A stretch of 64,000 bases of DNA from a virus: positions 37,244-101,243 of the IMG/VR virus record IMGVR_UViG_3300030040_000144, one strand, 5' to 3'. The position numbers and the translations under genes were made by a program. Positions 1 to 64,000 of this stretch are shown here, in pieces. The notes beneath the pieces are model-generated. The model searched no databases and was not told the origin of the DNA. It saw nothing but the letters and a program-made list of their open reading frames with translations. Positions within the stretch are counted from its first letter, which is position 1; the number at the start of each line of letters is the position of its first letter.

Positions 1-3000
1 CGGCACAAGGTTCTACCGCCAACACTTACTGGTGGAATAATGAGCAGAGCAAGCTTGATAAGGTTACTTATCGCATACATGTACTGTTCCTTACACTGCA
101 CGCCGAGTTTGGCTGGAAGCCCGAAAAATCTAATTTTACCGACGAAGCCGCCGCCGCTTATCCGCTGTATCTTAACGGCGAGCAGATTCAGGGCGATGCT
201 GTGGCTACACTGTCTGAAGCTCAGAAAGAAAAGCTTGAAATAGACGTTCCCGATGGCTGGATAGACGGTAACGGCATGTATCATGGCCAGTTCTATACAC
301 CGCAGATAGGCGGAGCCAAGGCTACCAAGGTGGTAAACAAGATTAATTACGCATCACCCATGCAGTCGCATAAAATGGGAGCTACGCGTCTTTACAATGA
401 CGTGATGAAGGCGGTATGCAAGGACGAACTGCCCGACTGGATGACAAGCAACCCTGCCGCACGTTTCGCTGTTCATGAAGAAGGGTATTACTTCTTTAAC
501 CAGCCAGAAGGTGAGAAAGAACCGATATTCGTCGGGTTCGGCACGTTCGGCTCTGGTAAATGCGACAAGGCCACATGGGGCTACGATAAGAGCAAGATGT
601 TTGCCTTTGAAGGTTTAAACAACAACCTTCCGCTGTGCGACTTCCGTGTACCTGCCGACGAGGATGTTACTTATAACGTAGGCGACGAGTCGTGGGTGTA
701 TAACGGCATAAAGTCGTTTGAGTACTCGTTAGGCAAAACCAATGACGACGGAACGCCCGTGGCAAAGAACGATGCTCTTTTCCGCAGATACTGTAACTTT
801 ATCTACGCTCACGATGTGCGTATGCAGTACTTCCGTGGCGACCGTGCCGCATTCGACGCACGCTATGCCGATGTGTACGACCGTGCTACGGCGGTAGGCG
901 CTACAGATGCCGATACGCAGATGCTCGACGAAATGCAAACCACGAAATACTGGCTGCGCGATGGCGACGAAGCGTTTCATCTGCTGCGTTTTAACTACGT
1001 CACAGGTAAGTTTGTCGATGCGGGCACTTGGACCGATACCGACGGGTATAAAGCCGGAGTTCGAGACCTCTCTACAGACCCCGTAACAAAGGCGGCATAC
1101 GAGGCGTGGAAAGCCAGCGAGGACGTGGGAGACTATGAGAATCTGAACCTCCGCTTTCGTATGGCTATAGCTGCTTCGTTCAACGAGCACTGCGGTAAGT
1201 ATCTTAACAAGAAGAACCATCAGGTGCACTATAATCTTGTTAACTACCTTTTTGCCGGTACCGACAACTGCTCTAAGAACACTTACTACACCATCGGCAT
1301 CACAACGGGATTGTGCTGGCTCTATCAGGACGACCTCGACACTATCTTCAAGACCGACAACAACGGAAGGCAGACAAAGGTTTACTTCCTCTCGCGTTAC
1401 TTCGACGTGCAAGACACCGAGGCCGGACTGAAGAAGCAGAAAGATTATGAAGGTACGGCTTCGGCATTGTTCAATGTTATGGAAGCCGCGTGGGAAACGC
1501 TCGACCCTACCGCCTTACCTGCCAATATGCGTGAGGTGCTGACGGCAATGTGTACGCTTGTCGGAGCCAACGAGGAACTTGACGGACTGACGACAACGCA
1601 GCGACAAACGCCTTACGGATGTCTGCACAAGTATTTTTTCTCCACCCAGAAGTACTTTGCCGAGTCCGCATGGGCAGAGCAGCAGCGTATCCGTTACGAT
1701 TGGCCCGCATCGTGGGGCTATGAGAGCTATGGTAATCAGGCGCGTGGAGTGTTGGCGGTAACGCAAGGCATTGGCGACCAGCTTGAGAGCGAGGTGCAGT
1801 ACATGACGCGCCGTCTGGCTCTTGTGTGCTCTTATGCGGCATGGGGAGATTTCTCCAGCGGTGTGAACACGGGTTCTACCGGACTTGTGGATGCCAGCGC
1901 AGGCTTACAGTTTACGCCGGGCTCCGGCCGTACGGGAGGTGAATATACATTCGACCTTGTTCCTCATCAGTTCATTTACCCTTGCGGTGTGCGAGACCGT
2001 GCACTCATCAATCCGCACTTCCGCATGATACCGGGTCAACATTACACGTTTACGGTAAACCCTGCTTCCACTCCTATCCCCGGCGACTCGTCTGTGGGGC
2101 TTGCGGCTACAAACTACTACCGCTCTATAGGCAACGTGGGCAATATGGTGGTAGGTAATAACAACTTCACCATACAAGGCCGCCGCATGACTGAGTTTGT
2201 GGCAGAACCAAAGCCCGGCAGTAGCGCCTTTGCTCCGAAGCAGATAGACGTTGATGCGGCGAACCTTCAGAAGCTTTCGCTAAACGGCGTGAGCGCGTCG
2301 AGCGGCACGTTCAACCTCTCAAAAGCCACACGCCTGCAAACGCTCGATCTTCGCGGCACGCGGTACGGACAGGTGCGTATGCCGTCATCACCGCAGCTTA
2401 CGGTAGCCCGCTTCGGTGCCGAGCTTTCACAGCTTGAGGTTCGCGATATGCCGCAGCTTACCACCCTTACGCTCGACGGCTACAGCCGCCTTACGCAGCT
2501 TACGGTACTGAGGTGCGGATCCAGTACTCTGCCGTTAGTGCGCGGATGTAGCGATGCCGCCGCCCGGCTCAGTACGCTGCGCATTGATGCCGTGGCGTGG
2601 ATTGATGTAGCTCCTGCCGTGTTGTCGTACCTTGCATCAGTACCTACGTGCGACATTCAGGGACGGATAGCTGTGACCGACGGACAGAATGTTGACGCAA
2701 CGCTTAAACTGGCACTGCTGCGCAAGTTTGGCGATATAGACTCTGAGAGTAATGCGCTCTATGTTACATACTCGCTGCGAAGCGTTACAGGACTGAACAT
2801 CACGACTCAGCGTTTTGTGATAGCAGAAGCGGGTGACTACCCTTATCAATGCTCTGTTTTGCCTTCAATGGCCAACAACTTTACAGACTTGCGGTGGTCG
2901 GTGTCTGACAACGATTTCAATGTTACGGTAGATCCTCTTACCGGCGTGCTGCACGCTCCGGCCGTAGGTGAGGAAAGCAACAACCCTACCGCTACGCTTA

Positions 3001-4250
3001 CCGTTACTGCCACGCTTATAGGCGGGAAAACCATTGCCGCTACGGTAGAACTGAAGCTTTTTAACCGCATCCCCAAACTGGGAGACTGGGCTTATTATAA
3101 TGGTGAGTTCGACTCTGTGCTTTACCCCGGCAAGAGGGTGATAGGATGGGTTTACAAGGTAACTCCGTATGCCGACCTTCCTACCGAGGTGCTTAACGAG
3201 TATCTGAAGAACGAAAAGATTTCAGCGCAGTACACCGTCGGAAAAACCATGTACGAGGTACTGATAGAAAACACCGAAGAAATTACCATCACCTCGTCTG
3301 ATAACGCCAATTCGTTCCGCGAACTTCCCTGGGGAATCTATCCGCAAGACACGGGCGAAGAAGGCTTTACGTCTGATGAGTGCAAGCCTATTGCCGAAGC
3401 TCTCTCCATATCGGAGATGGACCTTAAAAACATACCTGCGCTTAAAGACTGTACGCGCCGAGGTATGTACGATGAAGAAGGCAATGAAACCGCATATATA
3501 AAAGACGCTCACGCATACGATGACAGTCAGCCCGACGGTTTTAAAGTGTATGCAGCAAACGAAGCGCCGTCGCAGTGGAACGGACTGAAAGATACCGCGT
3601 CTATAGTGGCGCACGCCAACAACATTCTGGAACACTATGTGGGTGAAGGATTGCTTACCGACAGTGAAGGCCATACCATATTTGACTATCTGCCCGCAGG
3701 CCGCACGCACATATTACCACGTAACAACAAGGAACTGGCCGATCTGTGCGTAGCGTTAGGAAACATAGGCGGTCACGACCGCTGGCGGCAGTTGGCATAT
3801 CCCGCGGCATACTCGTGTATGTTATACGAACCCGAACTGAACGGCAAGCCAATAGAAGGTTTGTCCGAATGGTTCTCCCAAGGTCATTGGTACTTGTATG
3901 GCAGTGGCGATATGGTACGTCTATATATATTTTTCCGTAACAGCCGTGCACTTGCGCCTGCCGATGCCGGTACGCCTACTGCCGAGTTCTCTGATGAGGA
4001 TAACCCTTTGCGCCCCTTAGAGCCTACCGATGCCCGCCGCCCATGCTATGCCAACCTACAGAAGCGCGCGCAGACAGCAGGTCTTAGTTGTCCCGTCAGC
4101 AATCCTGCGCAGACTAACCGCTGGAGCAGCACTGAGTTCAGCAGCTACTACAGCTGGAACAGTAACTTCAGCAGCGGCAACATCTACGGCAACCACAAGT
4201 ACTACAGGTTTAGAGTCCGTCCCGTCGTCGCTTTTCCCTTTATTCTTTAG
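1..4250 (+). CDS. DGR target protein, 5'-partial. The frame is open back to the window start, and the track ORF 201..4250 begins at an internal GTG. A large tail or surface protein with leucine-rich-repeat-like central segments and a C-terminal variable region.
   Basis: No stop in frame from nt 3 to 4250. LxxLxL-type repeats occur around aa 700-800 (LQKLSLNG, LQTLDLRG, LTTLTLDG). The last ~45 aa (NRWSSTEFSSYYSWNSNFSSGNIYGNHKYYRFRVRPVV) are a diverged copy of the TR-encoded peptide 0.95 kb downstream. Confidence 0.8.
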   Translation, partial: AQGSTANTYWWNNEQSKLDKVTYRIHVLFLTLHAEFGWKPEKSNFTDEAAAAYPLYLNGEQIQGDAVATLSEAQKEKLEIDVPDGWIDGNGMYHGQFYTPQIGGAKATKVVNKINYASPMQSHKMGATRLYNDVMKAVCKDELPDWMTSNPAARFAVHEEGYYFFNQPEGEKEPIFVGFGTFGSGKCDKATWGYDKSKMFAFEGLNNNLPLCDFRVPADEDVTYNVGDESWVYNGIKSFEYSLGKTNDDGTPVAKNDALFRRYCNFIYAHDVRMQYFRGDRAAFDARYADVYDRATAVGATDADTQMLDEMQTTKYWLRDGDEAFHLLRFNYVTGKFVDAGTWTDTDGYKAGVRDLSTDPVTKAAYEAWKASEDVGDYENLNLRFRMAIAASFNEHCGKYLNKKNHQVHYNLVNYLFAGTDNCSKNTYYTIGITTGLCWLYQDDLDTIFKTDNNGRQTKVYFLSRYFDVQDTEAGLKKQKDYEGTASALFNVMEAAWETLDPTALPANMREVLTAMCTLVGANEELDGLTTTQRQTPYGCLHKYFFSTQKYFAESAWAEQQRIRYDWPASWGYESYGNQARGVLAVTQGIGDQLESEVQYMTRRLALVCSYAAWGDFSSGVNTGSTGLVDASAGLQFTPGSGRTGGEYTFDLVPHQFIYPCGVRDRALINPHFRMIPGQHYTFTVNPASTPIPGDSSVGLAATNYYRSIGNVGNMVVGNNNFTIQGRRMTEFVAEPKPGSSAFAPKQIDVDAANLQKLSLNGVSASSGTFNLSKATRLQTLDLRGTRYGQVRMPSSPQLTVARFGAELSQLEVRDMPQLTTLTLDGYSRLTQLTVLRCGSSTLPLVRGCSDAAARLSTLRIDAVAWIDVAPAVLSYLASVPTCDIQGRIAVTDGQNVDATLKLALLRKFGDIDSESNALYVTYSLRSVTGLNITTQRFVIAEAGDYPYQCSVLPSMANNFTDLRWSVSDNDFNVTVDPLTGVLHAPAVGEESNNPTATLTVTATLIGGKTIAATVELKLFNRIPKLGDWAYYNGEFDSVLYPGKRVIGWVYKVTPYADLPTEVLNEYLKNEKISAQYTVGKTMYEVLIENTEEITITSSDNANSFRELPWGIYPQDTGEEGFTSDECKPIAEALSISEMDLKNIPALKDCTRRGMYDEEGNETAYIKDAHAYDDSQPDGFKVYAANEAPSQWNGLKDTASIVAHANNILEHYVGEGLLTDSEGHTIFDYLPAGRTHILPRNNKELADLCVALGNIGGHDRWRQLAYPAAYSCMLYEPELNGKPIEGLSEWFSQGHWYLYGSGDMVRLYIFFRNSRALAPADAGTPTAEFSDEDNPLRPLEPTDARRPCYANLQKRAQTAGLSCPVSNPAQTNRWSSTEFSSYYSWNSNFSSGNIYGNHKYYRFRVRPVVAFPFIL
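4107..4233 (+). repeat. DGR variable repeat (VR), 127 bp, at the 3' end of the target gene
   Basis: 116/127 nt identical to 5055-5181. All 11 mismatches sit where the downstream copy has A (A->C, T, T, T, T, G, T, G, G, C, T). The 3' ~40 nt (IMH-like, GC-rich ...gtccgtcccgtcgtcgct) are identical. Confidence 0.9.
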
Positions 4251-4265
4251 CCTTTTGGCGCACTC

Positions 4266-4285
4266 GGCTCGCCTTTTAGCGAGCC
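4266..4285 (+). promoter_or_regulatory. GC hairpin about 30 nt downstream of the VR, a candidate DGR homing-enhancing hairpin or cruciform
   Basis: ggctcgc-cttttа-gcgagcc: a perfect 7-bp stem with a 6-nt loop directly 3' of the VR and stop codon, the position known for DGR VR-flanking hairpins. Confidence 0.45.
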
Positions 4286-4325
4286 GCACATCACGCAAAA
4301 ACACGCATTTTTCAGTGTTTGCAAT

Positions 4326-4356
4326 AAAAAAGTACGGCGTAACCGTACTTTTTTAT
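4326..4356 (+). terminator. Rho-independent terminator after the target gene
   Basis: gtacgg-cgtaa-ccgtac stem followed by a TTTTTTATTTT run. Confidence 0.5.
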
Positions 4357-4469
4357 TTTATTTTATTATCTTTGTGTCTGTTTTAACGGATAAAAAACCC
4401 TCACGGTTTTATCCGGCAAGCTAAATTACAACACAAATTACACACAAAACACACTACGACTAAACGTAA

Positions 4470-4910
4470 ATGTCAACAAAACAATACGTCAACATAACAC
4501 AGCAGCAAATAGATAAAAGCCGCCAGTTAAAGAAAGAGAAAGTCAGGACTATTCACCAGCAGCAGGTTTTTCGTGATGCGCAGAACATATACTATGTTCT
4601 GGCGCAAGTGCGTAAAACATGCCCGGTAAAATACCGTGCAGTTATAGAACCTCTATATACGGAATGCGCAGCTCTGCTGGTAAACTTGTCTATAGCTTAT
4701 GCCGACCCCGTAGCGCGAATACCGCAGCTTACCGTAGCCGCCGCGCACACCGACGCCATAAAGACCGTTATTGGCATTATGCGTTCGTTAGGCTGCATAA
4801 GTAATGACGACTTCAAGAAAATCAAGACACTCGTCGCTTCTTGCGCCTCGCAGGTTTTAGCCTGGCGAGCATCGTCAGTGGTCAGAGTAACACAAGGTAA
4901 TGACCAATAA
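4470..4910 (+). CDS. avd: Accessory variability determinant (Avd)-like small basic protein
   Basis: 146-aa basic, helical-looking ORF located between the target gene and the TR/RT, the canonical avd position. No other match is recognisable from sequence alone. Confidence 0.55.
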   Translation: MSTKQYVNITQQQIDKSRQLKKEKVRTIHQQQVFRDAQNIYYVLAQVRKTCPVKYRAVIEPLYTECAALLVNLSIAYADPVARIPQLTVAAAHTDAIKTVIGIMRSLGCISNDDFKKIKTLVASCASQVLAWRASSVVRVTQGNDQ

Positions 4911-4922
4911 ATCAGATAGGTT

Positions 4923-6401
4923 ATGAATTGTGTTAGCGCACCACAGGAAGTTTTAAAAGGGAGGCTTACCTACATAGATGCGTACCCTACGGCGTTCCCC
5001 GCATACGGATACGGCAACTATGCTGGTTACGAAGATGCAATGCCTCAATCAGATGCGCAGACTAACCGATGGAGCAGCACTGAGAACAGCAGCAACAACA
5101 GCTGGAACAGTAACTTCAACAGCGGCAACATCAACAACAACAACAAGTACAACAGGTTTAGAGTCCGTCCCGTCGTCGCTTATGATACTCCTATAGACTT
5201 TCTCGATCTAGTACTGGAGGCTTTTTATGACTGCTGTCGTCGTAAGCGTACCAGTCAAGCGTGCATAGACTATATGCAGATAGCCAACGAAGACCTGCCC
5301 GCATTGGCGCACGAGCTGTACACCGGCACATACCAGCCTGGTGTGAGCACGTGTTTTTTGGTAAAATATCCTAAATATAGAGAGGTGTTCGCGGCTTGTT
5401 TTCGTGACAGAATCGTACATCATTTTTTATTCATTATACTCAATCCTCACTTTGAAGAAAGATTTACAAAACAAGGTAACGTGTCGTTCAATTGCCGTAA
5501 AGGTTTCGGAACACTTGCTGCGCAGCGTGCGGTAGCTAAAGCCATGCGCGAAGCAACCGACGGTTATCGCAAAAAAGCATGGATATACCGCGGCGATATA
5601 GTATCGTTCTTCATGTCTATAGACAAGCGCATCCTATGGCGCAAGCTGGAGCCGTTCATCAACACTCATTATAACGGTCCGTACCTGGCGCAGGTAATAG
5701 CTGTGGCCCGTGTAACGGTATTCCATTGCCCCGAACATAACTGCGTGTTCAATACCGACCCCGCCGAATGGAAAGACCACATAGAGACCCTGAAATCACT
5801 CTTTGGCAATACAGACCACTTCGGTATGCCTATAGGCAATCTTACCACGCAACTTTTTGTGAACTTCTTTATGTCGTTCTTCGATGAGTTTGTCATCGCG
5901 TGGTTCAGTGCCCGCGGCTATCGTGTGTACTACGTGCGTTTTGTCGATGACTTCATAGTGATATGCGTAAGCCGTACCGTGCTCAAGGTATTCGTAAAGA
6001 GCGCGCGCGTGTTCATGTATGCCGAACTCGGCATAGAGCTGCATACAGACAAGTACCACTTCCAGCCCGCCTCGCACGGGGTAATGTTTGTGGGAGCCTA
6101 TATAAAGTTCGGCCGCATATATCTGTCTAACCGTACACTGGCACGTTTTACCGAGCGCGTTTACGGTTTCAATGAATTGCTCAATAATAAAGACCAAATC
6201 ACCATAACCGACCTTTGCCGCATAGAGCAGGTAGTGAACTCCTATTTAGGCTTTTGCCGCGACAAGCGCACCTACAGCATCCGCCGCGCCATACTGTTTA
6301 CGTTCTGCCGTGCCTTTTATGAGTACTTCTACATTAAAGGCCACTATGACGGCATCCGCCTTCGCACCGCACATAAACCTATAAAAACCACCGCATCATG
6401 A
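4923..6401 (+). CDS. DGR-type reverse transcriptase. The functional start is probably downstream of the TR, around 5185-5275; the track ORF start at 4923 includes the TR in frame.
   Basis: RT motifs are present: YVRFVDDFIVI (YxDD box, ~nt 5931-5960) and IGNLTTQLF (DGR-RT-specific [I/L]GxxxSQ-like motif). The gene is about 400 aa after the TR and sits directly 3' of the TR. Confidence 0.9.
   Translation: MNCVSAPQEVLKGRLTYIDAYPTAFPAYGYGNYAGYEDAMPQSDAQTNRWSSTENSSNNSWNSNFNSGNINNNNKYNRFRVRPVVAYDTPIDFLDLVLEAFYDCCRRKRTSQACIDYMQIANEDLPALAHELYTGTYQPGVSTCFLVKYPKYREVFAACFRDRIVHHFLFIILNPHFEERFTKQGNVSFNCRKGFGTLAAQRAVAKAMREATDGYRKKAWIYRGDIVSFFMSIDKRILWRKLEPFINTHYNGPYLAQVIAVARVTVFHCPEHNCVFNTDPAEWKDHIETLKSLFGNTDHFGMPIGNLTTQLFVNFFMSFFDEFVIAWFSARGYRVYYVRFVDDFIVICVSRTVLKVFVKSARVFMYAELGIELHTDKYHFQPASHGVMFVGAYIKFGRIYLSNRTLARFTERVYGFNELLNNKDQITITDLCRIEQVVNSYLGFCRDKRTYSIRRAILFTFCRAFYEYFYIKGHYDGIRLRTAHKPIKTTAS
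5055..5181 (+). repeat. DGR template repeat (TR), 127 bp
   Basis: The invariant partner of the VR. Adenine-rich, with many AAC codons in the VR reading frame (encodes ...NSSNNSWNSNFNSGNINNNNKYN...). It lies immediately upstream of, or within the 5' extension of, the RT ORF. Confidence 0.9.
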
Positions 6402-6865
6402 ACACAACCATCACACACACCGATGCCCTTGAGCGTATACCTACCGCCATAGTACGCTCTTACACCCGTGGCAAAGAGATTCTGACACTAAACCTCGCTC
6501 CCAAAGCGTACGATACGGAGACGGGCGAACACCTTTACCGCTGCACTACTCTTTCGATAGTACACGCTGGTCGCCTTACCGCACCGCAGGTACTCGGCAC
6601 GGTGTATAGCAACGGGCTTTTCGACGGCATTACACCCGATTTCCTGAAAACTCTGACACGCATGTACTCCGTTCCCGACTATGATACTCTGGCGGCACAC
6701 CTCATAGCCGCACGCTATACCTATGCCGAAGAGTTGGCGGTACACCGCAAGGCACTGATGGGCGATACCGCGCCGATAACTGAACTTACGGCGTGGGCAG
6801 ACCGCTGCAAGGCCATGGCGGCAGCCGCATTCAGCAAAACCGAAACCGACGGGAAGCAATCATGA
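6398..6865 (+). CDS. Hypothetical protein, translationally coupled to the RT (ATGA overlap)
   Basis: ORF of 155 aa with a start overlapping the RT stop. No recognisable motif. Confidence 0.45.
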   Translation: MNTTITHTDALERIPTAIVRSYTRGKEILTLNLAPKAYDTETGEHLYRCTTLSIVHAGRLTAPQVLGTVYSNGLFDGITPDFLKTLTRMYSVPDYDTLAAHLIAARYTYAEELAVHRKALMGDTAPITELTAWADRCKAMAAAAFSKTETDGKQS

Positions 6866-7191
6866 AGGTAGTCCACGCAATATCAGAGCAGGAGCGCACC
6901 GCAGGCTGCACGCTATACCTTTTGCAGCAAGGCATATTCTATCACGCCTTCGGCCGATGCGCCGCGTTTATGCGTGCCGTTACCGGCTACCGTGTGCGCA
7001 CCGTACGGCTGGGTAAAGGCTTTACTGACCAATTGGGAATACCGTGCGCCGCCATAGACTGCGCTCTGCATAAGGTTGAAAAGAAGTACCCTGATGTTAC
7101 CGTATGCCGCACGCCCGGCACACCGCATTACACGCTAACACTGCCGCCGCACGTAGCCGCCGAGATTCTGTACGAAGCCGCCACCACATAG
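6862..7191 (+). CDS. Hypothetical protein
   Basis: ATG at 6862 overlaps the previous stop (ATGA). 109 aa. No motif recognised. Confidence 0.4.
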   Translation: MKVVHAISEQERTAGCTLYLLQQGIFYHAFGRCAAFMRAVTGYRVRTVRLGKGFTDQLGIPCAAIDCALHKVEKKYPDVTVCRTPGTPHYTLTLPPHVAAEILYEAATT

Positions 7192-7300
7192 CCACATACG
7201 TTTTATTATTTCCGCCCTGCGCACACACCGATGTCCGCACCGCGCCATACCATAGTTCTATCTTTGTTTAGTAAGTTAAACCAAGATAGAACTATTTTTT

Positions 7301-7609
7301 ATGACAGAACATGACTACTCCGTGTCGGGTTACAGCATCTCTGTAAACAACCTGCACATTTACCGCTCTTACCGTTACAAGGCAAGCCAAATGCAGAGTT
7401 TCCTTGAAATGGCGCACATAAACTATCCGCACTCTAACGTCTGGATTCGCGATTACCGTTCGCTCAAGGTCGAATGGATGGTACACAACGCCCTGTATCG
7501 CCTGCACATACTGCGCAGCCGCACCGCCGATGTCGATCTTAACTACCCCAACCATTTTGAGTGGGCATACATCATGCTGGCACCGCTGGCACGTTTAATC
7601 ATTAAATAA
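7301..7609 (+). CDS. Hypothetical protein
   Basis: 102-aa ORF immediately upstream of the large tail-fibre-like gene. Confidence 0.35.
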   Translation: MTEHDYSVSGYSISVNNLHIYRSYRYKASQMQSFLEMAHINYPHSNVWIRDYRSLKVEWMVHNALYRLHILRSRTADVDLNYPNHFEWAYIMLAPLARLIIK

Positions 7610-7620
7610 CCCCCTGCCGT

Positions 7621-10600
7621 ATGATGACCGAAGCCACCACCAAAGACTATTGGATTTCGCCCCAGGCGCTGCGCCTTGAGCCTAACGCGTTGGGCAACCC
7701 CGACTATCTGCAAGCCTCGTGCACCGCCGGAGCGCAGATACTGGTTTACGTAAAAGACATCATAGGCTACGATGCAGGACACAACTACCGCCGATGGCCG
7801 CTGCAAGCCTCGCCCACTGTATTTAACACCCATACCATCAAGTACGTGTACGCCGCCATACCGCGCACTACTGATGCCGGACGCACCGCCCAGATAGTGT
7901 TCCCCTCAGAGCGCATAGACATATACGGTCTGAATGAAGCGGAAGAACAGAAGGGCAACCCTGACTACTACTACATATTCCTTCAGGGAATACTAACCGC
8001 ATCGGGCGATAACGGCACCACCAAGCGCACGTGGCAGCAGCGTGTAGCCACGGGCTACCTGTCGTCGGACGAAGCGGTGAATGCCGGACCGTCTGACACC
8101 GAGTGGTATCAATACAGCACCGTAGATGGCATAGTGACGTTCCTGAAGAACCTCGCCATGAAAGCCGGAACGGAGTTCGTGCAGCTGTTTGCCCGTACGC
8201 TTACCATCGTTTCGGGCGGACGGATAGAGTTTGAAGGACAAGACGGAGGCGTAACCGGGATGGCCGATGCCACCACCCCCGAAACCGCCGCCGACAAGAT
8301 AGTGACACCGCAGTACATGGACGACAACGCCCTGTCAAAGCGACACGATGACGAGACCCCGTACAGCCTGGGAGCGAAAGACCTTGTGGCACGTCGCGAC
8401 CTCGACGTGTTCGGCAACACACGCCTTCACGGGCCGCTTACCGTAGGGCAGTACAATAAGGGAGTGGAAGGAGCGCACGTAGATTTTTACGGCAATGCCG
8501 AGTTTGAAAGCATAGTGAGCCGCAGCTTCATCGAGTCGCCCGAACTGCGCTATAACCGCACCACCATTACCGTGGGCAATAAGTGGCAGACCAAGGGTGC
8601 CGGAATCATAGAGCACGTGTGGAACAACGCCAACCTCGACGGTTCTCCTCTAAGTGCCAACACTCGCGGCGTGGCGTGCCTCAAGCTTGAGCCGGGCGAA
8701 GCCGGAGCTATAGCTGTAGACGACAAGTGCCAAGGCGTGTTCCATATAGACGGAGCCAAGAACGATCCATCCACCACCGACTCGCGCGACGGAAATTTCC
8801 ATTTCGCCGGCTTTACCACCATATACTTCGTCATTACCGAGATATACACTGCCGATACGTTGCCGCAGTACATAAAAGACCGGCTCAGTCCCACCGATAC
8901 CGTAGGGCAGAACCAATACTTCGCGTACGAACTTAGAGCCGCCACATGCGCCGCGTTACCACCCGAAAACCGCGATTACTGGACCGATGCCACGCATCCG
9001 CAGCCCGGTATGCACTTTGCCGCATACGCCAACGCCACCAATGCCGACCGTCAGGCTTCGCGCCTTACCACCACCACATACCAGCTGCATTTGGCAGGTA
9101 TGACGGGCTGGACCTACACCGAAGCCAACATGCGCCTCATTATAGGATGGCTCACGGGATTTTCTTTCCTTCAGCGCGTATGGGACAACACCAAGGGCGA
9201 GTTCGTTGAAGTAACCAAAGAACTGAACGGCGAAGGCATAGCCACGGGCAACATTTACATGTGGGGCAGCATAGACCAGTTCGACCGCGTGCCGCAGCTT
9301 GTGGCGCAGCAACCCTACTACAAGAGCACGGAGACCGCCGACCCTCCCGAGGGAATCATACTGAGCACCGACGGTACGCCACATTACGAGCTTAACGGCT
9401 GGAGCGCCGATGCCATAACGCCTACCGCCACCGCAAGAATAGTGTGGCAGCAGTGGCTTTACACCTACAGCGATGGCACTTACCGTACCGGGCAGGTAGC
9501 GTTTCATGCCGCCCACCCCACGGCACTAACAGTACTGCCAAGCCAGAGCATAGTGAGCGTGGCACTGAGCGACTGGTACGACACTGCGCACCCCGACGAC
9601 ATCGAGATAAACCTCAGCGCACGCCTCATGGCAGGCAGTGAGCCCGTGGCCATAACCGAAGCCACTGCGCAGTATGCCGACGGTAACTCCGGCTCCGGTG
9701 CAACCATAGACACTGCCGGAAGCTCCATCACCATCAGCGATGACGGCACTACCGCACAGTTCCGTCTCAAAATAAAGGGTTACGTTGGTGTAACGGTAGA
9801 CGGCACCACCCCCGAAGATTCCTACATAACGCTAACGCTTACCTCCGCCGTGGGTACAGCAAGCGGCATGGTAGCCATAGCGCAGAACCGCGAGGGCGAG
9901 CAGGGAAAACCCGGCGAGCAGGGAAAACCCGGAGCAGCGGGCATTACCGTGCGCCGCACGGAGTGGGAAGAAGGCGTGCAGTACCGCAACGACTCTTCCG
10001 CCGCTACCGCCGCTCCCGACGGGCAACGCTATCTTGACGAGGTATCAGTAACCAGTCTCGCCACCGGAACGGCGCAATGGTACGTGGCGCGCCCCACGCA
10101 TAACGGAATGACTTCTTCGGCAGCCAACAAGCCGTCCACCGCAGCCGGAAACGACTGGTGGGAACCCGTGAACGACATGCGCCCATTGCGCACCTCGTTT
10201 GCCGACATCATGACCGCCTTCATAAAGTTTCTCCAGGTAAACCAGATACAGATAACCGACGACGACGGCACTCCTTACGGAGCCTTCGGAGGCGGCACGG
10301 ATATGGAATACCCGTTGTGGTTCGGGGGAAAGACTTATGCCGATGCCGTAACCAAGTTCAACCGTCAGGGCGACGCATGGATAGGCAAGAACTTCAGCGT
10401 GGTAAACGGAGCCGTGACGTGCGATGCCGGAGAGTTCAACAACGTAAAGGTGAAAGGAGATTCCGAGTTCTCCGGAACACTGAAAGGTGTTTCCGGCTCG
10501 TTTAGAAAACTGAACTGCGTAAACGACAACGGCGAGTCTGTAGGAGGTATCTCGTTCGGTTCTACAGGGAGGATGTATTTCTCTGGCGACCTGCTTAGTC

Positions 10601-11121
10601 GAGGTTACAATTACGACCTCGACCGCAGTTATCGTTTCTACACAAGCGACATCTGGTGCGCGGGTAATTTCGGGCATAACGGAAAAACGGTTGCCGTGGT
10701 TGTCAAAGACGAGATGCGGGTGTATACCGACGACAAGAACTATGAAACCGTGAAGCTACCTCAGAAGTTTATCGCCGGAACTTCAAACAAGTATTACGAG
10801 ATACGTCTGTACAATTCCGGTTATGAAGATTCTCCGGAAAGCGACACGGCCGGTCTTCCGATTGACGTAGTTGTATTCTCGCAGTCGGATGACTGGTACT
10901 ATGTGTTCATACCGTACGGAAAAGGCAAGGAGTTTACCATCATTAACGCCAACGACAGAAGCAGCATACACTACGCCGACACAATGGGATGGAAAGAACT
11001 GAACGGCGGTCTGTCAAGACATTGCGTTTATATTGACCCCTCATGGCTTTACCCCGTTCCGCCAACCAGCTATCTCGGGCGTGGCGTATTCACCGTCGAT
11101 TCAGATTTGGACTGGGAATGA
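7621..11121 (+). CDS. Tail fibre / receptor-binding-like structural protein with a short collagen-like segment
   Basis: 1166-aa ORF rich in Thr/Gly/Asp, with GEQGKPGEQGKPGAAG Gly-X-Y repeats at ~nt 9895-9945. It is adjacent to the DGR target gene. No VR-like sequence at its 3' end. Confidence 0.5.
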   Translation: MMTEATTKDYWISPQALRLEPNALGNPDYLQASCTAGAQILVYVKDIIGYDAGHNYRRWPLQASPTVFNTHTIKYVYAAIPRTTDAGRTAQIVFPSERIDIYGLNEAEEQKGNPDYYYIFLQGILTASGDNGTTKRTWQQRVATGYLSSDEAVNAGPSDTEWYQYSTVDGIVTFLKNLAMKAGTEFVQLFARTLTIVSGGRIEFEGQDGGVTGMADATTPETAADKIVTPQYMDDNALSKRHDDETPYSLGAKDLVARRDLDVFGNTRLHGPLTVGQYNKGVEGAHVDFYGNAEFESIVSRSFIESPELRYNRTTITVGNKWQTKGAGIIEHVWNNANLDGSPLSANTRGVACLKLEPGEAGAIAVDDKCQGVFHIDGAKNDPSTTDSRDGNFHFAGFTTIYFVITEIYTADTLPQYIKDRLSPTDTVGQNQYFAYELRAATCAALPPENRDYWTDATHPQPGMHFAAYANATNADRQASRLTTTTYQLHLAGMTGWTYTEANMRLIIGWLTGFSFLQRVWDNTKGEFVEVTKELNGEGIATGNIYMWGSIDQFDRVPQLVAQQPYYKSTETADPPEGIILSTDGTPHYELNGWSADAITPTATARIVWQQWLYTYSDGTYRTGQVAFHAAHPTALTVLPSQSIVSVALSDWYDTAHPDDIEINLSARLMAGSEPVAITEATAQYADGNSGSGATIDTAGSSITISDDGTTAQFRLKIKGYVGVTVDGTTPEDSYITLTLTSAVGTASGMVAIAQNREGEQGKPGEQGKPGAAGITVRRTEWEEGVQYRNDSSAATAAPDGQRYLDEVSVTSLATGTAQWYVARPTHNGMTSSAANKPSTAAGNDWWEPVNDMRPLRTSFADIMTAFIKFLQVNQIQITDDDGTPYGAFGGGTDMEYPLWFGGKTYADAVTKFNRQGDAWIGKNFSVVNGAVTCDAGEFNNVKVKGDSEFSGTLKGVSGSFRKLNCVNDNGESVGGISFGSTGRMYFSGDLLSRGYNYDLDRSYRFYTSDIWCAGNFGHNGKTVAVVVKDEMRVYTDDKNYETVKLPQKFIAGTSNKYYEIRLYNSGYEDSPESDTAGLPIDVVVFSQSDDWYYVFIPYGKGKEFTIINANDRSSIHYADTMGWKELNGGLSRHCVYIDPSWLYPVPPTSYLGRGVFTVDSDLDWE

Positions 11122-11171
11122 GAAACGGATAACATGAATTTTACAACTGAAACCTAAACATTTATCAAATC

Positions 11172-11636
11172 ATGGAAGTAACAGTAAAAAGAATAGCCCT
11201 GCGCCCCACCTACACCATCGGGCGCATGTACATTGACGGGCAGTACGTGTGCGACACCCTTGAAGACACCGACCGTCACCTCACCTCTGCCATGAGCCCC
11301 GCGCAGATAGCCGCCGTAAAGGTGCCCGGCAGTACCGCCATACCCACGGGCAGATACCCCCTGAGCCTTAACACCGTGTCGCCGCGGTTCGGTAAGCGCA
11401 AGGCTTACCAGTTCTGCGGCGGCCGCCTGCCGCGTCTGTGCAACGTGCCCGGCTACAGCGGCGTACTTATACACATAGGCAACACCGAAGCCGACACTGA
11501 AGGCTGCATATTGGTGGGCAAAAACAAGGCCGTGGGGCAGGTGCTACAGTCGGCCGACACGTTCCGTGCCGTGTACGCCCTGCTCGATGCCGCCGCCCGC
11601 CGTGGTGAGCGCATCTTCATTACCATAGAGCGATGA
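11172..11636 (+). CDS. YkuD (L,D-transpeptidase)-fold-like protein, a possible cell-wall-acting or tail-associated enzyme
   Basis: C-terminal LIHIGNTEADTEGCILVGKN matches the H-x-G...G-C-[IV] catalytic signature of L,D-transpeptidase catalytic domains. Confidence 0.4.
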   Translation: MEVTVKRIALRPTYTIGRMYIDGQYVCDTLEDTDRHLTSAMSPAQIAAVKVPGSTAIPTGRYPLSLNTVSPRFGKRKAYQFCGGRLPRLCNVPGYSGVLIHIGNTEADTEGCILVGKNKAVGQVLQSADTFRAVYALLDAAARRGERIFITIER

Positions 11637-11680
11637 CCGCCCGAAGCCCGCACCGTAACCCACGCGTGCGGGCATAAAAA

Positions 11681-11710
11681 AAGCCGCTATCTTCGCAGAC
11701 TGCGGCTAAA
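11681..11710. terminator. Bidirectional intrinsic terminator
   Basis: aaaaaagccgc-[loop]-gcggctaaaataaa: a stem flanked by A/T runs, between convergent gene blocks. Confidence 0.5.
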
Positions 11711-11853
11711 ATAAATTAATTATAATTACTTTTTCAACTATCGCCGCCCCCCGGCAGCCGATTGTATGTTTGTATAAGTTTATACTCGTTCTTGTTGAGT
11801 ACAATGCAAAGGTACTTTTTTTTTCCGGTATTCCAAATTTTCGGCTTGTGATT

Positions 11854-12393
11854 TTAAAATTTCACGTCTTTCAGCCACGTCTTGTCGTATTCCGTGGCAT
11901 TTGCGGTCTTGTAGAAAACCACGTCGTTATAATTGCGGTCGTGGTAGAGTACCGCCTTTGTGCGTTCGTCGTTAAGCCACACTATCTGCAAGCGCCATGT
12001 GCCGTAAGCGTCCAGATGATCCTCGAACTGAATAACATCATCGGGGTCGGAGTTGAGATGTCCCATAGTGCCGCGCTTGTACAGATACCACTTCCCGTCT
12101 TTTCTGAGCACCGTCATGCGGAACGGACTCACGGAGTGCTTGTCGCTGGCCACTATCTCCAGCTTGTACTTTGTGATACCGTTGTTTTCCGCAGTGGCTA
12201 TCTCGTCCGTCTCCCACTGCCCGAAGAGGGCTTTCTCCGTTTCGTAATACCCGCAGTCATCCTTTTGACACGAGGCGAAACATACGCTCATCATTACCAC
12301 GCATACCGCCATGATGGTGCGGAACATTCCTTTGAGCAGCCGTGGCAGCGTTCTTGCTTGTCTCTCTCTCTGATTCTTGATTGATTGTTTCAT
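11854..12393 (-). CDS. Lipoprotein (probable moron)
   Basis: Internal Met start MKQSIKNQ... followed by a hydrophobic signal and a CFASC lipobox-like motif. Minus strand, between + strand blocks. Confidence 0.45.
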   Translation of the reverse strand: MKQSIKNQRERQARTLPRLLKGMFRTIMAVCVVMMSVCFASCQKDDCGYYETEKALFGQWETDEIATAENNGITKYKLEIVASDKHSVSPFRMTVLRKDGKWYLYKRGTMGHLNSDPDDVIQFEDHLDAYGTWRLQIVWLNDERTKAVLYHDRNYNDVVFYKTANATEYDKTWLKDVKF

Positions 12394-12878
12394 GGTCCTT
12401 GTTGTTTTGGTTGATATTGAAGTTATGTATTTATTTTTTTCAGTGTAAATTATTATTATTCTTTTTGAAAACTCGCGTCTTGATGCCACTCGCCATATAT
12501 GTCCGCTCCGTGTACTTGTTTTACATACTTTTACAGTGGGAACAAAGAGGTGTTTTCACGTGTTTTTCCGATAGGGTTTTCATAAGCTTCTCGTCTCGCT
12601 CGCCATCGGGCTGTGGGCATTGCCGGTAATGGTGGCGAGGGAGGTGTGGCAGTGGAAACGCTACAGGCTCGCGAGATTTGAATGGTGGGACGTGGTGAGG
12701 TAACACATCCTTGTGCGAATAGACTTTCTTGCATAATACCAAAAAGAAAGACCGCTGTCATCACGGATAGCAGCCTTTATTGATTTTAACATTTTAAATA
12801 CTTCATAGAATATAAAATTCTTGTGAAATACTTGATGCAAGGTCCATATATTTTTATTCTCCTGCAAGAGAAATTATG

Positions 12879-13448
12879 TTAATTGACAAGCATCGGTCCT
12901 GTATCACGGCCTGTGAACGAAATATTGATGTTTCTGGCATAGTCGCCATTCTTTTCTGTCATTTCATCTATATGTAGCGTCACCTGGAATGTCTTTCTTC
13001 CGTATTCGTCGCCCTTGTCAAGAGTCTTGATTTCCGCCCATGCCCCTTTCACGGGTTGATTGTTCTCCCATGTACTGAGTTCGTGCTTCTTGTATTCAGA
13101 TAGCCATTGCTCCTTCCATCCCCATACCGAACCATCTACCTGCATTATCTCGTAACGTCCATCATACATATCATCTTGCGGAGCATTGTAGACGATTATT
13201 CCTATTACATAATAATCGTTTTTGAAATTACCTTCTATCGGGTCGCTTTGAAGGTTAAAGAATCCCCAGTCATACCTTTTTGAATAACTCAACTGATGCG
13301 CGGGTTTTTCTCTAAGGAGTTTAGCGAACGGCGATTCTACAGGCACATACTCCTCTTTCTCTGCTCCGTCGCTGCTGCAACTCGCTACACTCGCGCCCAC
13401 GGCAAGCAGCATGGCTGCCATGAGCAAAAATCCAAAAATCTTCTTCAT
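12879..13448 (-). CDS. Lipoprotein
   Basis: MKKIFGFLLMAAMLLAVGASVASCSS: a classic Bacteroidales lipoprotein signal with a Cys lipobox. Confidence 0.5.
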   Translation of the reverse strand: MKKIFGFLLMAAMLLAVGASVASCSSDGAEKEEYVPVESPFAKLLREKPAHQLSYSKRYDWGFFNLQSDPIEGNFKNDYYVIGIIVYNAPQDDMYDGRYEIMQVDGSVWGWKEQWLSEYKKHELSTWENNQPVKGAWAEIKTLDKGDEYGRKTFQVTLHIDEMTEKNGDYARNINISFTGRDTGPMLVN

Positions 13449-13759
13449 AATGAATTTATTGTTTTTAGTTAATAATGTTACCATATATTTATTGTTGTCA
13501 ACGAAATGCCCTAAAACACGAAAAAACTTGCCTTATGGAGTGCGGAGTTTTCGTCTTTTCGTTTGTTTCGTTGACAAAAAAGAACCATTTGCAGACTCTC
13601 CCCCACACCGCTATGTCCGATGTTTCACGCACGTTTTTTGTACCTTTATACCATGAGCAACGTCATTGGACTTTCGTAGTACTTTCATAGTACTTTCGTA
13701 GTACTTGCTCTGTTTGTATTCACGCCCCTTTTTAGGAGTATTGTTTCACGGAAAAATTA

Positions 13760-14212
13760 TTGCTTATGGCTAAGATTGTTCCAAGCCACTTGGTTAGTTC
13801 CATTAGTGGCAAACTGTGCAAGAAGGACACTACTTACATTGGTGTCAACAAGCGCACGGGTAAGATGTATTCGGCTGGCTATCACGGATGCGTGCAGCCG
13901 AACAGTGAAAAACAGCAGATGGCAAAGGCCACTTTCAAGAAGAAAGCGCAGTTTGCCTCTGCTTGGTGGAAGCAGAACCGTCCGTCGGCTACGTCGGCGA
14001 AGGGCAGCGAGGCTTACCTCTCGATGATGAAGGCATACAAGGCGCAGCACAAGATTGGTAATCCCTACTCTTTCCTCCGTTCGCTGGTTACAGACGATTG
14101 TAAGGTGATGCTTAAAGGTACCGACCTTACGGGCGGTATCGCATCGGGAGGCGACACCGCCGAGGGTGGAAGCCCAGGACAGCAGAAGCCCGGCGGAAGC
14201 CTTGAAGGGTAA
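13760..14212 (+). CDS. Hypothetical lysine-rich protein
   Basis: 150-aa ORF preceded by a triple tagtactttc repeat and a 13-bp inverted repeat. Confidence 0.35.
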   Translation: MLMAKIVPSHLVSSISGKLCKKDTTYIGVNKRTGKMYSAGYHGCVQPNSEKQQMAKATFKKKAQFASAWWKQNRPSATSAKGSEAYLSMMKAYKAQHKIGNPYSFLRSLVTDDCKVMLKGTDLTGGIASGGDTAEGGSPGQQKPGGSLEG

Positions 14213-14267
14213 GGCTGGGATGGAAGAGTAAGAAAGGCGCATAGTCGGATAAGACCGTGCGTTTTTT

Positions 14268-14591
14268 TTAGTCTGCCGACACGCTGGCGTTAATCTTCGC
14301 TCCGCACGTGGGGCATACCGTCTGTATATTGAACTGGACGGGAGTCTTTACCTGATCTTCTTCGGGGAACAGCTGGGTTATCTTGACACCAAGCGCATCA
14401 GCTATTTCGTACAGGTTGCTAAGCGTGGGGTTTCCGTTTATACGTAAACTCAAGGCGCCCGGTGTAACTGTGCGTACGTTATTATCTTTATCTGTTCTGG
14501 TTATTTTTGCCGCAAGGTCTGAAAGCGTCATGCCTTTTTGACGCATTATTTCCGCAATGCGCAGTCTGTTCTTTTTTATTTCTGTAGCCAT
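14268..14591 (-). CDS. XRE-family HTH regulator with C-terminal VCPTCG motif
   Basis: N-terminal HTH (GMTLSDLAAKI...) and a C-terminal ...TVCPTCGAKI motif. Divergent from the small protein and nuclease operon. Confidence 0.55.
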   Translation of the reverse strand: MATEIKKNRLRIAEIMRQKGMTLSDLAAKITRTDKDNNVRTVTPGALSLRINGNPTLSNLYEIADALGVKITQLFPEEDQVKTPVQFNIQTVCPTCGAKINASVSAD

Positions 14592-14800
14592 AGGTTTATA
14601 GTATTATCAAAATGTTGCACAAATATAAATATAATATTGTTAAACCAAAACATATTTAGTGGAATTAGTTTTATTTTTAGTTTTTGCTATATTTTTATTT
14701 GCATATTTAAAGTTATATCATTAGTTTTGCGCCGTGCTTTTGCATAGAACGCTAAAAACACGTGTTGCGTTGATTCAATAACTCTTAATATTATTTAAAA

Positions 14801-14986
14801 ATGAGACAAACAAAAGTAACCATTGAGTTAGGAAAAGAAGATTTGCGGCTTGCCGCCACATCAGTTATCGAGTATTTAACATTATACCCACCTTTTAGCG
14901 AAGAACGCAGTGTAGGATTCGATATGGGTGTACAGCTCCTTTTTGATGTCTTGAAATCCACTTTTAAGGATAACGGAAAGGAGTAG
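14801..14986 (+). CDS. Small conserved protein, paralog of 22192..22374
   Basis: 61 aa. It shares the K-V-TI...IEY-TL-PP core with the ORF at 22192. It ends 4 nt before the nuclease gene. Confidence 0.35.
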   Translation: MRQTKVTIELGKEDLRLAATSVIEYLTLYPPFSEERSVGFDMGVQLLFDVLKSTFKDNGKE

Positions 14987-14989
14987 TGT

Positions 14990-16516
14990 ATGGAGAAATA
15001 TGAGTTATCCGAAGCAAAAATAAATGCCGTAAAGAATATTCTGTGCGACAAAATTTCTTTGGAGTGCAGTTGTCTTACAAGTGTAGAACGTGTTCATTTA
15101 ATTCTTGCGTCTTGCGCTTATGTAAATAACCCTAAATCCTTGATTTCTTCAAAACGTTTACATGGAATTATGGATGTTTTACACTTTAGACACCATCGTT
15201 TCCGTGCTCATCGTATGCGCTACTTTTACGAGCTGATAAAGAACATTGCTGCTGAAGGCGAAAACATTTATCCAGAACGATTGCAAACTTTAAAAGTCGC
15301 AGAACTTGTCAAAGAGGGATTGAGCGAAGACCCGAGCGTATCTTCTATTTCCGACGAGATAAACGAGTATAAGAGCCAAGTTGATATTATGAAGAAGAGA
15401 TATTCCGACTTGGTTGAAGACCTGATAGAAGTACAACGCAAGGAATCTGATGAATACTTTGCAAACAAGAAGCCTTATGTACAAAGACATGACCGCAGAT
15501 TTGCCTTTGACGCGAGAAACCAACCTTACACGAACGAGGAGTTTATAGAAAAGCTCCGTGCGGTGTATGGTGATGATTATGACTATTCAGATGTGAATTA
15601 TACAAATAACCGAACCGCAATAAGGTTAAAGTGTAAAAAGCATGGCGATGTATTTGAACGCTTGCCATTGAACTTGCTGAAGGGATGGGGTTGTCCTTCC
15701 TGCAATAAGGAGCAGGGAAAGACATGGGCAAATACTATTGCGTGCTCTTACGATCCACAGCAACGCAGTGTGCGTTGGAATACAAAACGCTTCATTGCAG
15801 AGTCGAAAGCTCGTTTTGGCGATGATGTTTTTGATTACTCCCAATGCGTTTACAAGAACAACGACACTCCCGTTACTCTTATACACAAACACAGTGGAAA
15901 AGTCTTTTCGGTCTGGCCTTATGAACATTTGCGACATGATGAATGTTACTATGGAGAACGCCGCTACTATCAAGGCACTACGGATGCAGAAAAAATCCAC
16001 TTCATCGTTAAACGTATTAGAGAGAACGTGAACCATAAAGTATATGTACCGATGCAGCATATTGAAGATTCTTGGAAAACCATTAAGTGTATATGTCCTG
16101 TTCATGGTGTGTTTTATACCAATCTGGCGCGTATATATAATGGAGTGTGTTGTCCTGAATGTCAAATGCCGGCAGGCGAAAGCCTTGGAGAGCGTAATGT
16201 CCGCAAATACCTTACGAGCAAAGGAATAGTTTTCTTGCAGGAATACCGTATTGAAGATAAAGGATATTTTGAGAACTTCGCGCGTGTTGATTTCTATCTG
16301 CCCGAACATAACGTTTTCATAGAGTTCCAAGGTGAGCAGCATTATGGCATAGGCAATGAGGAGTTGTCGCACGGACGAAAGACATTCAAAGAGCAAAAGA
16401 AGCGTGATGATAGTTTGCGGAAATACGCTTTTGACAAACGTATTGAACTGATTGAAGTTCCGTTCTTTTTTCGTAATCACGTTAAAGACTATTTGGATAA
16501 GTATTTTGTTGTCTGA
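14990..16516 (+). CDS. Protein with triple zinc-ribbon-like repeats and a C-terminal Vsr/DUF559-like PD-(D/E)xK nuclease domain. A putative homing-endonuclease-like or defence nuclease.
   Basis: Three ~80-aa repeats each carry a Cys/His cluster (...GWGCPSCN, ...HDECYYGE, ...GVCCPECQ). The C-terminus VDFYLPEHNVFIEFQGEQHYG matches the D-x(n)-IE-x-G-xx-H pattern of Vsr/DUF559-type endonucleases. Confidence 0.45.
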   Translation: MEKYELSEAKINAVKNILCDKISLECSCLTSVERVHLILASCAYVNNPKSLISSKRLHGIMDVLHFRHHRFRAHRMRYFYELIKNIAAEGENIYPERLQTLKVAELVKEGLSEDPSVSSISDEINEYKSQVDIMKKRYSDLVEDLIEVQRKESDEYFANKKPYVQRHDRRFAFDARNQPYTNEEFIEKLRAVYGDDYDYSDVNYTNNRTAIRLKCKKHGDVFERLPLNLLKGWGCPSCNKEQGKTWANTIACSYDPQQRSVRWNTKRFIAESKARFGDDVFDYSQCVYKNNDTPVTLIHKHSGKVFSVWPYEHLRHDECYYGERRYYQGTTDAEKIHFIVKRIRENVNHKVYVPMQHIEDSWKTIKCICPVHGVFYTNLARIYNGVCCPECQMPAGESLGERNVRKYLTSKGIVFLQEYRIEDKGYFENFARVDFYLPEHNVFIEFQGEQHYGIGNEELSHGRKTFKEQKKRDDSLRKYAFDKRIELIEVPFFFRNHVKDYLDKYFVV

Positions 16517-16540
16517 CAGCATGAGGTAGGGCAGAACCTT

Positions 16541-16984
16541 CTACCCTACCCCATTCTTCTCCTCGGCATATCGCGGAATGTTGGTTACGAGGAAGGCGGT
16601 GGCGCAGTTGGGGCATACCAACACCTTGTGTGCGTCTTGCGGAGTCTGTGCGAATAGCGGGCCTAAGCGTTCGCGCTCGGCATACTCCTTCAGCTTCTCA
16701 AAGCTCACCTTCGGCTCTTCGATGATGGTGCCGTCTTGAGCCATGCGATAGAAGAAGTCGCGGGGGTCAACGTCTATTGCCCAGGCTATCTTGTAGATGG
16801 TGGAGATTGTAGGGTTGCCCGATGTCATTTGCGACACGGCTGCCTTTGTCACGCCCAGTCGTTCTGCCACTTGCTGAGTGGTGAATCCCTTGCGATGAAC
16901 GGTCTCCATAATGTTCAGTTCGGTAACGGGAGCGTATGGCTGCACCACCTTGCGCCCATCTTTCTTTATCTCGATGTCTACCAT
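16541..16984 (-). CDS. XRE-family HTH regulator with C-terminal VCPNC motif
   Basis: HTH (TTQQVAERLGVTKAAVSQM) and a C-terminal LVCPNCATAF motif. Confidence 0.55.
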   Translation of the reverse strand: MVDIEIKKDGRKVVQPYAPVTELNIMETVHRKGFTTQQVAERLGVTKAAVSQMTSGNPTISTIYKIAWAIDVDPRDFFYRMAQDGTIIEEPKVSFEKLKEYAERERLGPLFAQTPQDAHKVLVCPNCATAFLVTNIPRYAEEKNGVG

Positions 16985-17456
16985 ATATATAGTGTTTTGT
17001 GTTGTTTATAACGCAAAGTTAAGGCATTTTGTTTTTATGCACAGGACATTATGCGCTTTTCGTCATTTTCGTATAAGTTTGGTCTATTAATAAGGCGTTT
17101 TTAGTATAGTTCTCGGTTGTTTTAACGTACTAAAAATGAGCGTTTAAATGTGTTTTATCCCCAAAATAACCGTTGTAATTTGGGTTTCCCGAAAATTGGC
17201 AGAACGTAGGTTGCTACCCATAAAACCATGTAATTTTTTAAGAATTAAAGCAAAGGTGTTCGTTTGAACGGCTCGACCTCACGCGGCACGGCCCACCGCA
17301 CTGAGTAGAGCTGTTCCTACCTGACACAGTCATAACTGTACGATTTATGCCCACGCATAGGCAGGCGTAACGGTCGGCGATCTCTCCGCTGTGGATGCTC
17401 GGACGGTGGCGAGGTAATCCGTAGTAGTTTTTTTTTGTGAATTATTTGCAAAAAAA

Positions 17457-17488
17457 TTTGGTAAAAGGTAGAAAAATTACTACTTTTG
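17457..17488 (+). promoter_or_regulatory. Bacteroides-type promoter (-33 TTTG / -7 TActTTTG) for hicAB
   Basis: TTTG sits 21 nt upstream of TACTTTTG, about 30 nt before the hicA start. Confidence 0.4.
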
Positions 17489-17518
17489 CAAAGTCAAACA
17501 AATAAAACGTATAAAACA

Positions 17519-17698
17519 ATGAAGTACAAAGAATTTCACAAGAGAATCAAGGCTAAGGGCTGGAAGTTCAGCCACGCCGAAGGCTCACACTACTTTTACA
17601 CCAAGGGCGGCAAGCTCTCGCCGCCTGTCCCATACCATGGAGCCAAGGAGATCCCCGAACGGCTCCGCCGGAGCATAGCGCAAGCAATGGGCATATAA
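17519..17698 (+). CDS. hicA: HicA-family toxin (mRNA interferase)
   Basis: 59 aa: MKYKEFHKRIKAKGWKFSHAEGSHYFYTKGGK. It matches the HicA K..E..K.L...GW......GSH..Y signature. Confidence 0.7.
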   Translation: MKYKEFHKRIKAKGWKFSHAEGSHYFYTKGGKLSPPVPYHGAKEIPERLRRSIAQAMGI

Positions 17699-17765
17699 CA
17701 GACAAGAGGGAAGGGCTAGCCCTTCCCTCTCGATAATAAAAATAATAAAGATAATATATAAGATT

Positions 17766-18173
17766 ATGGTAAATGAAATTATAATGCTTATTTCAGCAAG
17801 TGCCGACAGTTTCGGCGCATGCTCTGAGAACTGCCCCGGCATCTGGGCGGCTGGTGATACCGTGGAAGCGTGCAAAGCCGACGCCGTACGAGCTATTGAA
17901 CTAATAAAAAAGAACATGCCGCGCGAGGACTGGCCCGAACCTTTAAAGGCTAAAGAATATACTATAACATGGCAATATGATATAGAAAGCTTTTTACTTT
18001 TCTTTGGTAGCTTCATTTCGCTAGCCGGTATGGAGCGTATAACGGGCATAAATCAAAAACAATTATGGGCCTATATGCACGGGCGCAAAAAGCCACGACA
18101 GGCACAGAAAGAAAAGATAATAAACGCTTTGCACCGTTTCGCCCATGACTTGGCGGCGGCTGTTATACTTTAG
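17766..18173 (+). CDS. hicB: HicB-family antitoxin
   Basis: The N-terminal PG...G.T.EA......AIEL segment is HicB-like. The C-terminus is HTH-like (ITGINQKQLWAYMHGRKKP). It lies directly downstream of hicA. Confidence 0.6.
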   Translation: MVNEIIMLISASADSFGACSENCPGIWAAGDTVEACKADAVRAIELIKKNMPREDWPEPLKAKEYTITWQYDIESFLLFFGSFISLAGMERITGINQKQLWAYMHGRKKPRQAQKEKIINALHRFAHDLAAAVIL

Positions 18174-18259
18174 GTTAGTTTTATTTGTTTGACAGCTTAG
18201 GAAATTAACCGAAGCTTTCCCGGCATGGTGTAAACCTTGTCGGGATTTTTTTTTGCTTT

Positions 18260-18595
18260 TTATTTCTTTGCTTCTTCCCGCTCCAACTTCTCCACGATGT
18301 CGCGGAGCTGCTGCACGGTGTCGGCGGTGTAAATCTCACAGCCTACACGCACAACACCCACTAGGCCGCCGCTGTAACGCTGCGCTTTTTTTTGCTTCAA
18401 TTCCTCAACAACCGAAGGAGGTGCGAGGAGCTGCCACGGTTCGACATCCAAAGCGGCGGCGATGCGCTCCAAGGTTGGGAACGAGGGGCGCGAGATTGTG
18501 GCCGAAATGTTTTGCTGTGTAACCCCGAGACGGTCGGCAAGCTCTTTCTGCGTAACGCCTAATATATTTAGATACTCTTTTATATATACGTTCAT
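18260..18595 (-). CDS. XRE-family HTH regulator
   Basis: HTH ILGVTQKELADRLGVTQQNIS. A Lys-rich C-terminus. Confidence 0.55.
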   Translation of the reverse strand: MNVYIKEYLNILGVTQKELADRLGVTQQNISATISRPSFPTLERIAAALDVEPWQLLAPPSVVEELKQKKAQRYSGGLVGVVRVGCEIYTADTVQQLRDIVEKLEREEAKK

Positions 18596-18622
18596 TTTTT
18601 ATTTTTTTTGCAAATACGGGCG

Positions 18623-18913
18623 TTATTCTTCGCTTTTGGATAAATTAACGTGCAAAGGCTTTCCGCAATGAGGACAGACAAGCCGCACGCCTCGCCCCTC
18701 CTGCTGCGTGTTTGCTGCAACCTCTTCAGGGCTGGCGAATAGTTGCCACATCGGTATATTAAGCACGGCCGCCCACTTCTCTAACGTGGGATAAGATGGC
18801 GTTTTAATCTGCTGATATAAACCGACCGGAGAGATACCGAGCAGGGCGGCGAACTCCTTTTGTGTGATATTGCGTTCTTTTAGTATTTGCTTTATCCTGT
18901 TCATCTGTAACAA
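18623..18913 (-). CDS. XRE-family HTH regulator with C-terminal VCPHCG motif
   Basis: HTH ITQKEFAALLGISPVGLYQ and a C-terminal RLVCPHCGKPLH motif. The third member of the HTH+VCPxC set. Confidence 0.55.
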   Translation of the reverse strand: MLQMNRIKQILKERNITQKEFAALLGISPVGLYQQIKTPSYPTLEKWAAVLNIPMWQLFASPEEVAANTQQEGRGVRLVCPHCGKPLHVNLSKSEE

Positions 18914-19020
18914 TATATAATATTTAGTATTTGATATTGCAAAAGTATATAAAACCTAAAAGTATATAGTATATACTTAGTTAATAAGTATTAAATATAT
19001 AGTATTTTCTATTGTTTTAT

Positions 19021-19051
19021 TTTGTTGCACTAAGCATTTACTATATATTTG
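19021..19051 (+). promoter_or_regulatory. Bacteroides-type promoter (-33 TTTG, -7 TATATTTG)
   Basis: TTTG at ~19021 lies 20 nt upstream of TATATTTG (~19044-19051). An AT-rich divergent intergenic region. Confidence 0.4.
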
Positions 19052-19087
19052 CACACAGAAAACAAAAACAAATAAATATAAATCATC

Positions 19088-21133
19088 ATGAAAGCAACAT
19101 TAAACCAAATCGCCGAGAACTTAGTAAAAGTATTAACAGACAAGAGCGAAAGCCGCATATATTACACGGATGCCGAGCAATACGCCGGCGTGTGCGGTTG
19201 GTGCGGTGTAATGTCTCCATTATCTCGCCCGGCATATTACAAAACCTTTGGCAAGGAAACCACCGACGCAGCAGAAGCGAAAGCACGCGAAATCATCGCC
19301 GAGAAGGAAGCAGCACGCACACGTATGGAGTATTACAAGCACGGACAGGAAGCCGACAGACTGGAAGGAGTGCCCACCGTGGGCGGCTTCTTCTGGGCTG
19401 ATAACAGCGGCCTAAAGTGCGACGGCGGCCGCGGACTATTCGAAGAGCTGCACGCCCTGAACTACTACACCGACACCCTAAACACTCCCCCCCGCCTTTG
19501 CTGCGTTAATGAAATTATACGAGTATCTGAAAAAGACTTTGCCCGCCCTGCCCTGGCTGATGAGCTCGTAAAGGCTCACAATTTAAAGGGCTTCTGTCGT
19601 TCCGAGGATGTGGACGACGACGAAGACATGACCGCCATATATAACGATCCTGAGAAATTAGCGACATTCTACACCGTCGGCGCTCTCGTTGTGTCGCCAT
19701 CGGGCAAATACTACCTTATAGACACCGAGGGCAACAACTACGCCCGATATATATACGTTCCCATAGAGTGGCCCGTATTACTCGCCGACGAGGTGGCAAC
19801 AGTCAAGGCAGAGGAGGAAGCACGACAGAATGAAGACGCACGACAGGAAGCGGAAGCGAAGGCGCAGCGCCTCGCACAGTATCGCGCACGTTGTGCCAAA
19901 TGGTTACACCTCATGAAGGATGTACGCCCGTTAGAGGCTGACAAGAAGACTACCAGCCGTCAAGTAATTAACGCCCGAAAGGCTAATATCTTGGCAATGT
20001 GCCGCGCCGCATTTCCCGGCGTTAAGTTCTCCGTTAAAGTGCGTTATGGCTGGGGGGCTGATTTTACATTATCATGGACCGACGGCCCAACCGTCGAGGA
20101 GTTCAAGGAAAATACAGATCTGTCTTTATTCTGCCGCTGCCGTGACACCTTCAACGGCTGGGACGATAGCACGGGCGTAGATTACGCCGAGTTCGACGAC
20201 TTCGCACGCCTCACGATGGGCAGCAATGGCGGCGATATTGAGACGGAAAGAGTAATGAGCGACGACGCACGCACCGAGATTTTAACGCAGATTTTCGCCG
20301 TAGTACCAGCGGCCAACGACCGCGATAAATACGGCTACACACTTGCGCACGATTACACCGCTAACGAGGCGGCAGCGGTGGCCGCAGCCCTGGGCGTGGA
20401 AGTGGCCGACATCTTGCCGCACGGTTGTACAGATAACGCCGAAACCATCGCCCGCCGTGCGTGGAATGTGCGCAGCTATACCCCAATTATAGCGCCAGAA
20501 CCTACCGACCCGAAGCCGGGCAAGGCTCAGACAGTAGACACCGACACCACCGACACAGCAGACGAAGCACCCGCCGAGGGCTTGCAGCTTGTGGAGACTG
20601 CCGAAGGCGTGGCGGTGGTAGGCGATAGCCGCACCACATACCGCAACCGCAAGCAGATCAAGGCACACGGGGCAACATGGAACAAGACCGCCCAACAGTG
20701 GCAAGCCACAGAACCGGAAGCCGTGGCACGCCTTCGCGAATGGTTCGGGGTAACTGATACCCCGACCGCCGAAGAGTGCGGCACAGCGAACGAGGACGAG
20801 CCACAGAGCGACAGCACCGAACCGATAGAAGCCGCCAACATTGAACCGACGAGCGTAAACGCCACGTTATACGATAGCAGCGAAAACACCACCCCCACCG
20901 ACACCGCACCAACGGCGAACGCTGGCAGCCCTGAAGAACTCAGCGGCGAAAACGCCGACACTATAGCCCTACAGTGTACCGCCGCAGAGTTCACGCCCGA
21001 AGAATTCCGCACACTGTACGGCAATTATAGGCAAGAGCACCCCGACGACATACCGCGGCATAACGTCAAGCCGGAGCGGTTCGGCAGCGTTACCCCGCTT
21101 TTCCTTTCACTTGGTGACCGTGTGATAAATTAA
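19088..21133 (+). CDS. Large acidic multi-domain hypothetical protein, possibly polyvalent-like
   Basis: 681 aa. A central Lys/Arg-Ala coiled-coil-like segment, a long acidic Thr/Asp-rich low-complexity C-terminal part, and a short Y.NRK.IKAHGATWNK segment. Function not recognisable. Confidence 0.35.
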   Translation: MKATLNQIAENLVKVLTDKSESRIYYTDAEQYAGVCGWCGVMSPLSRPAYYKTFGKETTDAAEAKAREIIAEKEAARTRMEYYKHGQEADRLEGVPTVGGFFWADNSGLKCDGGRGLFEELHALNYYTDTLNTPPRLCCVNEIIRVSEKDFARPALADELVKAHNLKGFCRSEDVDDDEDMTAIYNDPEKLATFYTVGALVVSPSGKYYLIDTEGNNYARYIYVPIEWPVLLADEVATVKAEEEARQNEDARQEAEAKAQRLAQYRARCAKWLHLMKDVRPLEADKKTTSRQVINARKANILAMCRAAFPGVKFSVKVRYGWGADFTLSWTDGPTVEEFKENTDLSLFCRCRDTFNGWDDSTGVDYAEFDDFARLTMGSNGGDIETERVMSDDARTEILTQIFAVVPAANDRDKYGYTLAHDYTANEAAAVAAALGVEVADILPHGCTDNAETIARRAWNVRSYTPIIAPEPTDPKPGKAQTVDTDTTDTADEAPAEGLQLVETAEGVAVVGDSRTTYRNRKQIKAHGATWNKTAQQWQATEPEAVARLREWFGVTDTPTAEECGTANEDEPQSDSTEPIEAANIEPTSVNATLYDSSENTTPTDTAPTANAGSPEELSGENADTIALQCTAAEFTPEEFRTLYGNYRQEHPDDIPRHNVKPERFGSVTPLFLSLGDRVIN

Positions 21134-21170
21134 ACCTTATATTATAGACTGATAAAAAAATTACTTAATC

Positions 21171-21452
21171 ATGAAGGCAAAAGTAACAACACCTACAGCG
21201 CCGAGCGTTAGCGCCTCGGATGTGGTAAAATCTTTAGGAGTGTGTACAACTCTTTGTGTAATGTATGTATTACAAGGCTTCGCCAAGCTGAAAAGTTTGG
21301 CGAAGTGCGCAGCCCTTAGCGTATGCCGGTGGCTCAACGATCGCCACAACGTAACCGATCAGGAAGACCCCGTAATGATGACGGGCTGGCAGTGCCTCGG
21401 CTGCGGTGTGTTGGTTCTATTCGCAGCGGTGGCAATCTGCATCAGGTGGTAA
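21171..21452 (+). CDS. Small membrane protein
   Basis: 93 aa with two hydrophobic segments. Confidence 0.3.
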   Translation: MKAKVTTPTAPSVSASDVVKSLGVCTTLCVMYVLQGFAKLKSLAKCAALSVCRWLNDRHNVTDQEDPVMMTGWQCLGCGVLVLFAAVAICIRW

Positions 21453-21512
21453 CATTCGCTTCGTTATAGCGTGTGCGAGAAATTAGAGATTTTCAATTTT
21501 AACAAAAATAAC

Positions 21513-22142
21513 ATGATTTTACAATTAACAAAACAGAGTTCCGGCCAAGAAATAAAGGCGTACTTTGAGAAAGTATTAAGAATGACAAGAGACAGCGAGG
21601 AATTTCCCGTTAATCTCGATGATGTATGGCCGTTAGTATATTCAAGAAAAGACAAAGCGGTAAGAGCATTACAAAGTAACGATTTATTTATGCAAAACGT
21701 TGATTATCAGGTTTTACCCCAAAATGGGGAAAACTCTGGGGTTTTAGCCCAAAACGGGGGAAAAGTCCAAAACGGTCGCCCGACAGAGATTTACATGCTC
21801 TCCGTTCCTTGCCTTGAGTTTTTCATCGCCCGCAAGGTTCGCCCCGTGTTCGAGGTCTACCGACAGGTATTCCACAAGGTAGCGAGCGGTGAGCTGATAC
21901 AAGTGGCTCCGGCTTATTCTGAACCTTGTGACTTCGAGACAACCATCACGCCGTTTACAGACTATGCCGGGGAGGTCTACAAGCGATGGAAAAGGCTTTT
22001 TGAACTCTCGGATGATAAAGTACGGCTCCGGAAAGATTACCAAAATTGGCTCATTACATATCGAAACTTCTGCTATTATACCAACCAATTGGCATATCTG
22101 GAAACGATGGAGAAACTGGATGGGGCCTGTTACCTCACATAA
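21513..22142 (+). CDS. Hypothetical protein, possibly KilA-N/Bro-N-like
   Basis: Start at the internal MILQL.... The N-terminal FPVNLDDVWPLVYSRKDKAVRAL weakly resembles antirepressor-type N-domains. Confidence 0.3.
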   Translation: MILQLTKQSSGQEIKAYFEKVLRMTRDSEEFPVNLDDVWPLVYSRKDKAVRALQSNDLFMQNVDYQVLPQNGENSGVLAQNGGKVQNGRPTEIYMLSVPCLEFFIARKVRPVFEVYRQVFHKVASGELIQVAPAYSEPCDFETTITPFTDYAGEVYKRWKRLFELSDDKVRLRKDYQNWLITYRNFCYYTNQLAYLETMEKLDGACYLT

Positions 22143-22191
22143 CGGGCAATTAATAATCAATAACTATTAATATATAAAAAAAAACAAAACA

Positions 22192-22374
22192 ATGGAAGAA
22201 AAAACAGTAATTACAATCGACATGGACAAAGCAAGCCTCCGTGAGGCAATGACACGAATCATAGAGTATATCACACTTACCCCTCCCAATCCCGACGAGT
22301 TCGGCAACAAGGAGCTCGTAGAGTACAACCTGGGTCTCAACGCGCTATTCTCCTGCCTACGTCAGACGTATTGA
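22192..22374 (+). CDS. Small conserved protein, paralog of 14801..14986
   Basis: 60 aa, ...RIIEYITLTPPNPDEF..., homologous to the ORF at 14801. Confidence 0.35.
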   Translation: MEEKTVITIDMDKASLREAMTRIIEYITLTPPNPDEFGNKELVEYNLGLNALFSCLRQTY

Positions 22375-22385
22375 TGAAATACTTG

Positions 22386-22436
22386 TCCCGTGCCCGGTAT
22401 GGCCTTTAACGGTGGTTCGATTCCACCGGCGGGAAC
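22386..22436 (+). other. tRNA 3'-end-like fragment (T-arm plus acceptor 3' strand), a candidate att core
   Basis: GGTGGTTCGATTCCACC (a perfect T-arm with the GTTCGAwTCC loop) followed by GGCGGGA + A. Upstream TCCCGTG can pair 6/7 with the acceptor 3' strand. At ~50 nt it is too short for a complete tRNA. Confidence 0.4.
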
Positions 22437-22583
22437 ACAAGAAAAAAAATTATCAGATATGATAAAAATCTGTTATCAAATTTGGTACATTCGATTTTAA
22501 TTACTAAATTTGTAACAGTTAAGAAAAACAGACAATAAACCCTTTAAAGCTGGTGGCAACAGTTTAAATTCAGCACCGAAAAT

Positions 22584-23072
22584 ATGAAGACTTTTAACGG
22601 AAAAACCATCACAAAGAAACAGATCGTCAGCGTTATCCGCACCCAGGACCCTACACAGATTTACCGCCTTTATCATCATGTTTACGGCGTTAAGCCAGTA
22701 GATGTGGAGGTATGCAAGTTCATCCAGCAGTTTGCCCCCACCAATAAGCTTTACAAGGCTGCTTATAACATAGCGTGCCGCTGCGCCCGCAAGTTTCACC
22801 CTGTAGTGACTCAGGGCGAGTTCGACAAGTACAGATCATGGGAAAAGGCTAACTGCCGTCAAATAACTATGCAGCGCCTACGAGACGAAATAGCCCGTGG
22901 TGTGGATGGTTACACCAAGCGTCCTATAATGGGAGACACTAACCTATACTTCGCCTCTCCGGTTTACGGGCATCATGACTACAACAAGTTTATAGCCTTA
23001 CCCATAAGCGGCAACGAGCGTTTCTGTGAGCTTATCTGCCGATTGGCCGACAAGTACATTCCCAGAGGTTAA
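22584..23072 (+). CDS. Hypothetical protein
   Basis: 162-aa ORF. Confidence 0.35.
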   Translation: MKTFNGKTITKKQIVSVIRTQDPTQIYRLYHHVYGVKPVDVEVCKFIQQFAPTNKLYKAAYNIACRCARKFHPVVTQGEFDKYRSWEKANCRQITMQRLRDEIARGVDGYTKRPIMGDTNLYFASPVYGHHDYNKFIALPISGNERFCELICRLADKYIPRG

Positions 23073-23255
23073 GTAACCTATAATATAATATATAAACAAT
23101 AATCAACTTAACGCTGCGCTATCGGCATGACGGGCAATATATCATGAACAAAGAAGTAGCAAAAAACTTAATTCTACTGCGTCACGGTAAAGCGGATTTT
23201 TTCTGAAGATAGACTTTTTATTAATCATTATTTATAACATTAATTACAGATCATC

Positions 23256-23696
23256 ATGAACGAAGACAGATATACACTTACTCAGGCAGCCGAACCCGGC
23301 TACTGGACGGTGGCCGACCACGAAAACGGCATAGAGATAACCTTTAAGGAAAAAGCGTACAACACTACGCAGATGATAAACTATACCGATGCAGCGCAAA
23401 GCAAAACAATGGCTTTCGCCATGAAACTGCCCACCTATATGCGTGAGATGGCCGATTGGATAAGCCAGAATCATTATAACATCGCCATGCCGTCACTGAC
23501 AGAAAAACGTTTATCTATGGGGCAGCGTATAAAAGAGCTGCGCACCGAGCAGGGATTAACCCTTCAGCAGTTGGCGGACTATGCAGGCATTACCAGAGCG
23601 AATCTCAGCAACATAGAGGGTGGCCGTTACTCTGTAGGCCTCGATGTGCTGAACCGTATCGCGATCGCCCTGGGTGTGGAACTGAAGATGGAGTAA
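23256..23696 (+). CDS. Regulator with a C-terminal XRE-type HTH
   Basis: C-terminal LTLQQLADYAGITRANLSNIEGG is an HTH_XRE. The N-terminal ~90 aa are unknown. Confidence 0.45.
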   Translation: MNEDRYTLTQAAEPGYWTVADHENGIEITFKEKAYNTTQMINYTDAAQSKTMAFAMKLPTYMREMADWISQNHYNIAMPSLTEKRLSMGQRIKELRTEQGLTLQQLADYAGITRANLSNIEGGRYSVGLDVLNRIAIALGVELKME

Positions 23697-23952
23697 CCTT
23701 GTTGTTATGGTATAACTCCAGAATTAGTATATTATAATAAAATACACATTTTATCAATTATCCCCTTTTAAAACATTTATAAACCATGAAAAAGATTATC
23801 ACTTACACGGCAGTTGCCATTGCCGTTGCAGCTACCGGAGTTCTGCTTTTCTCATTCTTAGGCGTAGCCGTATTTTTTCTGCCGCTTCTGTGCGGAGCGT
23901 TTAAAAGGTAAAACTTCGTCAGTATATTTAAAACAACCTTATTATAAAAGTC

Positions 23953-24918
23953 ATGAAGAACAATCTTATGCAGTGCGCCATCGCAGCGATGGCGTGCCTG
24001 GTGTGCGCATCGTGCGCCAACGAAAGCGAATCTTTAATTTCACAACCCTCTACCGCCACTCCAGCCGTGGGTAAAGCCCGTGTAAAGCTGGTATGCGGTA
24101 TGGATGTGAGCGTAACGTCATCTCCGTTGCGCCACGTTACGGGCGGCAGCCGTGCGGCGCTTACCGCTAATGGTAAAGCCCTTACCCACCTCTATATAAT
24201 GGACTACGACAAGCAGAGCGGAAAGCTGCTGCAAGTGCTGCACCAAACCAGTACGGCAACCGATTTTGCTGAACCCGATCTTATGCTTGATTATGGCGAG
24301 CATACACTGAAGGTAGTGGCTACACGCAGCGAATCGCCACAGCTTAGCCTGGCATCAGGGGCGGCATGGAATCATACGCCCGATGTGCTTACTCCTGTCA
24401 GCGCCGATGTGCCGGTATCGGTAACGAGCAGCAAAACCTCTGATACGTTCGGTGCACAGAAAGATGTTACCGTAAACATCGGTAAAACCACTACCGTAAA
24501 CATCACTCTGGAGCGATTGGTGGCTATGTTGATAGTAAACAGTACAGATCAGTTCCCTACAGATTGTACCACTATGCAGCTTAGCTTGGACGAGCACCGT
24601 GCATTTGCCTTTGATGGCTTCGACGTTACGGAAGCGGTGAAAAATCAGCGTACCAGCGATGTTTCTTCTTTGCGTGGTATTACAGGAACTACCATAAACT
24701 ACTTTTTTCTTGTACCATCGGCCGGCTATAGCACCGACATTACCTTCACCATGAACCGTACTGATGGAGCGCCATATTCAGTGATAACCGTGCCCAATGT
24801 GCCGTTTACCCGAAACCATCAGACCACCGTAACAGGTTCGTTCTACACCCATCAGCAAGACTTTAAGATTTCGTTAGCTGATACGTGGAGCGACGAACGG
24901 CATGAGATAGACATTTAA
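23953..24918 (+). CDS. Lipoprotein
   Basis: MKNNLMQCAIAAMACLVCASCANE lipoprotein signal. A beta-rich 321-aa body. Confidence 0.45.
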   Translation: MKNNLMQCAIAAMACLVCASCANESESLISQPSTATPAVGKARVKLVCGMDVSVTSSPLRHVTGGSRAALTANGKALTHLYIMDYDKQSGKLLQVLHQTSTATDFAEPDLMLDYGEHTLKVVATRSESPQLSLASGAAWNHTPDVLTPVSADVPVSVTSSKTSDTFGAQKDVTVNIGKTTTVNITLERLVAMLIVNSTDQFPTDCTTMQLSLDEHRAFAFDGFDVTEAVKNQRTSDVSSLRGITGTTINYFFLVPSAGYSTDITFTMNRTDGAPYSVITVPNVPFTRNHQTTVTGSFYTHQQDFKISLADTWSDERHEIDI

Positions 24919-25023
24919 TCCGTCACGCATCAATTAATATAATACGCACGCCACTTATCGATCATCTTAACGATAAGTGGCGCTGCTGTTTATGTGTTAT
25001 TTGAAAAAACATCCCCTTTATAC

Positions 25024-25593
25024 ATGTTACACTTCGTAAAAACCACTACTCTACTGATAACGGCAGCCGCCATTCTGTCCGCTTGCAGTAAACCGTATCT
25101 GGTAGAAGAAGGCGACGGTAGCCATACCACCACATCGCCCGATGGCGGCAGTCAGCACCCAGACGCTCCGTCCGCTCCTACCCTGCCGGAGTTTCTTATC
25201 GCTACCAACGATACCGCACGTTTCTATCTGTCGGGCATGGAAATTGCCGACGTATCGCTATCGGCGTATCATGATCCGTCGCAGCTTATATCAGACTCAC
25301 GTTATCGAATACCTACCAGATTAGAGGTAACGACGGTACTTAGAGACCTTGCGCTGCCTTTCGACTATTATCACTCGGCGCAACGCATTCTGTGCTATGA
25401 CACGCCTTCGCACTATGGCATTAGAGTAAACTCCACCAAGTTTGGCACTGGCTATTACTATACGTACATGCCCGGCAGCACCGTTGCACGTGCTGGGCAG
25501 AAGACCAAGTTCTGCATCATTCCTATACGTACGGAGCTGAGACAGAGCGATGGAAGCAAAGTAGACATCACCGTAGATGACCGCTGGCAGTAA
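25024..25593 (+). CDS. Lipoprotein
   Basis: Internal start MLHFVKTTTLLITAAAILSACSK with a lipobox. Confidence 0.4.
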   Translation: MLHFVKTTTLLITAAAILSACSKPYLVEEGDGSHTTTSPDGGSQHPDAPSAPTLPEFLIATNDTARFYLSGMEIADVSLSAYHDPSQLISDSRYRIPTRLEVTTVLRDLALPFDYYHSAQRILCYDTPSHYGIRVNSTKFGTGYYYTYMPGSTVARAGQKTKFCIIPIRTELRQSDGSKVDITVDDRWQ

Positions 25594-25910
25594 GTATTTT
25601 GTGCATTTGTGTAATTGTGCAAACGTGCAATCGCATAAAGACACGAAAACATATTTGTGCAAATACACAAATGCACGCACAAACACACAAACGCATAAAC
25701 AAACGCATACACGTACAAATCAACAAACGAACAAACAAACAAACGAATAAATACATGCACATATAAACACACAAACGCATGAACAAACATACATGCGTTT
25801 ATACGCATACATAAACAAACAAATAAACACATACACACATACATGCACGCATAAACGAACAAACAAACGCATAAACATATAAACAAACATACGTTTGTGC
25901 TTGCTTATAT
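25594..25910. repeat. Degenerate CAAAC/ACAAACG microsatellite-like repeat tract, with an inverted GTTTG copy at 26020-26100. A candidate centromere (parS) or host-factor-binding array upstream of parA.
   Basis: About 300 nt composed almost entirely of caaac(g/a)/acaca units. The flanks gtgcatttgtg..gtgcaaacgtgca recur at 25601 and 26049. A similar tract lies at 59620-59690. Confidence 0.55.
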
Positions 25911-26183
25911 GAATTTTAATTTTTAAATTTGCAATATCAAAACACGGAGGCAGTAATGGAGGTGCCGTATGGCTCATCCCTCTGCTGAACCTTGACGACA
26001 GTACACCGTGAGCGCGTGCAAACGTGCGTTTGTCTGTCTGTTGGTTTGTGCATTTGTGCAAACGTGCATTTGTTGGTTTGTGCATTCGTGTATTGATTTA
26101 TGTGCTACCCCCTGGTGCATACGTGCTTTTAATGAAGCTTGATAATAAATTTTATAAATTAATTAGAAATACTTTTTTAGACT

Positions 26184-27053
26184 ATGGAAGAAAAACTTAA
26201 AGAAGTGCTCGCCTTCGTGAATCACAAAGGCGGAGTAGGTAAGACAACAACAGTGCAGAGCCTTGCAGCCGGGCTAAGAACTTTCGGCAAAGGTCAGTTC
26301 GGTAAAGATAAAGACGGCAACGACCGCATCCCCCGCGTACTTATAATAGACCTCGATCCGCAAGCGTGTGTTTCGTTTCTCTCCGGTTGGAGTGAAACAA
26401 AGAACGTGGGCAAACCCACCATGTACGATGCGCTGGTGCAGCAAAGTCAGATGCCGGTGTATAAGGTAAACGAAGGTATATACCTGGCTCCGGCTTCGAG
26501 CCGACTGATAGGTATAGAGCCGTTCCTCAATCAGATGGCAGTCCCCAGAAAGGCGTTGTGTAAGCTGCTGGCTAAACCATTAATGGAAATGGAAGGTACG
26601 GAGCTGCACGATGAAGGCACTTTTAATGTGAACGAGGCGTTCGACTACGTGCTGATAGACTGTCCTCCTGCCATGTCGCTTCTTACATACAACGCACTTA
26701 CAGCGGCTACCAGTGTGGTACTGCCAGTGCAACTTGAAATGCTCGCTACAAAAGGTATAGCCGAGATTATCAATGCCGTAAAAGAAACTCGCGAAGACCT
26801 GAATCCCGACCTCGACATCAGAGGCTTGCTTATGGTCATGAGCAACGATCAAACCAAGGCTACCAAGCAGTTCAAAGAATATCTGGGAGACAAATTTGGT
26901 GATTATATGTTCGACTCTTATACTCGCCGTGACACCAAGATGGTAGAAGCCCAGGCTATGAACGAAGATATATTTTCTTACGCCCCACAGAGCAGGGTAG
27001 GCGAGGACTATGAAAATTTTACTAAAGAAATCATGGCTAGTATGCCACAATGA
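26184..27053 (+). CDS. parA: ParA/Soj-family partition ATPase
   Basis: Deviant Walker A VNHKGGVGKTTT near the N-terminus. 289 aa. Confidence 0.85.
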   Translation: MEEKLKEVLAFVNHKGGVGKTTTVQSLAAGLRTFGKGQFGKDKDGNDRIPRVLIIDLDPQACVSFLSGWSETKNVGKPTMYDALVQQSQMPVYKVNEGIYLAPASSRLIGIEPFLNQMAVPRKALCKLLAKPLMEMEGTELHDEGTFNVNEAFDYVLIDCPPAMSLLTYNALTAATSVVLPVQLEMLATKGIAEIINAVKETREDLNPDLDIRGLLMVMSNDQTKATKQFKEYLGDKFGDYMFDSYTRRDTKMVEAQAMNEDIFSYAPQSRVGEDYENFTKEIMASMPQ

Positions 27054-27577
27054 AATGTTTAACCGCGTTAATATTATACTTTATGGCAAGACCTGTAACA
27101 TCTAAGGTCAAGAAATTCAGCTTGACCGAATCGGAAGTAGTAGAAGAAAACGAACGCATACTATCTCAGAAGACAGAACGGCATACACCTGCCGCTAAGG
27201 AGGAAACCGCACCGCACGATACCGCTCAGCCCGATACCGAACCGCAGCAATCCGATGCAGTGCAACCGCAGGCAACTACACAGACTGCTACATCTACGCC
27301 TCAGTCTGTAGCCGTGACTCCGGAAACCACACCGCAGCAGCCCGCACCAACGGAACAGACCTCTTCCGCCTCTGTCGGATCTCCGGCGACCGACGGACTG
27401 GAGGAGCTGGCGGCTATGCGCAAGCCTAAAGGCAAGAAAACGGAAAACGGAATCACGGTTTATGTGCCGATGGAGTACTATGAGCGCATTGCCTTAATGA
27501 AAATGCGCACCGGAATACCTATTCGGGATTTGGCTCTGCAAGCCGTCATTGAGTTTATTGATAGGAATATGGCATAA
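27050..27577 (+). CDS. ParG-like ribbon-helix-helix centromere-binding protein with a disordered Pro/Thr/Gln-rich N-terminal region
   Basis: Overlaps the parA stop (ATGA). The C-terminal GITVYVPMEYYERIALMKMRTGIPIRDLALQAVIEFI has an RHH (beta-alpha-alpha) pattern. Confidence 0.45.
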   Translation: MKCLTALILYFMARPVTSKVKKFSLTESEVVEENERILSQKTERHTPAAKEETAPHDTAQPDTEPQQSDAVQPQATTQTATSTPQSVAVTPETTPQQPAPTEQTSSASVGSPATDGLEELAAMRKPKGKKTENGITVYVPMEYYERIALMKMRTGIPIRDLALQAVIEFIDRNMA

Positions 27578-27662
27578 ACCTACGTTTTTGTGCACCAAAA
27601 CCTCCCTTTTTGTGTACCTAAACCTCCGTTTTTATGTACGTAAACCTCCCTTTTTGTTTACC
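27576..27662 (+). repeat. Four 22-bp iterons (aaacctcc[c/g]tttttgtgtacc), the inverted set
   Basis: Four tandem copies with 22-bp periodicity. They are the reverse complement of the set at 27844-27930. Confidence 0.7.
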
Positions 27663-27843
27663 AAGTGCGTTGTAAACACTTGATTTACAAATAATTCTGA
27701 ACCTCTTAATATAAGATAATATAATAGGTTTTTTATTGTTATTGATTATATAAAAGAGTATATACTATAGATATAACAGTTTATATTATATTATATTAAG
27801 GGATTTATTACAGACTGATTATTAATGGTTTACATGATAGTTG

Positions 27844-27930
27844 GTACACAAAAAGGGAGGTTTAAGTACACAAAAAGGGAGGTTTTGGTACACAAAAAGG
27901 GAGGTTTAAGTACACAAAAAGGGAGGTATG
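27844..27930 (+). repeat. Four 22-bp iterons (gtacacaaaaagggaggttt), the direct set abutting the rep start
   Basis: Four tandem copies. The two sets flank a ~180-bp, >80% AT segment (27663-27843), a putative DNA-unwinding element. The rep ATG follows within 20 nt. Confidence 0.7.
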
Positions 27931-27946
27931 AAAAAAGATAGAAGAC

Positions 27947-29524
27947 ATGGCTAAGAAGAAAAAAACAGAAGACGAGGTAAGACTTGCGCTTGAAGACCAT
28001 TGCTGGATCAATACTCCGGTAGCTTACACTATATATAGCAAGAGCTTTTCGCTGGTGCAGCAGGATGTGATGCTGCAAGTTAGCGGTAAGCTCCAGAGTC
28101 ACTTCTCCAAGTTCCTGAACGAGCAGCGTTATCTAAATAAAGAAGATCCTCAGAGCGGTATAGCCGCAGAAGACCTCGCAAACATAGAACCTATACGTTT
28201 GCGTTTGGCCGACCTCGGAATCAGCAGTAACCACTATGACGAGGTGGTGCAGAAAGTCAATGATATAACATCCATAACTTTTAGGCTTCCGCGTTTCGAC
28301 GTGAAAACCGGGCTGCGTAAAGGTGACGACTATATGCCTATATTCAGTAAGATTTTTATTCCTAAGAGTTTTGCCACAAAAGAAGGTAATTCTTACGGCT
28401 ATAACGGAAGCAACATAAAGACCGACGAGGAAGGCAAGGTGATAAGCGATTTCAGACGCGACGGTTTTGTGGAGGTAACTATCAATATAGAAGCTGCGAA
28501 AGCTATTTTTAACATGAACAGAGGCTATATCAACCACCTGGAGCGTATAGCGTTTTTCTGCAACTCGGTGTTTACGTCGCGGCTTTATCTGCTTTTAATG
28601 AAGTACGTCAGCAAAGGACAGATGCACCCCTCTATAGACTATGTAGAACTGAAAGACTTTCTCGGTATGTATGAAAGGCAACCAAAATCGGATGTCGTAG
28701 TGAACGAGAAATATCAGAAATTCTCTCAGTTCCGAAAGCAGGTACTGAACGTGGCACGCCGTGACATGGAGCGTCTTTGCGCCGAAAACAAGATAGAAAT
28801 AATGTTGCAGTGCACGGCGGAGTGCGAAGACGGCTATGAGCCGCTTTATAAAGGCACGGTGAAGCGTGGCAACCCTGAAAAGATACGCTTTCATATAAAG
28901 CGTACTCCGCTCGGTGTAGCACGCGAGATGGAAGTGCACAGAGGTTCATCAGAGCAGCGTCTGTGTGATAAAATAATGGAGCGTTACCCTACGCTCGACG
29001 AGCAGAGACTGATAGCTTTTGTAGCCGATGTGCCGGAAGATCTGTGGTCGGACTTCAAGAAGTACGCCTACAATGGAGTGCCCAAGGCGGTAGAAAGCCC
29101 ACATCAGTGGGACGGTACTCCCGAAGAATTTATTTTCTACATCATGGGCCAATGGGTGGATAGCCGCAAGAGAAAAGCCACTCCTGTAGCGCAGCAGCCG
29201 AATTTGTTCAGTCAGTCTGATTTTGCCGTCCCGATTCCCCTAGTTCCTGTAGTTGAAGACTACCCCGGAAAGTATGCCGAAGAATGGCAGACGTTCATGT
29301 CGCAGTACGATGGTGCATTGAAGCCGTTGCTTATGCAAGCTACGCACTATGGAGCTTCAGCAGCCGGATTCATGTCGATACGTTTTCCTGATCGGAAAAC
29401 ACTTGATGCCTTTAACGCAGAGTGCGACAAGAACAAGGCTGCATACACCGAGCTTATGGCACTTCTGTCTCAGCTTATAGGTAAAGCCGCCGCACGTGTA
29501 TTAGTGCGAGGCGTGGCCGACTGA
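27947..29524 (+). CDS. rep: Plasmid-type replication initiator (Rep)
   Basis: 525-aa ORF immediately downstream of the iteron/AT-rich origin and of parA-parG. Basic N-terminus. No contrary motif. Confidence 0.55.
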   Translation: MAKKKKTEDEVRLALEDHCWINTPVAYTIYSKSFSLVQQDVMLQVSGKLQSHFSKFLNEQRYLNKEDPQSGIAAEDLANIEPIRLRLADLGISSNHYDEVVQKVNDITSITFRLPRFDVKTGLRKGDDYMPIFSKIFIPKSFATKEGNSYGYNGSNIKTDEEGKVISDFRRDGFVEVTINIEAAKAIFNMNRGYINHLERIAFFCNSVFTSRLYLLLMKYVSKGQMHPSIDYVELKDFLGMYERQPKSDVVVNEKYQKFSQFRKQVLNVARRDMERLCAENKIEIMLQCTAECEDGYEPLYKGTVKRGNPEKIRFHIKRTPLGVAREMEVHRGSSEQRLCDKIMERYPTLDEQRLIAFVADVPEDLWSDFKKYAYNGVPKAVESPHQWDGTPEEFIFYIMGQWVDSRKRKATPVAQQPNLFSQSDFAVPIPLVPVVEDYPGKYAEEWQTFMSQYDGALKPLLMQATHYGASAAGFMSIRFPDRKTLDAFNAECDKNKAAYTELMALLSQLIGKAAARVLVRGVAD

Positions 29525-29689
29525 TGGCACCTGCCGCACCGATAAGACATTTCATATCTCAAGCATCGCCTTACCCGTAAGTATACCGGGTAGGGCGGTG
29601 CTTTTTCTGTTTCATCTCAGGCATGTCCGTGTAAGTTTATCGTCATTGCCTATATTTGCAGCATACAGATAAACCGAAATTTTAGAGTT

Positions 29690-30274
29690 ATGAGAAAATC
29701 TTACTTGATGTACGCCGTGTGCCTGACGCTTCTTTGCGGATGCGCCACAAGTCATAAGACCGTACATGGCACCATACGCGAGATGACAGACAGCCTATCC
29801 ACTGCGCGCACCGATAGCACGGCGGTATCTGCCGTAAGCATGGATAGCGTGTCGCGGTTATTCACCGCAAGCGGCACAACGAGCAATGCCGCTACCGAGA
29901 CAGGCGAAAACGAAGAAACCGTGCACGAACGCATTACCGAAACGGTAGACTCTGCTGGAGTACACATGGTAGTTACCGACCGCACTATAAAAAAACGAGG
30001 CGGTTACACTGCAAGCAGATACATGAGCGAGAGTGTAAACCTTCAGCAGCAAATAATGCAGTCGCTTATGAGCCGCATAGATAGTATGCGCCGGGCGGAA
30101 ACTGCGGAACATGCCCTACACAGCCTGAAAACCGACAGCATATCTACCGAATCCGTGCGTCAGAGCAGGGGAGAGGTGTGGACGGAGTGTCTGCGATGGC
30201 TTGTAATCGCTTTTGTGGCGGTAGGCGTGTGCTATGAGCTTGTATCGTCTAAACTGAAAAACAGAGAATCATGA
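29690..30274 (+). CDS. Lipoprotein
   Basis: MRKSYLMYAVCLTLLCGCATSH lipobox. Confidence 0.45.
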   Translation: MRKSYLMYAVCLTLLCGCATSHKTVHGTIREMTDSLSTARTDSTAVSAVSMDSVSRLFTASGTTSNAATETGENEETVHERITETVDSAGVHMVVTDRTIKKRGGYTASRYMSESVNLQQQIMQSLMSRIDSMRRAETAEHALHSLKTDSISTESVRQSRGEVWTECLRWLVIAFVAVGVCYELVSSKLKNRES

Positions 30275-30564
30275 AGCACGATAAAGACGAAATAGGAACG
30301 GAACAAGCGGAGGTAACGCTTCAAGACTTCGTTATACCTGCTAAGATAAACGCTTTCTGTAGTCAGTACGAGCCGCTCGATCACTGGACCGAAGACTGCG
30401 ATGTGTTTACTGACTATCAGCTGCGTACGTACTTCAAGGCGGTAGTATGCCCTTTGGGCGACCCATTGTCGCTCTATATAGCGGAGCTGGGCTATCGCGG
30501 CTATCGTATGAAAAACGATGAGTGCGGAGAGCCGGTAATATACGTGCGCGCCAAATTCAACTGA
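30271..30564 (+). CDS. Hypothetical protein
   Basis: 97-aa ORF overlapping the previous stop. Confidence 0.35.
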   Translation: MKHDKDEIGTEQAEVTLQDFVIPAKINAFCSQYEPLDHWTEDCDVFTDYQLRTYFKAVVCPLGDPLSLYIAELGYRGYRMKNDECGEPVIYVRAKFN

Positions 30565-30604
30565 TTGAGAAAATATAATAGTAAAAACTAAAAGAAACAG
30601 AGAC

Positions 30605-31162
30605 ATGGAAAAACCTCATTTTTTTTATAAAACGAAAGAAGACACATTAGCAGGTCAGAGCTTGCAGCAGTTTATAAACGATTGTGACGCGGCGTCGGAA
30701 ACGGCTCGCCTCTGGGCTTTGGCTCATGGAGTGGAAGTGTATTACGAATCGGCGAACGGGATGGCTGGAGGTATAGCCGCCGTAGAGTTTAGTGACGATA
30801 AACCGCATGAAGGGTGGGAGTGTATAGCCGAGCACGGCGAACAGAAATTCTTCGCCCCGGTAGCGGACTCGGATTTGGAGAAAGAGATGTACGCTCTGCC
30901 TGTAGTAAGCGAGTTTAAGCTGATAGGCATACTGAATTTTAAGCGCAGAACGAAAAGCGACGGTACGCCTTTACCTATCACCTTTGGCGACACCACGCCA
31001 CGCTTGTTTCCTTTGCAAGGCTATTGGTACATTGATGTGCCTTACGAATGTACGGCGCAAGGTTTGGAGAGTATAGATGTGAAAGAATTTACTAATGCCT
31101 GCCACATCGTTTCGTTTCATAACCTTAGAACCCAAAATCCGCAGACGGAAAATGCCTATTGA
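30605..31162 (+). CDS. Hypothetical protein
   Basis: 185-aa ORF followed by a 9-bp-stem terminator hairpin (31199-31237). Confidence 0.35.
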   Translation: MEKPHFFYKTKEDTLAGQSLQQFINDCDAASETARLWALAHGVEVYYESANGMAGGIAAVEFSDDKPHEGWECIAEHGEQKFFAPVADSDLEKEMYALPVVSEFKLIGILNFKRRTKSDGTPLPITFGDTTPRLFPLQGYWYIDVPYECTAQGLESIDVKEFTNACHIVSFHNLRTQNPQTENAY

Positions 31163-31299
31163 TGATAAAGAAGGATAGTTGATAAAAAGGAACATCCCGG
31201 CAGTGCCTTGTTGCATCGTCGGGATGTTTCTTTATAGAATGCGCATTTTTCATCCCCTAAGTCTTTAGCTTAGGGGATGAAAAATGCGGGGTAGCGTAG

Positions 31300-31707
31300 C
31301 TACCCTTGGTTCTCAAGGTATTTCTTGATGGTTTCTTGACTAACATTCCCTATGGATGAAACGAAATAACCGTCTGTCCAAAAAGTGTGTTCTTTGTAGA
31401 AATTGTGCCTGAGAAAATCACCATACTTTTTCCAAATGGCAGTAGTGGACATCTGCTTTAATCGCTTGACAATCTGTAGTGGTGACAGTTTAGGTACACT
31501 TCTGACCATCATGTGCAAGTGGTCTTTGTCCGTTTCCATAACTTCAATATCAAAGTCGGACATTTCTGATATGTTCCGCATGATATTCTTCATGTCGTGT
31601 TCGATTGCTCCGACAAGCAACTGCTTTCTGTATTTACATACGAAAATGACATGATACTTGATGAGGAATTTAGAGTGGTTCTTTGAAATGTATTCTTTCT
31701 GAATCAT
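31300..31707 (-). CDS. tnpA: IS200-like Y1 (HUH) transposase TnpA
   Basis: 135 aa. HUH motif HLHMMV and the catalytic Tyr region GYFVSS. Confidence 0.85.
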   Translation of the reverse strand: MIQKEYISKNHSKFLIKYHVIFVCKYRKQLLVGAIEHDMKNIMRNISEMSDFDIEVMETDKDHLHMMVRSVPKLSPLQIVKRLKQMSTTAIWKKYGDFLRHNFYKEHTFWTDGYFVSSIGNVSQETIKKYLENQG

Positions 31708-31742
31708 AACGTTTTCTGATTTTAAATGATTAACTTTGCATT

Positions 31743-32984
31743 ATGTTACGAACATACAAATATAGAATATATCCGACAGATGAGCAGAAGGTCTTGTTCG
31801 CAAAGACTTTCGGCTGTTGCCGCTTTGTCTATAATTGGGCTTTGAACATGAAAATCACAGCATACAAGGAGCGCAAGGAAACTCTTGGCAACGTGTATCT
31901 GACCAACTTGATGAAGAAGGAACTGAAGAGGGAATACGAATGGCTCACGGAGGTTAATTCACAGTCGTTGCAGAGCGCATTGCGCAATCTTGATACGGCT
32001 TACACAAACTTTTTCCGCAACACGAAAGGCGTTGGTTTCCCCCGTTACAAGTCGCGCAAGGACAGGCAGAGTTTTCTATGTCCCCAACATAGCCGTGTCG
32101 ATTTTTCCAAACACACAATAACCATACCAAAAGCAAAAGACATACCCGCAGTTTTGCACCGCAAGTTCAATGGTACAGTGAAGACTGTTACTATAAGCAT
32201 GACACCTTCGGGCAGATACTTTGCTTCTGTTCTTGTGGATACGGATATACAGGAAATCCCAAAGTCGGCAACGAACTCCAGTACAACCATTGGCATTGAC
32301 CTTGGCGTCAAGACTTTGGCAGTATGCTCCGACGGACGGACCTTTGACAATCCCAAGAACTTGCGCAAAGGTCAGAACCGCCTTGCGCTGTTGCAAAAGC
32401 GTCTGAGCCGTAGGCAGAAAGGCTCTTCAAACAGGAACAAGGCTCGCATAAAGGTCGCCCGTTTGCAAGAACGCATATCCAACCAACGTAAGGACAACCT
32501 TCACAAAATTACCCATACACTCACGCACGACAGCCAAGTGCGTACCATCTGCATGGAGGATTTGAATGTGAAAGGCATGACACGCAATCACCATTTGGCT
32601 CAGTCAGTGGCCGACGCTTCCTTTGGCATGTTCCTTACGATGTTGGAATACAAGTGCAAGTGGTATGGTGTGAATTTGGTAAAGATAGACCGTTTTGCCC
32701 CAAGCTCGAAGACTTGTGGCAAATGCGGCTATGTGTACAAAGGATTGAAGTTGAGCGAGCGCAGTTGGGAGTGTTCCGTTTGTGGAACACGCCACGACCG
32801 CGACTATAACGCAGCTTGCAATATCAAAGAGTTTGGCTTGAAAGCCCTACCCACGGAACGTGGGAAAGTAAAGCCTGTGGACTGCCCTCTTGTGGATGGC
32901 CGACCTCGTGTCCTAAAAAGCAATGGCAGGAAGAAGCAGGAAAAGCGAGGAGGTGCAGTATCTCCGAAGCCGCTAAGTCTTTAG
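31743..32984 (+). CDS. tnpB: TnpB (IS605 OrfB; RNA-guided RuvC-like nuclease)
   Basis: 413 aa. C-terminal CGKCGYVY...CSVCG zinc finger and a RuvC-like DNACNI segment. Its 3' end abuts the right-end hairpin, where an omega-RNA would be encoded. Confidence 0.85.
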   Translation: MLRTYKYRIYPTDEQKVLFAKTFGCCRFVYNWALNMKITAYKERKETLGNVYLTNLMKKELKREYEWLTEVNSQSLQSALRNLDTAYTNFFRNTKGVGFPRYKSRKDRQSFLCPQHSRVDFSKHTITIPKAKDIPAVLHRKFNGTVKTVTISMTPSGRYFASVLVDTDIQEIPKSATNSSTTIGIDLGVKTLAVCSDGRTFDNPKNLRKGQNRLALLQKRLSRRQKGSSNRNKARIKVARLQERISNQRKDNLHKITHTLTHDSQVRTICMEDLNVKGMTRNHHLAQSVADASFGMFLTMLEYKCKWYGVNLVKIDRFAPSSKTCGKCGYVYKGLKLSERSWECSVCGTRHDRDYNAACNIKEFGLKALPTERGKVKPVDCPLVDGRPRVLKSNGRKKQEKRGGAVSPKPLSL

Positions 32985-32996
32985 CTTAGCGGTAGT

Positions 32997-33665
32997 TCAC
33001 TTATCTGTATCAGGTTCTGCCGCTATATCTGCGCCGCAAGTATCAGGCAGTACTCTATAGTCTTTAGTCTTGCGCTCGTCAATCAGTTTTTCGGTAAGAT
33101 ACGCTATCTGTTTGCGTTGCCTTTCTATTATACTCAGCATCTCAGCTCGTTGCTCATGATGCTTTTCCTCTAGCTTTATTAACGCCAATATATCTATTTC
33201 TTTCGGAACAAAGCTTCCTTTGTCTTTGCTTTCCTTAGAAGCGTATATCGTCTCATCTTCGTGCACTTTGCTTTCAATGTCGGCTTTTTGCGTTTCTGTG
33301 TAGTATTCATTTTCGGTTTCGGTATATGATTTTTCATATCCCGGCACTTTCGACGGAATGAAGCTGACATCAGCCGGATCGAGCGGAGCACGGTTGCCGG
33401 GGTTGCGTGCCGTGACGTACCCGCCGTCGGGTTCCCATTGGTCTGATTCCTCCGGAAAAATGTAAGGTGCAGGGTCTTCCGGTTTCGCTTCGGTGTCGCA
33501 TATAAACGCCGATATTGGCACTTGAAAAGCGTTGCAGAATCTCAGCAGTGTACCAAGCGGTATCAGGCTTTTCCCTTTTTCCCATAGGCGCAGGCTGCTA
33601 TTGTTTGATGTTGAGCCGATGGCTTGCAGAATCATACTCATAGAGATACTTTTATTCTCTTCCAT
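32997..33665 (-). CDS. HTH (XRE-like) regulator of the early operon
   Basis: Start at the internal MEENKSISMSMILQAIGSTSNNSSLRLWEKGKSLIPLGTLLRFCNAFQV (HTH). Divergent from the + strand early gene block. Its stop abuts the IS605 right end. Confidence 0.45.
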   Translation of the reverse strand: MEENKSISMSMILQAIGSTSNNSSLRLWEKGKSLIPLGTLLRFCNAFQVPISAFICDTEAKPEDPAPYIFPEESDQWEPDGGYVTARNPGNRAPLDPADVSFIPSKVPGYEKSYTETENEYYTETQKADIESKVHEDETIYASKESKDKGSFVPKEIDILALIKLEEKHHEQRAEMLSIIERQRKQIAYLTEKLIDERKTKDYRVLPDTCGADIAAEPDTDK

Positions 33666-33832
33666 CCATCGCTTTAAGAATGAGTAATTAAACTTATACA
33701 ACATAGCTGATATATATTTATAGATGAAATATGTTAAATATAGTAAAATCCAAAAAAAGAAATTATAGTTCAAATATAGATTCCATATTTTAATTATTAA
33801 ATTTGCAACAAATATAGGAAATACACAAAGCA

Positions 33833-34330
33833 ATGACAAAAGAAAATATTGAAAAAATATCGGTTACGTTCGCTTTTTTTGGTATTGAAGAGATTTCGGC
33901 GGAAGAGAAGAAGCGTTTAATTGATTTTTTATCAGATAAAGGCTTTTCTTCTACTACTTTTTATCTGCGATTCTTTCAGAAAGGCTTTGCTCAGTGGGAG
34001 ATTATAGGAGTAAACGAATGTAAAAGACAGTTTTTAGCTATACCAGAAATAGCTCAGCTATTGTTGGAATACGTAGATTCTGATGCAGAAAAAGAAAACC
34101 GGGGCTATCTCTACACGTTAGCCTTGAATAATGAGGCAGGTTCTTTCTATAATAGTCTTAAACGAGTAAACAACGGCCTCTGTATGAAGTTCATTGACTT
34201 TATGCAGCAGAGAGGCATGAGCACCGGCACGGTGATAAAGAGATTCTCGTCGGACAACTGGAAGCCTTGGGAGGTGGACGGAATAACCAATTTGCTTTGT
34301 CAGTACAATGAAAAACAATCAGCATCATGA
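33833..34330 (+). CDS. Hypothetical protein (first early gene)
   Basis: 165-aa ORF. Confidence 0.35.
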   Translation: MTKENIEKISVTFAFFGIEEISAEEKKRLIDFLSDKGFSSTTFYLRFFQKGFAQWEIIGVNECKRQFLAIPEIAQLLLEYVDSDAEKENRGYLYTLALNNEAGSFYNSLKRVNNGLCMKFIDFMQQRGMSTGTVIKRFSSDNWKPWEVDGITNLLCQYNEKQSAS

Positions 34331-34992
34331 TAGATATTACTTTCGACCTTGAAACTTGCGCACGTTGTCCCAACGCTGCGGTCATGAGCATTGCAGCTCA
34401 AGTGTGGAACAGACACGCCAACGGCTCGCCGTTTACGGAATGGCATCCCGATGCCGAACCAAGATACAAGACTTTCTATTCACATATAGACTTGCGAGGC
34501 ATGTTTCTTGACGGTTTTTCGTTCGACAGTGCTACGGCGCAGTGGTGGAAGCAGCAAAGCCCCGAAGCTAAGGCGGAAGTGCTGGCAAATGATAGCGACG
34601 ACAGCCCATGTGTGCCTATAAATACCGCTATTGAAAACTTTTTCGACTGGATAAAAGACATCAGTCAAGAAACCGCCGATGAGGTTTTTTTATGGTCGCA
34701 AGGTACCGACTTCGACGTGGCTATATTACGCAATATCTGCTACCGATACCGCCTTGAGACTCCGGTGAAGTACACAAACTACAGAGACCACCGCACCTTT
34801 TTCATGGAAGGCGCTAAGACTATATGCGATGTGGCAGGTTCGGACTTCGACCCAAAACATGCTTATACGCTTGTAGACGAGTACGACGGAGAAGGAGTGC
34901 AGCATTCGCCTCTGTTCGACTGCCGTCGCAGCATATACTCTACGTGGCAGATGATGACTCATCTTAGATGCCTCGGTAAAAGTGGAGACTGA
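34327..34992 (+). CDS. DnaQ-like DEDD 3'-5' exonuclease
   Basis: Exo I IDITFDLETC, Exo II SQGTDFDVAIL, Exo III HSPLFDCRRS (DEDDh-like). Confidence 0.6.
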   Translation: MIDITFDLETCARCPNAAVMSIAAQVWNRHANGSPFTEWHPDAEPRYKTFYSHIDLRGMFLDGFSFDSATAQWWKQQSPEAKAEVLANDSDDSPCVPINTAIENFFDWIKDISQETADEVFLWSQGTDFDVAILRNICYRYRLETPVKYTNYRDHRTFFMEGAKTICDVAGSDFDPKHAYTLVDEYDGEGVQHSPLFDCRRSIYSTWQMMTHLRCLGKSGD

Positions 34993-35411
34993 TGTCATAT
35001 AAAAGTCATTTATATCGCCCCTATGTGCCTAACCGTAGCAATAAGAAAAAGTCCGGCAGACCTACGCCTCATGCTTACCTGCATCGCATAGCCTATACGG
35101 AAGTCATGCGAGGCATAAATGACGAGATTCCCGCCTTGATGTTTTACGCACCGTTCGAGTTGTTGAAAGATGCCTGCGAGCATCTGTTTAAGTTGATGAA
35201 CGGCAGGGTGGGGAATCTCATCATAAAAAACAGCCATTCATGCCGTGTAAAAAATGGCAAATGCTATTGGCGGGTAGAAGTACACATAGTAAACCTGGAC
35301 GAAGCATTGATGTCTCTGTCTGACTTTACGATGCTGCTTATTGCCCACATGAAGAATATCTGCAATTGCACAATCAAGCACTATCGGCTTGAGACGTTTC
35401 TTAACTTGTAA
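34992..35411 (+). CDS. Hypothetical protein
   Basis: 139-aa ORF. Confidence 0.3.
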   Translation: MSYKSHLYRPYVPNRSNKKKSGRPTPHAYLHRIAYTEVMRGINDEIPALMFYAPFELLKDACEHLFKLMNGRVGNLIIKNSHSCRVKNGKCYWRVEVHIVNLDEALMSLSDFTMLLIAHMKNICNCTIKHYRLETFLNL

Positions 35412-35444
35412 AAAGTAACTATTTAACAACATTATTTTAAAGAC

Positions 35445-38400
35445 ATGCTCTTTCACCCTATAATCAATCAGTTAGCCAATATAGACCTTACCTATTTGGT
35501 AAAGCCTGCTGATGAGCAGCACATTGAAGGACAGACGGCTTGTTTCTGTCCGTTTTGCTCAAAGAGTGCCGAAATATACGGTAGGGCTAAGAGTATGCAG
35601 ACTCCGCATTTCATTATATACAACAATGAACGTGGCGGTTTATATAATGGAGTAGGAGTAGACGATGACCGTTTGGCTATACATGGTGCGGTACACTGGA
35701 AGTGCACCGTAACCGGAAAACAGGGGTATGGGGCTATAGAACTATATGCCGCCATCCATGATATTCCCCCGTTCGGGGCTAACCTACTGCGTATATGCCG
35801 TGCGCTTACGGTAATGAAATATGGCGATACCGACGAGGTACATGCCGCTTTTCCTGAAGTGTTCGCACCGATGGACTACCGTACATGCGCAAATCAGACC
35901 ATTGGCACGTTTCTGTTTCAGCCCAAGACCGACTTCTCGCCGCAAGAACTTGCGGCACTTGGTTGCGAGGTTACACTTCAGAAAGGTTTGCCGGTGTTCG
36001 GCTTCGGCAGCGATTTCAGTACAAAGATGCTGAACGACGATTTCCGTATATTCTCACTCCTGAATGTGACACTGCCGGATGTTCTGCGCGACGGGCAGCA
36101 TGTAAGCGAGGTAATTCACGGCACACCGTGGAATCCGCTTTTTGTTTGTTTCGCTTCTGACGAGACCGGACCGCAAGGTTCTTACGGATGTATTTTCCGC
36201 CCCGCGATAACTGCCGACCCCATTGTTTTTTCTACCGACGAAGAGCATAGCGTGCGCAAGGTGAGCAAGTGGCTCATGGGAGACAATGTATTTGTCTACG
36301 CCATGAATCACCGCGGAACCGGCAATACCGCCGTACATGCTGCTATACAGCGTTTCTGTCCCGACGAGGAATATACCATCACCAAGGAAGAGTGGGTGGA
36401 AAAAGAAGACAAGGACGGAAACCCCAAAGGCACTTTCAAGATGATAGAAACCGAGATACCGGCAGCTGAAATCAAGGCACGGAACATCGTTTTCTGCCGC
36501 ACCCCTGAGGATGCTCTTAGCGTGTACTATGCCATGCGCAGCCTGCGCCTTGACAAGAGTGATGTCGACGAGCACTTTGCGCATCACTGCTGGTATCACG
36601 TGGCTTTCGCCCTGGGTAGACGCAATTTTTGGTATATAGAGCGCGGGGAATGGCGACAGGAAAAACTCGACTTTAGCGGAGTGCAGTTTCAGAAGATGAA
36701 ACGCTTTGCGGAACGTGTAATCATGCTTTACCCAAATGATATAGCCAGCCAGCGTGATTGCGGCTCTATTGTAACCAAGTTTACGGAGCTGCATTATGCC
36801 ATGCTTCCTGAAGCTTTTCATTGCGCCTACTGTAAGCGTTGGAAATGGCTTTACGGCGGCACACCAAGGTCGGTAAGAGACTATATGTTATCGTACCGCA
36901 TGACTGTTGATGATAACTTCCGTTTCGATCACGACATACGCATACCGCTTTACTCGCGTCTGCGCGGAGCGAAAGATGCCGATCCGTTCGAGATAGAATA
37001 CCCTCGCGACCCCCGAAGCGGTAAGCCTAAAGCGCCCACATGCAAGGTGTCGCCTACTAAGGTATGGCTCTTTATGACCGCACACGGTTATTACCGCATG
37101 ATAGACCCCGAGAGTACCGACCTTGTAGGACAGTTCATCCACCTCGACCGTTGTTTTGTAGAGTATATAGATGCAAAGAGTATCATGCAGGCGGTAAAAA
37201 CTCTGCTCATGCAGTACATAGAGCAGAGCTGGCGACACTCTGACAATGAGCGCCGCCTGATGTCGGACTGCGCGAACCTTATAGACAAGACATTCACGGA
37301 AAAATCGGCTGGCGGCTTGCAGGGCATGGTAATAAACTTTGCCGATGCCTTTAATGCGAAGACGGAATATTTTTACTTCCGCAACGTAGCACTAAAGATA
37401 ACGCCCGACAGCATCCGCGCCGTGTCTTACGATGATATAAACTTCTTCATCCCGTCTCTCGCCAAGAAACCGTACGATTTTACCATGCGTCAGTTCAAAA
37501 CGCCGTTCGCCATTTTTGAGCGACCGGAGTACCGTGAGCGTCTTGATGCGATAAACAAGAAAGAGGCGATGAGAAACGAAGACGGATCTCCGGCTTATTC
37601 TTACGACGAGATTAAGCAACTGCGCGGCGAGCTTATGGAGTGGGCCCAGACTTACCGTTGGGATGTGGATTGGTTTGGCCAGAGCGAACAAGACCTTTGG
37701 CCGATACTGCGTATAGTGCGTGGCTTCTCTAATGTGTTGTGGGAACGCGAGAAAGAGGCGCAGCGAAACAAAGAACCTCTTACTGCCGAAGAGAAAGCCA
37801 TAATGAATGCGCACTTTGCCAATATGCTTTCATGTATAGGCCGCTTGTGCTTTCGCTCATGGGAAGGAATGCAGAATATTGCTCCCTATCTGCTTGAAGA
37901 CAACATAGCCGATGAAAAACAAGCAGCGGGAGGTAGCGGAAAATCGGTGTTGGTAAATACCGTGGTAGGTGCGGCGGTGAATGTACTATCAGTAGACATG
38001 AAAGATTTCATGATAGTAACCGATGCAAAATTTTCATTGACAGACCTTTTGCTTTATCCTGGCAAATACCGCGTGGTACATTGGGAAGATAAACAGAAGA
38101 GCTTTCCTATGAACTACTTCTACAATAAGGTCACTAAAGGGACCAAGGTTGAAAAAAAGTTTGGTGACCCGATAAATCTGAAGATGAACGAATCACCTAT
38201 TCACGCGATAACGAGTAATAGCCCGTTGAGCGATGACGACCCGTCTACGTTAGGCCGTTTTCCGTTGGTAAGTTTCTCCGACCGCTTTGCGCGAGAGAAT
38301 CAGCAGAAAAGACAACCTGCGCGTTCGCCGGCAGAACTGATGAAGCATTTCGATCCAAACCCTGAAAAGCTTACCGATACCGATCGCAATCAGGCTATTT

Positions 38401-39119
38401 ACCTGTGCGCTCTTGCGGTGCAGTTCTTGATGCGGTATAAAACATTCGCCATTGCGCCGCAAGGCAATGTTCGCCGTCGCCAGATGGTACAGAAGCTTAC
38501 GGAAAGCATTGTCCGCTACTTCGAATGGTTCTTTTCACGCAATGCCGTGTACGGAGTCCCTGTTTGTACCGATGATATGTTCAACGAGTTCATGCGCGAT
38601 TGGGCAGACGCTTCGGAAGGCAAGAGCAAGGAGTATAGCCGTGCCACTTTCAAGAAGAAGATTTACGACTATTGCGAAAACATGGGCATAGCGTGCAATC
38701 CTAAACATCTGTTTGAGAACGAGAGCGACAAGCAGCGCCGATGCTTCAAGCTTCAGGCGTGGGTAACGCAGGAGTACTTTACGGGCAGGGAATGGGAGAA
38801 TGACAATACCATCGAGCCTAAGTATATACGCTACCTACAAACCTCTAAGCACGTATTCTTCTTCTACCGTCTCGGCAAGGATGAGATACCTAAAGACTAC
38901 CGCGAACTGAAACGTATAGCAAAAGTGTATGCCGAGCGTCCCGACCCACTACCACATCTTGACGACAACGGTATGCCGATATATCTAACCGACGAAGAGA
39001 AAGAGCGATGGGAAAACAACCGCACGCGTAAGCAAGGCCGCCGCATAGTAGCGGCACCGGGCAACGCGCAGCAGCCCAACCCGCTACCTGAACTGAAGGA
39101 TGAAGATATGCCGTTTTAA
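35445..39119 (+). CDS. Primase-helicase (zinc-binding primase-like N-terminus, P-loop NTPase, P4/D5-like) with an SSB-Ct-like acidic tail
   Basis: N-terminal Cys/His cluster CFCPFCSK...HWKC. A Walker A-like AAGGSGKSVL at about aa 820. C-terminus ...LKDEDMPF. Confidence 0.55.
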   Translation: MLFHPIINQLANIDLTYLVKPADEQHIEGQTACFCPFCSKSAEIYGRAKSMQTPHFIIYNNERGGLYNGVGVDDDRLAIHGAVHWKCTVTGKQGYGAIELYAAIHDIPPFGANLLRICRALTVMKYGDTDEVHAAFPEVFAPMDYRTCANQTIGTFLFQPKTDFSPQELAALGCEVTLQKGLPVFGFGSDFSTKMLNDDFRIFSLLNVTLPDVLRDGQHVSEVIHGTPWNPLFVCFASDETGPQGSYGCIFRPAITADPIVFSTDEEHSVRKVSKWLMGDNVFVYAMNHRGTGNTAVHAAIQRFCPDEEYTITKEEWVEKEDKDGNPKGTFKMIETEIPAAEIKARNIVFCRTPEDALSVYYAMRSLRLDKSDVDEHFAHHCWYHVAFALGRRNFWYIERGEWRQEKLDFSGVQFQKMKRFAERVIMLYPNDIASQRDCGSIVTKFTELHYAMLPEAFHCAYCKRWKWLYGGTPRSVRDYMLSYRMTVDDNFRFDHDIRIPLYSRLRGAKDADPFEIEYPRDPRSGKPKAPTCKVSPTKVWLFMTAHGYYRMIDPESTDLVGQFIHLDRCFVEYIDAKSIMQAVKTLLMQYIEQSWRHSDNERRLMSDCANLIDKTFTEKSAGGLQGMVINFADAFNAKTEYFYFRNVALKITPDSIRAVSYDDINFFIPSLAKKPYDFTMRQFKTPFAIFERPEYRERLDAINKKEAMRNEDGSPAYSYDEIKQLRGELMEWAQTYRWDVDWFGQSEQDLWPILRIVRGFSNVLWEREKEAQRNKEPLTAEEKAIMNAHFANMLSCIGRLCFRSWEGMQNIAPYLLEDNIADEKQAAGGSGKSVLVNTVVGAAVNVLSVDMKDFMIVTDAKFSLTDLLLYPGKYRVVHWEDKQKSFPMNYFYNKVTKGTKVEKKFGDPINLKMNESPIHAITSNSPLSDDDPSTLGRFPLVSFSDRFARENQQKRQPARSPAELMKHFDPNPEKLTDTDRNQAIYLCALAVQFLMRYKTFAIAPQGNVRRRQMVQKLTESIVRYFEWFFSRNAVYGVPVCTDDMFNEFMRDWADASEGKSKEYSRATFKKKIYDYCENMGIACNPKHLFENESDKQRRCFKLQAWVTQEYFTGREWENDNTIEPKYIRYLQTSKHVFFFYRLGKDEIPKDYRELKRIAKVYAERPDPLPHLDDNGMPIYLTDEEKERWENNRTRKQGRRIVAAPGNAQQPNPLPELKDEDMPF

Positions 39120-39177
39120 ACAGATTGAGCTTATATACTGAATTACAATATTTTACAAACATTTAAAATATAAAGCT

Positions 39178-39408
39178 ATGAGTTTTACCCCCCCCACTTG
39201 CCAAAACTGCATATCATACAGTCATGTGCAGTGCAGTTGCCGCGAACAAGGCTCCGACTTTTTCGGCGGCAATATCAGTCCTTTCCATCCGGCTTGCTAC
39301 AAGTATATCGGCATCGCCTCAGTTTACAGCCGCAAGAACCGCCCTAAGAAATGGTTTAAGGCAAAAACGATGGAGGATATGTACGATGATAAAGCGAGAG
39401 TTTATTAA
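39178..39408 (+). CDS. Hypothetical Cys-rich small protein
   Basis: 76 aa, MSFTPPTCQNC...CSC. Its 5' region contains a C9 homopolymer. Confidence 0.3.
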   Translation: MSFTPPTCQNCISYSHVQCSCREQGSDFFGGNISPFHPACYKYIGIASVYSRKNRPKKWFKAKTMEDMYDDKARVY

Positions 39409-39427
39409 AATATAAAGACGCATTAAT

Positions 39428-39655
39428 ATGGAAGAAGGAAAGGATTCAATTTGGCACGATGCAAGCGAAATGCCGGAAAGGGAAGAAGAGATATTGGTCG
39501 AGATGCAAAATAGCGTACTTGATAATGAGAATGAGATTAAAATGAAAAGCGAGATAAACCTCTTTTTAGCTGACAAAATACAGTGGAGTGAATTTATTTC
39601 CGGTCTCAATGTAAAAAGATGGTGTTATTATACAGATTTTTTAAATGCGTTATGA
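39428..39655 (+). CDS. Hypothetical small acidic protein
   Basis: 75 aa. N-terminal ...SIWHDASE motif shared with the next gene. Confidence 0.3.
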   Translation: MEEGKDSIWHDASEMPEREEEILVEMQNSVLDNENEIKMKSEINLFLADKIQWSEFISGLNVKRWCYYTDFLNAL

Positions 39656-40059
39656 AAGGAAAAGCAAAAAAATCAATCTGGCCCGATGCAAGCGAAGAAC
39701 GGTTCCATCTTGAAGATATTACAATTGATAAAGAGATGAAGAAAAAAGTATTAAGGTTAACCCTCAAAAAAAAGTGGTACAATCTTATTATGCTTGGTGC
39801 CAAACGAGAAGAATACCGCGAAATCAAAGAGTATTGGTTAAAGCGTTTGTTCGATGTTCAAAATCCTATGATAGCAAAGTTCATCTTTGGCAACGTTGGA
39901 TTGACCCCTAAGAATTTCACGCATGTTCAATTTCGTCTCGGCTATAGAAAGAATGCTCCAACTATGGAATTTCAGATAACTGACATCGGTATAAATAGAG
40001 GAGATAGTAGTATGGGAGCCCCCGTAGATCAAAATGTGATTATAATCAAGTTTAAATAA
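39652..40059 (+). CDS. Hypothetical protein, possibly ASCH/PUA-like
   Basis: Start MKGKAKKSIWPDASE. LTLKKKWYNLIMLGAKREEYREIKEYW weakly resembles ASCH-type beta-barrel domains. Confidence 0.3.
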   Translation: MKGKAKKSIWPDASEERFHLEDITIDKEMKKKVLRLTLKKKWYNLIMLGAKREEYREIKEYWLKRLFDVQNPMIAKFIFGNVGLTPKNFTHVQFRLGYRKNAPTMEFQITDIGINRGDSSMGAPVDQNVIIIKFK

Positions 40060-40067
40060 AGTAAATC

Positions 40068-40322
40068 ATGGATAGAACAAAGTACAAAGTGATACATGTG
40101 AGACGTAAACTCCCCAAGCAGGATTGTACGGTGATGCTCTGTAAAGACCGCGCTACCGATAAATGGTGTTTTGTAAATATGACTTCCAAGCATTTTTGCG
40201 CTTGTCGTTTTGATACAGTTAAAGACGCGATGCAAGATCTTGAAAAACGTGATGAAGTAATATCGTATACCGTAGAAGCGTTCGGCTATTATGATGTACA
40301 CATGAGCGGAAAGCTGATTTGA
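40068..40322 (+). CDS. Hypothetical protein
   Basis: 84-aa ORF. Confidence 0.3.
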   Translation: MDRTKYKVIHVRRKLPKQDCTVMLCKDRATDKWCFVNMTSKHFCACRFDTVKDAMQDLEKRDEVISYTVEAFGYYDVHMSGKLI

Positions 40323-40347
40323 AAATCAATATCAAACAACAGACTAT

Positions 40348-40626
40348 ATGATAACATTTAGAATAAAAACTTTTAAAGATTATAAGAATCAGTTTATTGA
40401 GTGGGTTAAAGAACCACGAAGGAGAGTTTGTAAAAGTTACGTGTCTTATTCTGCGGAAATTGCAAAAAGACTGATAGATAGAGATCTCGTCGCTAAATGT
40501 AAAGAACTGGGGCTTAACGAAGACGCAACGTCACAGATAGTAGATTTAGCGGAGTTTTGCGTCAGTAAAGCAGAACGAGAAACTAAAGAACTCATTGATT
40601 CTTGTCAACCTAAAAACCTTTTATAG
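40348..40626 (+). CDS. Hypothetical protein
   Basis: 92-aa ORF. Confidence 0.3.
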   Translation: MITFRIKTFKDYKNQFIEWVKEPRRRVCKSYVSYSAEIAKRLIDRDLVAKCKELGLNEDATSQIVDLAEFCVSKAERETKELIDSCQPKNLL

Positions 40627-40628
40627 TT

Positions 40629-40961
40629 ATGGCAAAGATAATCTATTTCGGCACAAACGGATGTAGCGGTCACACAGCGATTGGTATTGATGTTGATTTG
40701 ACGCACGACGAATACCTGAAATGGTGCGAGTGCGACAACGAAAAATGGATATATACACTCTATCAAGAACCGGAAAAGCACACGCGTTACATAACTCATT
40801 ACGGTTTAGTATACACGGTCTATTCCATTCCTTTATCTGTGGACGATCATCGTTTGATGTCGCATACCAATTTGTTTTGGGAGGGGCGACATACAGAACA
40901 AGAGATGATAGATTTTATCAGGAACAATGATTTTTTAAAAAGGCAATTTCAATTGGATTAA
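40629..40961 (+). CDS. Hypothetical protein
   Basis: 110-aa ORF. Confidence 0.3.
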   Translation: MAKIIYFGTNGCSGHTAIGIDVDLTHDEYLKWCECDNEKWIYTLYQEPEKHTRYITHYGLVYTVYSIPLSVDDHRLMSHTNLFWEGRHTEQEMIDFIRNNDFLKRQFQLD

Positions 40962-40972
40962 AATTAATAGTC

Positions 40973-41542
40973 ATGGAAATAAAGAAAGAAAATGCAATAG
41001 CGGCTTATAACGCTGCTGACGAAAACACGAGACAAGTGCTTCTGTCACTCGTGCCGGAACTGAAAGAAGCAGTCGAACCAAAGTCTATTACAGAACGTGT
41101 GAAAACTTTTGAGGACGCTTGCGAGATTCTTGGAGAGGAACATCCGTTTGTATGCGCATACTATTGCATTGAGGATGTTGATGAATGCTATAACGATATT
41201 GCAGCGTTCTTGAAGCTCCGCGTCATCTGTGCAGCTCTAAATGAGGGTTGGGAACCTCAGTTTACAAAAAGCGAGGAACGTTGGTTCCCTTGGTTTGCGC
41301 TATGGACTGAAGAAGAACTGTCGGATAAGAGTGACAAGTGGAAAGCCGACCGACACCTCATATCGCCAGACGACTATTCATGCGACTATGCAGGTCTCGC
41401 CTGTGCGGGCTCGAATAACGCCCCATCATTTGCGTTTGCGAACCTCGGCTCTCACCTTTGCCTTAAGAGTGAAGCCCTCGCCACGTATTGCGGCAAACAA
41501 TTTATCGAGTTATGGGCAGACTTTAACCTAATTAGAAAGTAA
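40973..41542 (+). CDS. Hypothetical protein
   Basis: 189-aa ORF. Confidence 0.35.
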   Translation: MEIKKENAIAAYNAADENTRQVLLSLVPELKEAVEPKSITERVKTFEDACEILGEEHPFVCAYYCIEDVDECYNDIAAFLKLRVICAALNEGWEPQFTKSEERWFPWFALWTEEELSDKSDKWKADRHLISPDDYSCDYAGLACAGSNNAPSFAFANLGSHLCLKSEALATYCGKQFIELWADFNLIRK

Positions 41543-41547
41543 AGACT

Positions 41548-41958
41548 ATGTATTTAAAAGACTTAAGAATCGGGAATGTTGTATGGCACTCTAGTGAATA
41601 TATAGGATATAGATATTCAGAGGTAATCGGTTTTTTGGATGCTGAATATGTAATAGTTTTAGAACATTTCAGAGAAGGACGTGATGATATGGTATTCAAA
41701 AGAGTGTTTGCGATTGAAGCGGTGCAAGGTTTTCCGTTGACTTCAAGAATTTTAAAAAACAACGGTTTCAAGTCAAATATATGCAATAGTATAGAAAAAG
41801 ATGGTAAAAGAATAGGTTTATTCCGCAGTCCCGAAAACAAAAAAGTGTATCTGCGTTTGCAATTAACTTATGATTCGAGAAAAGTATTTAAGTACGTCCA
41901 CGAATTTCAGAACTTTCTTAATCTGATAGGCTTGGATGATGAATTAAAAATTGAATAA
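41548..41958 (+). CDS. Hypothetical protein
   Basis: 136-aa ORF. Confidence 0.3.
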   Translation: MYLKDLRIGNVVWHSSEYIGYRYSEVIGFLDAEYVIVLEHFREGRDDMVFKRVFAIEAVQGFPLTSRILKNNGFKSNICNSIEKDGKRIGLFRSPENKKVYLRLQLTYDSRKVFKYVHEFQNFLNLIGLDDELKIE

Positions 41959-42121
41959 TGAATAAAAAGCGTTTATCACTAATATCAGGTATCACGATTG
42001 CCTGTATAGCCTTAGCTGCAAGCAGCCGGATATTTAACCACGTAAGTCCGTGGCTTGGAATAATGACATTTGCGATAGCATTGTTTTACATAATTCATAA
42101 ACTAACTAAATTTTAAACAAC

Positions 42122-42928
42122 ATGAAAAAAATGATTCAATTGATTGCGGTATGTGTAGCCGCAGTGGTATTGTCATCGTGCGAAAGAGTGGCTCCAAACT
42201 ATGCTGGCGTACTGATGGAAAACTATGGCAAACAAGGTAAGGAAGACTTCAAGGTTGTATCCGGCAGGGTAGCCACATGGGAGTTTGGTACAGAACTGTT
42301 CCAGGTACCGCTGTTTGATCAGCGCGGAGAGTTTACTTCACCTGTTGAACTGAAAGCCGCCGACAATACTGCCTTTACCGCGTGCCCGTCGTACTCTTAT
42401 AAGGTACTTCGCAATCGTGCGGTTGATGTAGTTTTTGACAATAAGCACATCGACAAAGCGAATACCAGCAACGGTAAGGACGGTTTCATGCAGAGTCTTG
42501 AAGATAACATTCTTGAACCCCGTATCTACGACCTTATCAAGGAAGAAAGCCGCAAGTATAAAACCGATACGTTGATGGCAGAGGGCGGTTCGCTCCTTTT
42601 CGAGAAGAAACTTGAACGCATAGTAGAGCAGGAATTTGAGAAAAGAGGCCTTCAATTGATAGTGTTTTCGGCGCAGTTGGAATTTTCTAAAGCCGTGCGC
42701 GAAAAGATAGACAGTCGTAATGAAGTCAACACTAACATCTCCGTTCTTGAGCAGCAGATTTCAGAGCAGAAAAAGCGCAACGAACTGGAGCAACTGAAAA
42801 CCGAGCAGGCTTTAATCACCTCAAAGGGTCTCACTAAAGAAATACTGTACAAGCAGTTTATCGACAAATGGGATGGTCGCACCCCCATCTATGGAGCTAT
42901 CCCCGATTTGATTAAAATTCAGAAGTAA
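42122..42928 (+). CDS. Lipoprotein, possibly SPFH/band-7-like with a C-terminal coiled coil
   Basis: MKKMIQLIAVCVAAVVLSSCE lipobox. C-terminal heptad-like EQQISEQKKRNELEQLKTEQ. Confidence 0.35.
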   Translation: MKKMIQLIAVCVAAVVLSSCERVAPNYAGVLMENYGKQGKEDFKVVSGRVATWEFGTELFQVPLFDQRGEFTSPVELKAADNTAFTACPSYSYKVLRNRAVDVVFDNKHIDKANTSNGKDGFMQSLEDNILEPRIYDLIKEESRKYKTDTLMAEGGSLLFEKKLERIVEQEFEKRGLQLIVFSAQLEFSKAVREKIDSRNEVNTNISVLEQQISEQKKRNELEQLKTEQALITSKGLTKEILYKQFIDKWDGRTPIYGAIPDLIKIQK

Positions 42929-42955
42929 TACATTAACTAAAACCTATATATCATT

Positions 42956-43567
42956 ATGGCAAGTTACAATGGCAACATCGACCTGCTTTCTCTGAATGGA
43001 GCGCAGGTATTTACTGGCATCGACCAGAAGAATCCCGGAAAGGCATACGTATGTATTCCGGTAGATTTAAATGACATCAGAGTGGAAAGCGTAAACGGCG
43101 GAGCGCAAGGTACACCGCGTACCGTGGCACGACTGAGAGTAAACATCTGGCCGCTCAATGAGCAGTATAAAGCCAGAGTGCGTCAGTCGTCTTTAGAAAG
43201 AGGCGACAGCAACGTCAGTGTACCGACTCACGAGATGCAAATCTCTTATTCTACTGACTTCGTTAAGCACGCTGCACGCAGTCTGCCGAAGCTGGTAGAA
43301 GAAGTCAGAAAAGCCAACGCCGAGCATCATCCGGAGTTTGCGGGTCAAGACCCCACAGATGAGACACAGTCGCTCTTCAAGGCGATACGCAGCCGCATGA
43401 ACAAACGCATAGCTATGCTTTATCAGCCGCAGACGGCGCAGCAGCCATCGCCTTATCCGAATCAGGCAGCCGGATATGCGCAAGCTGGAGGGGCTTCGGT
43501 ATATACACCCACAGCAGCAACCGGAGGAGCGTTCGAGTTTGAACCAGACGAAGACCTGCCGTTCTAA
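42956..43567 (+). CDS. SSB-like protein with a canonical SSB-Ct-type acidic tip
   Basis: 203 aa. A Gly/Gln/Pro/Ala-rich flexible linker (YPNQAAGYAQAGGAS) and C-terminus EFEPDEDLPF (compare E. coli SSB ...DDDIPF). Directly upstream of the clamp gene. Confidence 0.5.
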   Translation: MASYNGNIDLLSLNGAQVFTGIDQKNPGKAYVCIPVDLNDIRVESVNGGAQGTPRTVARLRVNIWPLNEQYKARVRQSSLERGDSNVSVPTHEMQISYSTDFVKHAARSLPKLVEEVRKANAEHHPEFAGQDPTDETQSLFKAIRSRMNKRIAMLYQPQTAQQPSPYPNQAAGYAQAGGASVYTPTAATGGAFEFEPDEDLPF

Positions 43568-43616
43568 TGAGTGCAACAACAGTAAAAACCGATAAACAAT
43601 AAACCAACGTAAAAGA

Positions 43617-44801
43617 ATGAAACTACAAGCCAAATCATCAAAAGAACTCAATAAGGCACTGCGCAAATCGGCAAAATGTATGGCAAATAAAAACGCCCTG
43701 CCTATCCTTGACAACGTACTGCTGTCAATGAACGCCGACGGCCGTTTCTGTTTCACTACCTCTACCGGCGATGCGCAGCTTTCCATCCCTGCACCGCTTA
43801 CCATATTCGACGGCAAGTTTACCGCCCCCGTGGCGTTACCGCTCAGCATCATCACTTCGTTTCTGGCGGCTCTGCCTGAGTGTACCGTGACACTTGTGTT
43901 CGATGAGAAATCCAGCACTCTAACATTTGAATATTGCACCGAGGTAGGCGACAAGGTAAAAGAAGGAGAGGTATCTGTGGCTTACTACGACGGTAAGGAG
44001 TACCCTCTGCTGAAGCCCGCTACCGAGAACTGCACATACATTTCTCTGCCGATGGCGGTATTGAACAGCGTGCTCGCCCAAGCTAAAGACTTCATCAAGA
44101 TAGACGACCTCCGCCCTGTAATGAACTGCCTGTGCATAGATATAGCCGACGACCTTTCTGAACTGAACTTCGTAGCCAGCGACGGCAATACTCTCTACCG
44201 CCGCACATACAGCAACGATCCTGCCAAAGGCGGCGGTGAGTTTTTCCGCAGTGGTGAAGCGTGCCGTATTCTGGTAAGCCTGCTCTACTTCCGCACGCTG
44301 TCGGCATTCGACGGGTGCGACACCGTAGACATACAGACCGATGGCCGCACCATCTATTTCTCCGCTCCCGATGTAGAGCTTACATGCCGCGCCATAGAAG
44401 GTCGCTACCCCAACTACCGTGCCGTGATACCTACGGGTAATCCATACTATATATGCGTGGGTAAAGCGGAAGCGTTGGCAGTATGCTCGCGCGTAAGTCT
44501 TTTCTCTGACAGAAGCAACAATAACATCGTGCTGAAGAAAGAAGGAATGTTCCTTAACGTGTCGGCGCGAGACCTTGACTATTCTACCGCCGCCGAAGAT
44601 CAGGTGCTGATAGCCGACAACGAATGTCAGGACGGCTTTAGCATAGCGTTCAACGTACAGAAGTTTATTACTGCCATGAGTGCCATTTCAGCCGACGGTG
44701 TGCGTATACAGATGTCAGAACCTAACCGCGCGGTGGTGATTACCGCCAACAGTCCGGTCCCCGACACACTTACGCTATGTATGCCTATGCTGATAGACTG
44801 A
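43617..44801 (+). CDS. dnaN: DNA polymerase III beta sliding clamp-like protein
   Basis: 394 aa. N-terminal ...ALPILDNVLL... resembles the conserved DnaN LPILsNVLL segment. The length is typical of a three-domain clamp. Confidence 0.65.
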   Translation: MKLQAKSSKELNKALRKSAKCMANKNALPILDNVLLSMNADGRFCFTTSTGDAQLSIPAPLTIFDGKFTAPVALPLSIITSFLAALPECTVTLVFDEKSSTLTFEYCTEVGDKVKEGEVSVAYYDGKEYPLLKPATENCTYISLPMAVLNSVLAQAKDFIKIDDLRPVMNCLCIDIADDLSELNFVASDGNTLYRRTYSNDPAKGGGEFFRSGEACRILVSLLYFRTLSAFDGCDTVDIQTDGRTIYFSAPDVELTCRAIEGRYPNYRAVIPTGNPYYICVGKAEALAVCSRVSLFSDRSNNNIVLKKEGMFLNVSARDLDYSTAAEDQVLIADNECQDGFSIAFNVQKFITAMSAISADGVRIQMSEPNRAVVITANSPVPDTLTLCMPMLID

Positions 44802-44905
44802 TAAATGCGGCGGTGTCAGTGTATGCCGTGGCAGGCGTACACTGATGCCATCCGTAAACACCCCGAACCCCGAAATAAAGATATAACCTGATAAATACAG
44901 AAAAA

Positions 44906-45547
44906 ATGACTCTTGACGATACACTACTCTTTATGCCTCCGTGCTGCGTAGACCGCCGTCTGCCGCAAGCCATAATGCAAAGCCCCGGTCGCATGTTGAC
45001 TTTCTATACGCATAGCGACGTGCTGATGGAGAACTTCTTTCGTGCGGTGGCTTTCATGGTAGAAGACCCCGCTGTGATGGTGCTGTCCATGTCGTTGCTC
45101 GCGTCAGAGAATGCCGTGTTCCTTCAGCAGTGTTTTGAGCGCAACTGGATAACCGACCTTGTGCTTTCTACCTCCAGCGAATCAGAGAAACTGATAAACC
45201 TCCATCTGTCGGAGTATAAAGACCGCATACTATATGTAAACACCGACGACGCTACGGATCAGTCATCGCACATGGTACTTTACACCAAGAAGAAAGCTCT
45301 GGTGCTTACCGGACCGATGTACAACCGTTTCCGGGCATCGGGACTGACCGCCTACACTCTGACACTTTACCCTAACATGGGGACTTTCTCAGACAATCTG
45401 AATTGGGGTCATCCCGTGCGCAACGTGCTTTTCCCCGATGTGCTACGGCACAGACAGAAGGTACTGAAAGACAAACTGACGGTATCTTCGCCTGCACTGA
45501 AATGTTTTCTTCACGCAGAGTTCCCACCTTATAAAGACGATGAATAA
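44906..45547 (+). CDS. Hypothetical protein
   Basis: 213-aa ORF. Confidence 0.3.
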   Translation: MTLDDTLLFMPPCCVDRRLPQAIMQSPGRMLTFYTHSDVLMENFFRAVAFMVEDPAVMVLSMSLLASENAVFLQQCFERNWITDLVLSTSSESEKLINLHLSEYKDRILYVNTDDATDQSSHMVLYTKKKALVLTGPMYNRFRASGLTAYTLTLYPNMGTFSDNLNWGHPVRNVLFPDVLRHRQKVLKDKLTVSSPALKCFLHAEFPPYKDDE

Positions 45548-45861
45548 TGAATACTACACCTACACAGAGTTATACCGAACTGCGCCGCTATACCGAAAAA
45601 TGGCAGTGGATAGACCCCAGAACCGGAAACAAAGTTACCGGCTACGTGCATCCGCAAACCGCAAGGCAGGTGCAGCGCGTGCCGTTCTACATCAAGTTCC
45701 TCACCAAGACGGGGCATGTGGACGAAGGCACGTGCGTATGCCTGTCGGTAGACACCATGCGACACCAGCGCAAGGTGCAGTTTGTAGATAGCGGAGAAAT
45801 ACGCATGGTAAACGACATCCTGGTAATACAGGTAGACGGTACACGCTTTATAACCCATTAA
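45547..45861 (+). CDS. Hypothetical protein
   Basis: 104-aa ORF, translationally coupled. Confidence 0.3.
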   Translation: MNTTPTQSYTELRRYTEKWQWIDPRTGNKVTGYVHPQTARQVQRVPFYIKFLTKTGHVDEGTCVCLSVDTMRHQRKVQFVDSGEIRMVNDILVIQVDGTRFITH

Positions 45862-45894
45862 TTTTTTACGTAACTAATAAAAAACAGATAATAT

Positions 45895-46458
45895 ATGTGG
45901 AACTTTTTTAGAGAAAGAAAGAAACGCAAGCAGTTGAGAAATCTTACACGCGCCTTGGGAGTAATGAAGTCGTTCGCCATAGCAGGCTTGATTTATTGGA
46001 GAGAAAAAGACCGTGTACTGCTTATAGAAGAAAGTCTGGCAATGGTCAACATGGCGGAGGGCGGAGAAATCTTTCGTAACTTCCTTAATGCGGCAGCACT
46101 GTACGTCAACTACAAGCTGATGCAAGATACCTATAGTAAGGTGATGCAGCAGAAAGAAGCCGAAGCCGTGCGTCAGGCATTGAAAGAATACGGCACTACC
46201 GGCGATGCTGATATAAACCGAATACGTCAGAAGGTGAGAGACGATCTTGAAATGATAGATGCTTCCAAGATGAAGCTCGTAACGGAGTTCGACATCCTGA
46301 TAATTCGTCAGCACACCAAGAACCGCGACCATGCTACCGAAGAAGGAGGCGAACTTTTAGCCGTAGGCCATTATGACGGAAAAACCGTAGAGATGGCATC
46401 GTTCGACGATATAAAGCATAACCTCGTAAACAACAGAGAGAATAGCGAGAATAACTAA
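45895..46458 (+). CDS. Hypothetical protein
   Basis: 187-aa ORF. Confidence 0.3.
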   Translation: MWNFFRERKKRKQLRNLTRALGVMKSFAIAGLIYWREKDRVLLIEESLAMVNMAEGGEIFRNFLNAAALYVNYKLMQDTYSKVMQQKEAEAVRQALKEYGTTGDADINRIRQKVRDDLEMIDASKMKLVTEFDILIIRQHTKNRDHATEEGGELLAVGHYDGKTVEMASFDDIKHNLVNNRENSENN

Positions 46459-46474
46459 GATAACGACCAAGATA

Positions 46475-46723
46475 ATGACTAAGACAATGATCAAGAAATT
46501 TAAGAGCTGGATAATTCACCGTCTGGGCGGCGTTACTATAAATGAGATTGAACAAAAAGACAGTAACTCGTTTGATATGGGAATCTACGTTACACTGGAG
46601 TCTCTGAGAGACTATGCCCGCAGTCTGAACGGGCTATCAGCCGACGAGTGGTGCCGACGCATGTATGCTCATATAGATGATAGTATAAAGCAACTCAATG
46701 GGGAGGAGGGAATCAATGATTAG
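46475..46723 (+). CDS. Hypothetical protein
   Basis: 82-aa ORF. Confidence 0.3.
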   Translation: MTKTMIKKFKSWIIHRLGGVTINEIEQKDSNSFDMGIYVTLESLRDYARSLNGLSADEWCRRMYAHIDDSIKQLNGEEGIND

Positions 46724-47270
46724 ACTATCGCTCGATCGTCATGACTTCGTGGCGGCCGTAGAGGGTTTCGCTCGCGGCAGCCATTTGCGGCAGCACGTGT
46801 GGCAGCAGCATGTTTTCAGCAGCATACCGCAGATGAGCCCCGATGAGATGGACTTCTTTTGGTACGTGTTTCGTCGCAATCTATGGGAGTGCTACTTCTG
46901 TCCACACGACGGTAAAACCACAGCGGAATGCGGAGCTGAAGATTATCTGCAAACCCTTGCGGCGCTTCATAGAGGAAACCGATATAAGATAGATTTCCGT
47001 GTGCCCGGCGATCGTCGCAAGCATACCGCCATTTGCTATCGTTTTATGGGTAAATACCGTCCTCTCTACGCCGACGGCTATACCGTGATAGAAGACTTCA
47101 GAAGCTACGTGCCGCAGGAGTACATAAGGTGTGTAGAGCAGTGTAACATGCCAGCTAACCACAATGTGCCGGAAAAAGACATTGCATGGTGGACCGACCT
47201 TGAAGTGTACGATTCGGCAGAGCTGCTTACCCGGAATCCCAATGCCGCTCAAGTGAACAAGCAACCATAA
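46698..47270 (+). CDS. Hypothetical protein
   Basis: 190-aa ORF. Confidence 0.3.
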   Translation: MGRRESMIRLSLDRHDFVAAVEGFARGSHLRQHVWQQHVFSSIPQMSPDEMDFFWYVFRRNLWECYFCPHDGKTTAECGAEDYLQTLAALHRGNRYKIDFRVPGDRRKHTAICYRFMGKYRPLYADGYTVIEDFRSYVPQEYIRCVEQCNMPANHNVPEKDIAWWTDLEVYDSAELLTRNPNAAQVNKQP

Positions 47271-47297
47271 TTTTAAAGAAACATATACCACATAACT

Positions 47298-47669
47298 ATG
47301 TCAGAAAACGAACCTTCATTACCGCCCGTGTGTAATGATACAACATTCTTCAATCAGCGTGGAGTGCTCGCCACAGATTTCATAGCCGCACTGCGCCAGT
47401 TAGCCAATCGCCGTGGCAACCGCCGCATAAGCTTAAAGCACCAGTTCGTGACCGGGGTGGAGTATCAGAGCAACCTGAGAACCTTTTCTCTTACATGCCG
47501 CAAGGTAGACCCCATGCGCGCCGAAGAGATGATGTCTACACTACAGCAGATGATTTACGACTATGGTAACCGCACCGTAACCGTAGAGGGCTATAACCCC
47601 ACTAGCATCCGCTATGCACGCTCCGGTGCTCGATTTAATGTATACGTAAAATCACTGCACGATGAGTAA
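47298..47669 (+). CDS. Hypothetical protein
   Basis: 123-aa ORF. Confidence 0.3.
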   Translation: MSENEPSLPPVCNDTTFFNQRGVLATDFIAALRQLANRRGNRRISLKHQFVTGVEYQSNLRTFSLTCRKVDPMRAEEMMSTLQQMIYDYGNRTVTVEGYNPTSIRYARSGARFNVYVKSLHDE

Positions 47670-48024
47670 AACATACATAGACGAACAGCAGCAGTTCAAG
47701 AAACATGCCGAACTCGCCATAAAGATGTATCACGACAGCTGCGACCAGATGGCGCAGCTGGTAAACCGTCAGCTGTTCGATGGCGAGCGTGCGTGGTACT
47801 GGATAGCTGACGAGAAAGGCGGAGTGGCCGACTTTGAGGGAACGGACGTTCTTTCTGCGGCAGACATGGCACGCATACTCCGCACTGGCATGACCTATGC
47901 CGAGTACGCCGAATGGCGCGATGCCAACATCGAGCACAAAGAGTACGTAAACCTGTACTCGTGGCTTAAAGTTTTGCGCCACAGCATGATAAAAGACGGA
48001 AGCGACGACACCGCTACCGCATAA
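47662..48024 (+). CDS. Hypothetical protein
   Basis: 120-aa ORF overlapping the previous stop. Confidence 0.3.
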   Translation: MSKTYIDEQQQFKKHAELAIKMYHDSCDQMAQLVNRQLFDGERAWYWIADEKGGVADFEGTDVLSAADMARILRTGMTYAEYAEWRDANIEHKEYVNLYSWLKVLRHSMIKDGSDDTATA

Positions 48025-48056
48025 CGAAAACCATACTAAAGATTTATAGAAAAAAC

Positions 48057-48914
48057 ATGAAACAGAAACCCCAAATGGTACCCTCCAGCCCCCGTATCTC
48101 GATGGACGAGCTGGCAATATCGGTAAGCAGTGCCGCCGCCACGGTAAAGACCTACTGCTCTGTAGGCAACAATGCGCCGTGGTCGGCTTGCATTACCGCC
48201 ATGAACCACATACGCCGCCACCCTGCATACCGCCATCACGTGAAAGCCGCCTACCGCAAGGCTTTCGCGGCATTCCTGAAACATGAGCGCACGCTTATCT
48301 ATACTTCCCAGAACCGCTTCTTTCATGTGGGAGATATGGCAGAGAGCACACGCAAGTATTACGGCGATATTACTGATGCAGACTATTATAATTTCTGGGC
48401 ATCTTTCGGCTATTCCGCCTTCTGCGATACCAAGCCGTTCTTTACCGTCCTGGTAAACAAGGTAAAACTGATATACGACCGTCACGGTGTAGCCAATTCT
48501 GAAAGTTTGGCGTGGAGCTATGCCGCTCATGCGGCTCTTGTGGTAGGGGTGAACATCTTTAACGCCGCGGTAGAGGGTTGCCTTGATAAGTACCCCAACG
48601 TGCCGCTAACCAAAGAGAAATGGTCGAGACTTTTTGCAGACTTCGATCTCTCCGATGTGGTATTATTATGGCAAAAGGCACATGCCGAACTCGACCGTGC
48701 GTCCGGTCCGGAATTTCCTCTCACCGCCGACGAGGCGCGCAACATACAGATGAGCATAGACCAGCTGTACGAGATGTGGATTTCGAACGAACGCCTGCTT
48801 TCATCGCGTATGCAGGTAAGCGAAGACAATGCCGACATTTTCCGCACCAAGGGGGAGCTGATGAAAGTGCAGCGCATATTTGCCGGTATGCGCCAAAGCG
48901 AAGTAGGCGACTAA
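48057..48914 (+). CDS. Hypothetical protein
   Basis: 285-aa ORF. Confidence 0.35.
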   Translation: MKQKPQMVPSSPRISMDELAISVSSAAATVKTYCSVGNNAPWSACITAMNHIRRHPAYRHHVKAAYRKAFAAFLKHERTLIYTSQNRFFHVGDMAESTRKYYGDITDADYYNFWASFGYSAFCDTKPFFTVLVNKVKLIYDRHGVANSESLAWSYAAHAALVVGVNIFNAAVEGCLDKYPNVPLTKEKWSRLFADFDLSDVVLLWQKAHAELDRASGPEFPLTADEARNIQMSIDQLYEMWISNERLLSSRMQVSEDNADIFRTKGELMKVQRIFAGMRQSEVGD

Positions 48915-48955
48915 CCGTTTAACAAAAACAATAACCGATAAAAAACAGAAAAGAC

Positions 48956-49246
48956 ATGGAAAACGAGAAAGAAGAAAGAGAATACGTTGACGCACGTTTC
49001 GACGTGATAGAAGAATGTTCTGACGCTATTACTGAAGTATTGAACAAGCAGCTTGATAAGTATGGCACCACGCTCGAAGAACAGTTCATCATACTGGGTG
49101 TTCTTAGTGCACAGACTATAAAATTCGGCTGCGATAATTCACCTCTTACCCGTCAGAGCATAAAGAAGAATCTTCTGCGCACGGTAAGCGTCATGATAGA
49201 CAAGGCACTTGAGATAGCCGACCGCGCCGACACCACCAAAAACTGA
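48956..49246 (+). CDS. Hypothetical protein
   Basis: 96-aa ORF. Confidence 0.3.
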   Translation: MENEKEEREYVDARFDVIEECSDAITEVLNKQLDKYGTTLEEQFIILGVLSAQTIKFGCDNSPLTRQSIKKNLLRTVSVMIDKALEIADRADTTKN

Positions 49247-49253
49247 TACCGCT

Positions 49254-49529
49254 ATGCCATCATCAGAAAAAACAGAAAAGCCCAACTATCCGTGCCTGTT
49301 GTATGTGTGCGAGATAGACGAGCGTGGCCATGAGCAATGCACATACATAAACGCCGACAGCATAGAAGGCATATTCATCGATCCACACCGCCACATACTC
49401 GATGTCAGAACCAAAAGCGGCACCAGCATAAACTTTCGTCAGCCGTTCTGCTACGAGTTTATCAGTGGCGCATCGGTTAAGGGAGCGTTCTTTGACGATT
49501 CCGCGCTGCGGCGCATAAAGGTGGAATAG
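49254..49529 (+). CDS. Hypothetical protein
   Basis: 91-aa ORF. The last gene of the + strand block before the IS. Confidence 0.3.
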   Translation: MPSSEKTEKPNYPCLLYVCEIDERGHEQCTYINADSIEGIFIDPHRHILDVRTKSGTSINFRQPFCYEFISGASVKGAFFDDSALRRIKVE

Positions 49530-49625
49530 ACACCGTTCATTAAAATCCGTTTATAAGTTATATTCTTTATTTTTGTTTGTTCTTCCTCGTCCACATTCTT
49601 TTGAGGCGAGGAACAAAAAAACGGC

Positions 49626-51420
49626 CGTTGTGATAAGAGGGCACTGAAAAAGTAATCACTATTCAGAGTTCTCTGAGGATTATATGAAAAATATAGAGTT
49701 CGTCAACTCCTTATCCGAGGACTTGACGAACTCTGATTTTTATCGATAGGTAGGTTATATGACTCTGTATTGACTCTAATCAGCCATGTGCAGCCTTATT
49801 CTGGGATAATGATGAGCAGTCCTCAGCTCAGTTTGAGGATTCTTTTTATATTTGCAACAAAAATCACCATTGCCCCTTGCATACGCATACAGTCCAGACC
49901 ATACGAGTCTGCACGGTCGTATCCAAATACATTCTTCAATTCTGCGTTTTTGGCCTCGATTTTATATCGGATTTTAGCCTTTGTCTTGAACTCCTCTGTT
50001 TGTTCAAAGTCGGCTTGCTGCAGATGCTCTCCCGATTTAATCTGCACGGCATAAGACTTGCTTTTGGCCCCTTCTTTATAACATCCGTTCCGCCGTGAAC
50101 ATGTTCTGCATTTCTCTACATCAAAGTAGAAGACAAGTGACTGGTTCTGTTTCTCTCCCTTCTTTCCCTGTCGCGCTTTTCTTATCGCCATATGCCCGGC
50201 CGGACAAACATACATTCCGGCATCCTTGTTATAATCAAAACGGTCTTCTTCCTTACGCGTGCCATTGCTGATTGTCGGATTTAATCTGGCAACCAGCTCA
50301 AAACCATTTTCTTTGTCATTTGAAAGTATTATGTTGTCTTTGCCCGAGTACGCAGTGTCGCCGACTACTGTATCAACGACCATGCCGTTGGTGCGGCTCT
50401 GCTCTACAAGTTCCTGAAGCTGGGGGCCGTCCCCTTTCTCTCCGGAGGTGACTGTCGCAGCCGTTATGATGCGTTCATCACTCATTGCGATATGGGTCTT
50501 ATATCCGAAGAAAGAGGCATCCTTACTCTTGTGCCCAATCCTGGCATCCTCGTCCTTGGACGTTACATAATGGTCTTCAATATCTGAAAGTACCTCCTTA
50601 AGCATGTTAAGACGCTCCTTGATTTTAGGAACTTCTGCAAGACAGGGATTGGAACCTACGACATTCAGCAGATTTTTGGTGTAGTCAAGCTCATGTTCCA
50701 GATTATCATCCGTGTTCTTTTCAGGAAGAGTATTTTTGATAGTCTCGTCTGATTCATACAGACATTTGCGCAACTGTTTTGAGCGAAGCCGCAATATCTC
50801 AACCGGGGAATAAGGATTGCTTCGTGAGCCGGTGTGGGTGGCATCAACGATTATAGTACGTGATTTGATTATTCCTTTTTCAATTGCAATCTCAACGGTT
50901 TTGCCAATCAGAAGATTCAACAGGGCCTTGTCTTTTAGTCTAAGCTTACGGAACTTACACAGAGAACTGGGATTTATCAGGTCCGTGTTTTCTGGACTCA
51001 TCCCAAGAAAATACTTGAAAGACATATCATAACGGGACCTCTCTACAACATCAACATCGGATATGTCATAAATTGTCTTCAGAAGAAGATATTTGAACAT
51101 CATTACAGGGCTTTCAGCCATGCGGCCATTGTCATGGCAGTATTTATCCATAAGTTCTTTTTGGATGAAGGAGAAGTCCACAAGGTCATTAATCCTGCGC
51201 AGAACATTATCGCTAGGAATAATCAAATCGTATAAATCACTGTAATTGCTGAATTGTATTGTCTGTTGAGTCGGGAGCATTTCTTTGTGTGTTATATCTA
51301 TAAAGATACGCAAAAATCGGCATATATCCAAAATGTTTATTGGGTATATGCCGATTATATCAGACAATTATCCTATGAAAGGACTTTTTCAGTGCCCTCT
51401 TGTGATAACGTCCGTTTTTT
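49626..51420. mobile_element. IS1182/IS5-like insertion sequence
   Basis: Terminal inverted repeats of ~38 bp: aaaaaacgg[c/a]cgtt[g/a]t[g/c]a[t/c]aagagggcactgaaaaagt at 49626-49663, and its reverse complement at 51383-51420. They bracket a single DDE transposase gene. Confidence 0.7.
49823..51367 (-). CDS. DDE transposase (IS1182/IS5-like family)
   Basis: 514 aa. N-terminal ...DLVDFSFIQKELMDKYCHDNGRMAESPVMMFKYLLLKTIYDISD... is typical of IS1182-type transposases. Confidence 0.7.
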   Translation of the reverse strand: MSDIIGIYPINILDICRFLRIFIDITHKEMLPTQQTIQFSNYSDLYDLIIPSDNVLRRINDLVDFSFIQKELMDKYCHDNGRMAESPVMMFKYLLLKTIYDISDVDVVERSRYDMSFKYFLGMSPENTDLINPSSLCKFRKLRLKDKALLNLLIGKTVEIAIEKGIIKSRTIIVDATHTGSRSNPYSPVEILRLRSKQLRKCLYESDETIKNTLPEKNTDDNLEHELDYTKNLLNVVGSNPCLAEVPKIKERLNMLKEVLSDIEDHYVTSKDEDARIGHKSKDASFFGYKTHIAMSDERIITAATVTSGEKGDGPQLQELVEQSRTNGMVVDTVVGDTAYSGKDNIILSNDKENGFELVARLNPTISNGTRKEEDRFDYNKDAGMYVCPAGHMAIRKARQGKKGEKQNQSLVFYFDVEKCRTCSRRNGCYKEGAKSKSYAVQIKSGEHLQQADFEQTEEFKTKAKIRYKIEAKNAELKNVFGYDRADSYGLDCMRMQGAMVIFVANIKRILKLS

Positions 51421-51438
51421 CTTTTTCTACTCGCTTCT

Positions 51439-53433
51439 CTATCTTCCGTTAGGCATTACGAAACAGTAGCCGCCGCATCTGAACAGCTTGCAACCCAGAT
51501 AAAGCGTGTCGAAGGCATCGGTAAAGTCGGTTCTCTGCTGAAGAGGAAGCGTATCTTCGCTTTCCGGCTTTTTTTCCTGACTCTTGTCTTTCTGAAATCC
51601 CTTATACGAAATTTTCACCTCGCACAGCTGCATGGCTATGATAAGGTCGGCATTGTTCTGCTGGTTTATGCGGATAGCCGGAAACGACAGATGAGCCAGA
51701 GCGTCGTTTATGATTTTATGCTTCAGGTCGTGCCGCTCCGGTGCTCCCATGTCTATGCCCGTAACCGCCCATCCGTACCGCTCTAATTCCTGCATCACCG
51801 TCATGTAGAAGCGTTCGTCGGTGCTGGCGTACGACGCGCCCTGCTTTGCCGTAGCGTCATAGAAATACGTCACGTCTCGGTTGATGGAACGCTTCGGGGC
51901 GTAGTATGCCGAAAAGTCGGCTATAAGCTCACGCAGCTTGCGCTCGTTCTTCACGTAGAAACTCTTTATCACGTTAAGACACTCCATCCCGTCGCGCTCA
52001 TATATCTGCCCGACCACAAGCGTGTTGATGTTAGCGTTATAGTCGAGGGCTATATATAAAGGAAGGGAGTTGATGCAGTCGGCATCCATGCGGCAGTCGT
52101 TGCGCTCCGACAGTTCCTTGAAGTCGGGCTGATAACTCTCTGACGTGATTTCCCGTCCACCGATGATGCCTGACACCTTTTGCGTAGTGAATTTGGCGGA
52201 CGACAGAGGGTCTATCTCGTCGGGAATATAACCGTGCACGTGGTCTATATCGAGGTTAGAGTAAAAGCCGTCGTTGCTCTTCTGCATTTTCATGTTGAGA
52301 ATCGAGACCATGAAGGTGTAGTTCGGAAGATCTCTGCGCATGTCTCTTATGTAACTCTCAGTCAGAAGGTCCACATTGTCGAGGGTTGACGCGCGGCGCA
52401 CGCAGAAAGCCACACGGCGCAGCTCACGCAGATAGCCGTCAGAGAACTTCTTTGAGCGAAGAAACATCTGCATCTCAAAGTCCTCTTCGGGCGTGATAAG
52501 ATACTCGTGATCATAAACCAGCTCGGCATCGTCCTGCGGAATGAGTTTATAGTTGACAGCCATCTCTACCATGCCTTTTGTAACGTGCCGCCCGTGGTTG
52601 GGCATCATCTTGAACTGCCCCTCGTGTTTCATCATCTTCAGCGCCACGGCACGTATCATGGTGCGCAGTTCGGGCGGAACCACGTGTACGGAGTGTCCCG
52701 TTTTCCGAGCGTTGTACAGAAGGTCGTTGTAGCGTATCACCTTGTCGGCATACTCTTCGAGCTGCTGCTGCACCCAGCGGTAGGTTTTCCCTTTGAAGCG
52801 TCCTGTTTCTATCTCCAAGTCGAGTTTCTCTTCTTCCTTCTCCAACCACGAGCCTTTGGCCGTGAGCGATGCGTCCGAAAGAAAACGTGTTGACTTGTAC
52901 AGCGGATTATGATCCGTAAAGTTGATGTCGCCCAATGGGTGCGTCTGGCCCGAAAGTGCCGGCATCAGTTCGTCCGTCACCTTCTTGTACGGAAAGAAAC
53001 GGGCTTCGTCGCCTACCATGGCTGAGAAGGTGTAACTGTTAGCGCTGGCGGTCTGCGATAGCGAAATGAGTACCCAGCCCGCACCGTTGGCGAACCAAAT
53101 GTAATTATCGTAGTTCTTAGGCTTGAATATACTCTCGCGGGCATGTTTGGGCGGCCGCCCCCATCCGAAGTGCACGCCCTGCGTAAAGCCGAACATGCGC
53201 TCCATAGCCGCCATAGTGCTCGGAATGGTCTTACCGAAGCCCTGCTGACGGCTTACCGCCACCCACGCTCCCAGCATACCGGGCATGGAGTTCGAAGCCA
53301 TCCACACGTACGGGGCCACAAGTCCGTCGGTCTTACCCACACGGCGTGCGGCTATCACTCGTTCGTCCTTCGCCCCCATGTACAGCGACTGCTGCTGAAA
53401 TTTGGTAAGGTATATGTCGTGTGCTTTTTGCAT
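51439..53433 (-). CDS. terL: Terminase large subunit
   Basis: 664 aa. Walker A AARRVGKT and Walker B MVGDEARF in the N-terminal ATPase. The C-terminal half is Asp-rich and nuclease-like. Confidence 0.6.
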   Translation of the reverse strand: MQKAHDIYLTKFQQQSLYMGAKDERVIAARRVGKTDGLVAPYVWMASNSMPGMLGAWVAVSRQQGFGKTIPSTMAAMERMFGFTQGVHFGWGRPPKHARESIFKPKNYDNYIWFANGAGWVLISLSQTASANSYTFSAMVGDEARFFPYKKVTDELMPALSGQTHPLGDINFTDHNPLYKSTRFLSDASLTAKGSWLEKEEEKLDLEIETGRFKGKTYRWVQQQLEEYADKVIRYNDLLYNARKTGHSVHVVPPELRTMIRAVALKMMKHEGQFKMMPNHGRHVTKGMVEMAVNYKLIPQDDAELVYDHEYLITPEEDFEMQMFLRSKKFSDGYLRELRRVAFCVRRASTLDNVDLLTESYIRDMRRDLPNYTFMVSILNMKMQKSNDGFYSNLDIDHVHGYIPDEIDPLSSAKFTTQKVSGIIGGREITSESYQPDFKELSERNDCRMDADCINSLPLYIALDYNANINTLVVGQIYERDGMECLNVIKSFYVKNERKLRELIADFSAYYAPKRSINRDVTYFYDATAKQGASYASTDERFYMTVMQELERYGWAVTGIDMGAPERHDLKHKIINDALAHLSFPAIRINQQNNADLIIAMQLCEVKISYKGFQKDKSQEKKPESEDTLPLQQRTDFTDAFDTLYLGCKLFRCGGYCFVMPNGR

Positions 53434-53504
53434 TGTAGTATAGTTTAGTCGTGTTCGTGTAGTGTTATCCTGATTTCCGTGTGTGCCTTATGTGCGCCGC
53501 TCCG

Positions 53505-53726
53505 TTATTTGTGCCGATGGCCTACGTGCCACTTCTGACATGTATGGCATCGGTACACGGTGTAGCCTTCGGCACGCAGCCGCGGGTTTTGTTGCAGAAA
53601 CTCCCACGCCGCATCTTCCGTGTCGTACGGAGCCTTGGCTTTCCACGAGCGTTGCTTGCGTGTGTAATGTTCAGAATCCGGTTTGAATGGCGGCACCTTG
53701 TTGAAGTATTTGTGTCTGTTGTTCAT
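53505..53726 (-). CDS. Small zinc-ribbon protein
   Basis: 73 aa, ...YRCHTCQKWHVGHRHK. Confidence 0.3.
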   Translation of the reverse strand: MNNRHKYFNKVPPFKPDSEHYTRKQRSWKAKAPYDTEDAAWEFLQQNPRLRAEGYTVYRCHTCQKWHVGHRHK

Positions 53727-53741
53727 GTTTTTTTTGTGCGT

Positions 53742-54807
53742 TTAGAATAGTGTTGTCTGTATGGCTCTGTTTCCTCGTTCTGCTTGATGCCGTGGCACGT
53801 ATATTCGCTCGGTTACAAGGTTATTTGCCGTGGCGCTCAGAGTAGAGCGGTGAGCGAACTCTTCTATGCAGATAAAACGGTCGTCTGGCATACGGTACGA
53901 TGAAATGAATACGGGTTCCGTCTGGCGTTCGCACCATCGGTAGAAACGTTCATAATCGAAGCCTTCCGCCTTGTCGTATACGTTTGTTCCTTCATACGGG
54001 ATGTCGCAGTATATCACGCTGTCCTCGGGTATGCTGACCTCTTCGTAGTCAAGCACAGAGGAAGTGATGGGCAAAATCTCTCCCCCCCTCTCGTATATCT
54101 GGGCAGACTGTGCTGTCGTTCTCTGTACTGCAAGCGAGGCGACTGAGTTTCGTCTCTCGCAGTTGGGGAGTTCTCCGCTTCGATTTTTTTTTTTGAAAGA
54201 CAGCTCTCGTTCGCCATCTTTCCATTTGCATTGAGGCAAGTCGGGCAGTGCGGTTGAATGATTCCTGCTGCATCCGTTGATTCTCCCCCCCCCCCTCAAA
54301 CGATTGCTGTCGGAAGTGTCCCAACTTACTGAAGTAGTGCTTCACTGCGAGGTATCGCTTCTGCAGGTCTTGTATGGGGTCGATGAACGAGAGGTTGTGG
54401 CCGAGTTCTTTACCAAGCGAATAGTCGCCGAAGAACATGGCGTAGTGTATGGCTTTCTTTAGCGGCTCTATCTCACGCGAATAGAGATAGTCGCGCAGAT
54501 TGTTGCCGAACGACCACACCACCGCGACATACGGGTCAGTGTCCTTCAGCCGGAAGAAGTCCTCTCGGCTAATCCATCGGCTTTCGTCGTTGTATTTGCC
54601 GTTCAGCGCGTCGATGAAGAGCGTGGGACACATCCAGTTAATATCGTTTATATGTATATGCTCATATTTATCCATGAGCAGTGCCGCATGGCTCACGGCA
54701 CAGCCGCCGCAGAACAAATCTATGAGATGTTTTTTTCGTGGCAACAGCCGCACTATGCGCTCTGCCAGCTTGTTCTTGCTTCCCTTGTAAGGTAATCCGT
54801 ATTTCAT
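53742..54807 (-). pseudogene. Dam-like N6-adenine DNA methyltransferase, split across frames at homopolymers (G11 and A11 on the coding strand). Frameshifted, possibly phase-variable.
   Basis: ORF 54049-54807 carries motif I (KYGLPYKGSKNKL...LIDLFCGGCAV). ORF 53742-54299, in another frame, carries motif IV (VIYCDIPY). A C11 run (~54285-54295) and a T11 run (~54184-54194) on the + strand lie between the motifs. Confidence 0.55.
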
Positions 54808-54869
54808 TCTTTTTTTTATGGTGTTGGTGTGTGTTTGTAGTTATGTATCATCAAGCGGCGGCATCGGGG

Positions 54870-55524
54870 CTAGTTAAACCACTTTACTATGGTTTCGCCT
54901 TTGTAGCCCTTCTCCCAAACGAACCATGCGTATGCCGCCGCACTGCTGCTTACGGAGCTGAAATCTCCGTTCATGGCGCATTTAAGCCGGGACGAGCTTA
55001 CCCATACCCTAATGGGGGGGGGTAGTTTTGAACAGACGGCGGCGACTCTTCCCTTCAAGAAAGGTGAGTTTTAAGAACATCGCCACCTTTTTGTCCGCAG
55101 GAATGATGCTCAGTGCTTTTTCCACAAACTCTTGGGCGAATTTGTAGGGTGGGTTGGTTACGATGTTACCATCCCACGCTAAGTTGTCTATGGCGAGGAA
55201 ATCTGCTACCGTGCCGTAGCCTCTGTCTATCAGGTCCCGGCTTTCCACTTCGTAGCCGTACGCTTTAAGTACCTCGCTTATGTGACCCTCGCCGCACGAC
55301 GGTTCGAGTATTTTGCCTTCAAACCGCTCCAGGCGGCAGAGCCATTCGGTAGCCTTCGGTTCTGTGGCGTAGTAGTCGTCTTGCTCACGCTCACGGTCGG
55401 AGTGGTTGCTCGCCCCGAGTGTGGCGAAAACGGCGGTGCGTCCGCCCGTCCAGCATTTAGCCACGGTGCACCTCCTTTCCTTTTTGTCTGTTGCCGGAGT
55501 CGGCCGCGTGGCGCAGCTCGTCAA
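54870..55524 (-). pseudogene. Second N6-adenine (NPPY) methyltransferase. The reading frame stops at a G9 homopolymer and the C-terminal ~48 aa continue in the -1 frame.
   Basis: ILEPSCGEGHI (motif I) and IVTNPPY (motif IV), then ...KTTPPH-stop at the 55014-55022 G-run. With G8 the frame reads through to ...YAWFVWEKGYKGETIVKWFN (ORF 54870-55058). Confidence 0.5.
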
Positions 55525-55714
55525 GCGTGGGATAGTCAGCGCACGGCATCAGAGGGTCTTCGTCGGTTATCATGAAGTGTATCTGAGTGTCACGATAACC
55601 CAATTCATGCAGCATGGCGTAAACCTCTTCCGTGCTGCGGTTCTTTGTTTCGTTGTTGGCATCGTATATAATGGAGACGGTGCCGTTGCTGTAGTCTAAG
55701 ATTGATATGTACAT
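55457..55714 (-). CDS. Hypothetical small protein
   Basis: Start MYISILDYSNGTVSI.... It lies just downstream of the repeat arrays and overlaps the 5' extension of the methyltransferase ORF. Confidence 0.3.
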   Translation of the reverse strand: MYISILDYSNGTVSIIYDANNETKNRSTEEVYAMLHELGYRDTQIHFMITDEDPLMPCADYPTLDELRHAADSGNRQKGKEVHRG

Positions 55715-55744
55715 GTGTATTCGTTTTATGTTATACTTATTGTT

Positions 55745-55870
55745 TTTTTTAAACAATGCCCATTGTTTGACTATAACTATGCCCATTGTTGTATGTAAAC
55801 AATGCCCATTGTTTACATAAGGTTATGCCTATTACTTTGATAAGGTTATGCCTATTACCTTGGTAAGGTT
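55745..55870. repeat. Two direct-repeat arrays: 3x aacaatgcccattgtt (palindromic arms) and 3x aaggttat[g/a]cctattac
   Basis: Copies at ~55745, 55770 and 55798, and at ~55820, 55840 and 55860. Regular spacing of about 20-28 nt in the intergenic region of the minus-strand late operon. Confidence 0.55.
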
Positions 55871-55882
55871 ATACCTATTACC

Positions 55883-56902
55883 TCATATTCCGTACTTTCT
55901 CAGATACTCCTCACATCTGAATCCCTTTCTCGGCGTGAAATCCTTAAAATCGGTAGTGCAGAAAATCATTCGCTTATTGCACCATTTTGCCATATCTTTC
56001 TGCCATTCGGGGATTGTGCGGTTTGGATTTGTCGGGTCGCGGTAAGGTTGAGCGTAAGCATAGACGGCTCTGCCTTCGTGACTCTTGCGAAAACTTTGCA
56101 GGCGTTCCCACCAATAATGCAGTCGATGGTAGCACTCCTTGAAATTGTTCTTGCCGCCAATCATCGTGTATAGGGAATACTCGCCACGAAATCCAGCAGC
56201 GTTGATGAGCTGCATGGCGCGTTCACATTCCGCTATCTGTGCCGTGGTATCGCAGCCGAAACGTATGCGCGAGTCTATCCATTTCACTTTGCCCAACAGT
56301 TCGGCATATTCGGGAGTAACCAACCGTGCGTCCATTGCCTGGTTGAAGTCGATATGCAGACCGAGGTCGATTATCTTCTGAAGCTGCTCCTTGGCATAGT
56401 CGCCCGCCGCAAGAATGTTGTTATCCATCAGCACAACATGCGTGCGCCCCTCGATGGCTATCTCTTCAATATCCATGTAGGGACGTATGTACCCTTCCTT
56501 CTTCGGAACGACACACCAGAAGCATTTGTTAGGGCATCCCTCGGTCAGTTTGCCTACGGCTTGATTTTTCGGTAGCCAAGGGTACATCGTGTAAAGAGGC
56601 TGTAGTTTGTCTATCTCGTCGGGCAGACGCTTGCAGATGTCGTAGCCCGTGCCGCCCTTCTCCAGCCGGTCGTAAGAAAACTGACTGAAGTCTATATCGG
56701 GCGAGAAATTAAACACCTTACTGGCATACAGTATGTCGTAATGATGTCTGTCGAACAGGTTGGCGGGTTGCGCCCACTCTACAGCATCGCCCTGCATGGC
56801 GTGCCAACGTGCAATCTTACCGAGGGCTACGTTGGGATATATCGTTGCGCCCCATTTCTTTTTGCCGTGTCGCCCGTCTACATCTAACAGTCCTATCCTC
56901 AT
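55883..56902 (-). CDS. Radical SAM domain protein (CX3CX2C)
   Basis: 339 aa. TEGCPNKCFWCVVP gives a C-x3-C-x2-C cluster at aa ~121-128. Adjacent to the two DNA methyltransferase genes. Confidence 0.45.
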   Translation of the reverse strand: MRIGLLDVDGRHGKKKWGATIYPNVALGKIARWHAMQGDAVEWAQPANLFDRHHYDILYASKVFNFSPDIDFSQFSYDRLEKGGTGYDICKRLPDEIDKLQPLYTMYPWLPKNQAVGKLTEGCPNKCFWCVVPKKEGYIRPYMDIEEIAIEGRTHVVLMDNNILAAGDYAKEQLQKIIDLGLHIDFNQAMDARLVTPEYAELLGKVKWIDSRIRFGCDTTAQIAECERAMQLINAAGFRGEYSLYTMIGGKNNFKECYHRLHYWWERLQSFRKSHEGRAVYAYAQPYRDPTNPNRTIPEWQKDMAKWCNKRMIFCTTDFKDFTPRKGFRCEEYLRKYGI

Positions 56903-57666
56903 ACTCCGTCCTCCGCTCTTTCTTCGGCTTCGTCTTCTTCCGTCATGTATTCCACGTAGTCCGGCTCGTCCTCCGTGTCGGCGGCGGGAACTCCCAGCAT
57001 CGATTCTTCTTCCATGTCTTGAAGGTCTTTCGTGGTGAGTCCGTACTTGCGCTTCATGCGCTCCTTCTCCTCATCGGTATAGTTCACGCGGTCGCGCTTC
57101 ACTATGCTCACATCCTGCGTAATGGCAATGCGGCTCATGTCCGGCATTTCGTCCGTAGCGTCGCGCTGCTCGTCGAAATCCTTGTATACCTTAGCCAACG
57201 CCTCCATGCCCTTCGCCACGGCACGGTCGTTGTTCTGCTGTTTACCCGTGCGGATAAGCCACTCTGCCGAACCGAGGAACATAGCCTTGTGGCGCGGACT
57301 CTCGTCGGTCTGGAAGAAGCGTATCAGGTGGTTGCACACCAGCACGTCGTTGTTCAGCTCCGTTACGGTGCGCGGCATCACGTTTCCTTCCTTGTCAATG
57401 GTGATGCGCAGGGCGTGCACCATTTCCATAGCCTCGCGGTTTCCCTGTCCTGCCTGGCGGAAGAACAGCTCGTAGTCGCGTCGGGCTATGTTGCGGCACG
57501 TTACGCGCGGATCGATGTCGCGGTTCTGTAGCCATCTCTTGTAAAATTCGCTGCACATCTGCATACGGTATCGCTGCTCCGGCTTGGGGAAGGCGTGCTC
57601 TATGCCCGTCCCTAATGTGAGCCACTTGTCGATGCGTGCCAGCGTGTTTTCTGTTATTCCTGACAT
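56899..57666 (-). CDS. Hypothetical protein with a highly acidic C-terminus
   Basis: 255 aa. C-terminal EDEPDYVEYMTEEDEAEERAEDGV. Confidence 0.3.
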   Translation of the reverse strand: MSGITENTLARIDKWLTLGTGIEHAFPKPEQRYRMQMCSEFYKRWLQNRDIDPRVTCRNIARRDYELFFRQAGQGNREAMEMVHALRITIDKEGNVMPRTVTELNNDVLVCNHLIRFFQTDESPRHKAMFLGSAEWLIRTGKQQNNDRAVAKGMEALAKVYKDFDEQRDATDEMPDMSRIAITQDVSIVKRDRVNYTDEEKERMKRKYGLTTKDLQDMEEESMLGVPAADTEDEPDYVEYMTEEDEAEERAEDGV

Positions 57667-57843
57667 ATATCATCTGTTTTTTGGTTCTTTGTTTCTTTTA
57701 CGCCGAAGTTATGATAAAAGATTTTCTCCATACGGACATCCCTCCGTCCTCCGTATGTCCGTACCTCCCCGCGGACATTGCCTACATTTGCCTAAAACAT
57801 AAAACAACATTCTTATCACTAACCAAAAAAAACACGAACAGAA

Positions 57844-58401
57844 ATGCAGAATCCCTACAACCTCGCTCGCGCCATAGCCGCTCTACTGAGCCTTGCATGG
57901 TGCTACGTAGAACCGTCCATCAATTTTATCACGGTTTGTTTCTTTGCCCTTATCATCGACTGCTACACGGCTTGGAGGTGCAACCGCCGCATCTACGCCC
58001 GATACCGCGAAGCCATAAAGCGAAACCCCAAGTGCAGAATGGACGGTAAGTTGCGATCAAAGAAAATGGCGAAGATGGTGTGGACCTTTTCGGTACTGAT
58101 AATGTGCATCTGCCTCGCTTCGGCACTCGACCGCGGCGTGCTAGGCTACATGGATACGCATCTGGCCAACCAGCTTACCGCGCTTTATTGCGGAGTGCAG
58201 TTTGTGAGCATCCTCGAAAACGAGAGCACATGCAACGGCAGCACATGGGCACGTGTATTACAGAAGATAGTGGCCGACAAGACCGAACGACACTTTAACA
58301 TAAAGCTGAAAGAGCTTATGAAAGATGATGCCGAAGCCGCCGCCGCTACCGCCGAAGCCGCCACCCCCGACCCCGAAGAAGCGGACGGTAGCAAAGAGTA
58401 A
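57844..58401 (+). CDS. Holin-like membrane protein
   Basis: Three predicted TM segments in the first 120 aa, an FVSILENE motif, and a charged Ala/Glu/Asp-rich C-terminal tail. Confidence 0.4.
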   Translation: MQNPYNLARAIAALLSLAWCYVEPSINFITVCFFALIIDCYTAWRCNRRIYARYREAIKRNPKCRMDGKLRSKKMAKMVWTFSVLIMCICLASALDRGVLGYMDTHLANQLTALYCGVQFVSILENESTCNGSTWARVLQKIVADKTERHFNIKLKELMKDDAEAAAATAEAATPDPEEADGSKE

Positions 58402-58422
58402 CGAACAAAAAAACATCAGACT

Positions 58423-59016
58423 ATGGATATAAGCGACATCTTGGAACATTGGGCGAGCATTTACAAGCCCCTATCGCACCACCCCGACAGCGAGCGGATA
58501 GAAGACCGAAGTTTTTTCAACGTGCGGTACATAGACCTTGAGAACGTGTTCTCACGCAACGCCAACGTAATACACTCGCCCTGCCTGCTACAGAGCGTGG
58601 CGGTAACGGGCGAGGTGGTAGACGCAAAGAAGGCGGTGGTATCGCATCAGGTGTGGTTCCTGAGCAAACTTAAAGACACGCAGCAAACCTTGGGACGTTT
58701 TAGCGGCGCGCAGCTTAAACGCGCATCGAACGACCTCGTGGAGCACTGCGAGCAACTCGTGGCGTGGCTCGTAGAGATGCGCCGCACGGGAGTATGCCCC
58801 ATCACGGGGCGCAGTTTCGCCAACGACCCCCGCCTCATGACGGAGCTGAAGAGCATAGACATCAGTTCATTCTCGTTCGGCGTGGTACCGGAGCTGTACA
58901 GCGGGCAGTGGCTCATAGCCGGACTCGACTGGAAATCCTTCCGTCCGCTCTACTCGTTTCAGTGCGGCATGAACGGCAAGTACATAGTGCCGGAGGATAA
59001 CGGAAGTAAAGGGTAA
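58423..59016 (+). CDS. Hypothetical protein
   Basis: 197-aa ORF. Confidence 0.3.
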   Translation: MDISDILEHWASIYKPLSHHPDSERIEDRSFFNVRYIDLENVFSRNANVIHSPCLLQSVAVTGEVVDAKKAVVSHQVWFLSKLKDTQQTLGRFSGAQLKRASNDLVEHCEQLVAWLVEMRRTGVCPITGRSFANDPRLMTELKSIDISSFSFGVVPELYSGQWLIAGLDWKSFRPLYSFQCGMNGKYIVPEDNGSKG

Positions 59017-59039
59017 AGAAGGAAAGGAGAGCTTCAGTC

Positions 59040-59612
59040 ATGGGTAATTTCATTTCACCAATCCAGAATCCGTTCGCTCCGCTGTCAAGGGTCGCGCCTC
59101 TGTACCTTGACCAGACACTCATGGATCTTGAGGTAAACATGCAGGCCCAGCGCATCTATCCCACCGAGGTTTACAAAGGATATAACACCGTAAACAAGTA
59201 CCGCCGTGAGCACGGCATGTGGTACAGTACGGGCGAGGGAGCGAAGTCGTTTACCGGACACATCTACCAAGCCGACGACGAGAACGGTCTGCTTACCGTA
59301 GGAATCCGTTTCAACGACTACCTGCGCTACGTAGACATCGGTGTAGGTCTTACCGGAGCGCCGTCCGACCCCGCCGCCCACATCAAGGCGAGCGATGTAG
59401 ACCGCCAGCGCCCGGCACGCCATAACACCCGATACATAAGCAAGTGGGACCGACGGGCGGGTAAATCACACCGCCCCGCCATTATGCGAACCGTAAACCG
59501 TCTGCGCGAGCGATACCGCAACTATCTGGCCGACTTTTACGGCTATCAGGGAGGCGTGGAGATTATAGCCGCATTCGAGGGGATGGGAGAGCACGCGAAG
59601 TCTCAGCCGTAG
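59040..59612 (+). CDS. Hypothetical protein
   Basis: 190-aa ORF. Confidence 0.3.
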   Translation: MGNFISPIQNPFAPLSRVAPLYLDQTLMDLEVNMQAQRIYPTEVYKGYNTVNKYRREHGMWYSTGEGAKSFTGHIYQADDENGLLTVGIRFNDYLRYVDIGVGLTGAPSDPAAHIKASDVDRQRPARHNTRYISKWDRRAGKSHRPAIMRTVNRLRERYRNYLADFYGYQGGVEIIAAFEGMGEHAKSQP

Positions 59613-59619
59613 CCGCCGC

Positions 59620-59690
59620 GAACGCGCGTTTACACAAACACACAAACACACAAACGCATAAATACACAAACCAACACATAAAACACAAAC
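59620..59690. repeat. ACAAAC/CACAAACG simple repeat tract, same type as 25594-25910
   Basis: gtttacacaaacacacaaacacacaaacgcataaatacacaaaccaacacataaaacacaaacgca. Confidence 0.4.
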
Positions 59691-59696
59691 GCAGAT

Positions 59697-62600
59697 ATGG
59701 CAAACCTAAAAACAGAAGTCATACTCACCATGAACGGCAAGGCCGTGATAAACGTGCTTGAGCTGATGAAGCAGAAAGCCGCAGAAACGAAAGCCGAAAT
59801 GGATCGCGTGGGAAAAGACTCGGAGCTGTACAAGCCGCTCAAAGAGCAGTACGACGCTTTCAGCAGCGCACACGAAAGCACCATCAAGAGTACCGAACGC
59901 CTTCAGCACGCCGTGCAGAACCTTTCTACCACATCGCTTCAAAACTTGCGCCGTGCGCTTGGTGCCGGGAAGCGAGACCTTCAGAAGCTGTCGGAAGCGC
60001 AGTTGGCCGAAGCTGACTCTATACGCGAAATGATGCGCATAGTAGGCAACCAGATTCGCCTGCTTGAAGGTCAGTACGTAAAGATACCCAAAGGATTGGC
60101 CGACCTTTCCTCTCAGTCCGATCAATGGCTAAGCAAAGCCATAGCCCAGCAGAAAGAGTTGCTCGAAGTTACACGCCGCGGCACTAAAGAATACATGGAG
60201 CAGGAAGGCGTAATGCGCCAGCTTACCGCCGAGAACGACCGCCGTACGGCAGCCGTGCGCGCCGAAGCCGCCGCCCGTCAGCAGGCGCAGTTCCGCACCC
60301 AGGTAGCCGAATCGCGCCGTATGCTGTCGTCCGAAGACTCCATGCGCGGTTACTCGCAGAATGAACTACGCTCGGCAATAAGCACTCTGGCGCAAGCCCG
60401 CGACGCTGCAAAGCTGGGCGGCGAAGAATGGAAGACTTTCGCGGCGGAAGTAGAAGAAGCGGAGAAACGTTTGACTTCTCTGTCCGGAAAAGTGAAAGAG
60501 GTAAAGGCGGCAATGTCGGCAGGCGAGGCAAACGCTGTGATAGCCAAAATGGACGAGCATACTGAAACCGAGATTCGAGAAGCCATTAACGCATTGCGTC
60601 AGCTTCAGAACCAAGTGAACGTGGGCGGCACAGAGTGGAGAGCTTATGCCAACGACATAGACGCGGCAGAAAGCCGTTTGGCCAAACTTACCGGAAGGGT
60701 AAAAGAGGTGAAAGCTGCCATGTCAAAACAGGAGGCCAACAACGTCATCTCCAATATGGGCGAACACACCGAAGCCGAGGTTCGCGAAGCCATATCCGCA
60801 CTGCGCCAGCTTCAGAACCAAGTGAACATGGGCAGCAAGGAGTGGATGGCTTATTCGGCCGATATAGAAGCGGCGGAAAACCAATTAAGTACGCTTACCG
60901 GGCGTATCAAGAATGTCAAAACCGAGCTGAGTCAAGATACGGTAGAGTCGCGGATGGCAAATCTGGGCGCTCAGTCTGAAAACAGCCTTAAAGAAATGCT
61001 GTCTTACCTTGAAAAGATGAAAGGTTCGCTTACTCCGTATACCGACGAGTGGGAACGTCTGGCCCGACAGATAGACGAGGTAAAGCAGCGTATGGCCGAT
61101 GTACAGTCATCGTCTCCATACATGCGTAACACTAACGCGGCTTTCGCAGTGGCATACAGAAACCAGTTAGAGTTTCAGAGTGGGGCTACTTACGATGTAA
61201 CGCAAAGAGACCTGCAATGGGCGAAGGGACACTTGCAGAAAGAACTTTTAGATACCCCCATGCTCGATGCCCAGCGTATATCCGACATCCAGGCCGCCAT
61301 CGACAAGATAGACGAGCGCATGAATATGTTCCGCACCGACACGAAAGAAGCCGCCACCGCCACGGTAAACCTGGAGCGTGTATTAGGCAACCTTAAAACC
61401 GCGTCGCTCGAAGAACTGGAAGCTGCTTCATCGTCTCTGAATAACCAGCTCAAAAAACTCGCGCCGTCGAGCGACGAAGCCAAGAAAATCAAGGAGCAAC
61501 TCCGGGATATAGACAAGGAAATCCGTCAGGTGGGAGCTGACATGGTAGACGTGAACGACGTGCTGGCACGCAGCAAGCGCGGCAAAGCGTCGATAGACGA
61601 GCTGCGCAAAGCGTACAAGCAACTTGAGGAGGAACTGAATGAACTGAACACCAAAAGCACTCAGTTCGCCGAAAAGCAACGGCGGATGAAGGAGCTTAAA
61701 AAATACATAGACGATGCTACCGGAGCGGTGCAGAAGCAAGGCGACGCATGGAGTACCGCACTGAGAAACCTCACGGCATACGTGGGACTGTTTGCGGTGT
61801 TTAATCAGCTGAAGTCGATGCTTACGGGAATCATACAGAAGAACTTCGAAATGTCGGACTCTCTGGCAGACATCCGTAAAGTTTCGGGCTTGCTATCTGA
61901 GGAAATAGAAACCATGACATCCAATCTGGCGAAAATTGACACCCGTACTTCGTTGGATTCACTAAACCGTATCGCGTACGCGGGGGCTAAGCTTGGAATT
62001 GGCGAGTATGGAGCCGCGGGACTTGAGTCTTTCGTCCGTGCCAGCAACCAGGTGAACGTGGCATTAAAGGAAGATCTTGGAGACGAAGCTCTGACCGCTC
62101 TCGCTAAGATTACCGAAGTGATGGGACTTATCCCAAAGATGGGTGTGGAGCAGTCAATGCTTAAAACCGGTAGCGCCATCTTCAAGTTAGCCAGCACCAC
62201 CACCGCCACATCGGGGAAGATTATCGACTTCAGTAACCGACTTCTGGCAATGGGTAAGGTGGGGGCACTGTCCACCTCCGACATCCTGGCGCTCGGTGCG
62301 GCCGTAGATGCTATGGCCATGGAGCCAGAAGTGGCGAGTACCGCCTTTAGTAAGATGATTGCTGAGATGAGAAAAGGTACCGCGTCTATCGAGAAAGACC
62401 TTGGTCTAACCGAAGGATATTTAAAGAATCTGCTTAATACGAGTAGGGGTATGGAGGCTATTCAAACCATATTTCACAAGATGCACGAAACCGGTAACGT
62501 GTTTGCGCTCGATGGGCTTTTTAAAGACCTCGGTTCCGCCGACGGTGCACGTCTTATCAAGGTAATGGTCACTATGGCCGACAAGGTAGACATGCTCGAC

Positions 62601-64000
62601 AAAATGGTAAGAACATCTAACGCCGCATTTGTTGAAGGAACGGCAGTTACTCAGGAATACAATATCCAGCAAGAGACCGCACAGGGTATACTCGAAAGAG
62701 CCAACTCGATGTTTTCCAAAGCGTTTGTAAACCCCGACGGTGTCAATGCCGTGAAATCTCTGGCGGTAGCGTGGTACGATTTCTCAAGAGCCTTAACAAC
62801 TTCGGCTTCGGCTCAGGCATCGTTCCTTACTACGGTCAAGATATTGATAGCCTCGTGCGAGACTCTTATATATCTGCTGCCCGAGATAATAGGCTTCCTT
62901 GTAGGCCGCAGTATAGCCGCAGCTATAGTTAATGTAAAACGCATGGTTGTCGCTGTACATGCGTGGGTAACAGCGCAGAAAGCTCTTAACGCTACTATGG
63001 CGGCAAACGTGTTCGGCATGATAGCATCGGCGCTTGCGCTGGTATATACGCAGCTGCGTAAAAACTCGGAAGCCGCAAAGCAGGCAGCCGACTCGATGGA
63101 CCGCTTTACCAAGTCGCTCTCTGAAGCCGAAAGCGACGTGGGTAAAGCCCTGCTTGAACTTGACGGCTATAAGGATGTGATAGAAAATACAAAGAAAGGA
63201 ACGAACGAGCACCGTGTTGCCATAGAGAACTTTAACAAGAAGTACGGTTCGTACCTCTCTAAACTATTGACGGAAAAATCTACTGCCGAAGATATGGCAA
63301 AGGCGTATAACGAGGTAGCGTCGGCCATAGAACGCAAGGTCATGGCGCAGGCCAAGGAGAAAGACATCGAGCAGCACGTTGCCCCTAAAGCCGGACGTGA
63401 GGCCCAGCGTCTTTATGAGTACGACCAGATGGCGCTTAAAAACGGCATTCCGCAGCGCAACGGCGAATGGCTGCGTGCGTTCGTGAACGACCGTGTGCAT
63501 AAAAAGTCGCTCGAAACCACTATCGAAGAACTTATATTGAACAGCGGCGTTGGCCAGGACAAGAATGAAGCTTTTCGTGAAGGTCTGTTTGAAGCCCTGA
63601 GAAACACCAATGGTACGCCAGCCCAGTTTTACGATGTAGCATACCTTAAAAAACGTGATACCGGAGGTGAGTATATAGAACATACTATGGGTAAGTTCTC
63701 GAATAAGGAAAAGCAGGTAGCTATGGGCGTAGCCTACATCCGGCAGCGTTTCGCCCGTGAAAAGTCAATGGACGAGGTAAAGAAGAAGTTCAAGTACTAT
63801 CCTGATACATTGTCAAAGGAAGACGTGGAACCCGTTACTGTAGGCGATAGCAAGGAATATAAGAGTGCGGCCGAAATAGCCAAGACACGAGCCAATGCCG
63901 TCATAGCTAACATCAAGGCGTTTTACGAAGAACAGATGCGCAAGTACCTGGTGTGGGTTACAGAGGTGAACGCCGATGGCGAGAAACTGAGCGAGGGACA
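59697..64000 (+). CDS. Tail tape-measure protein, 3'-partial (runs off the window end)
   Basis: Frame open from the ATG at 59697 to the window end; not in the ORF track, presumably because there is no in-window stop. Coiled-coil-rich with three ~69-aa tandem repeats (...EW[KRM].[FY]A..[IV]E.AE..L..L.G[KR][VI]K.VK... at ~60420-60940). Hydrophobic TM-like stretches (ILIASCETLIYLLPEIIGFLVGRSIAAAIV) are typical of tape-measure proteins. Confidence 0.6.
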   Translation, partial: MANLKTEVILTMNGKAVINVLELMKQKAAETKAEMDRVGKDSELYKPLKEQYDAFSSAHESTIKSTERLQHAVQNLSTTSLQNLRRALGAGKRDLQKLSEAQLAEADSIREMMRIVGNQIRLLEGQYVKIPKGLADLSSQSDQWLSKAIAQQKELLEVTRRGTKEYMEQEGVMRQLTAENDRRTAAVRAEAAARQQAQFRTQVAESRRMLSSEDSMRGYSQNELRSAISTLAQARDAAKLGGEEWKTFAAEVEEAEKRLTSLSGKVKEVKAAMSAGEANAVIAKMDEHTETEIREAINALRQLQNQVNVGGTEWRAYANDIDAAESRLAKLTGRVKEVKAAMSKQEANNVISNMGEHTEAEVREAISALRQLQNQVNMGSKEWMAYSADIEAAENQLSTLTGRIKNVKTELSQDTVESRMANLGAQSENSLKEMLSYLEKMKGSLTPYTDEWERLARQIDEVKQRMADVQSSSPYMRNTNAAFAVAYRNQLEFQSGATYDVTQRDLQWAKGHLQKELLDTPMLDAQRISDIQAAIDKIDERMNMFRTDTKEAATATVNLERVLGNLKTASLEELEAASSSLNNQLKKLAPSSDEAKKIKEQLRDIDKEIRQVGADMVDVNDVLARSKRGKASIDELRKAYKQLEEELNELNTKSTQFAEKQRRMKELKKYIDDATGAVQKQGDAWSTALRNLTAYVGLFAVFNQLKSMLTGIIQKNFEMSDSLADIRKVSGLLSEEIETMTSNLAKIDTRTSLDSLNRIAYAGAKLGIGEYGAAGLESFVRASNQVNVALKEDLGDEALTALAKITEVMGLIPKMGVEQSMLKTGSAIFKLASTTTATSGKIIDFSNRLLAMGKVGALSTSDILALGAAVDAMAMEPEVASTAFSKMIAEMRKGTASIEKDLGLTEGYLKNLLNTSRGMEAIQTIFHKMHETGNVFALDGLFKDLGSADGARLIKVMVTMADKVDMLDKMVRTSNAAFVEGTAVTQEYNIQQETAQGILERANSMFSKAFVNPDGVNAVKSLAVAWYDFSRALTTSASAQASFLTTVKILIASCETLIYLLPEIIGFLVGRSIAAAIVNVKRMVVAVHAWVTAQKALNATMAANVFGMIASALALVYTQLRKNSEAAKQAADSMDRFTKSLSEAESDVGKALLELDGYKDVIENTKKGTNEHRVAIENFNKKYGSYLSKLLTEKSTAEDMAKAYNEVASAIERKVMAQAKEKDIEQHVAPKAGREAQRLYEYDQMALKNGIPQRNGEWLRAFVNDRVHKKSLETTIEELILNSGVGQDKNEAFREGLFEALRNTNGTPAQFYDVAYLKKRDTGGEYIEHTMGKFSNKEKQVAMGVAYIRQRFAREKSMDEVKKKFKYYPDTLSKEDVEPVTVGDSKEYKSAAEIAKTRANAVIANIKAFYEEQMRKYLVWVTEVNADGEKLSEG

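Follow-up and report, generated by a model that had tools for sequence, protein, structure and literature searches.

A diversity-generating retroelement with adenine-restricted variation in an uncultured tailed phage of gut Bacteroidales

Does one end of a 64,000-nucleotide stretch of viral DNA (the window, by which we mean the whole stretch analysed) encode a complete and working diversity-generating retroelement (DGR), and if so, what does it diversify? We conclude, with a probability of about 90%, that positions 1-6865 of the window are a complete, functional DGR of an uncultured tailed gut-Bacteroidales phage. The cassette runs from a target gene containing the VR, through a conserved hairpin and a terminator, to Avd, the TR and a reverse transcriptase (RT). 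The original prediction, a complete DGR beside a tail-fibre-like gene, is borne out by this anatomy, by the RT and Avd families and by adenine-restricted VRs in sister copies; the anatomy, the adenine-only pattern and the family membership of both proteins are directly observed. The cassette and its immediate surroundings contain the following features.

3-4250, plus strand: DGR target gene, 5´ end cut by the window edge; 1415 codons followed by TAG at 4248-4250
3747-4247, plus strand: VR-bearing C-terminal domain of the target, 167 aa, apparently a divergent C-type-lectin-like domain of the Lcl_C/DUF1566 type
4106-4233, plus strand: VR, in the last ~43 codons of the target; 11/11 mismatches at TR adenines
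4265-4286, plus strand: GC-rich hairpin from a DNA fold, 8-bp stem CGGCTCGC/GCGAGCCG and 6-nt loop
4323-4357, plus strand: intrinsic terminator downstream of the target, a 15-bp stem and then a T-run
4367-4374, plus strand: putative promoter, a tentative -7 match TATCTTTG 96 nt upstream of avd
4470-4910, plus strand: Avd, 146 aa, a four-helix bundle according to AF2 and Foldseek
4923-6401, plus strand: RT ORF, 492 aa, with homology to bRT from residue ~95 and the TR in frame within residues 1-86
5054-5181, plus strand: TR, containing 45 A and 13 AAC codons; its codon phase matches that of the VR
6398-6865, plus strand: ORF of 155 aa, its start codon overlapping the stop codon of the RT (ATGA)

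The repeat is real and, at 128 nt per copy, one base longer than the 127 bp first proposed for it (4107-4233 and 5055-5181); the two copies are offset by 948 nt, a distance divisible by 3. As predicted, every one of the exactly 11 mismatches falls on a TR adenine, which is C, T or G in the VR (hypergeometric p 4.2e-6 with 45 A in 128 nt). Ten of them occupy codon positions 1-2 of AAC codons, and the remaining one turns CGA into CGC without altering the amino acid. Positions other than A are identical throughout, including the 3´ 30 nt (ACAGGTTTAGAGTCCGTCCCGTCGTCGCTT), which also had been foreseen. Homology stops abruptly at both edges, and the GC-rich 3´ end is the same in VR and TR up to the boundary, with no IMH/IMH* difference locatable inside the repeat. 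The VR ends 14 nt before the target stop codon, in agreement with its predicted place in the last ~45 codons, and neither a third repeat copy nor a second VR is found on either strand of the 64 kb window.

Both proteins expected of a DGR accompany the repeats. The RT matches RVT_1 (2.5e-10) and phrog_1423 (3.4e-60), and its best PDB match is Bordetella bRT (8ub7, E 1.8e-16, 63 bits); the next two, a Cas6-RT-Cas1 protein and a retron RT, score 30 and 20 bits. Group II intron RTs all fall short of E 0.01 in the PDB search, and the RT scores far under the cut-offs of the NCBIfam group II, Drt and retron models, so that by these matches it goes with the DGR enzymes as predicted. Its PIGNLTTQLF and RFVDDF segments align with PIGSLTSQLF and RYMDDI of bRT. 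The IGNLTTQ motif noted at the outset is therefore present, with T replacing S of the DGR motif (I/L)GxxxSQ, a replacement kept in 6 relatives. The YVDD assignment was a mis-parse: R-F-V-D-D aligns with R-Y-M-D-D of bRT, and the catalytic motif is thus FVDD, conserved in 6/6 related RTs. The nearest phage RTs, those of Bacteroides phages BS-TP1 and F1/F2/F4 and of Bordetella phages, all belong to phages reported as DGR carriers (PMC8143477).

For Avd, PDB searches by sequence, with the single sequence and with a profile, gave no meaningful match, and fold comparison alone succeeded. The AF2 model has four helices (pLDDT 85), and the top 22 matches of a Foldseek PDB search all belong to the Avd/S23-IVP family, among them 4dwl and chains B-E of 8ub7. 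Their target-normalised TM scores are 0.73-0.86; the ORF first described as avd-like therefore has the Avd fold. The Pfam model bAvd (PF22296) is matched below its cut-off by 17/19 members of the Avd family (best E 1.1e-4), and the window protein scores 15 bits against a cut-off of 40. The 155-aa ORF after the RT, with no match in Pfam, PHROG or NCBIfam, is no recognised DGR component; 155-aa and 159-aa genes occupy the same position in the related contigs L007 and L008-L015.

Several non-coding signals surround these genes. The GC-rich hairpin lies 31 nt beyond the VR end and has no T-tract behind it. At the equivalent site in L008, L005 and L006 the stem sequences differ yet still pair, that is, they covary, and by analogy with BPP-1 the hairpin is a candidate target-recognition stem-loop of the DGR. 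The Bacteroides -7 promoter consensus is TAnnTTTG. The match TATCTTTG is present in the window and in L007, L008 has TAACTTTG instead, and the background frequency of the match is 0.34 per kb. No Rfam family matched window 1-12000.

Natural copies of the cassette show how it varies. The sister contig L007 is 95.3% identical to the window over 11.6 kb (window 1-11624, L007 5526-17142). The two TRs differ by a single A-to-G change, which is present in the VR of L007 too and would be consistent with TR-to-VR transfer. All 19 changes between the L007 VR and its own TR are at A sites. The window and L007 VRs differ at 17 sites, all of them TR-A positions, and by a 6-nt in-frame insertion, so that divergence is 13% in the VR versus 4.7% in the flanks. 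In a sister lineage recovered from 8 metagenome samples, the TR is identical in 8/8, identity in avd and RT is 99.9% or higher, and all eight VRs are distinct from one another; their substitutions number 91 at A sites versus 1 at a non-A site, and 29 of the 42 A sites are variable. An A-biased VR/TR pair with the same cassette is also found in L005, L006 and BS-TP1. Thus, hypervariation among natural copies is confined to the VR, and in the additional copies it keeps to adenines (91/92 and 19/19) and leaves the TR constant, as the original prediction implied. The DGR is genuine and, judging from the relatives of the window copy, recently active.

Two other readings can be weighed against these data. 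Were the repeats an ordinary duplication or gene-conversion tract, with an adenine pattern arising by chance, the bare existence of a repeat would be explained and nothing more; the window pair alone speaks against this with p 4e-6, another 9 independent natural copies have the same adenine bias, and Avd and a DGR-type RT flank the repeat. The adenine statistics in the window, L007 and the sister-lineage copies already refute this explanation, and its probability is negligible. The DGR could instead be real and the window copy a silent relic, with a VR written long ago and now fixed. Such a reading could draw on scans with exact TR-end patterns that gave 0 matches in IMG/VR and JGI metagenomes, and on the F that motif C of the RT carries where Y is expected. 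But every ORF is intact, there are zero non-A differences between VR and TR, whereas decay would build them up, the VR of the sister copy, at 95% identity, was written differently, and the FVDD motif is kept in 6/6 related RTs, including that of the lineage with 8 copies and 8 different VRs. We consider a relic very improbable and return to a working DGR in asking what it diversifies.

The target frame is open from base 3 of the window; its 5´ truncation had been recognised correctly, but the 1349 aa given for it fall short of the 1415 codons present. Because the full-length homologue in L007 (gene 3077-9781) has 2234 aa, ~816 codons are missing from the window, and the full target is probably about 2230 aa long. 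It matches phrog_24896 and phrog_14959, both of unknown function. The LRR-like repeats that had been proposed amount to a Pfam LRR_4 signal below threshold (E 0.005, 17 bits versus a cut-off of 27), and beyond this signal and the two PHROGs, no structural homology could be assigned to the ~2000 N-terminal residues. In the phage collection, the target matched only BS-TP1 and three uncultured fecal contigs; identity to gp27 of BS-TP1 (2187 aa) is 27% over 94% of the window fragment. With a cultured Bacteroides phage that carries a homologous protein in an identical gene order, and ~2000-aa DGR targets of Bacteroidaceae temperate phages reported in a 2025 paper (PMC12694917), the suggestion that the target architecture is undescribed has to be given up.

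A match of the target C-terminus to DUF1566-type models holds for most of its relatives and falls short for the window protein itself. The VR-bearing domain scores 18.7 bits against the Pfam Lcl_C cut-off of 34.9, while 45/65 of its homologues match Lcl_C (best E 3.8e-13) and its family profile matches the Legionella Lcl-CTD (8q4e, E 4.6e-6). The family comprises 120 representative clusters, and dozens of metagenomic protein clusters of 1,900-2,600 aa end in the same C-terminal domain. An AF2 model of the C-terminal 416 aa, built from a 16-sequence alignment, had a pLDDT of 38 and was discarded as unusable. Taken together, the profile matches are consistent with a variable tip that sits on a divergent Lcl_C/DUF1566 lectin-like scaffold, a published class of DGR target (PMC5758913).

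A plausible course of events can be outlined. The avd-TR-RT unit would be transcribed, and the RT, bound to an Avd pentamer, would, by homology to Bordetella bRT-Avd, reverse-transcribe the TR RNA and misincorporate opposite template adenines. In a directional step, the mutagenised cDNA would then take the place of the VR in the 3´-terminal part of the target gene, probably guided by the identical GC-rich 3´ ends of the repeats and the conserved hairpin just downstream. In this way, the ~43 last codons of a tail-region protein of ~2230 aa could have their 13 AAC codons randomised anew, with no change to the TR; the AAC codons alone would allow ~10^15 variants with no stops possible, displayed on the lectin-like Lcl_C/DUF1566 scaffold. 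Given where the target lies and the type of its domain, the DGR most probably serves to alter which ligand or receptor a tail-associated binding protein recognises.

The wider context of the cassette includes the following genes.

7621-11121, plus strand: tail-fibre-like neighbour, 1166 aa, outside the DGR
26184-27053: ParA-like gene (phrog_164, E 7.5e-48)
51439-53433, minus strand: large terminase, homologous to annotated terminase genes (E 4e-38)

Judging from the large terminase and the tail-fibre-like neighbour, the carrier is an uncultured tailed phage. Segments of 7621-11121 match annotated tail fibre and tail proteins of crAss-like and Porphyromonas phages by tblastn, and the sister-lineage orthologue matches many tail-fibre PHROGs via collagen-like repeats, in line with the tail-fibre-like gene initially placed beside the DGR. 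Virion genes upstream of the target are absent from the window because the target is cut by the window edge; PDB searches with 1224-aa and 525-aa proteins of the window gave no match. Many window ORFs match phage-only PHROGs, and the sister contigs measure 97-100 kb and 185 kb. The window also contains an LPD29 polyvalent-protein domain and an IS200/IS605 element with 74-79% identity to Bacteroides and Alistipes plasmids. In near-identical DNA searches, the phage collection gave no match for window 1-12000 or 39001-64000, and the plasmid collection gave IS and SPFH fragments only. The description of the carrier as a phage-plasmid, suggested by a ParA-like gene beside phage genes, is possible. 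ParA-like genes also occur in ordinary phages. No ParB or Rep was recognised in the window, the ORF next to the ParA-like gene had no match, and a partial scan of the ORFs of the window, itself part of a genome, found no integrase. Since an Avd-profile scan of the genome collection gave one MAG contig only (Paludibacteraceae), the host can be defined only loosely as Bacteroidales; one homologue is labelled Prevotella sp.

Could the DNA nevertheless belong to a Bacteroidales bacterium, as a plasmid or chromosomal island with a cellular DGR, and not to a phage? The ParA-like gene, the plasmid-like IS200/IS605, the LPD29 domain and the relative in a Paludibacteraceae MAG would fit, as would the fact that capsid, portal and tail-tube genes were not identified within the window. 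We regard this as quite improbable given the terminase homologue, the tail-fibre-like gene, the many ORFs with phage-only PHROGs, and the RT and target homologues in a cultured 112-kb phage and in IMG/VR viral contigs; moreover, the structural module is expected outside the window, upstream of the target. A real, if lesser, possibility is that the DGR is genuine and its target is something other than a host-receptor-binding tail fibre, perhaps a virion-surface adhesin for another ligand, mucin or glycan for example, or a non-structural protein. The ~2000 N-terminal residues lack assignable structural homology, a separate tail-fibre-like gene already lies downstream, Legionella Lcl_C domains bind glycosaminoglycans (PMC11162425), and the second DGR target of Quimby-like phages is not structural (PMC8008677). 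Against this, the BS-TP1 homologue comes directly after tape measure, baseplate hub and tail fibre genes, a tail-fibre-like gene follows the target here and in sister lineages, and the BS-TP1 paper treats such targets as tail-related (PMC12694917). A tail-associated binding protein of a phage thus remains the reading we prefer.

How does this element compare with known DGRs? The prototype, that of BPP-1 (mtd-avd-TR-brt), has the same order of target with VR, avd, TR and RT. In both, changes from TR-A to VR-N are restricted to adenines and lie mostly in AAC codons. Both targets are tail-module proteins that carry the VR at their extreme C-terminus, in the window on an apparently lectin-like scaffold as well. 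A GC hairpin follows the VR shortly downstream, and Avd is a four-helix bundle (TM ~0.8 to 4dwl). bRT is the closest solved homologue of the window RT, with the motif PIG(S/N)LT(S/T)QLF common to the two. However, RT identity is just 27%, motif C is FVDD in the window versus YMDD, the target has ~2230 aa and apparently an Lcl_C/DUF1566 scaffold versus 381 aa and the Mtd type, BPP-1 has its TR between avd and brt and the window in frame inside the RT ORF, and the host phylum of the window phage is Bacteroidota.

The nearest cultured relative is Bacteroides phage BS-TP1 (PQ571274; PMC12694917), with gp27 as target, gp26 as four-helix bundle and gp25 as RT. It shares with the window the gene order, an A-biased VR/TR pair, a TR within the RT ORF and a ParA-like gene, and the two RTs have 46% identity. 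The Avd genes lack detectable tblastn similarity, and we rejected a shared backbone, as RT and target alone match; the phage backbone differs from that of BS-TP1 because elsewhere in the 64-kb window no ORF has a BS-TP1 counterpart at E 1e-4. Other gut Bacteroidales phages, namely Hankyphage, Quimbyvirus (PMC8008677) and B. uniformis F1/F2/F4 (PMC8143477), also use a DGR to diversify a protein of the C-type-lectin type encoded in the tail module or close to it; identity to the window RT is 32-35% for those of F1/F2/F4, and Quimbyvirus differs in having a three-frame RT versus a single RT ORF. The Legionella Lcl-CTD (8Q4E; PMC11162425), a trimeric C-type-lectin-like domain, aligns through its last 47 residues with the VR segment and has an upstream W-x-L-P...EL motif in the same order. 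Lcl, however, is an undiversified bacterial adhesin, the match covers part of the domain, and the window's own Pfam score is sub-threshold.

The features that look unusual here have all been published before. 'Group 3' of DiGReF (Schillinger et al., 2012; PMC3521204) is among the closest known cassette layouts, and the VR overlaps a weak DUF1566 match, as in category 'd'/CLec2 (DUF1566, DUF823, Fib_succ_major) of Wu et al. (2018; PMC5758913). In-frame VR/TR length differences beside AAC runs, seen in the lineage of the window, occur in ~7% of DGRs (PMC5758913). We considered these indels and the overlap of TR and RT as novelties and rejected both, as each had been published (PMC5758913; PMC3521204). 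The two surveys cover mostly GenBank bacterial genomes, without the phage lineage of the window or a target of ~2200 aa. The element is thus a clean new example of a well-known system, which leaves the known working of DGRs unchanged and adds a well-documented and apparently naturally active DGR from an uncultured Bacteroidales phage lineage of the ~100-kb class. With its invariant TR and a different VR in each copy sampled, the lineage lends itself to studying in nature how gut phages retune a giant tail-region binding protein, and the related cassettes allow homing signals to be compared, the hairpin and the TR-in-RT layout among them.

The TR-in-RT layout itself, a known architecture class (PMC3521204), raises a further point. 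The RT had been placed after the TR; the two do go together, with the TR in frame inside the RT ORF, starting 131 nt into it. A conserved ATG stands directly 3´ of avd, no ATG occurs from the TR to the conserved N-terminal part of the RT, and the first in-frame ATG 3´ of the TR is RT codon 118, within conserved sequence. Across all five diverged lineages, with RT identity as low as 47%, the TR keeps the RT reading frame, and the indels upstream of the TR among lineages, 12 and 30 nt, are both multiples of 3. A small ORF at 4978-5196 behind an SD-like AGGGAGG was rejected because this stretch is deleted in L008 and L005. The papers searched gave no sign of any test of TR translation. On the reading frame, the RT might be made as a fusion whose first ~86 residues come from the TR and its leader, an idea we regard as rather doubtful. 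The N-terminal extension could act itself, for example in Avd/RNA assembly, regulation or targeting, and if the fusion were made, the polymerase would bear an unmutated 'germline' copy of the variable lectin tip.

The 5´ end of the window carries what is very probably a complete diversity-generating retroelement (DGR; probability about 0.9), as the original prediction held. That identification is borne out by the repeat pattern, the accessory variability determinant (Avd) and the reverse transcriptase (RT), and the defining DGR features that can be tested are present. The cassette and the ORF that follows it comprise:

3..4250 (+): target gene, frame open from base 3, TAG at 4248-4250, 1415 codons, cut by the window edge
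4265-4286: GC hairpin without a T-tract, 3´ of the target gene
4323-4357: strong intrinsic terminator, 3´ of the target gene
4367-4374: TAnnTTTG motif, candidate promoter (weak evidence)
4470-4910: Avd, 146 aa
4923-6401: RT, with RVT_1 and phrog_1423 matches
6398-6865: 155-aa ORF without a recognizable family, overlapping the RT stop and conserved in position

Ungapped comparison delimits a direct repeat of 128 nt (4106-4233 and 5054-5181, offset 948 nt), comprising a variable repeat (VR) at the 3´ end of the target gene and a downstream template repeat (TR). The predicted repeat pair with adenine-only mismatches was confirmed, with coordinates correct to within 1 base: all 11 mismatches are A in the TR and C, T or G in the VR (p = 4.2e-6 for 11 random mismatches all falling on A, given 45 A among 128 positions). 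Ten of these affect codon positions 1-2 of AAC codons in the upstream gene, and the remaining mismatch, CGA to CGC, is synonymous. Homology breaks off abruptly at both repeat edges, and the final 30 nt are GC-rich and the same in both copies. No third copy was found on either strand of the 64 kb, including when A positions were disregarded. The VR and TR share a codon phase, and the TR contains 13 AAC codons, with only two codons mutable to stop. About 10^15 protein variants could arise from AAC alone, and up to about 10^25 from all A positions.

Related elements document how this repeat pair varies in nature. L007, a contig from a metagenome, shares 95.3% identity with window positions 1-11624 and encodes a full-length target of 2234 aa. 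Its TR differs from that of the window by one A-to-G change, which is also present in its VR. Between the L007 VR and TR there are 19 substitutions, all at adenines, and a 6-nt in-frame insertion; the VRs of L007 and the window differ at 17 sites, all TR-A positions, such that divergence is 13% in the VR compared with 4.7% in the flanks. In a sister lineage from eight separate samples (L008-L015; Avd 69% identical), the TR is the same in all eight, and avd and the RT are at least 99.9% identical, but no two of the eight VRs are alike. These VRs carry 91 substitutions at A sites and one at a non-A site, 29 of 42 A sites are variable, and two copies have in-frame indels. Gene order is unchanged, and the VR/TR pair is again A-biased, in two IMG/VR contigs (RT 66% and 47% identical) and in the cultured Bacteroides phage BS-TP1 (RT 46% identical), and a hairpin 3´ of the VR is found in four lineages, with stem sequences that differ yet stay complementary. 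Recent natural activity of the DGR family is demonstrated, and there is strong natural evidence for ongoing mutagenic homing in the family comprising L007, L008-L015 and relatives. For the window's own copy, the relatives provide good, indirect evidence of homing activity.

VR and TR lengths also differ among relatives, by +6 (L007), +3 (L011), -45 (L014), -6 (L005) and -3 nt (L006), VR minus TR. Every one of these differences is a multiple of 3 located at or beside an AAC run, matching the template-slippage pattern of Wu et al. 2018; such differences occur in about 7% of DGRs and have been ascribed to template slippage (PMC5758913).

The RT is of the DGR type. Its nearest solved relative is bRT, the RT of Bordetella phage BPP-1 (E 1.8e-16), to which it aligns with PIGNLTTQLF against PIGSLTSQLF. 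A group II intron RT was not found at E 0.01 in the search for solved relatives, and a retron RT scored only 20 bits. The catalytic motif is RFVDDF against RYMDDI in bRT, so the alignment replaces the YVDD motif originally proposed with FVDD. Motif C (window 5937-5951) reads F-V-D-D, not Y-x-D-D, in all six RTs of an alignment of Bacteroidales-phage DGRs, including one lineage whose VRs demonstrably vary.

The TR sits inside the RT ORF and in frame; TRs that overlap the start of the RT gene in this way are described as DiGReF "group 3" (PMC3521204). The bRT-like sequence starts at about residue 95, and the first in-frame ATG past the TR, codon 118, falls within conserved sequence. We consider it unlikely that translation of the TR gives the RT a functional N-terminal segment. 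In the leader that separates the RT-ORF ATG from the TR (4923-5053), the nucleotide blocks TTAAAAGGGAGSCTTACCT and GGTTACGAAGATGCAA are kept across lineages and the codons between them vary freely; the blocks might be kept for a function of the DGR transcript as RNA and not by constraint on the protein.

Avd itself gave no Pfam match above threshold, and 17 of 19 Avd family members match Pfam bAvd near full length at sub-threshold scores. Its AlphaFold model is a four-helix bundle (pLDDT 85), and the best 22 PDB structural matches are all Avd/S23-IVP family proteins, among them 4dwl (Bordetella Avd alone) and 8ub7 (Avd in the bRT complex), with target-normalised TM of 0.73-0.86.

The target fragment is homologous to BS-TP1 gp27 (2187 aa) across 94% of its length. 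In BS-TP1, tape measure, baseplate hub and tail fibre genes precede gp27; in the window, the target and DGR genes are followed by a 1166-aa protein that has segments in common with annotated tail fibre/tail proteins of crAss-like and Porphyromonas phages, and whose sister-lineage orthologue contains collagen-like tail-fibre repeats. The LRR signal in the target is sub-threshold, and a model of its final 416 residues gave no usable structure (pLDDT 38). The C-terminal 167 residues matched 120 representative clusters, about 35 of which are proteins of 1,900-2,600 aa ending in this domain. Among 65 shorter homologues of the domain, 45 matched Pfam Lcl_C (DUF1566; best E 3.8e-13), and the family profile matched the solved Legionella Lcl C-terminal domain over the VR segment (E 4.6e-6). 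The Lcl domain is, per its depositors, trimeric and C-type-lectin-like (PMC11162425), and DUF1566-type VRs are a known DGR target class, category 'd' or CLec2 (PMC5758913).

The suggestion that the target architecture is undescribed did not hold, as DGR targets of about 2000 aa, including gp27, have been published for temperate Bacteroidaceae phages (PMC12694917). DGRs diversifying lectin-fold proteins of the tail module are likewise known from gut Bacteroides phages (PMC8008677, PMC8143477). Each unusual-looking feature has published precedent, and the novelty is the specific lineage, for which the phage and plasmid collections gave no near match.

The source of the window is a tailed phage. 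Many ORFs match phage-only PHROGs, other genes encode a sliding clamp, an exonuclease, methyltransferases and a radical SAM protein, and the following features bear on its biology:

51439-53433 (-): large terminase, 664 aa, homologous to annotated large terminases (E 4e-38)
26184-27053: ParA-like partition ATPase
23256-23696 and 16541-16984 (-): two Cro/CI-type HTH regulators
31300-32984: IS200/IS605 pair, TnpA-like ORF 31300-31707 (-) and TnpB 31743-32984 (+)

No integrase was recognized in the subset of ORFs scanned in this part of the genome. This result, the ParA-like gene and the Cro/CI regulators fit a temperate phage that is possibly maintained outside the chromosome. Contigs of sister elements are as long as 97-100 kb and 185 kb; that the replicon is a phage-plasmid is possible, a claim unsupported by the evidence obtained. 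Because BS-TP1 matches the window at the RT and target and nowhere else, the DGR and its target are a module common to phages with differing backbones. The host belongs to the Bacteroidales: one homologue carries the label Prevotella sp., and a Paludibacteraceae MAG contains one relative. The IS200/IS605 pair is 74-79% identical in DNA to elements on plasmids of Bacteroides and Alistipes, a hint as to host range.

L007 contains an extra IS200/IS605 insertion (17195-18844) absent from the window (~11625-11673) and, just upstream of the target region, an IS607-type unit of serine recombinase and TnpB (297-2266), a sign that IS elements have recently moved around the DGR. A 514-aa transposase-like ORF (49823-51367, -; phrog_8928/phrog_3598) directly adjoins the large terminase gene. 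A DNA adenine methyltransferase appears split or rearranged, with one ORF (54049-54807, -) matching only positions 1-52 of Pfam MethyltransfD12 and a separate ORF (55009-55524, -) matching the middle of a methyltransferase PHROG. The window also encodes a 508-aa HNH/homing-endonuclease-like protein (14990-16516) and, at 19088-21133, a protein of 681 aa that contains an LPD29 'large polyvalent protein' domain. Distant from its main DGR, BS-TP1 has a DUF1566-domain gene in the gp76-gp79 region (27864-30613), where a gene annotated 'tail protein' has the RT family phrog_1423 as its second-rank match; this region could represent a second DGR or the remnant of one.

Follow-up and report, generated by a model that had tools for sequence, protein, structure and literature searches.

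The window analysed here, a stretch of 64,000 nucleotides, belongs to a phage of ~100 kb from the human gut whose host is probably Prevotella or another member of the Bacteroidota. Two genes for XRE-type regulators, HTH107 and HTH147, enclose a small ORF (p61) and the ORF of a 508-aa nuclease, and a hicAB pair lies next door (Table 1). The ORF positions given in an earlier note on this DNA were all confirmed, and so were its descriptions of the surroundings: both flanking HTH genes pass the Pfam HTH_3 cutoff and encode proteins ending in VCPxC, and the HicA gene that comes after the cassette passes its own cutoff, with a HicB-like ORF beyond it. When the region was compared with GenBank phages by blastn no match was obtained, and a scan of GTDB genomes found a full-length nuclease homolog in one 3-kb contig only.

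Table 1. Positions in the window of the genes, domains and sequence elements considered in this study.
Feature	Position	Strand	Description
HTH107	14268-14591	-	XRE-type HTH, C-terminal VCPTCG; Pfam HTH_3 28.3 bits (cutoff 23)
Divergent intergenic region	14592-14800		Inferred promoters: leftward for HTH107, rightward for the p61-nuclease operon
Candidate -7 box	14722-14729		Bacteroidota type (TAnnTTTG)
p61 (61-aa ORF)	14801-14986	+	Small conserved companion gene of the 508-aa nuclease
508-aa nuclease ORF	14990-16516	+	3 nt between p61 stop and nuclease ATG
Nuclease aa 1-175	14990-15514	+	Helical domain: helical bundle and long helix aa 117-158 (AF2 secondary structure)
Nuclease aa 178-395	15521-16174	+	Three CapR/DUF723-like repeats (aa 178-245, 262-330, 331-395)
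Nuclease aa 396-508 and stop codon	16175-16516	+	Vsr-like (EDxHD) PD-(D/E)xK domain
Spacer, 24 bp	16517-16540		Right end of cassette; separates convergent stop codons
Inverted repeat GGTAGGG/CCCTACC	16525-16531 and 16544-16550		Straddles the HTH147 stop codon
HTH147	16541-16984	-	XRE-type HTH, CPNC near C-terminus; Pfam HTH_3 31.3 bits (cutoff 23)
HicA	17486-17698		Pfam 41.8 bits (cutoff 27)
HicB-like ORF	17766-18173
p61 paralog, 60 aa	22192-22374	+	40% identical to p61; early-gene region, no adjoining nuclease (tblastn and ORF list)

Upstream of p61, the candidate -7 box reads TAGTTTTG, and the aligned place in relatives reads TTACCTTTGCAGCGCAA. This promoter call relies on the published Bacteroides consensus, and we treat it as a candidate. 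In two related loci that lack p61 (L001 and L004), the nuclease ATG stands exactly at the place of the p61 ATG, with the same promoter and 5′ UTR upstream. The two genes are predicted to be co-transcribed as an operon that has its own candidate promoter. A TAnnTTTG-like string by the HTH147 stop codon in L016 was rejected, as it is the 3′ end of HTH147 itself.

Domain architecture and family of the nuclease

Three features by which the EDxHD/Vsr-like class is recognized are found in the 508-aa protein, namely a C-terminal domain with a Vsr-like PD-(D/E)xK fold, a conserved composite E...D...x...H...D motif, and, on the N-terminal side of the nuclease domain, a modular DNA-binding region. The catalytic candidates are E401, D434, possibly E445, Q447 as the "x" position, H451, and D473, their equivalence to residues of I-Bth0305I being taken from an HMM alignment and from motif spacing. 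Across 37 clade members there is no variation at E401, D434, Q447, H451, or D473; in a wider set of 31 sequences D434, E445, H451, and D473 do not vary, and conservation of E401 is at least 90%. Throughout the nuclease family the VDFYLP...IEFQGEQH motif is invariant, which, together with the Vsr-like fold, bears out the DUF559/Vsr pattern that had been proposed for the C-terminus. None of E401, D434, H451, and D473 is missing in the nuclease-motif alignment, and with a dN/dS of ~0.1 in all three regions of the protein, the nuclease is under purifying selection with its candidate catalytic residues intact.

The family to which the protein belongs is large, comprising 28,087 clusters at E<=1e-3. 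PHROG 559 matched the nuclease at 2e-48, and PHROGs named "homing endonuclease" and "intron encoded nuclease" matched it too. With tblastn, 745 phage records were retrieved, some of them annotated as VSR homing endonucleases that lie in terminase introns. The homing-endonuclease label of the closest relatives is an annotation and not biochemistry. No NCBIfam model matched the nuclease or p61. Assignment as an HNH endonuclease, following the label of PHROG 559, was rejected, as there was no match to Pfam HNH at E<=0.1 and no HNH/beta-beta-alpha-Me motif, and the catalytic domain folds as a Vsr-like PD-(D/E)xK nuclease; the HNH name is an annotation on some members of that group, not a property of the 508-aa protein. 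A repair-type Vsr/DUF559 endonuclease (single domain, ~100-160 aa, chromosomal repair setting) was rejected as well, given a multidomain protein of 508 aa in a mobile phage cassette; the two have only the fold in common.

Within the repeat region, repeats 1 and 2 match each other by BLASTP (E=1e-9), and a helix-strand-strand-helix unit occurs three times in the AF2 model. Repeat 3 has no detectable match to repeat 1 by direct BLAST, and is tied in through a Staphylococcus phage homolog and by equal ligand spacing. The zinc ligands CxxH...CPxC are invariant in repeat 1 (C215/H218/C235/C238) and repeat 3 (C369/H372/C388/C391), whereas homologs do not keep the "HDECYYGE" cluster of repeat 2. This leaves the protein with two zinc ribbons and one degenerate repeat, so that of the three Cys/His repeats described in the earlier note all are real as repeats and the first and third alone keep invariant ligands. 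Pfam DUF723 scored 19.6 bits on the nuclease, just under its cutoff of 20.9; homologs have precomputed PF05265 assignments, and PHROGs 681 and 4605 match aa 176-242. CapR/DUF723-like repeats have a known role in homing endonucleases (PMC10448857, PMC12350094), and we infer that the repeat region is the DNA-recognition module.

The N-terminal helical domain appears to be specific to this phage clade. It is matched by four of the best 150 of the 28,087 related clusters, and a profile search for other architectures containing it found none, the matches being fragments of the same gene. Its dN/dS is 0.11-0.14. A relationship between this domain and p61 was considered and rejected (hhalign probability 0.06).

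The domain combination, which had been thought unassignable, matches a described class of homing endonucleases. A 2025 study (PMC12350094) presented proteins with CapR-like repeats joined to EDxHD/Vsr domains as a large outgroup of the EDxHD/Vsr homing endonucleases, and aa 178-508 have the layout of these enzymes, three zinc-ribbon repeats of ~60-80 aa followed by a Vsr-like domain of ~110 aa, with the D/E/H/D residues invariant in both. The "VSR homing endonuclease" of Staphylococcus phage Quidividi, which lies in a terminase-gene intron, is 28% identical (E=3e-22). We assign the 508-aa protein to this known class, of which it is a well-documented example. It differs from the enzymes described in PMC12350094, which reside in phage group I and II introns, in being free-standing and intergenic with no intron, in its clade-only 175-aa helical N-terminus and the conserved small gene that precedes it, and in a middle repeat without zinc ligands.

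Other known systems resemble the protein in part. I-Bth0305I, the EDxHD prototype (PDB 3R3P; PMC3239194), shares the composite E-D-x-H-D motif and a DNA-binding region N-terminal to the nuclease, a similarity that is structural and by sequence marginal (E 0.06); that enzyme has NUMOD/HTH-like motifs and is encoded by an intron in recA, whereas zinc-ribbon repeats are present here. ICP1 and other phages have T5orf172 (GIY-YIG-related) homing endonucleases (PMC10448857) that, like the 508-aa protein, are free-standing and carry a repeated zinc-finger DNA-binding module (CapR/DUF723/DUF4397), but their catalytic domain is T5orf172 rather than Vsr-like PD-(D/E)xK. Those enzymes occupy genetic-exchange boundaries, and at the present locus, too, the sequences on the two sides of the nuclease ORF show discordant divergence. 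Hef of T-even phages is a free-standing homing endonuclease of the Vsr-like family (PMC3239194), and the likeness to it is that of a free-standing phage homing gene of the Vsr lineage, with unrelated hosts and phage types. E. coli Vsr mismatch endonuclease and the DUF559-type NGO0050 (PDB 3HRL) are single-domain proteins of repair or unknown function without repeats, unlike the mobile phage cassette described here.

Occupancy and breakpoints of the site in related phages

Fourteen related-phage loci were gathered via HTH147, regardless of nuclease presence. The site between the HTH genes is empty in seven of the 14, holds p61 and this nuclease in four, and holds p61 with a different nuclease in the other three. 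The accessory ("moron") status suggested in the earlier note is thus upheld, and sporadic presence at a fixed site with recognizable empty alleles is a further feature of the EDxHD/Vsr-like class. None of the informative loci found with the LPD29 marker gene carries the cassette. The alternative nuclease, of 496 aa with five repeats and a Vsr domain, is of the same class and represents an ORF-for-ORF swap; p61 is kept at the site even where the nuclease ORF is swapped. Hef, too, reportedly takes the place of other homing genes at a locus that they share.

The breakpoints are sharp. Against empty alleles, homology starts at 16540, and against the alternative-nuclease alleles the breakpoints are 14992 and 16518, where homology resumes. 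In one empty allele (L110) the cassette promoter is still there and directly abuts the spacer that otherwise follows the nuclease. In L034-L039, p61 and the nuclease are the sole part in common with the window, the neighborhoods being otherwise unrelated, and divergence is discordant among p61, the nuclease, and the flanks. No intron RNA was matched at the locus by Rfam, so the nuclease gene is free-standing, and neither transposon-like terminal repeats nor target duplications were found around the cassette. We also looked in HTH147 for polymorphisms that would set occupied alleles apart from empty ones and so mark a target site; there were none, the allele comparison pointed to no target, and self-protection would therefore be explained only by disruption of the junction.

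The two HTH genes had been read as bracketing a module. In relatives without the nuclease (L016/L109, L102-104, L110, and L115) they lie side by side, ~165 bp apart, and are therefore neighbors rather than parts of a module: HTH107 is the resident neighbor on the left, outside the mobile cassette, and HTH147 that on the right. HTH147 is mosaic among relatives, its identity to the copies in L102, L103, and L115, which are empty-site phages, being 98-99%, and hicAB next door is likewise variable. These arrangements bear on whether the nuclease might be a core phage enzyme under control of the flanking repressors, serving in host-DNA degradation or a lysis-lysogeny switch. In all contexts observed, L008 and L034 among them, the gene is transcribed divergently from an XRE-type neighbor, and its position is kept in several diverged phages. 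However, half of the closest relatives lack it and have the two HTH genes next to each other, it is pseudogenized by a frameshift in L101, and another nuclease can take its place, all of which makes a core function very improbable.

The companion gene and the case for homing

The structure prediction for p61 comprises an extended N-terminal segment and a two-helix hairpin. Its proximity to the nuclease gene had suggested an antitoxin or immunity protein, and such a toxin-antitoxin, abortive-infection, or defense module was the idea favored in the earlier note. In keeping with it, a small gene lies 3 nt upstream of the nuclease ATG, the pair is conserved across differing contexts, p61 is also found with the second nuclease type at the same site, and PADLOC-DB gives weak PD-(D/E)xK matches to the nuclease. 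Those matches (PDC-S69 and HEAT_CxxC_PD-DEXK, E 6e-4 to 8e-4, aa 398-473) are at the domain level, and beyond them no PADLOC family, and hence no described defense system, was recovered. Co-occurrence of the pair is not obligate: the nuclease is found without p61 in L001-5 and L008-9, and in L001, L004, and L008, from which p61 has been precisely lost, the nuclease is intact with a dN/dS of 0.11. The p61 paralog stands alone in the early-gene region, with equivalent copies in L001 and L017. No match to p61 was obtained in Pfam or PADLOC, and tests for RHH, HTH, or known antitoxin folds, including AbrB and Phd, found none. Moreover, the nuclease has sequence-specific DNA-binding repeats typical of homing enzymes, and type II toxins are typically far smaller than 508 aa. 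We therefore regard the toxin-antitoxin or defense reading as highly unlikely. Being dispensable, and with a paralog at another position, p61 is a genuine, conserved, and frequent companion of the nuclease but not an obligate antitoxin or immunity protein. It may regulate or modulate the nuclease, or be hitch-hiking cargo.

The best explanation is that 14592-16540 is a free-standing homing-endonuclease cassette, with putative cleavage activity and target, inserted between two resident XRE-type regulator genes, and we consider this likely. During co-infection, the zinc-ribbon repeats would place the Vsr-like domain, probably dimeric as in I-Bth0305I, on an allele that lacks the cassette, right at the HTH107/HTH147 junction or close to it. 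That allele would be cut there, and recombinational repair from the cassette-bearing genome would copy the cassette along with flanking DNA. Such a cut followed by recombinational repair would explain why the ends of the nuclease ORF are also the boundaries of exchange. Of the earlier suggestion of a toxin, defense, or homing-endonuclease accessory module, the accessory status is thus supported and homing is likely, while toxin and defense are not supported, as there is no PADLOC family and p61 is dispensable.

Some observations point away from homing. The aa 1-175 domain and p61 are absent from described homing endonucleases, which could mean another or an additional role, and presence/absence and mosaicism are also expected from ordinary recombination in a hypervariable accessory-gene region. 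One such other role would be that of a domesticated, homing-endonuclease-derived weapon against competitor DNA (phage, satellite, or plasmid), like Odn of ICP1, with p61 and the N-terminal domain serving control or targeting. Homing-endonuclease domains have been co-opted in phage-satellite conflict (PMC10448857), purifying selection extends across all domains including the clade-specific N-terminus, the cassette sits in an accessory/regulatory hotspot beside hicAB, and the neighboring gene shows no evident target. However, 50% sporadic occupancy, clean empty sites, ORF-precise replacement, and a frameshifted allele form a classic selfish-homing signature, and no candidate competitor element was seen; we consider a weapon improbable.

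With respect to p61, a more speculative proposal, to which we give a minor chance, is that it and the nuclease together make up a mobile unit of two components, with p61 serving Vsr-type homing endonucleases as a dedicated accessory factor. It could then act as a brake on expression, as an inhibitor shielding the carrier genome, or as a helper docking on the N-terminal domain that is specific to the clade. PMC10448857, PMC3239194, and PMC12350094 describe no such accessory protein for Vsr-type homing endonucleases.

Read as a homing cassette, a candidate "nuclease island" or new defense system becomes an ordinary selfish element, and a false lead is avoided. The locus provides a clean natural data set for CapR-like/Vsr homing endonucleases, in which uncultured gut phages show occupied, empty, and alternative-nuclease alleles of a single intergenic site, with breakpoints resolved to start and stop codons. 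Arrays of zinc-ribbon repeats have practical interest too, as modular units for DNA recognition. If p61 or the private N-terminal domain proves functional, this would add an extra regulatory layer to homing-endonuclease biology.

Architecture and family of the nuclease

All of the ORFs that the earlier note had placed at this locus were present (see table). The nuclease ATG lies 3 nt beyond the stop codon of its 61-aa companion, p61, and both flanking XRE-type regulators, HTH107 (left) and HTH147 (right), have VCPxC at their C-terminal end.

Features of the cassette locus (window positions unless a relative's locus is named)
Feature	Position	Strand	Basis or remark
HTH107, XRE-type	14268-14591	-	ORF call; Pfam HTH_3 above threshold
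p61, 61 aa	14801-14986	+	ORF call
Nuclease, 508 aa	14990-16516	+	ORF call
HTH147, XRE-type	16541-16984	-	ORF call; Pfam HTH_3 above threshold
HicA	17486-17698		Pfam threshold passed; HicB-like ORF next
Alternative nuclease, 496 aa	L105, L106, L107; e.g., L106 4472-5962	-	Same slot downstream of p61

We defined the regions of the nuclease from an alignment of 37 full-length relatives (45-94% identity) and an AlphaFold2 model (mean pLDDT 75.7); all three are under purifying selection (dN/dS about 0.1). Residues 1-175 form a helical domain with a long helix (aa 117-158) at its end. A Pfam search of this domain returned coiled-coil noise and no family, a search of 5.8 billion proteins found it in no other architecture, and it was covered by 4 of the 150 matches listed, out of 28,087 related clusters.

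Residues 178-395 consist of a helix-strand-strand-helix unit present three times. Repeats 1 and 2 match each other (E=1e-9). Direct BLAST failed to detect the likeness of repeat 3, which matches the others in secondary structure and ligand spacing, and a single repeat of a Staphylococcus phage homolog aligns to both repeat 3 and repeat 1. The proposal of three zinc-ribbon repeats therefore held in number, with CxxH...CPxC ligands invariant across the alignment in repeat 1 (C215/H218/C235/C238) and repeat 3 (C369/H372/C388/C391), but the middle repeat is degenerate, and the Cys/His residues noted there are not conserved. Pfam DUF723 scored slightly below threshold on this nuclease and is precomputed for all homologs. 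The repeats are of the CapR/DUF723/DUF4397 zinc-finger DNA-binding type known from phage homing endonucleases (PMC10448857).

Residues 396-508 are a Vsr-like nuclease domain, whose profile has I-Bth0305I, the EDxHD prototype, as its top PDB match, but at an E-value of 0.06 only. The composite E-D-x-H-D motif that defines the EDxHD homing-endonuclease family (PMC3239194) is intact in the alignments (E401, D434, Q/N447 at the variable x, H451, D473). Judging from motif spacing and alignments, the Q of 'IEFQGEQH', a D in DUF559, probably occupies the variable position and would therefore represent no catalytic defect. The protein's PHROGs matches are phrog_559 (2e-48) as well as families with the annotations homing endonuclease and intron-encoded nuclease; the fold gives no support to the 'HNH' name of phrog_559. 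A tblastn search retrieved 745 phage records, with relatives 25-32% identical across aa ~180-508, including 'VSR homing endonuclease' genes within terminase-gene introns of Staphylococcus phages. The earlier note could not assign the domain combination. It is assignable and common, having the same architecture as a class described in 2025, with three to five CapR-like domains and an EDxHD/Vsr-like domain (PMC12350094).

Occupied, empty and swapped alleles

The nuclease was never found at the relatives' loci fetched via the neighboring 681-aa LPD29 marker gene. Sampling by way of HTH147, and so independently of the nuclease, yielded 14 IMG/VR loci. Four carry p61 and a nuclease of the 508-aa type, in two clades (90% and 52% identity), and three carry p61 with the alternative 496-aa nuclease, which has five CapR-like zinc-ribbon repeats, a Vsr-like domain and no N-terminal helical domain (25-35% identity). 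At six, HTH147 and HTH107 are adjacent, with about 165-220 bp between them, and at the last both the nuclease and HTH107 are missing. The regulators had been taken to bracket a module; because they adjoin each other in cassette-less relatives, they constitute the insertion site rather than components of the cassette. HTH147 alleles are shuffled regardless of cassette occupancy.

Homology between the window and empty alleles begins at 16540, the HTH147 stop, whereas homology with alternative-nuclease alleles spans HTH107, the intergenic region and p61 to 14992 and starts again from 16518. The alternative nuclease replaces the 508-aa gene ORF for ORF, with boundaries at the start and stop codons. 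In one empty allele (L110), the putative cassette promoter directly abuts the spacer found 3′ of the nuclease in an occupied one (L006), both being kept. Neither flanking repeats nor intron RNA were found at the cassette.

The pair has also spread horizontally: when ±6 kb is compared, six loci (L034-L039) share p61 and the nuclease with the window and nothing else, and there too the pair diverges from an HTH/CPxC gene. Directly 3′ of the nuclease at L034 (45% clade) lies a 4.5-copy tandem array of a 71-bp unit, 98% identical (7781-8103). Decay is seen in L101 (3459-4975; 101-kb contig ERZ1304728 NODE_134), the closest left-flank relative, with HTH107 and p61 98-99% identical to the window; here a frameshift around codon 90 divides the nuclease gene into products of 99 and 377 aa, and these split products are on record for 2-3 contigs. 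Divergence is discordant on crossing the nuclease ORF boundary: at L030 the nuclease is 90% identical (dS 0.5) and p61 62% identical (dS 1.7), and L101 shows the opposite pattern. This population pattern is the one to be expected of a free-standing homing endonuclease gene at a genetic-exchange boundary (compare PMC10448857).

An inverted repeat, GGTAGGG...CCCTACC (16525-16550), lies across the HTH147 stop between the convergent genes, and alleles of the L006/L032/L110 type have another hairpin, GCGAAGC...GCTTCGC, in its place; the hairpin may be a bidirectional terminator. hicAB (17486-18173) is present in the window and six relatives (L001, L010, L014, L015, L031, L101), absent from four (L004, L006, L011, L016), and is a separate variable cassette. 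The 14-19 kb region is an accessory-cassette hotspot in which minus-strand XRE-type genes alternate with plus-strand cassettes. The XRE-type family with a terminal single CPxC(G) includes, besides the two flanking genes, window 18623-18913 and L034 4616-5317, and one such gene is divergent from the nuclease cassette in every context, unrelated ones included. With two Cys per chain, any zinc site in these proteins would need to be inter-subunit.

The p61 companion

The p61 family comprises 346 proteins of about 60 aa, in these phages only and with no Pfam domain. p61 is a real gene: it evolves under purifying selection (dN/dS 0.05-0.29), has a confidently predicted fold (an extended N-terminal segment and a two-helix hairpin), and stands immediately 5′ of the nuclease gene in three clades of the latter, as well as 5′ of the alternative nuclease. 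p61 and the nuclease are co-transcribed. In L001 and L004, which have no p61, the same putative promoter and 5′ UTR lead straight into the nuclease, whose ATG stands where that of p61 would be. Nucleases without p61 are still under purifying selection (dN/dS 0.11). p61 is thus not obligatory for the nuclease. A stand-alone 60-aa paralog, 40% identical, is encoded in the early-gene region (22192-22374, +), with equivalents at L001 20527-20706 and L017 14609-14779, and each genome seems to have a 'core' copy plus a nuclease-linked copy. p61 has no RHH, HTH or antitoxin fold, and we detected no relation between it and the N-terminus of the nuclease.

The suggestion that p61 is an antitoxin partner therefore fails on its dispensability, its paralog and its fold. 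A toxin-antitoxin or defense pair is accordingly very improbable, as is, to the same degree, a core phage function, both being contradicted by p61 dispensability, the empty sites and the pseudogene. p61 may regulate or modulate the nuclease, or it may travel along as cargo.

Host element and homing-type reading

The host element is a ~100-kb human-gut phage, with identical or near-identical proteins on 90-105-kb viral contigs; one truncated homolog (P0008) is labeled Prevotella at NCBI. The neighborhood includes genes for a DUF5675 protein, the corresponding place in relatives being that of a lysozyme or amidase, and a DGR reverse transcriptase. The diversity-generating retroelement-like region (4470-6401) is sited between 1349-aa and 1166-aa ORFs. 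Its reverse transcriptase occupies 4923-6401 (PHROG 1423, 3e-60), and the ORF ahead of it, of 146 aa, corresponds in position to a bAvd (PF22296) gene of L001. A gene for a ParA/AAA_31-type partition ATPase (26184-27053, +; 1.4e-35), the hicAB pair and several repressor-like genes jointly hint that the element may be kept as a plasmid-like prophage. Two transposase genes (31743-32984, +, phrog_506, 3.6e-137; 49823-51367, -, phrog_8928/3598) are probably IS elements.

An accessory homing-type nuclease, one of the options in the earlier note, is the likely identity of the cassette block, being borne out by presence/absence at a fixed site, replacement, spread and decay. In a mixed infection, the repeats would bind around the junction of the cassette-less allele, the Vsr-like domain, probably dimeric like I-Bth0305I (PMC3239194), would make a break, and repair would copy p61 and the nuclease together with part of the DNA on either side. 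Disruption of the junction by the cassette may in part account for the immunity of carrier genomes. Alternatively, the nuclease may be domesticated and directed against competitors, which we consider unlikely. Only two features, the N-terminal domain specific to this clade and the small conserved gene p61, are left unexplained in a cassette that belongs to a known, recently described kind, and whose domain combination is not new.

Follow-up and report, generated by a model that had tools for sequence, protein, structure and literature searches.

The window, as the whole stretch of 64,000 nucleotides analysed here is called, carries at positions 25,594 to 29,524 a segment made up of two repeat arrays around a promoter-like box, the genes for a ParA partition ATPase and a small candidate centromere-binding protein, two iteron sets around an AT-rich spacer, and the gene for a replication initiator, Rep (Table 1). 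The original prediction had placed ParA, the repeat tracts, the iterons, the AT-rich region and Rep in this segment, and each of them was recovered there.

Table 1. Features of the window (positions counted from its first nucleotide)
Feature	Position	Strand	Evidence or remark
HicA toxin (~17519-17698) and 135-aa partner (17766-18173)	17519-18173	+	PF07927 HicA_toxin, precomputed, identical gene in L001
Upstream centromere-like array, A/C-rich degenerate repeats, core CAAAC	25594-25900	+	Periodicity, repeat families
Promoter-like box, between both arrays	25907-25936	+	Read from sequence
Downstream array, inverted, GTTTG / GTGCA units	26010-26100	+	Between promoter-like box and parA
ParA partition ATPase, 289 aa	26184-27053	+	AAA_31, E=1.4e-35; phrog_164 'ParA-like partition protein', E=7.5e-48
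Small centromere-binding-protein candidate, 164 aa	27083-27577	+	ORF open from 27050
Left iteron set, four 22-bp iterons, 0-3 mismatches, inverted	27576-27662	-	Repeat search
AT-rich spacer, candidate DNA-unwinding element (DUE)	27663-27842		27680-27800 = 80-90% AT
Right iteron set, four 22-bp iterons, 0-2 mismatches	27843-27929	+	Repeat search
Rep initiator, 525 aa	27947-29524	+	AlphaFold model, Foldseek, profile search, tblastn
Phage replication module, downstream of rep	34327-44801	+	phrog_255, Rv2179c-like, DNA_pol3_beta domains
DnaQ-like exonuclease	34327-34992	+	Part of replication module
Primase/TOPRIM-like protein, 1224 aa	35445-39119	+	21% identical to Polaribacter phage primase/TOPRIM
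Beta clamp	43617-44801	+	Part of replication module
Large terminase (TerL) homologue	51439-53433	-	tblastn, 31% identity, E=4e-38, to annotated Microcystis phage TerL
Holin candidate	57844-58401	+	PF05105 Phage_holin_4_1, weak, precomputed
Tape-measure protein, N-terminal part	59697-64000	+	PF10145 PhageMin_Tail, weak, on full-length L007 product

Architecture of the par/rep segment

The upstream array contains 14 copies of CAAAC, all on one strand and in a single phase modulo 4 (background per equal-sized window: mean 0.3, maximum 6). Its phasing is a strict 4 nt (8 nt), with an autocorrelation of 0.55-0.60 at lags 4, 8 and 12 and of 0.2 at odd lags. The downstream array pairs with the tract 25,660-25,713 through inverted repeats I6-I8. 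Within the promoter-like box, TAAATTTG at 25,924-25,931 fits the Bacteroides -7 consensus TAnnTTTG (predicted promoter), and the block ATGAATTATAATTCTTAAATTTGCAAC is found at the same place in relatives whose arrays otherwise differ.

ParA has the deviant Walker A motif KGGVGKT (NHKGGVGKTT in the translation), lacks an N-terminal DNA-binding domain and scores under the cut-offs of the NCBIfam ParA/RepA partition models; its best four matches among 72,556 plasmids were all large extrachromosomal elements or plasmids of Segatella (37-42% identity). The small protein consists of a basic N-terminal peptide, a disordered linker and a C-terminal strand-helix-helix; in the AlphaFold model an extended segment leads into two helices (residues 121-164, pLDDT 81-92). 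It had been described as an RHH ParG-like protein; an RHH fold of the C-terminus is predicted, but searches yielded no family match and no significant sequence or fold match, solved RHH proteins included.

The eight iterons share a 21/22-bp unit, GGTACACAAAAAGGGAGGTTT, with 0-3 mismatches and a spacing of exactly 22 bp, and the right set ends 17 nt upstream of the rep start codon. No further copies (up to 4 mismatches) occur elsewhere in the 64 kb, and no DnaA box (up to 1 mismatch) was found in the AT-rich spacer. The same iteron / AT-rich layout is present in relatives and in an S. copri plasmid. GC skew has two minima of almost the same depth, at 13.7 kb and ~26 kb, and does not single out the iteron origin.

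Rep is divided into an N-terminal WH1-WH2 part (residues ~1-320), a helical middle (~321-410), a linker and a C-terminal alpha/beta domain (~436-525), the last of which is swapped among alleles. With the AlphaFold model (pLDDT 81.2, pTM 0.61) as query, the top 28 Foldseek matches in the PDB were all pi, RepE54 or 'Rep protein' complexes (best 2NRA, E=1.1e-6, TMt 0.69), and a profile search of the PDB returned pi only (E=5.5e-4). Rep itself stays below the Pfam Rep3_N threshold (18.2 bits, cut-off 22.4); homologues with 44-46% identity match PF01051 and PF21205. By its modelled fold Rep is a winged-helix iteron initiator of the Rep_3/pi/RepE type. It had no match in 50,697 GenBank phage records and matched 35 Bacteroidales plasmids, the best being from Segatella (tblastn to Segatella plasmid Reps, E=8e-39).

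Upstream of the segment, the HicAB pair of the original prediction was confirmed for HicA, whereas the 135-aa partner, the supposed HicB, had no Pfam match; together the two possibly form an addiction module.

The phage genome and its relatives

The source of the segment is a tailed phage of about 100 kb from human gut Bacteroidales; the host may be of Segatella/Prevotella or Phocaeicola-like genus. Phage genes in the window are the TerL homologue (phrog_2 match, weak), tape measure, holin candidate, DGR and replication module, whose 1224-aa primase/TOPRIM-like protein is 66-81% identical within the phage family. The tape measure continues past the window end and measures 2122 aa in the full contig (L007). 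The fibre gene is diversified by the DGR, variable and template repeats differing at adenines only. Capsid-module and lysis genes were located in the remaining 35 kb of the genome, beyond the window; in relatives this gap region encodes a virion protein (phrog_1383), a capsid-like protein (phrog_2087) and an endolysin. A capsid-like protein is 43% identical to that of Prevotella Lak phage.

The genome map closes on itself at ~98-100 kb without chromosomal flanks. A 97,750-bp contig has both ends inside an IS that is spanned by the window, and the longest contigs per Rep cluster, drawn from dozens of assemblies, accumulate at 99-103 kb. Look-ups with Rep, RT or the small protein gave no contig above 200 kb, and the module is also found on two contigs outside the ~100-kb peak (124,862 and 146,662 bp). 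IS-bearing chromosomal contigs in these samples reach at most 50 kb, and the missing long flanks are weaker evidence than they appear because short-read chromosomal contigs are short here. As had been predicted for the 64 kb, family searches matched no called window gene to integrase, resolvase or rve families; integrases were likewise absent from the flanks and from a relative's gap region, which with the window make up all but ~3-4 kb of the composite genome. The sole recombinases in the window are two IS transposases, one identical to chromosomal copies and the other belonging to an IS not found in relatives. These insertions and several cI-type HTH genes in the phage genome are counted as signs of residence in cells.

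Conservation was assessed in 59 primase-anchored IMG/VR loci with sufficient upstream sequence, and ParA, the small gene and Rep occupy the same position in 59/59. Because the cassette is syntenic in these related genomes it is not a misassembly, one of the events that the original prediction had named as fatal to it. The components vary together: the iteron sequence (22-bp period) follows the Rep allele, the small protein's N-terminal peptide follows the ParA class (41/41 and 16/16), and the repeat-array motif follows the RHH type of the small protein (33/33 and 23/24), and in 8 recombinants the arrays go with the RHH domain and not with ParA. Two phage Reps (L171 and L190) are 56-58% identical over their full length to the Rep of plasmid NZ_CP085934 and are nearer to it than to other Reps of the phage family. 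At the sequence level, a plasmid origin of the module is supported by the affinities of Rep and ParA and by the shared gene order.

Proposed plasmid maintenance and alternative readings

The par/rep segment is best read as the maintenance module of a phage-plasmid whose non-lytic state is a low-copy circular plasmid (probability roughly 0.7). Cassette conservation throughout the family and kinship with the Segatella plasmid module indicate that the family probably persists as a plasmid; together with closure of the genome and the lack of an integrase, this conservation lends support to the P1/N15-like extrachromosomal prophage that had been suggested from the window. If this is true, the par/rep module stands in place of an integrase in this phage family. 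No description of the family as phage-plasmids was found in the literature; the earlier statement that this lifestyle is poorly described in Bacteroidota needs qualifying, since crAssphage, the published precedent in that phylum, has already been presented as a phage-plasmid (PMC10983915).

We infer binding, replication, partition, copy-number control and a lysogenic plasmid state as follows. Rep monomers would bind the eight 22-bp iterons around the AT-rich core, melt the core and start theta replication, probably through recruitment of the phage's own primase/helicase-like protein by the extra C-terminal domains of Rep; this recruitment is considered probable because there is no DnaA box. 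With four iterons next to the rep start codon, autorepression would be possible, and handcuffing, the pairing of iterons between copies, would limit copy number. In what would be a type Ib partition system, the RHH C-terminus of the small protein would bind the phased arrays that flank the par promoter, giving a partition complex and repression of the operon, while its basic N-terminal peptide would stimulate the ParA ATPase so that copies are segregated. HicA and its partner may contribute post-segregational killing.

Among the alternatives, the one that survives best, although we consider it unlikely, is a virulent or pseudolysogenic phage in which Rep and the iterons form an ordinary lytic origin and par serves only a transient carrier state or genome positioning, with no regulated plasmid prophage. 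A Rep-plus-iteron origin could serve lytic replication alone, the cassette lies directly upstream of the exonuclease, primase-like and clamp genes and shares their direction of transcription, neither a second origin or initiator nor a DnaA box was identified, and crAss-like Bacteroidales phages persist without classical lysogeny (PMC7969092, PMC10983915). However, all family members share a full partition system, complete with a co-evolving adaptor and centromere arrays, and such conservation is costly to explain without vertical inheritance. The HicA toxin, the cI-type HTH genes, the two IS insertions and the DGR are signs of residence, and the allelic shuffling looks like diversification by incompatibility.

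A phage-derived plasmid that has stopped producing infectious virions (a defective phage-plasmid or something resembling a tailocin or GTA) is improbable. More than 200 related contigs exist in IMG/VR, the capsid-like protein is 88-96% identical among many genomes, intact copies of TerL, tape measure, holin and endolysin are present, and the adenine-only changes of the DGR indicate ongoing retargeting of a receptor-binding protein, useful only to infectious particles. These observations outweigh the weak or indirect similarity by which portal and major capsid are recognised, the accumulated IS insertions and one variant contig without the capsid region between tape measure and fibre gene.

It is very improbable that the element is an integrating prophage with an integrase that is unrecognisable or encoded in the few kb outside the search. 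Many genes are without family assignment, the scan left ~3-4 kb of the composite genome, and two contigs measure 124,862 and 146,662 bp; yet the map is self-closing, contigs plateau at ~100 kb in dozens of assemblies, integrase, resolvase and rve matches are absent everywhere examined, and an integrated element has no need of a partition system. An assembly chimera or one-off insertion of a plasmid fragment into one phage contig, to which nothing but the plasmid affinity of Rep and ParA points, is refuted: the cassette is syntenic in 59 diverged relatives, and identical proteins recur in unchanged order across numerous independent samples and in MEGAHIT, SPAdes, Logan and JGI assemblies.

Comparison with known systems

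In the type Ib systems of TP228 (ParF-ParG-parH) and pSM19035 (delta-omega), a small ParA of the deviant Walker A type works with a small dimeric adaptor, whose flexible N-terminal tail activates ParA and whose C-terminus is an RHH domain. Their centromeres are built from very short repeats, arrayed upstream of the operon promoter and extending into it; parH has 4-bp boxes spaced 8 bp apart, and the omega sites consist of heptads. The window has the same layout, but its arrays are much longer (~300 bp plus ~90 bp) and its adaptor (164 aa, linker ~90 aa) has no detectable sequence similarity to solved RHH proteins.

With the Rep_3-type iteron initiators pi of R6K, RepE of F and RepA of pPS10, Rep shares the two-winged-helix fold and the tandem 22-bp iterons beside an AT-rich element and overlapping the rep 5' region. 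It differs from them in that the iterons form two inverted sets flanking the AT-rich core, no DnaA box is found, Rep falls under the Pfam cut-off, and the C-terminus is extended by ~200 residues, which make up two more domains that are exchanged between alleles.

The closest replicons compared belong to the Segatella copri complex (NZ_CP085934, 58.9 kb; NZ_CP137558, 93 kb; NZ_CP137560, 317 kb), to which the window Rep is 29-33% and ParA 37-42% identical. NZ_CP085934, the plasmid of S. copri DSM 18205, has the same order of parA, small gene, origin and rep, and its origin consists of inverted iterons, an AT-rich core and 7x22-bp direct iterons with the same 22-bp period; its small protein, however, has no detectable similarity to that of the phage. 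Metabolic genes are annotated on the Segatella replicons and phage genes are not, and their Reps lack an extra ~100-aa domain present in most phage Reps. Extrachromosomal elements of the S. copri complex showed no match to megaphages (Blanco-Miguez et al. 2023, PMC10635906).

P1, as generally known and as summarized in PMC10983915, is a non-integrating tailed phage of ~94 kb that persists as a low-copy plasmid. It is maintained by an iteron-binding Rep (RepA/oriR), by ParA-based partition (ParA-ParB-parS) and by a toxin-antitoxin pair (Phd/Doc). Its partition system is type Ia, with a large HTH-bearing ParA, an HTH ParB and a downstream parS, whereas the system described here is type Ib-like, with a small ParA, an RHH-like adaptor and upstream arrays. 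P1 infects another phylum and shows no sequence relationship, as Rep is without a match in GenBank phages.

CrAssphage (Carjivirus communis), also a gut Bacteroidales phage (~97 kb) without integrase, has been proposed to persist extrachromosomally as a phage-plasmid (PMC10983915) and is called a 'linear phage-plasmid' in a later title cited in PMC12823448. That case is built on RepL-type genes of a podovirus reported to be linear, with unrelated structural genes, whereas the present phage is tailed, encodes a tape measure and combines a complete ParA system with iterons and a Rep_3-like initiator. Extrachromosomal prophages of mycobacteriophages, with parABS and RepA-like or RNA-based origins, are likewise temperate phages in which partition and replication replace integration (PMC7157519). 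There, ParA/ParB are type Ia-like, the phylum is another one and integrase- and par-bearing relatives share one cluster, whereas the par/rep cassette is present in every examined member of the phage family described here.

Replication origin and partition locus

The phage is best explained as a phage-plasmid, in which an iteron-controlled, Rep_3-like theta replicon would maintain the genome and a type Ib-like ParA system would provide stability. All parts listed for 25594-29524 in the original prediction, i.e., repeat tracts, ParA, an RHH (ribbon-helix-helix) candidate, iterons around an AT-rich region and a Rep initiator, were present at that region. Their coordinates are summarized in the table together with those of the other features discussed.

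Features of the window (positions in nt)
Feature	Position	Size	Remarks
Variable repeat (VR)	4106-4233	128 nt	first copy of the repeat pair
DGR target ORF	ends at 4250	2232 aa	fibre-like protein, starts outside the window
Reverse transcriptase (RT) ORF	4923-6401		RVT_1 and phrog_1423
Template repeat (TR)	5054-5181	128 nt	second copy, just inside the annotated RT ORF
Homing-endonuclease-like ORF	14990-16516	508 aa	HNH/DUF723
'Large polyvalent protein'	19088-21133	681 aa	LPD29 domain
Small variable region	21133-23953		just upstream of the par cassette
HTH_3 protein	23256-23696	146 aa	C-terminal HTH_3 domain
A/C-rich array	25594-25900		upstream of parA; 14 CAAAC, one phase modulo 4
Shorter array	26010-26100		inverse orientation
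ParA	26184-27053	289 aa	AAA_31, E=1.4e-35; phrog_164 'ParA-like partition protein', E=7.5e-48
Small ORF (adaptor)	27083-27577	164 aa	directly downstream of parA; open from 27050, start at 27083 by gene callers on identical contigs
Iteron set 1	27576-27662	4 x 22 bp	exact 22-bp spacing; orientation opposite to set 2
AT-rich core	27680-27800		AT content 80-90%
Iteron set 2	27843-27929	4 x 22 bp	exact 22-bp spacing; orientation opposite to set 1
Rep ORF	27947-29524	525 aa	start codon 17 nt past the last iteron
IS200/IS605 unit	31300-32984		Y1 TnpA and TnpB/OrfB; just downstream of the rep region
Primase/TOPRIM-like protein	35445-39119	1224 aa	
Low-GC stretch	39000-42000		GC 37-40% vs about 48% overall
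Insertion sequence (IS)	49616-51420		38-nt terminal inverted repeats; DDE_Tnp_1/DUF772 transposase

The eight iterons show 0-3 mismatches to GGTACACAAAAAGGGAGGTTT, and no other copies (at up to four mismatches) were found in the whole 64 kb. Tandem 22-bp iterons which flank an AT-rich core and adjoin rep form the arrangement of a Rep_3-type origin. A DnaA box (TTATCCACA, at most one mismatch), which is common though not universal in Rep_3-type origins, was not found in 27560-27950. GC skew gave no clear independent indication of the origin, with nearly equal minima at 13.7 kb and at approximately 26 kb; the C-rich repeat array contributes to the second of these.

The assignment of Rep to the Rep_3 families, to which the original prediction had pointed, failed at the Pfam cut-off but is supported by the fold, a family profile and homologues. 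Rep scored 18.2 bits against Pfam Rep3_N (gathering cut-off 22.4) and 21 bits against NCBIfam RepM (cut-off 250); being below the Rep3_N threshold, it is not placed by its own sequence, and the placement comes from the profile, the Pfam matches of homologues and the fold. Precomputed matches to PF01051 and PF21205 exist for Rep homologues with 44-46% identity, and a profile built from 13 diverse Rep alleles yielded one significant match in the PDB, the pi protein of R6K (E=5.5e-4). The AlphaFold model, with 28 homologues as input, had a mean pLDDT of 81.2 and a pTM of 0.61. The top 28 Foldseek matches of this model in the PDB were exclusively iteron-plasmid initiators, among them pi, RepE54 of mini-F and 'Rep protein' complexes with iteron or DUE DNA; the best was 2NRA (pi), with E=1.1e-6 and a TMt of 0.69. 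The predicted structure comprises two tandem winged-helix domains (WH1-WH2), as in Rep_3/pi/RepE initiators. Rep is a divergent relative of the Rep_3 family, not a clean Pfam member.

In the model, WH1-WH2 occupies approximately residues 1-320; next come a helical domain, a linker predicted as disordered (residues 411-435) and, with good confidence, a C-terminal alpha/beta domain. The last domain also occurs in the Segatella plasmid Reps and would be expected to contact the replisome. An alignment of Rep alleles (including those of the related loci L124, L136 and L120) revealed a modular build, with a middle domain of approximately 100 aa restricted to the long alleles and a C-terminal domain of approximately 90 aa occurring in at least two types, which are swapped among the N-terminal (iteron-specificity) classes; the middle domain, too, has been swapped among alleles. 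The Rep of L136 combines a class-C N-terminus with a C-terminus of the window type.

Regarding the partition genes, ParA carries the deviant Walker A motif KGGVGKT at residues 15-21 (read in translation), inside an AAA_31 domain spanning residues 7-212. It is small and without an N-terminal DNA-binding domain, as is characteristic of type Ib. The adaptor, the candidate centromere-binding protein, yielded no family match in Pfam, PHROG or NCBIfam, and a profile of its C-terminal domain had no meaningful match in the PDB. Its model shows a disordered body and, at residues 121-164 (pLDDT 81-92), an extended segment plus two helices. Foldseek searches with this model returned nothing at E<1; the weak matches (E>1) include the RHH proteins CopG, PutA (DNA-binding domain) and MatP. 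As modelled, the C-terminus likely has the RHH topology, as in a monomer.

Background stretches as long as the A/C-rich array contain on average 0.3 and at most 6 copies of CAAAC, and the autocorrelation of the array is 0.55-0.60 at lags 4, 8 and 12, versus approximately 0.2 at odd lags. A box with TAAATTTG, which matches the Bacteroides -7 promoter consensus TAnnTTTG, sits between the two arrays and is kept in relatives with otherwise different arrays. Short-repeat arrays on both sides of a promoter-like box correspond to the layout of type Ib centromeres, and the region is a putative centromere of this type.

Allelic variation of the cassette and its plasmid relatives

The phage family was represented by 77 IMG/VR loci anchored on the 1224-aa protein (66-81% identity), of which 59, counting the window itself, were tabulated in full. 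ParA, the small gene and Rep were found at the same position in every anchored locus with enough upstream sequence; the cassette is thus a core feature of the family, and the same synteny rules out a misassembly or one-off insertion of the cassette. The flanking genes are conserved, and the cassette itself is an allele mosaic with at least four Rep-iteron types, two ParA types and two to three adaptor/centromere types, freely recombined. Clustered at 90% identity, the small partition protein forms more than 800 groups.

The Rep classes are approximately 57-66%, 33% and 26-28% identical to the window Rep. Each has its own iteron at a spacing of 21-22 bp, containing AAAAACGTAGG, TACATAAATAGGGA, TTTTGTAGTGACTT, TAGTAAATAGG or GGTAAACGAAAAG. 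The ParA proteins fall into two classes, approximately 74-85% and 45% identical to that of the window, which are tracked by the N-terminal peptide of the adaptor: the MAR..KK..F type in 41/41 cases and the MGFNW/MAKKF..TKVA types in 16/16. The C-terminal domain of the adaptor occurs in two main types, which are associated with the arrays upstream of parA, GIT(I/V)YVPM(E/K)YY with CAAAC/ACAAA-type arrays (33/33 loci) and GIV(V/I)(N/D)VP... with GTAC/ACGTA-type arrays (23/24 loci). All these counts are comparative evidence from mutually related loci and do not represent independent events. The association of array and RHH type is nevertheless informative because of eight recombinants, in which the first ParA class occurs together with the second C-terminal type and the arrays go with the C-terminal domain. 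The N-terminal tail of the adaptor thus appears to be specific for its ParA, and the three pairings (tail with ATPase, DNA-binding domain with centromere, initiator with iteron) match, at the level of sequence comparison, what would be predicted for type Ib partition and an iteron replicon.

In most relatives one or two copies of a gene for a lipoprotein-like protein of 185-188 aa, absent in the window, are located between the small gene and rep (e.g., L126:3656-4213 in one related locus and L122:2011-2574 and 2770-3333 in another; signal peptide MKKIISVLFALCLC...). The gene is possibly a moron, with expression in the plasmid state.

The main rival explanation, which is less probable, is that the Rep-iteron unit is simply the ordinary origin of the phage and that ParA merely supports a carrier state. 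It accounts less well for a conserved partition system that co-evolves in its parts.

Megablast of 22-32 kb found no match in GenBank phages or PLSDB plasmids, and tblastn found none for Rep among 50,697 GenBank phage records. Regarding plasmids, Rep matched 35 records by tblastn, all from Bacteroidales; the best matches belonged to Segatella copri and S. hominis (32.6% identity over residues 1-325, E=8e-39). These entries correspond to the plasmids and 'large extrachromosomal elements' reported for the S. copri complex (PMC10635906). Among 72,556 plasmids, the four best matches of ParA were all from Segatella (37-42% identity). The Reps of two related loci, L171 and L190, are 56-58% identical over their full length to an S. 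copri plasmid Rep, i.e., closer to it than to the other Reps of their own family. NZ_CP085934, a 58.9-kb plasmid of S. copri DSM 18205, has the same order of parA, small gene, approximately 370 bp and rep, and its intergenic design is also the same, with inverted iteron-like units, an AT-rich core and seven 22-bp iterons (GGTAAAyA...GTGGTTTwr) reaching the rep start codon.

Under the phage-plasmid explanation, the replicon and the partition system stem from the same pool as those of Segatella plasmids. It is conceivable, though on balance we rather doubt it, that this very abundant phage family and the Segatella plasmids and large extrachromosomal elements share a single pool of Rep/iteron and ParA/adaptor/centromere modules, and that the allele mosaic reflects diversification driven by incompatibility. 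If so, plasmid incompatibility would be a form of superinfection immunity between phages, and a phage could displace a secondary replicon of its host or be excluded by it.

Phage genome, closed map and signs of residence in cells

The window encodes a TerL homologue (31% identity to annotated terminases, E=4e-38), a holin candidate, a tape-measure protein whose gene extends beyond the window (2122 aa when complete, on the full contig) and, as replication genes, a DnaQ-like exonuclease, the 1224-aa primase/TOPRIM-like protein and a beta clamp. Searches of TerL and the 1224-aa protein against the PDB (phmmer) and Rfam and tRNA scans of the window returned nothing. The low-GC stretch between the primase-like and clamp genes contains small ORFs without a family.

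Many independent contigs from gut metagenomes encode proteins identical to those in the window. One of them, ERZ27287287 k141_220214 (97,750 bp), starts at approximately 51,259, passes the window end, re-enters the window start and stops at approximately 49,860. Both of its ends lie inside the IS at 49616-51420, which the window crosses uninterrupted, and two further assemblies also break in this IS (three independent assemblies in total). The phage map is therefore circular or circularly permuted and closes at approximately 98-100 kb, with approximately 35 kb outside the window, in favour of the original prediction, which had asked for circularity to be checked. Compared with the otherwise near-identical k141_220214, the window carries approximately 1.7 kb of extra sequence in the small variable region, including the HTH_3 protein.

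The original prediction had also looked to sequence beyond the window for capsid genes, and a capsid-like protein and a virion protein were found in the remaining part of the map (the gap region) in relatives. A scan of viral contigs with guanylate kinase for sequence beyond the window end gave no confirmed match. In the relatives, genes of the gap region code for phrog_1383, a virion structural protein, for phrog_2087, which is capsid-like and strongly conserved, and for endolysin, RtcB and methyltransferases. The capsid-like protein (L075:10001-11101 in a related locus, at approximately 82 kb on the closed map) was found on more than 200 IMG/VR contigs. A protein of the 540-kb Prevotella Lak megaphages shares 43% identity with it, and Tenacibaculum jumbo phages encode proteins at 33-36% identity, among them one with the annotation virion structural protein. 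Genes for virion structure, packaging and lysis thus share single contigs of approximately 98-100 kb with plasmid replication and partition genes, the combination by which phage-plasmids are recognized (Pfeifer et al. 2021, PMC7969092). One relative, L012 (ERZ27281985 k141_152315, 67,858 bp), has the target gene of the diversity-generating retroelement (DGR) within 3.3 kb after the tape-measure gene and is without the capsid/lysis block of approximately 25 kb seen in other genomes; it is a rearranged or deleted relative. The DGR itself is recognized by its repeat pair, in which 12/12 differences fall at adenines of the second copy, the template repeat/variable repeat signature; the first copy forms the C-terminus of the fibre-like protein.

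The statement in the original prediction that 64 kb contain no integrase also holds for the sequence scanned beyond the window. Scans of the window genes (direct scans and precomputed Pfam on identical contigs), of 11 kb of flanking sequence and of 21 kb of a relative's gap region gave no match to integrase, serine recombinase/resolvase or rve families; together they cover all but approximately 3-4 kb of the composite genome. The absence of an integration module is a further property of phage-plasmids (PMC7969092). The longest contigs for the Rep clusters were 99,229, 100,362, 100,373, 100,608, 100,724, 100,750, 100,856 and 102,955 bp, the longest contig for one Rep allele fell into the 50-200 kb class in 20/27 assembly blocks, and no contig above 200 kb came up for Rep, for RT, for one particular Rep allele or for the small protein. 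Contigs topping out near 100 kb are the pattern of a discrete replicon of approximately 100 kb; this saturation is weaker evidence than it appears because chromosomal contigs in the samples are short (those bearing the IS at most 50 kb). Two cassette contigs are well above 100 kb, ERZ1026786 NODE_10 (146,662 bp; L209) and one of 124,862 bp (cluster P0238), which may represent larger variants, integrated copies or concatemers formed in assembly. Integration, a defective element or misassembly is an unlikely explanation of a map that closes without a recognizable integration module, contains structural, packaging and lysis genes and recurs in independent assemblies.

Signs of residence in cells are the IS insertions, several cI/Cro-type HTH genes, some of them divergently oriented, and a hicA gene with its neighbour; HicA_toxin (PF07927) matches the 59-aa product, and the adjacent 135-aa protein has no Pfam match. 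The transposase of the IS at 49616-51420 is 100% identical to copies near Bacteroidota chromosomal genes (SusC/SusD, ClpB, LysRS) and was found in 164 assembly blocks. The IS200/IS605 unit is absent at its position from all IMG/VR relatives examined.

Regarding the host, the homology of Rep and ParA to Segatella plasmids and the similarity of the capsid-like protein to Lak phages point to Prevotella/Segatella. A scan of GTDB genomes with the Rep alignment gave a single match, a 27-kb contig of a 'Prevotella sp.' MAG, and hence no isolate lysogen; source names on homologues include 'uncultured Prevotella sp.' and 'Prevotellaceae bacterium', and source samples include Hadza and other gut metagenomes. 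An assignment of the genus through the IS was dropped: the LysRS beside a chromosomal copy (L197:11447-13174, on an IS-bearing contig) is 95% identical to the enzyme of a 'Phocaeicola sp.' MAG and 87-88% to that of Bacteroides, in conflict with Rep, ParA and the capsid-like protein, whose affinity is to Segatella/Prevotella. The IS may move between genera, or else the phage lineage lives in a Phocaeicola-like host; because of these conflicting signals the host is assigned no deeper than Bacteroidales.

Significance and comparison with known systems

Phage-plasmids have been described extensively for Proteobacteria, Firmicutes and Actinobacteria, whereas crAssphage is the only case from Bacteroidota met in the literature. 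Pfeifer et al. 2021 had crAssphage as a singleton and cautioned that Bacteroides-type clades are under-detected (PMC7969092); crAssphage has since been reported as a phage-plasmid, and the plasmid features which this source describes are RepL genes, predicted origins and a toxin-antitoxin system (PMC10983915). The original prediction that such a lifestyle is poorly described in Bacteroidota therefore needs to be qualified by the published case of crAssphage and otherwise agrees with the literature found, which, within an incomplete coverage, contained no description of a Prevotella/Segatella phage-plasmid or of the cassette of this family.

The phage family has a textbook low-copy replicon, an iteron Rep with a ParA system, fixed as a core trait of a large group of gut phages, and is notable for its size, for the clean three-way co-variation and for the link to the host's own secondary replicons. 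If the phage-plasmid reading is correct, lifestyle predictors based on integrases would misclassify this family. The cassette and its alleles would then offer ready-made parts, orthogonal by nature, for replication and partition in genetic tools for Prevotella/Segatella-type bacteria, for which few such tools are known, and the homology to the large extrachromosomal elements of Segatella would make replicon competition between phage-plasmid and host directly testable.

The cassette is like the maintenance region of P1 in function, whereas the type of the parts is different. It shares the fold and the iterons with the Rep_3 group, although the Pfam cut-off was missed and no DnaA box was found, and the ParA and the centromere layout with type Ib systems, although the RHH fold of the adaptor is a prediction. 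The partition side of the phage resembles ParF/ParG-parH of TP228 and delta/omega of pSM19035, and the replication side resembles pi and RepE.
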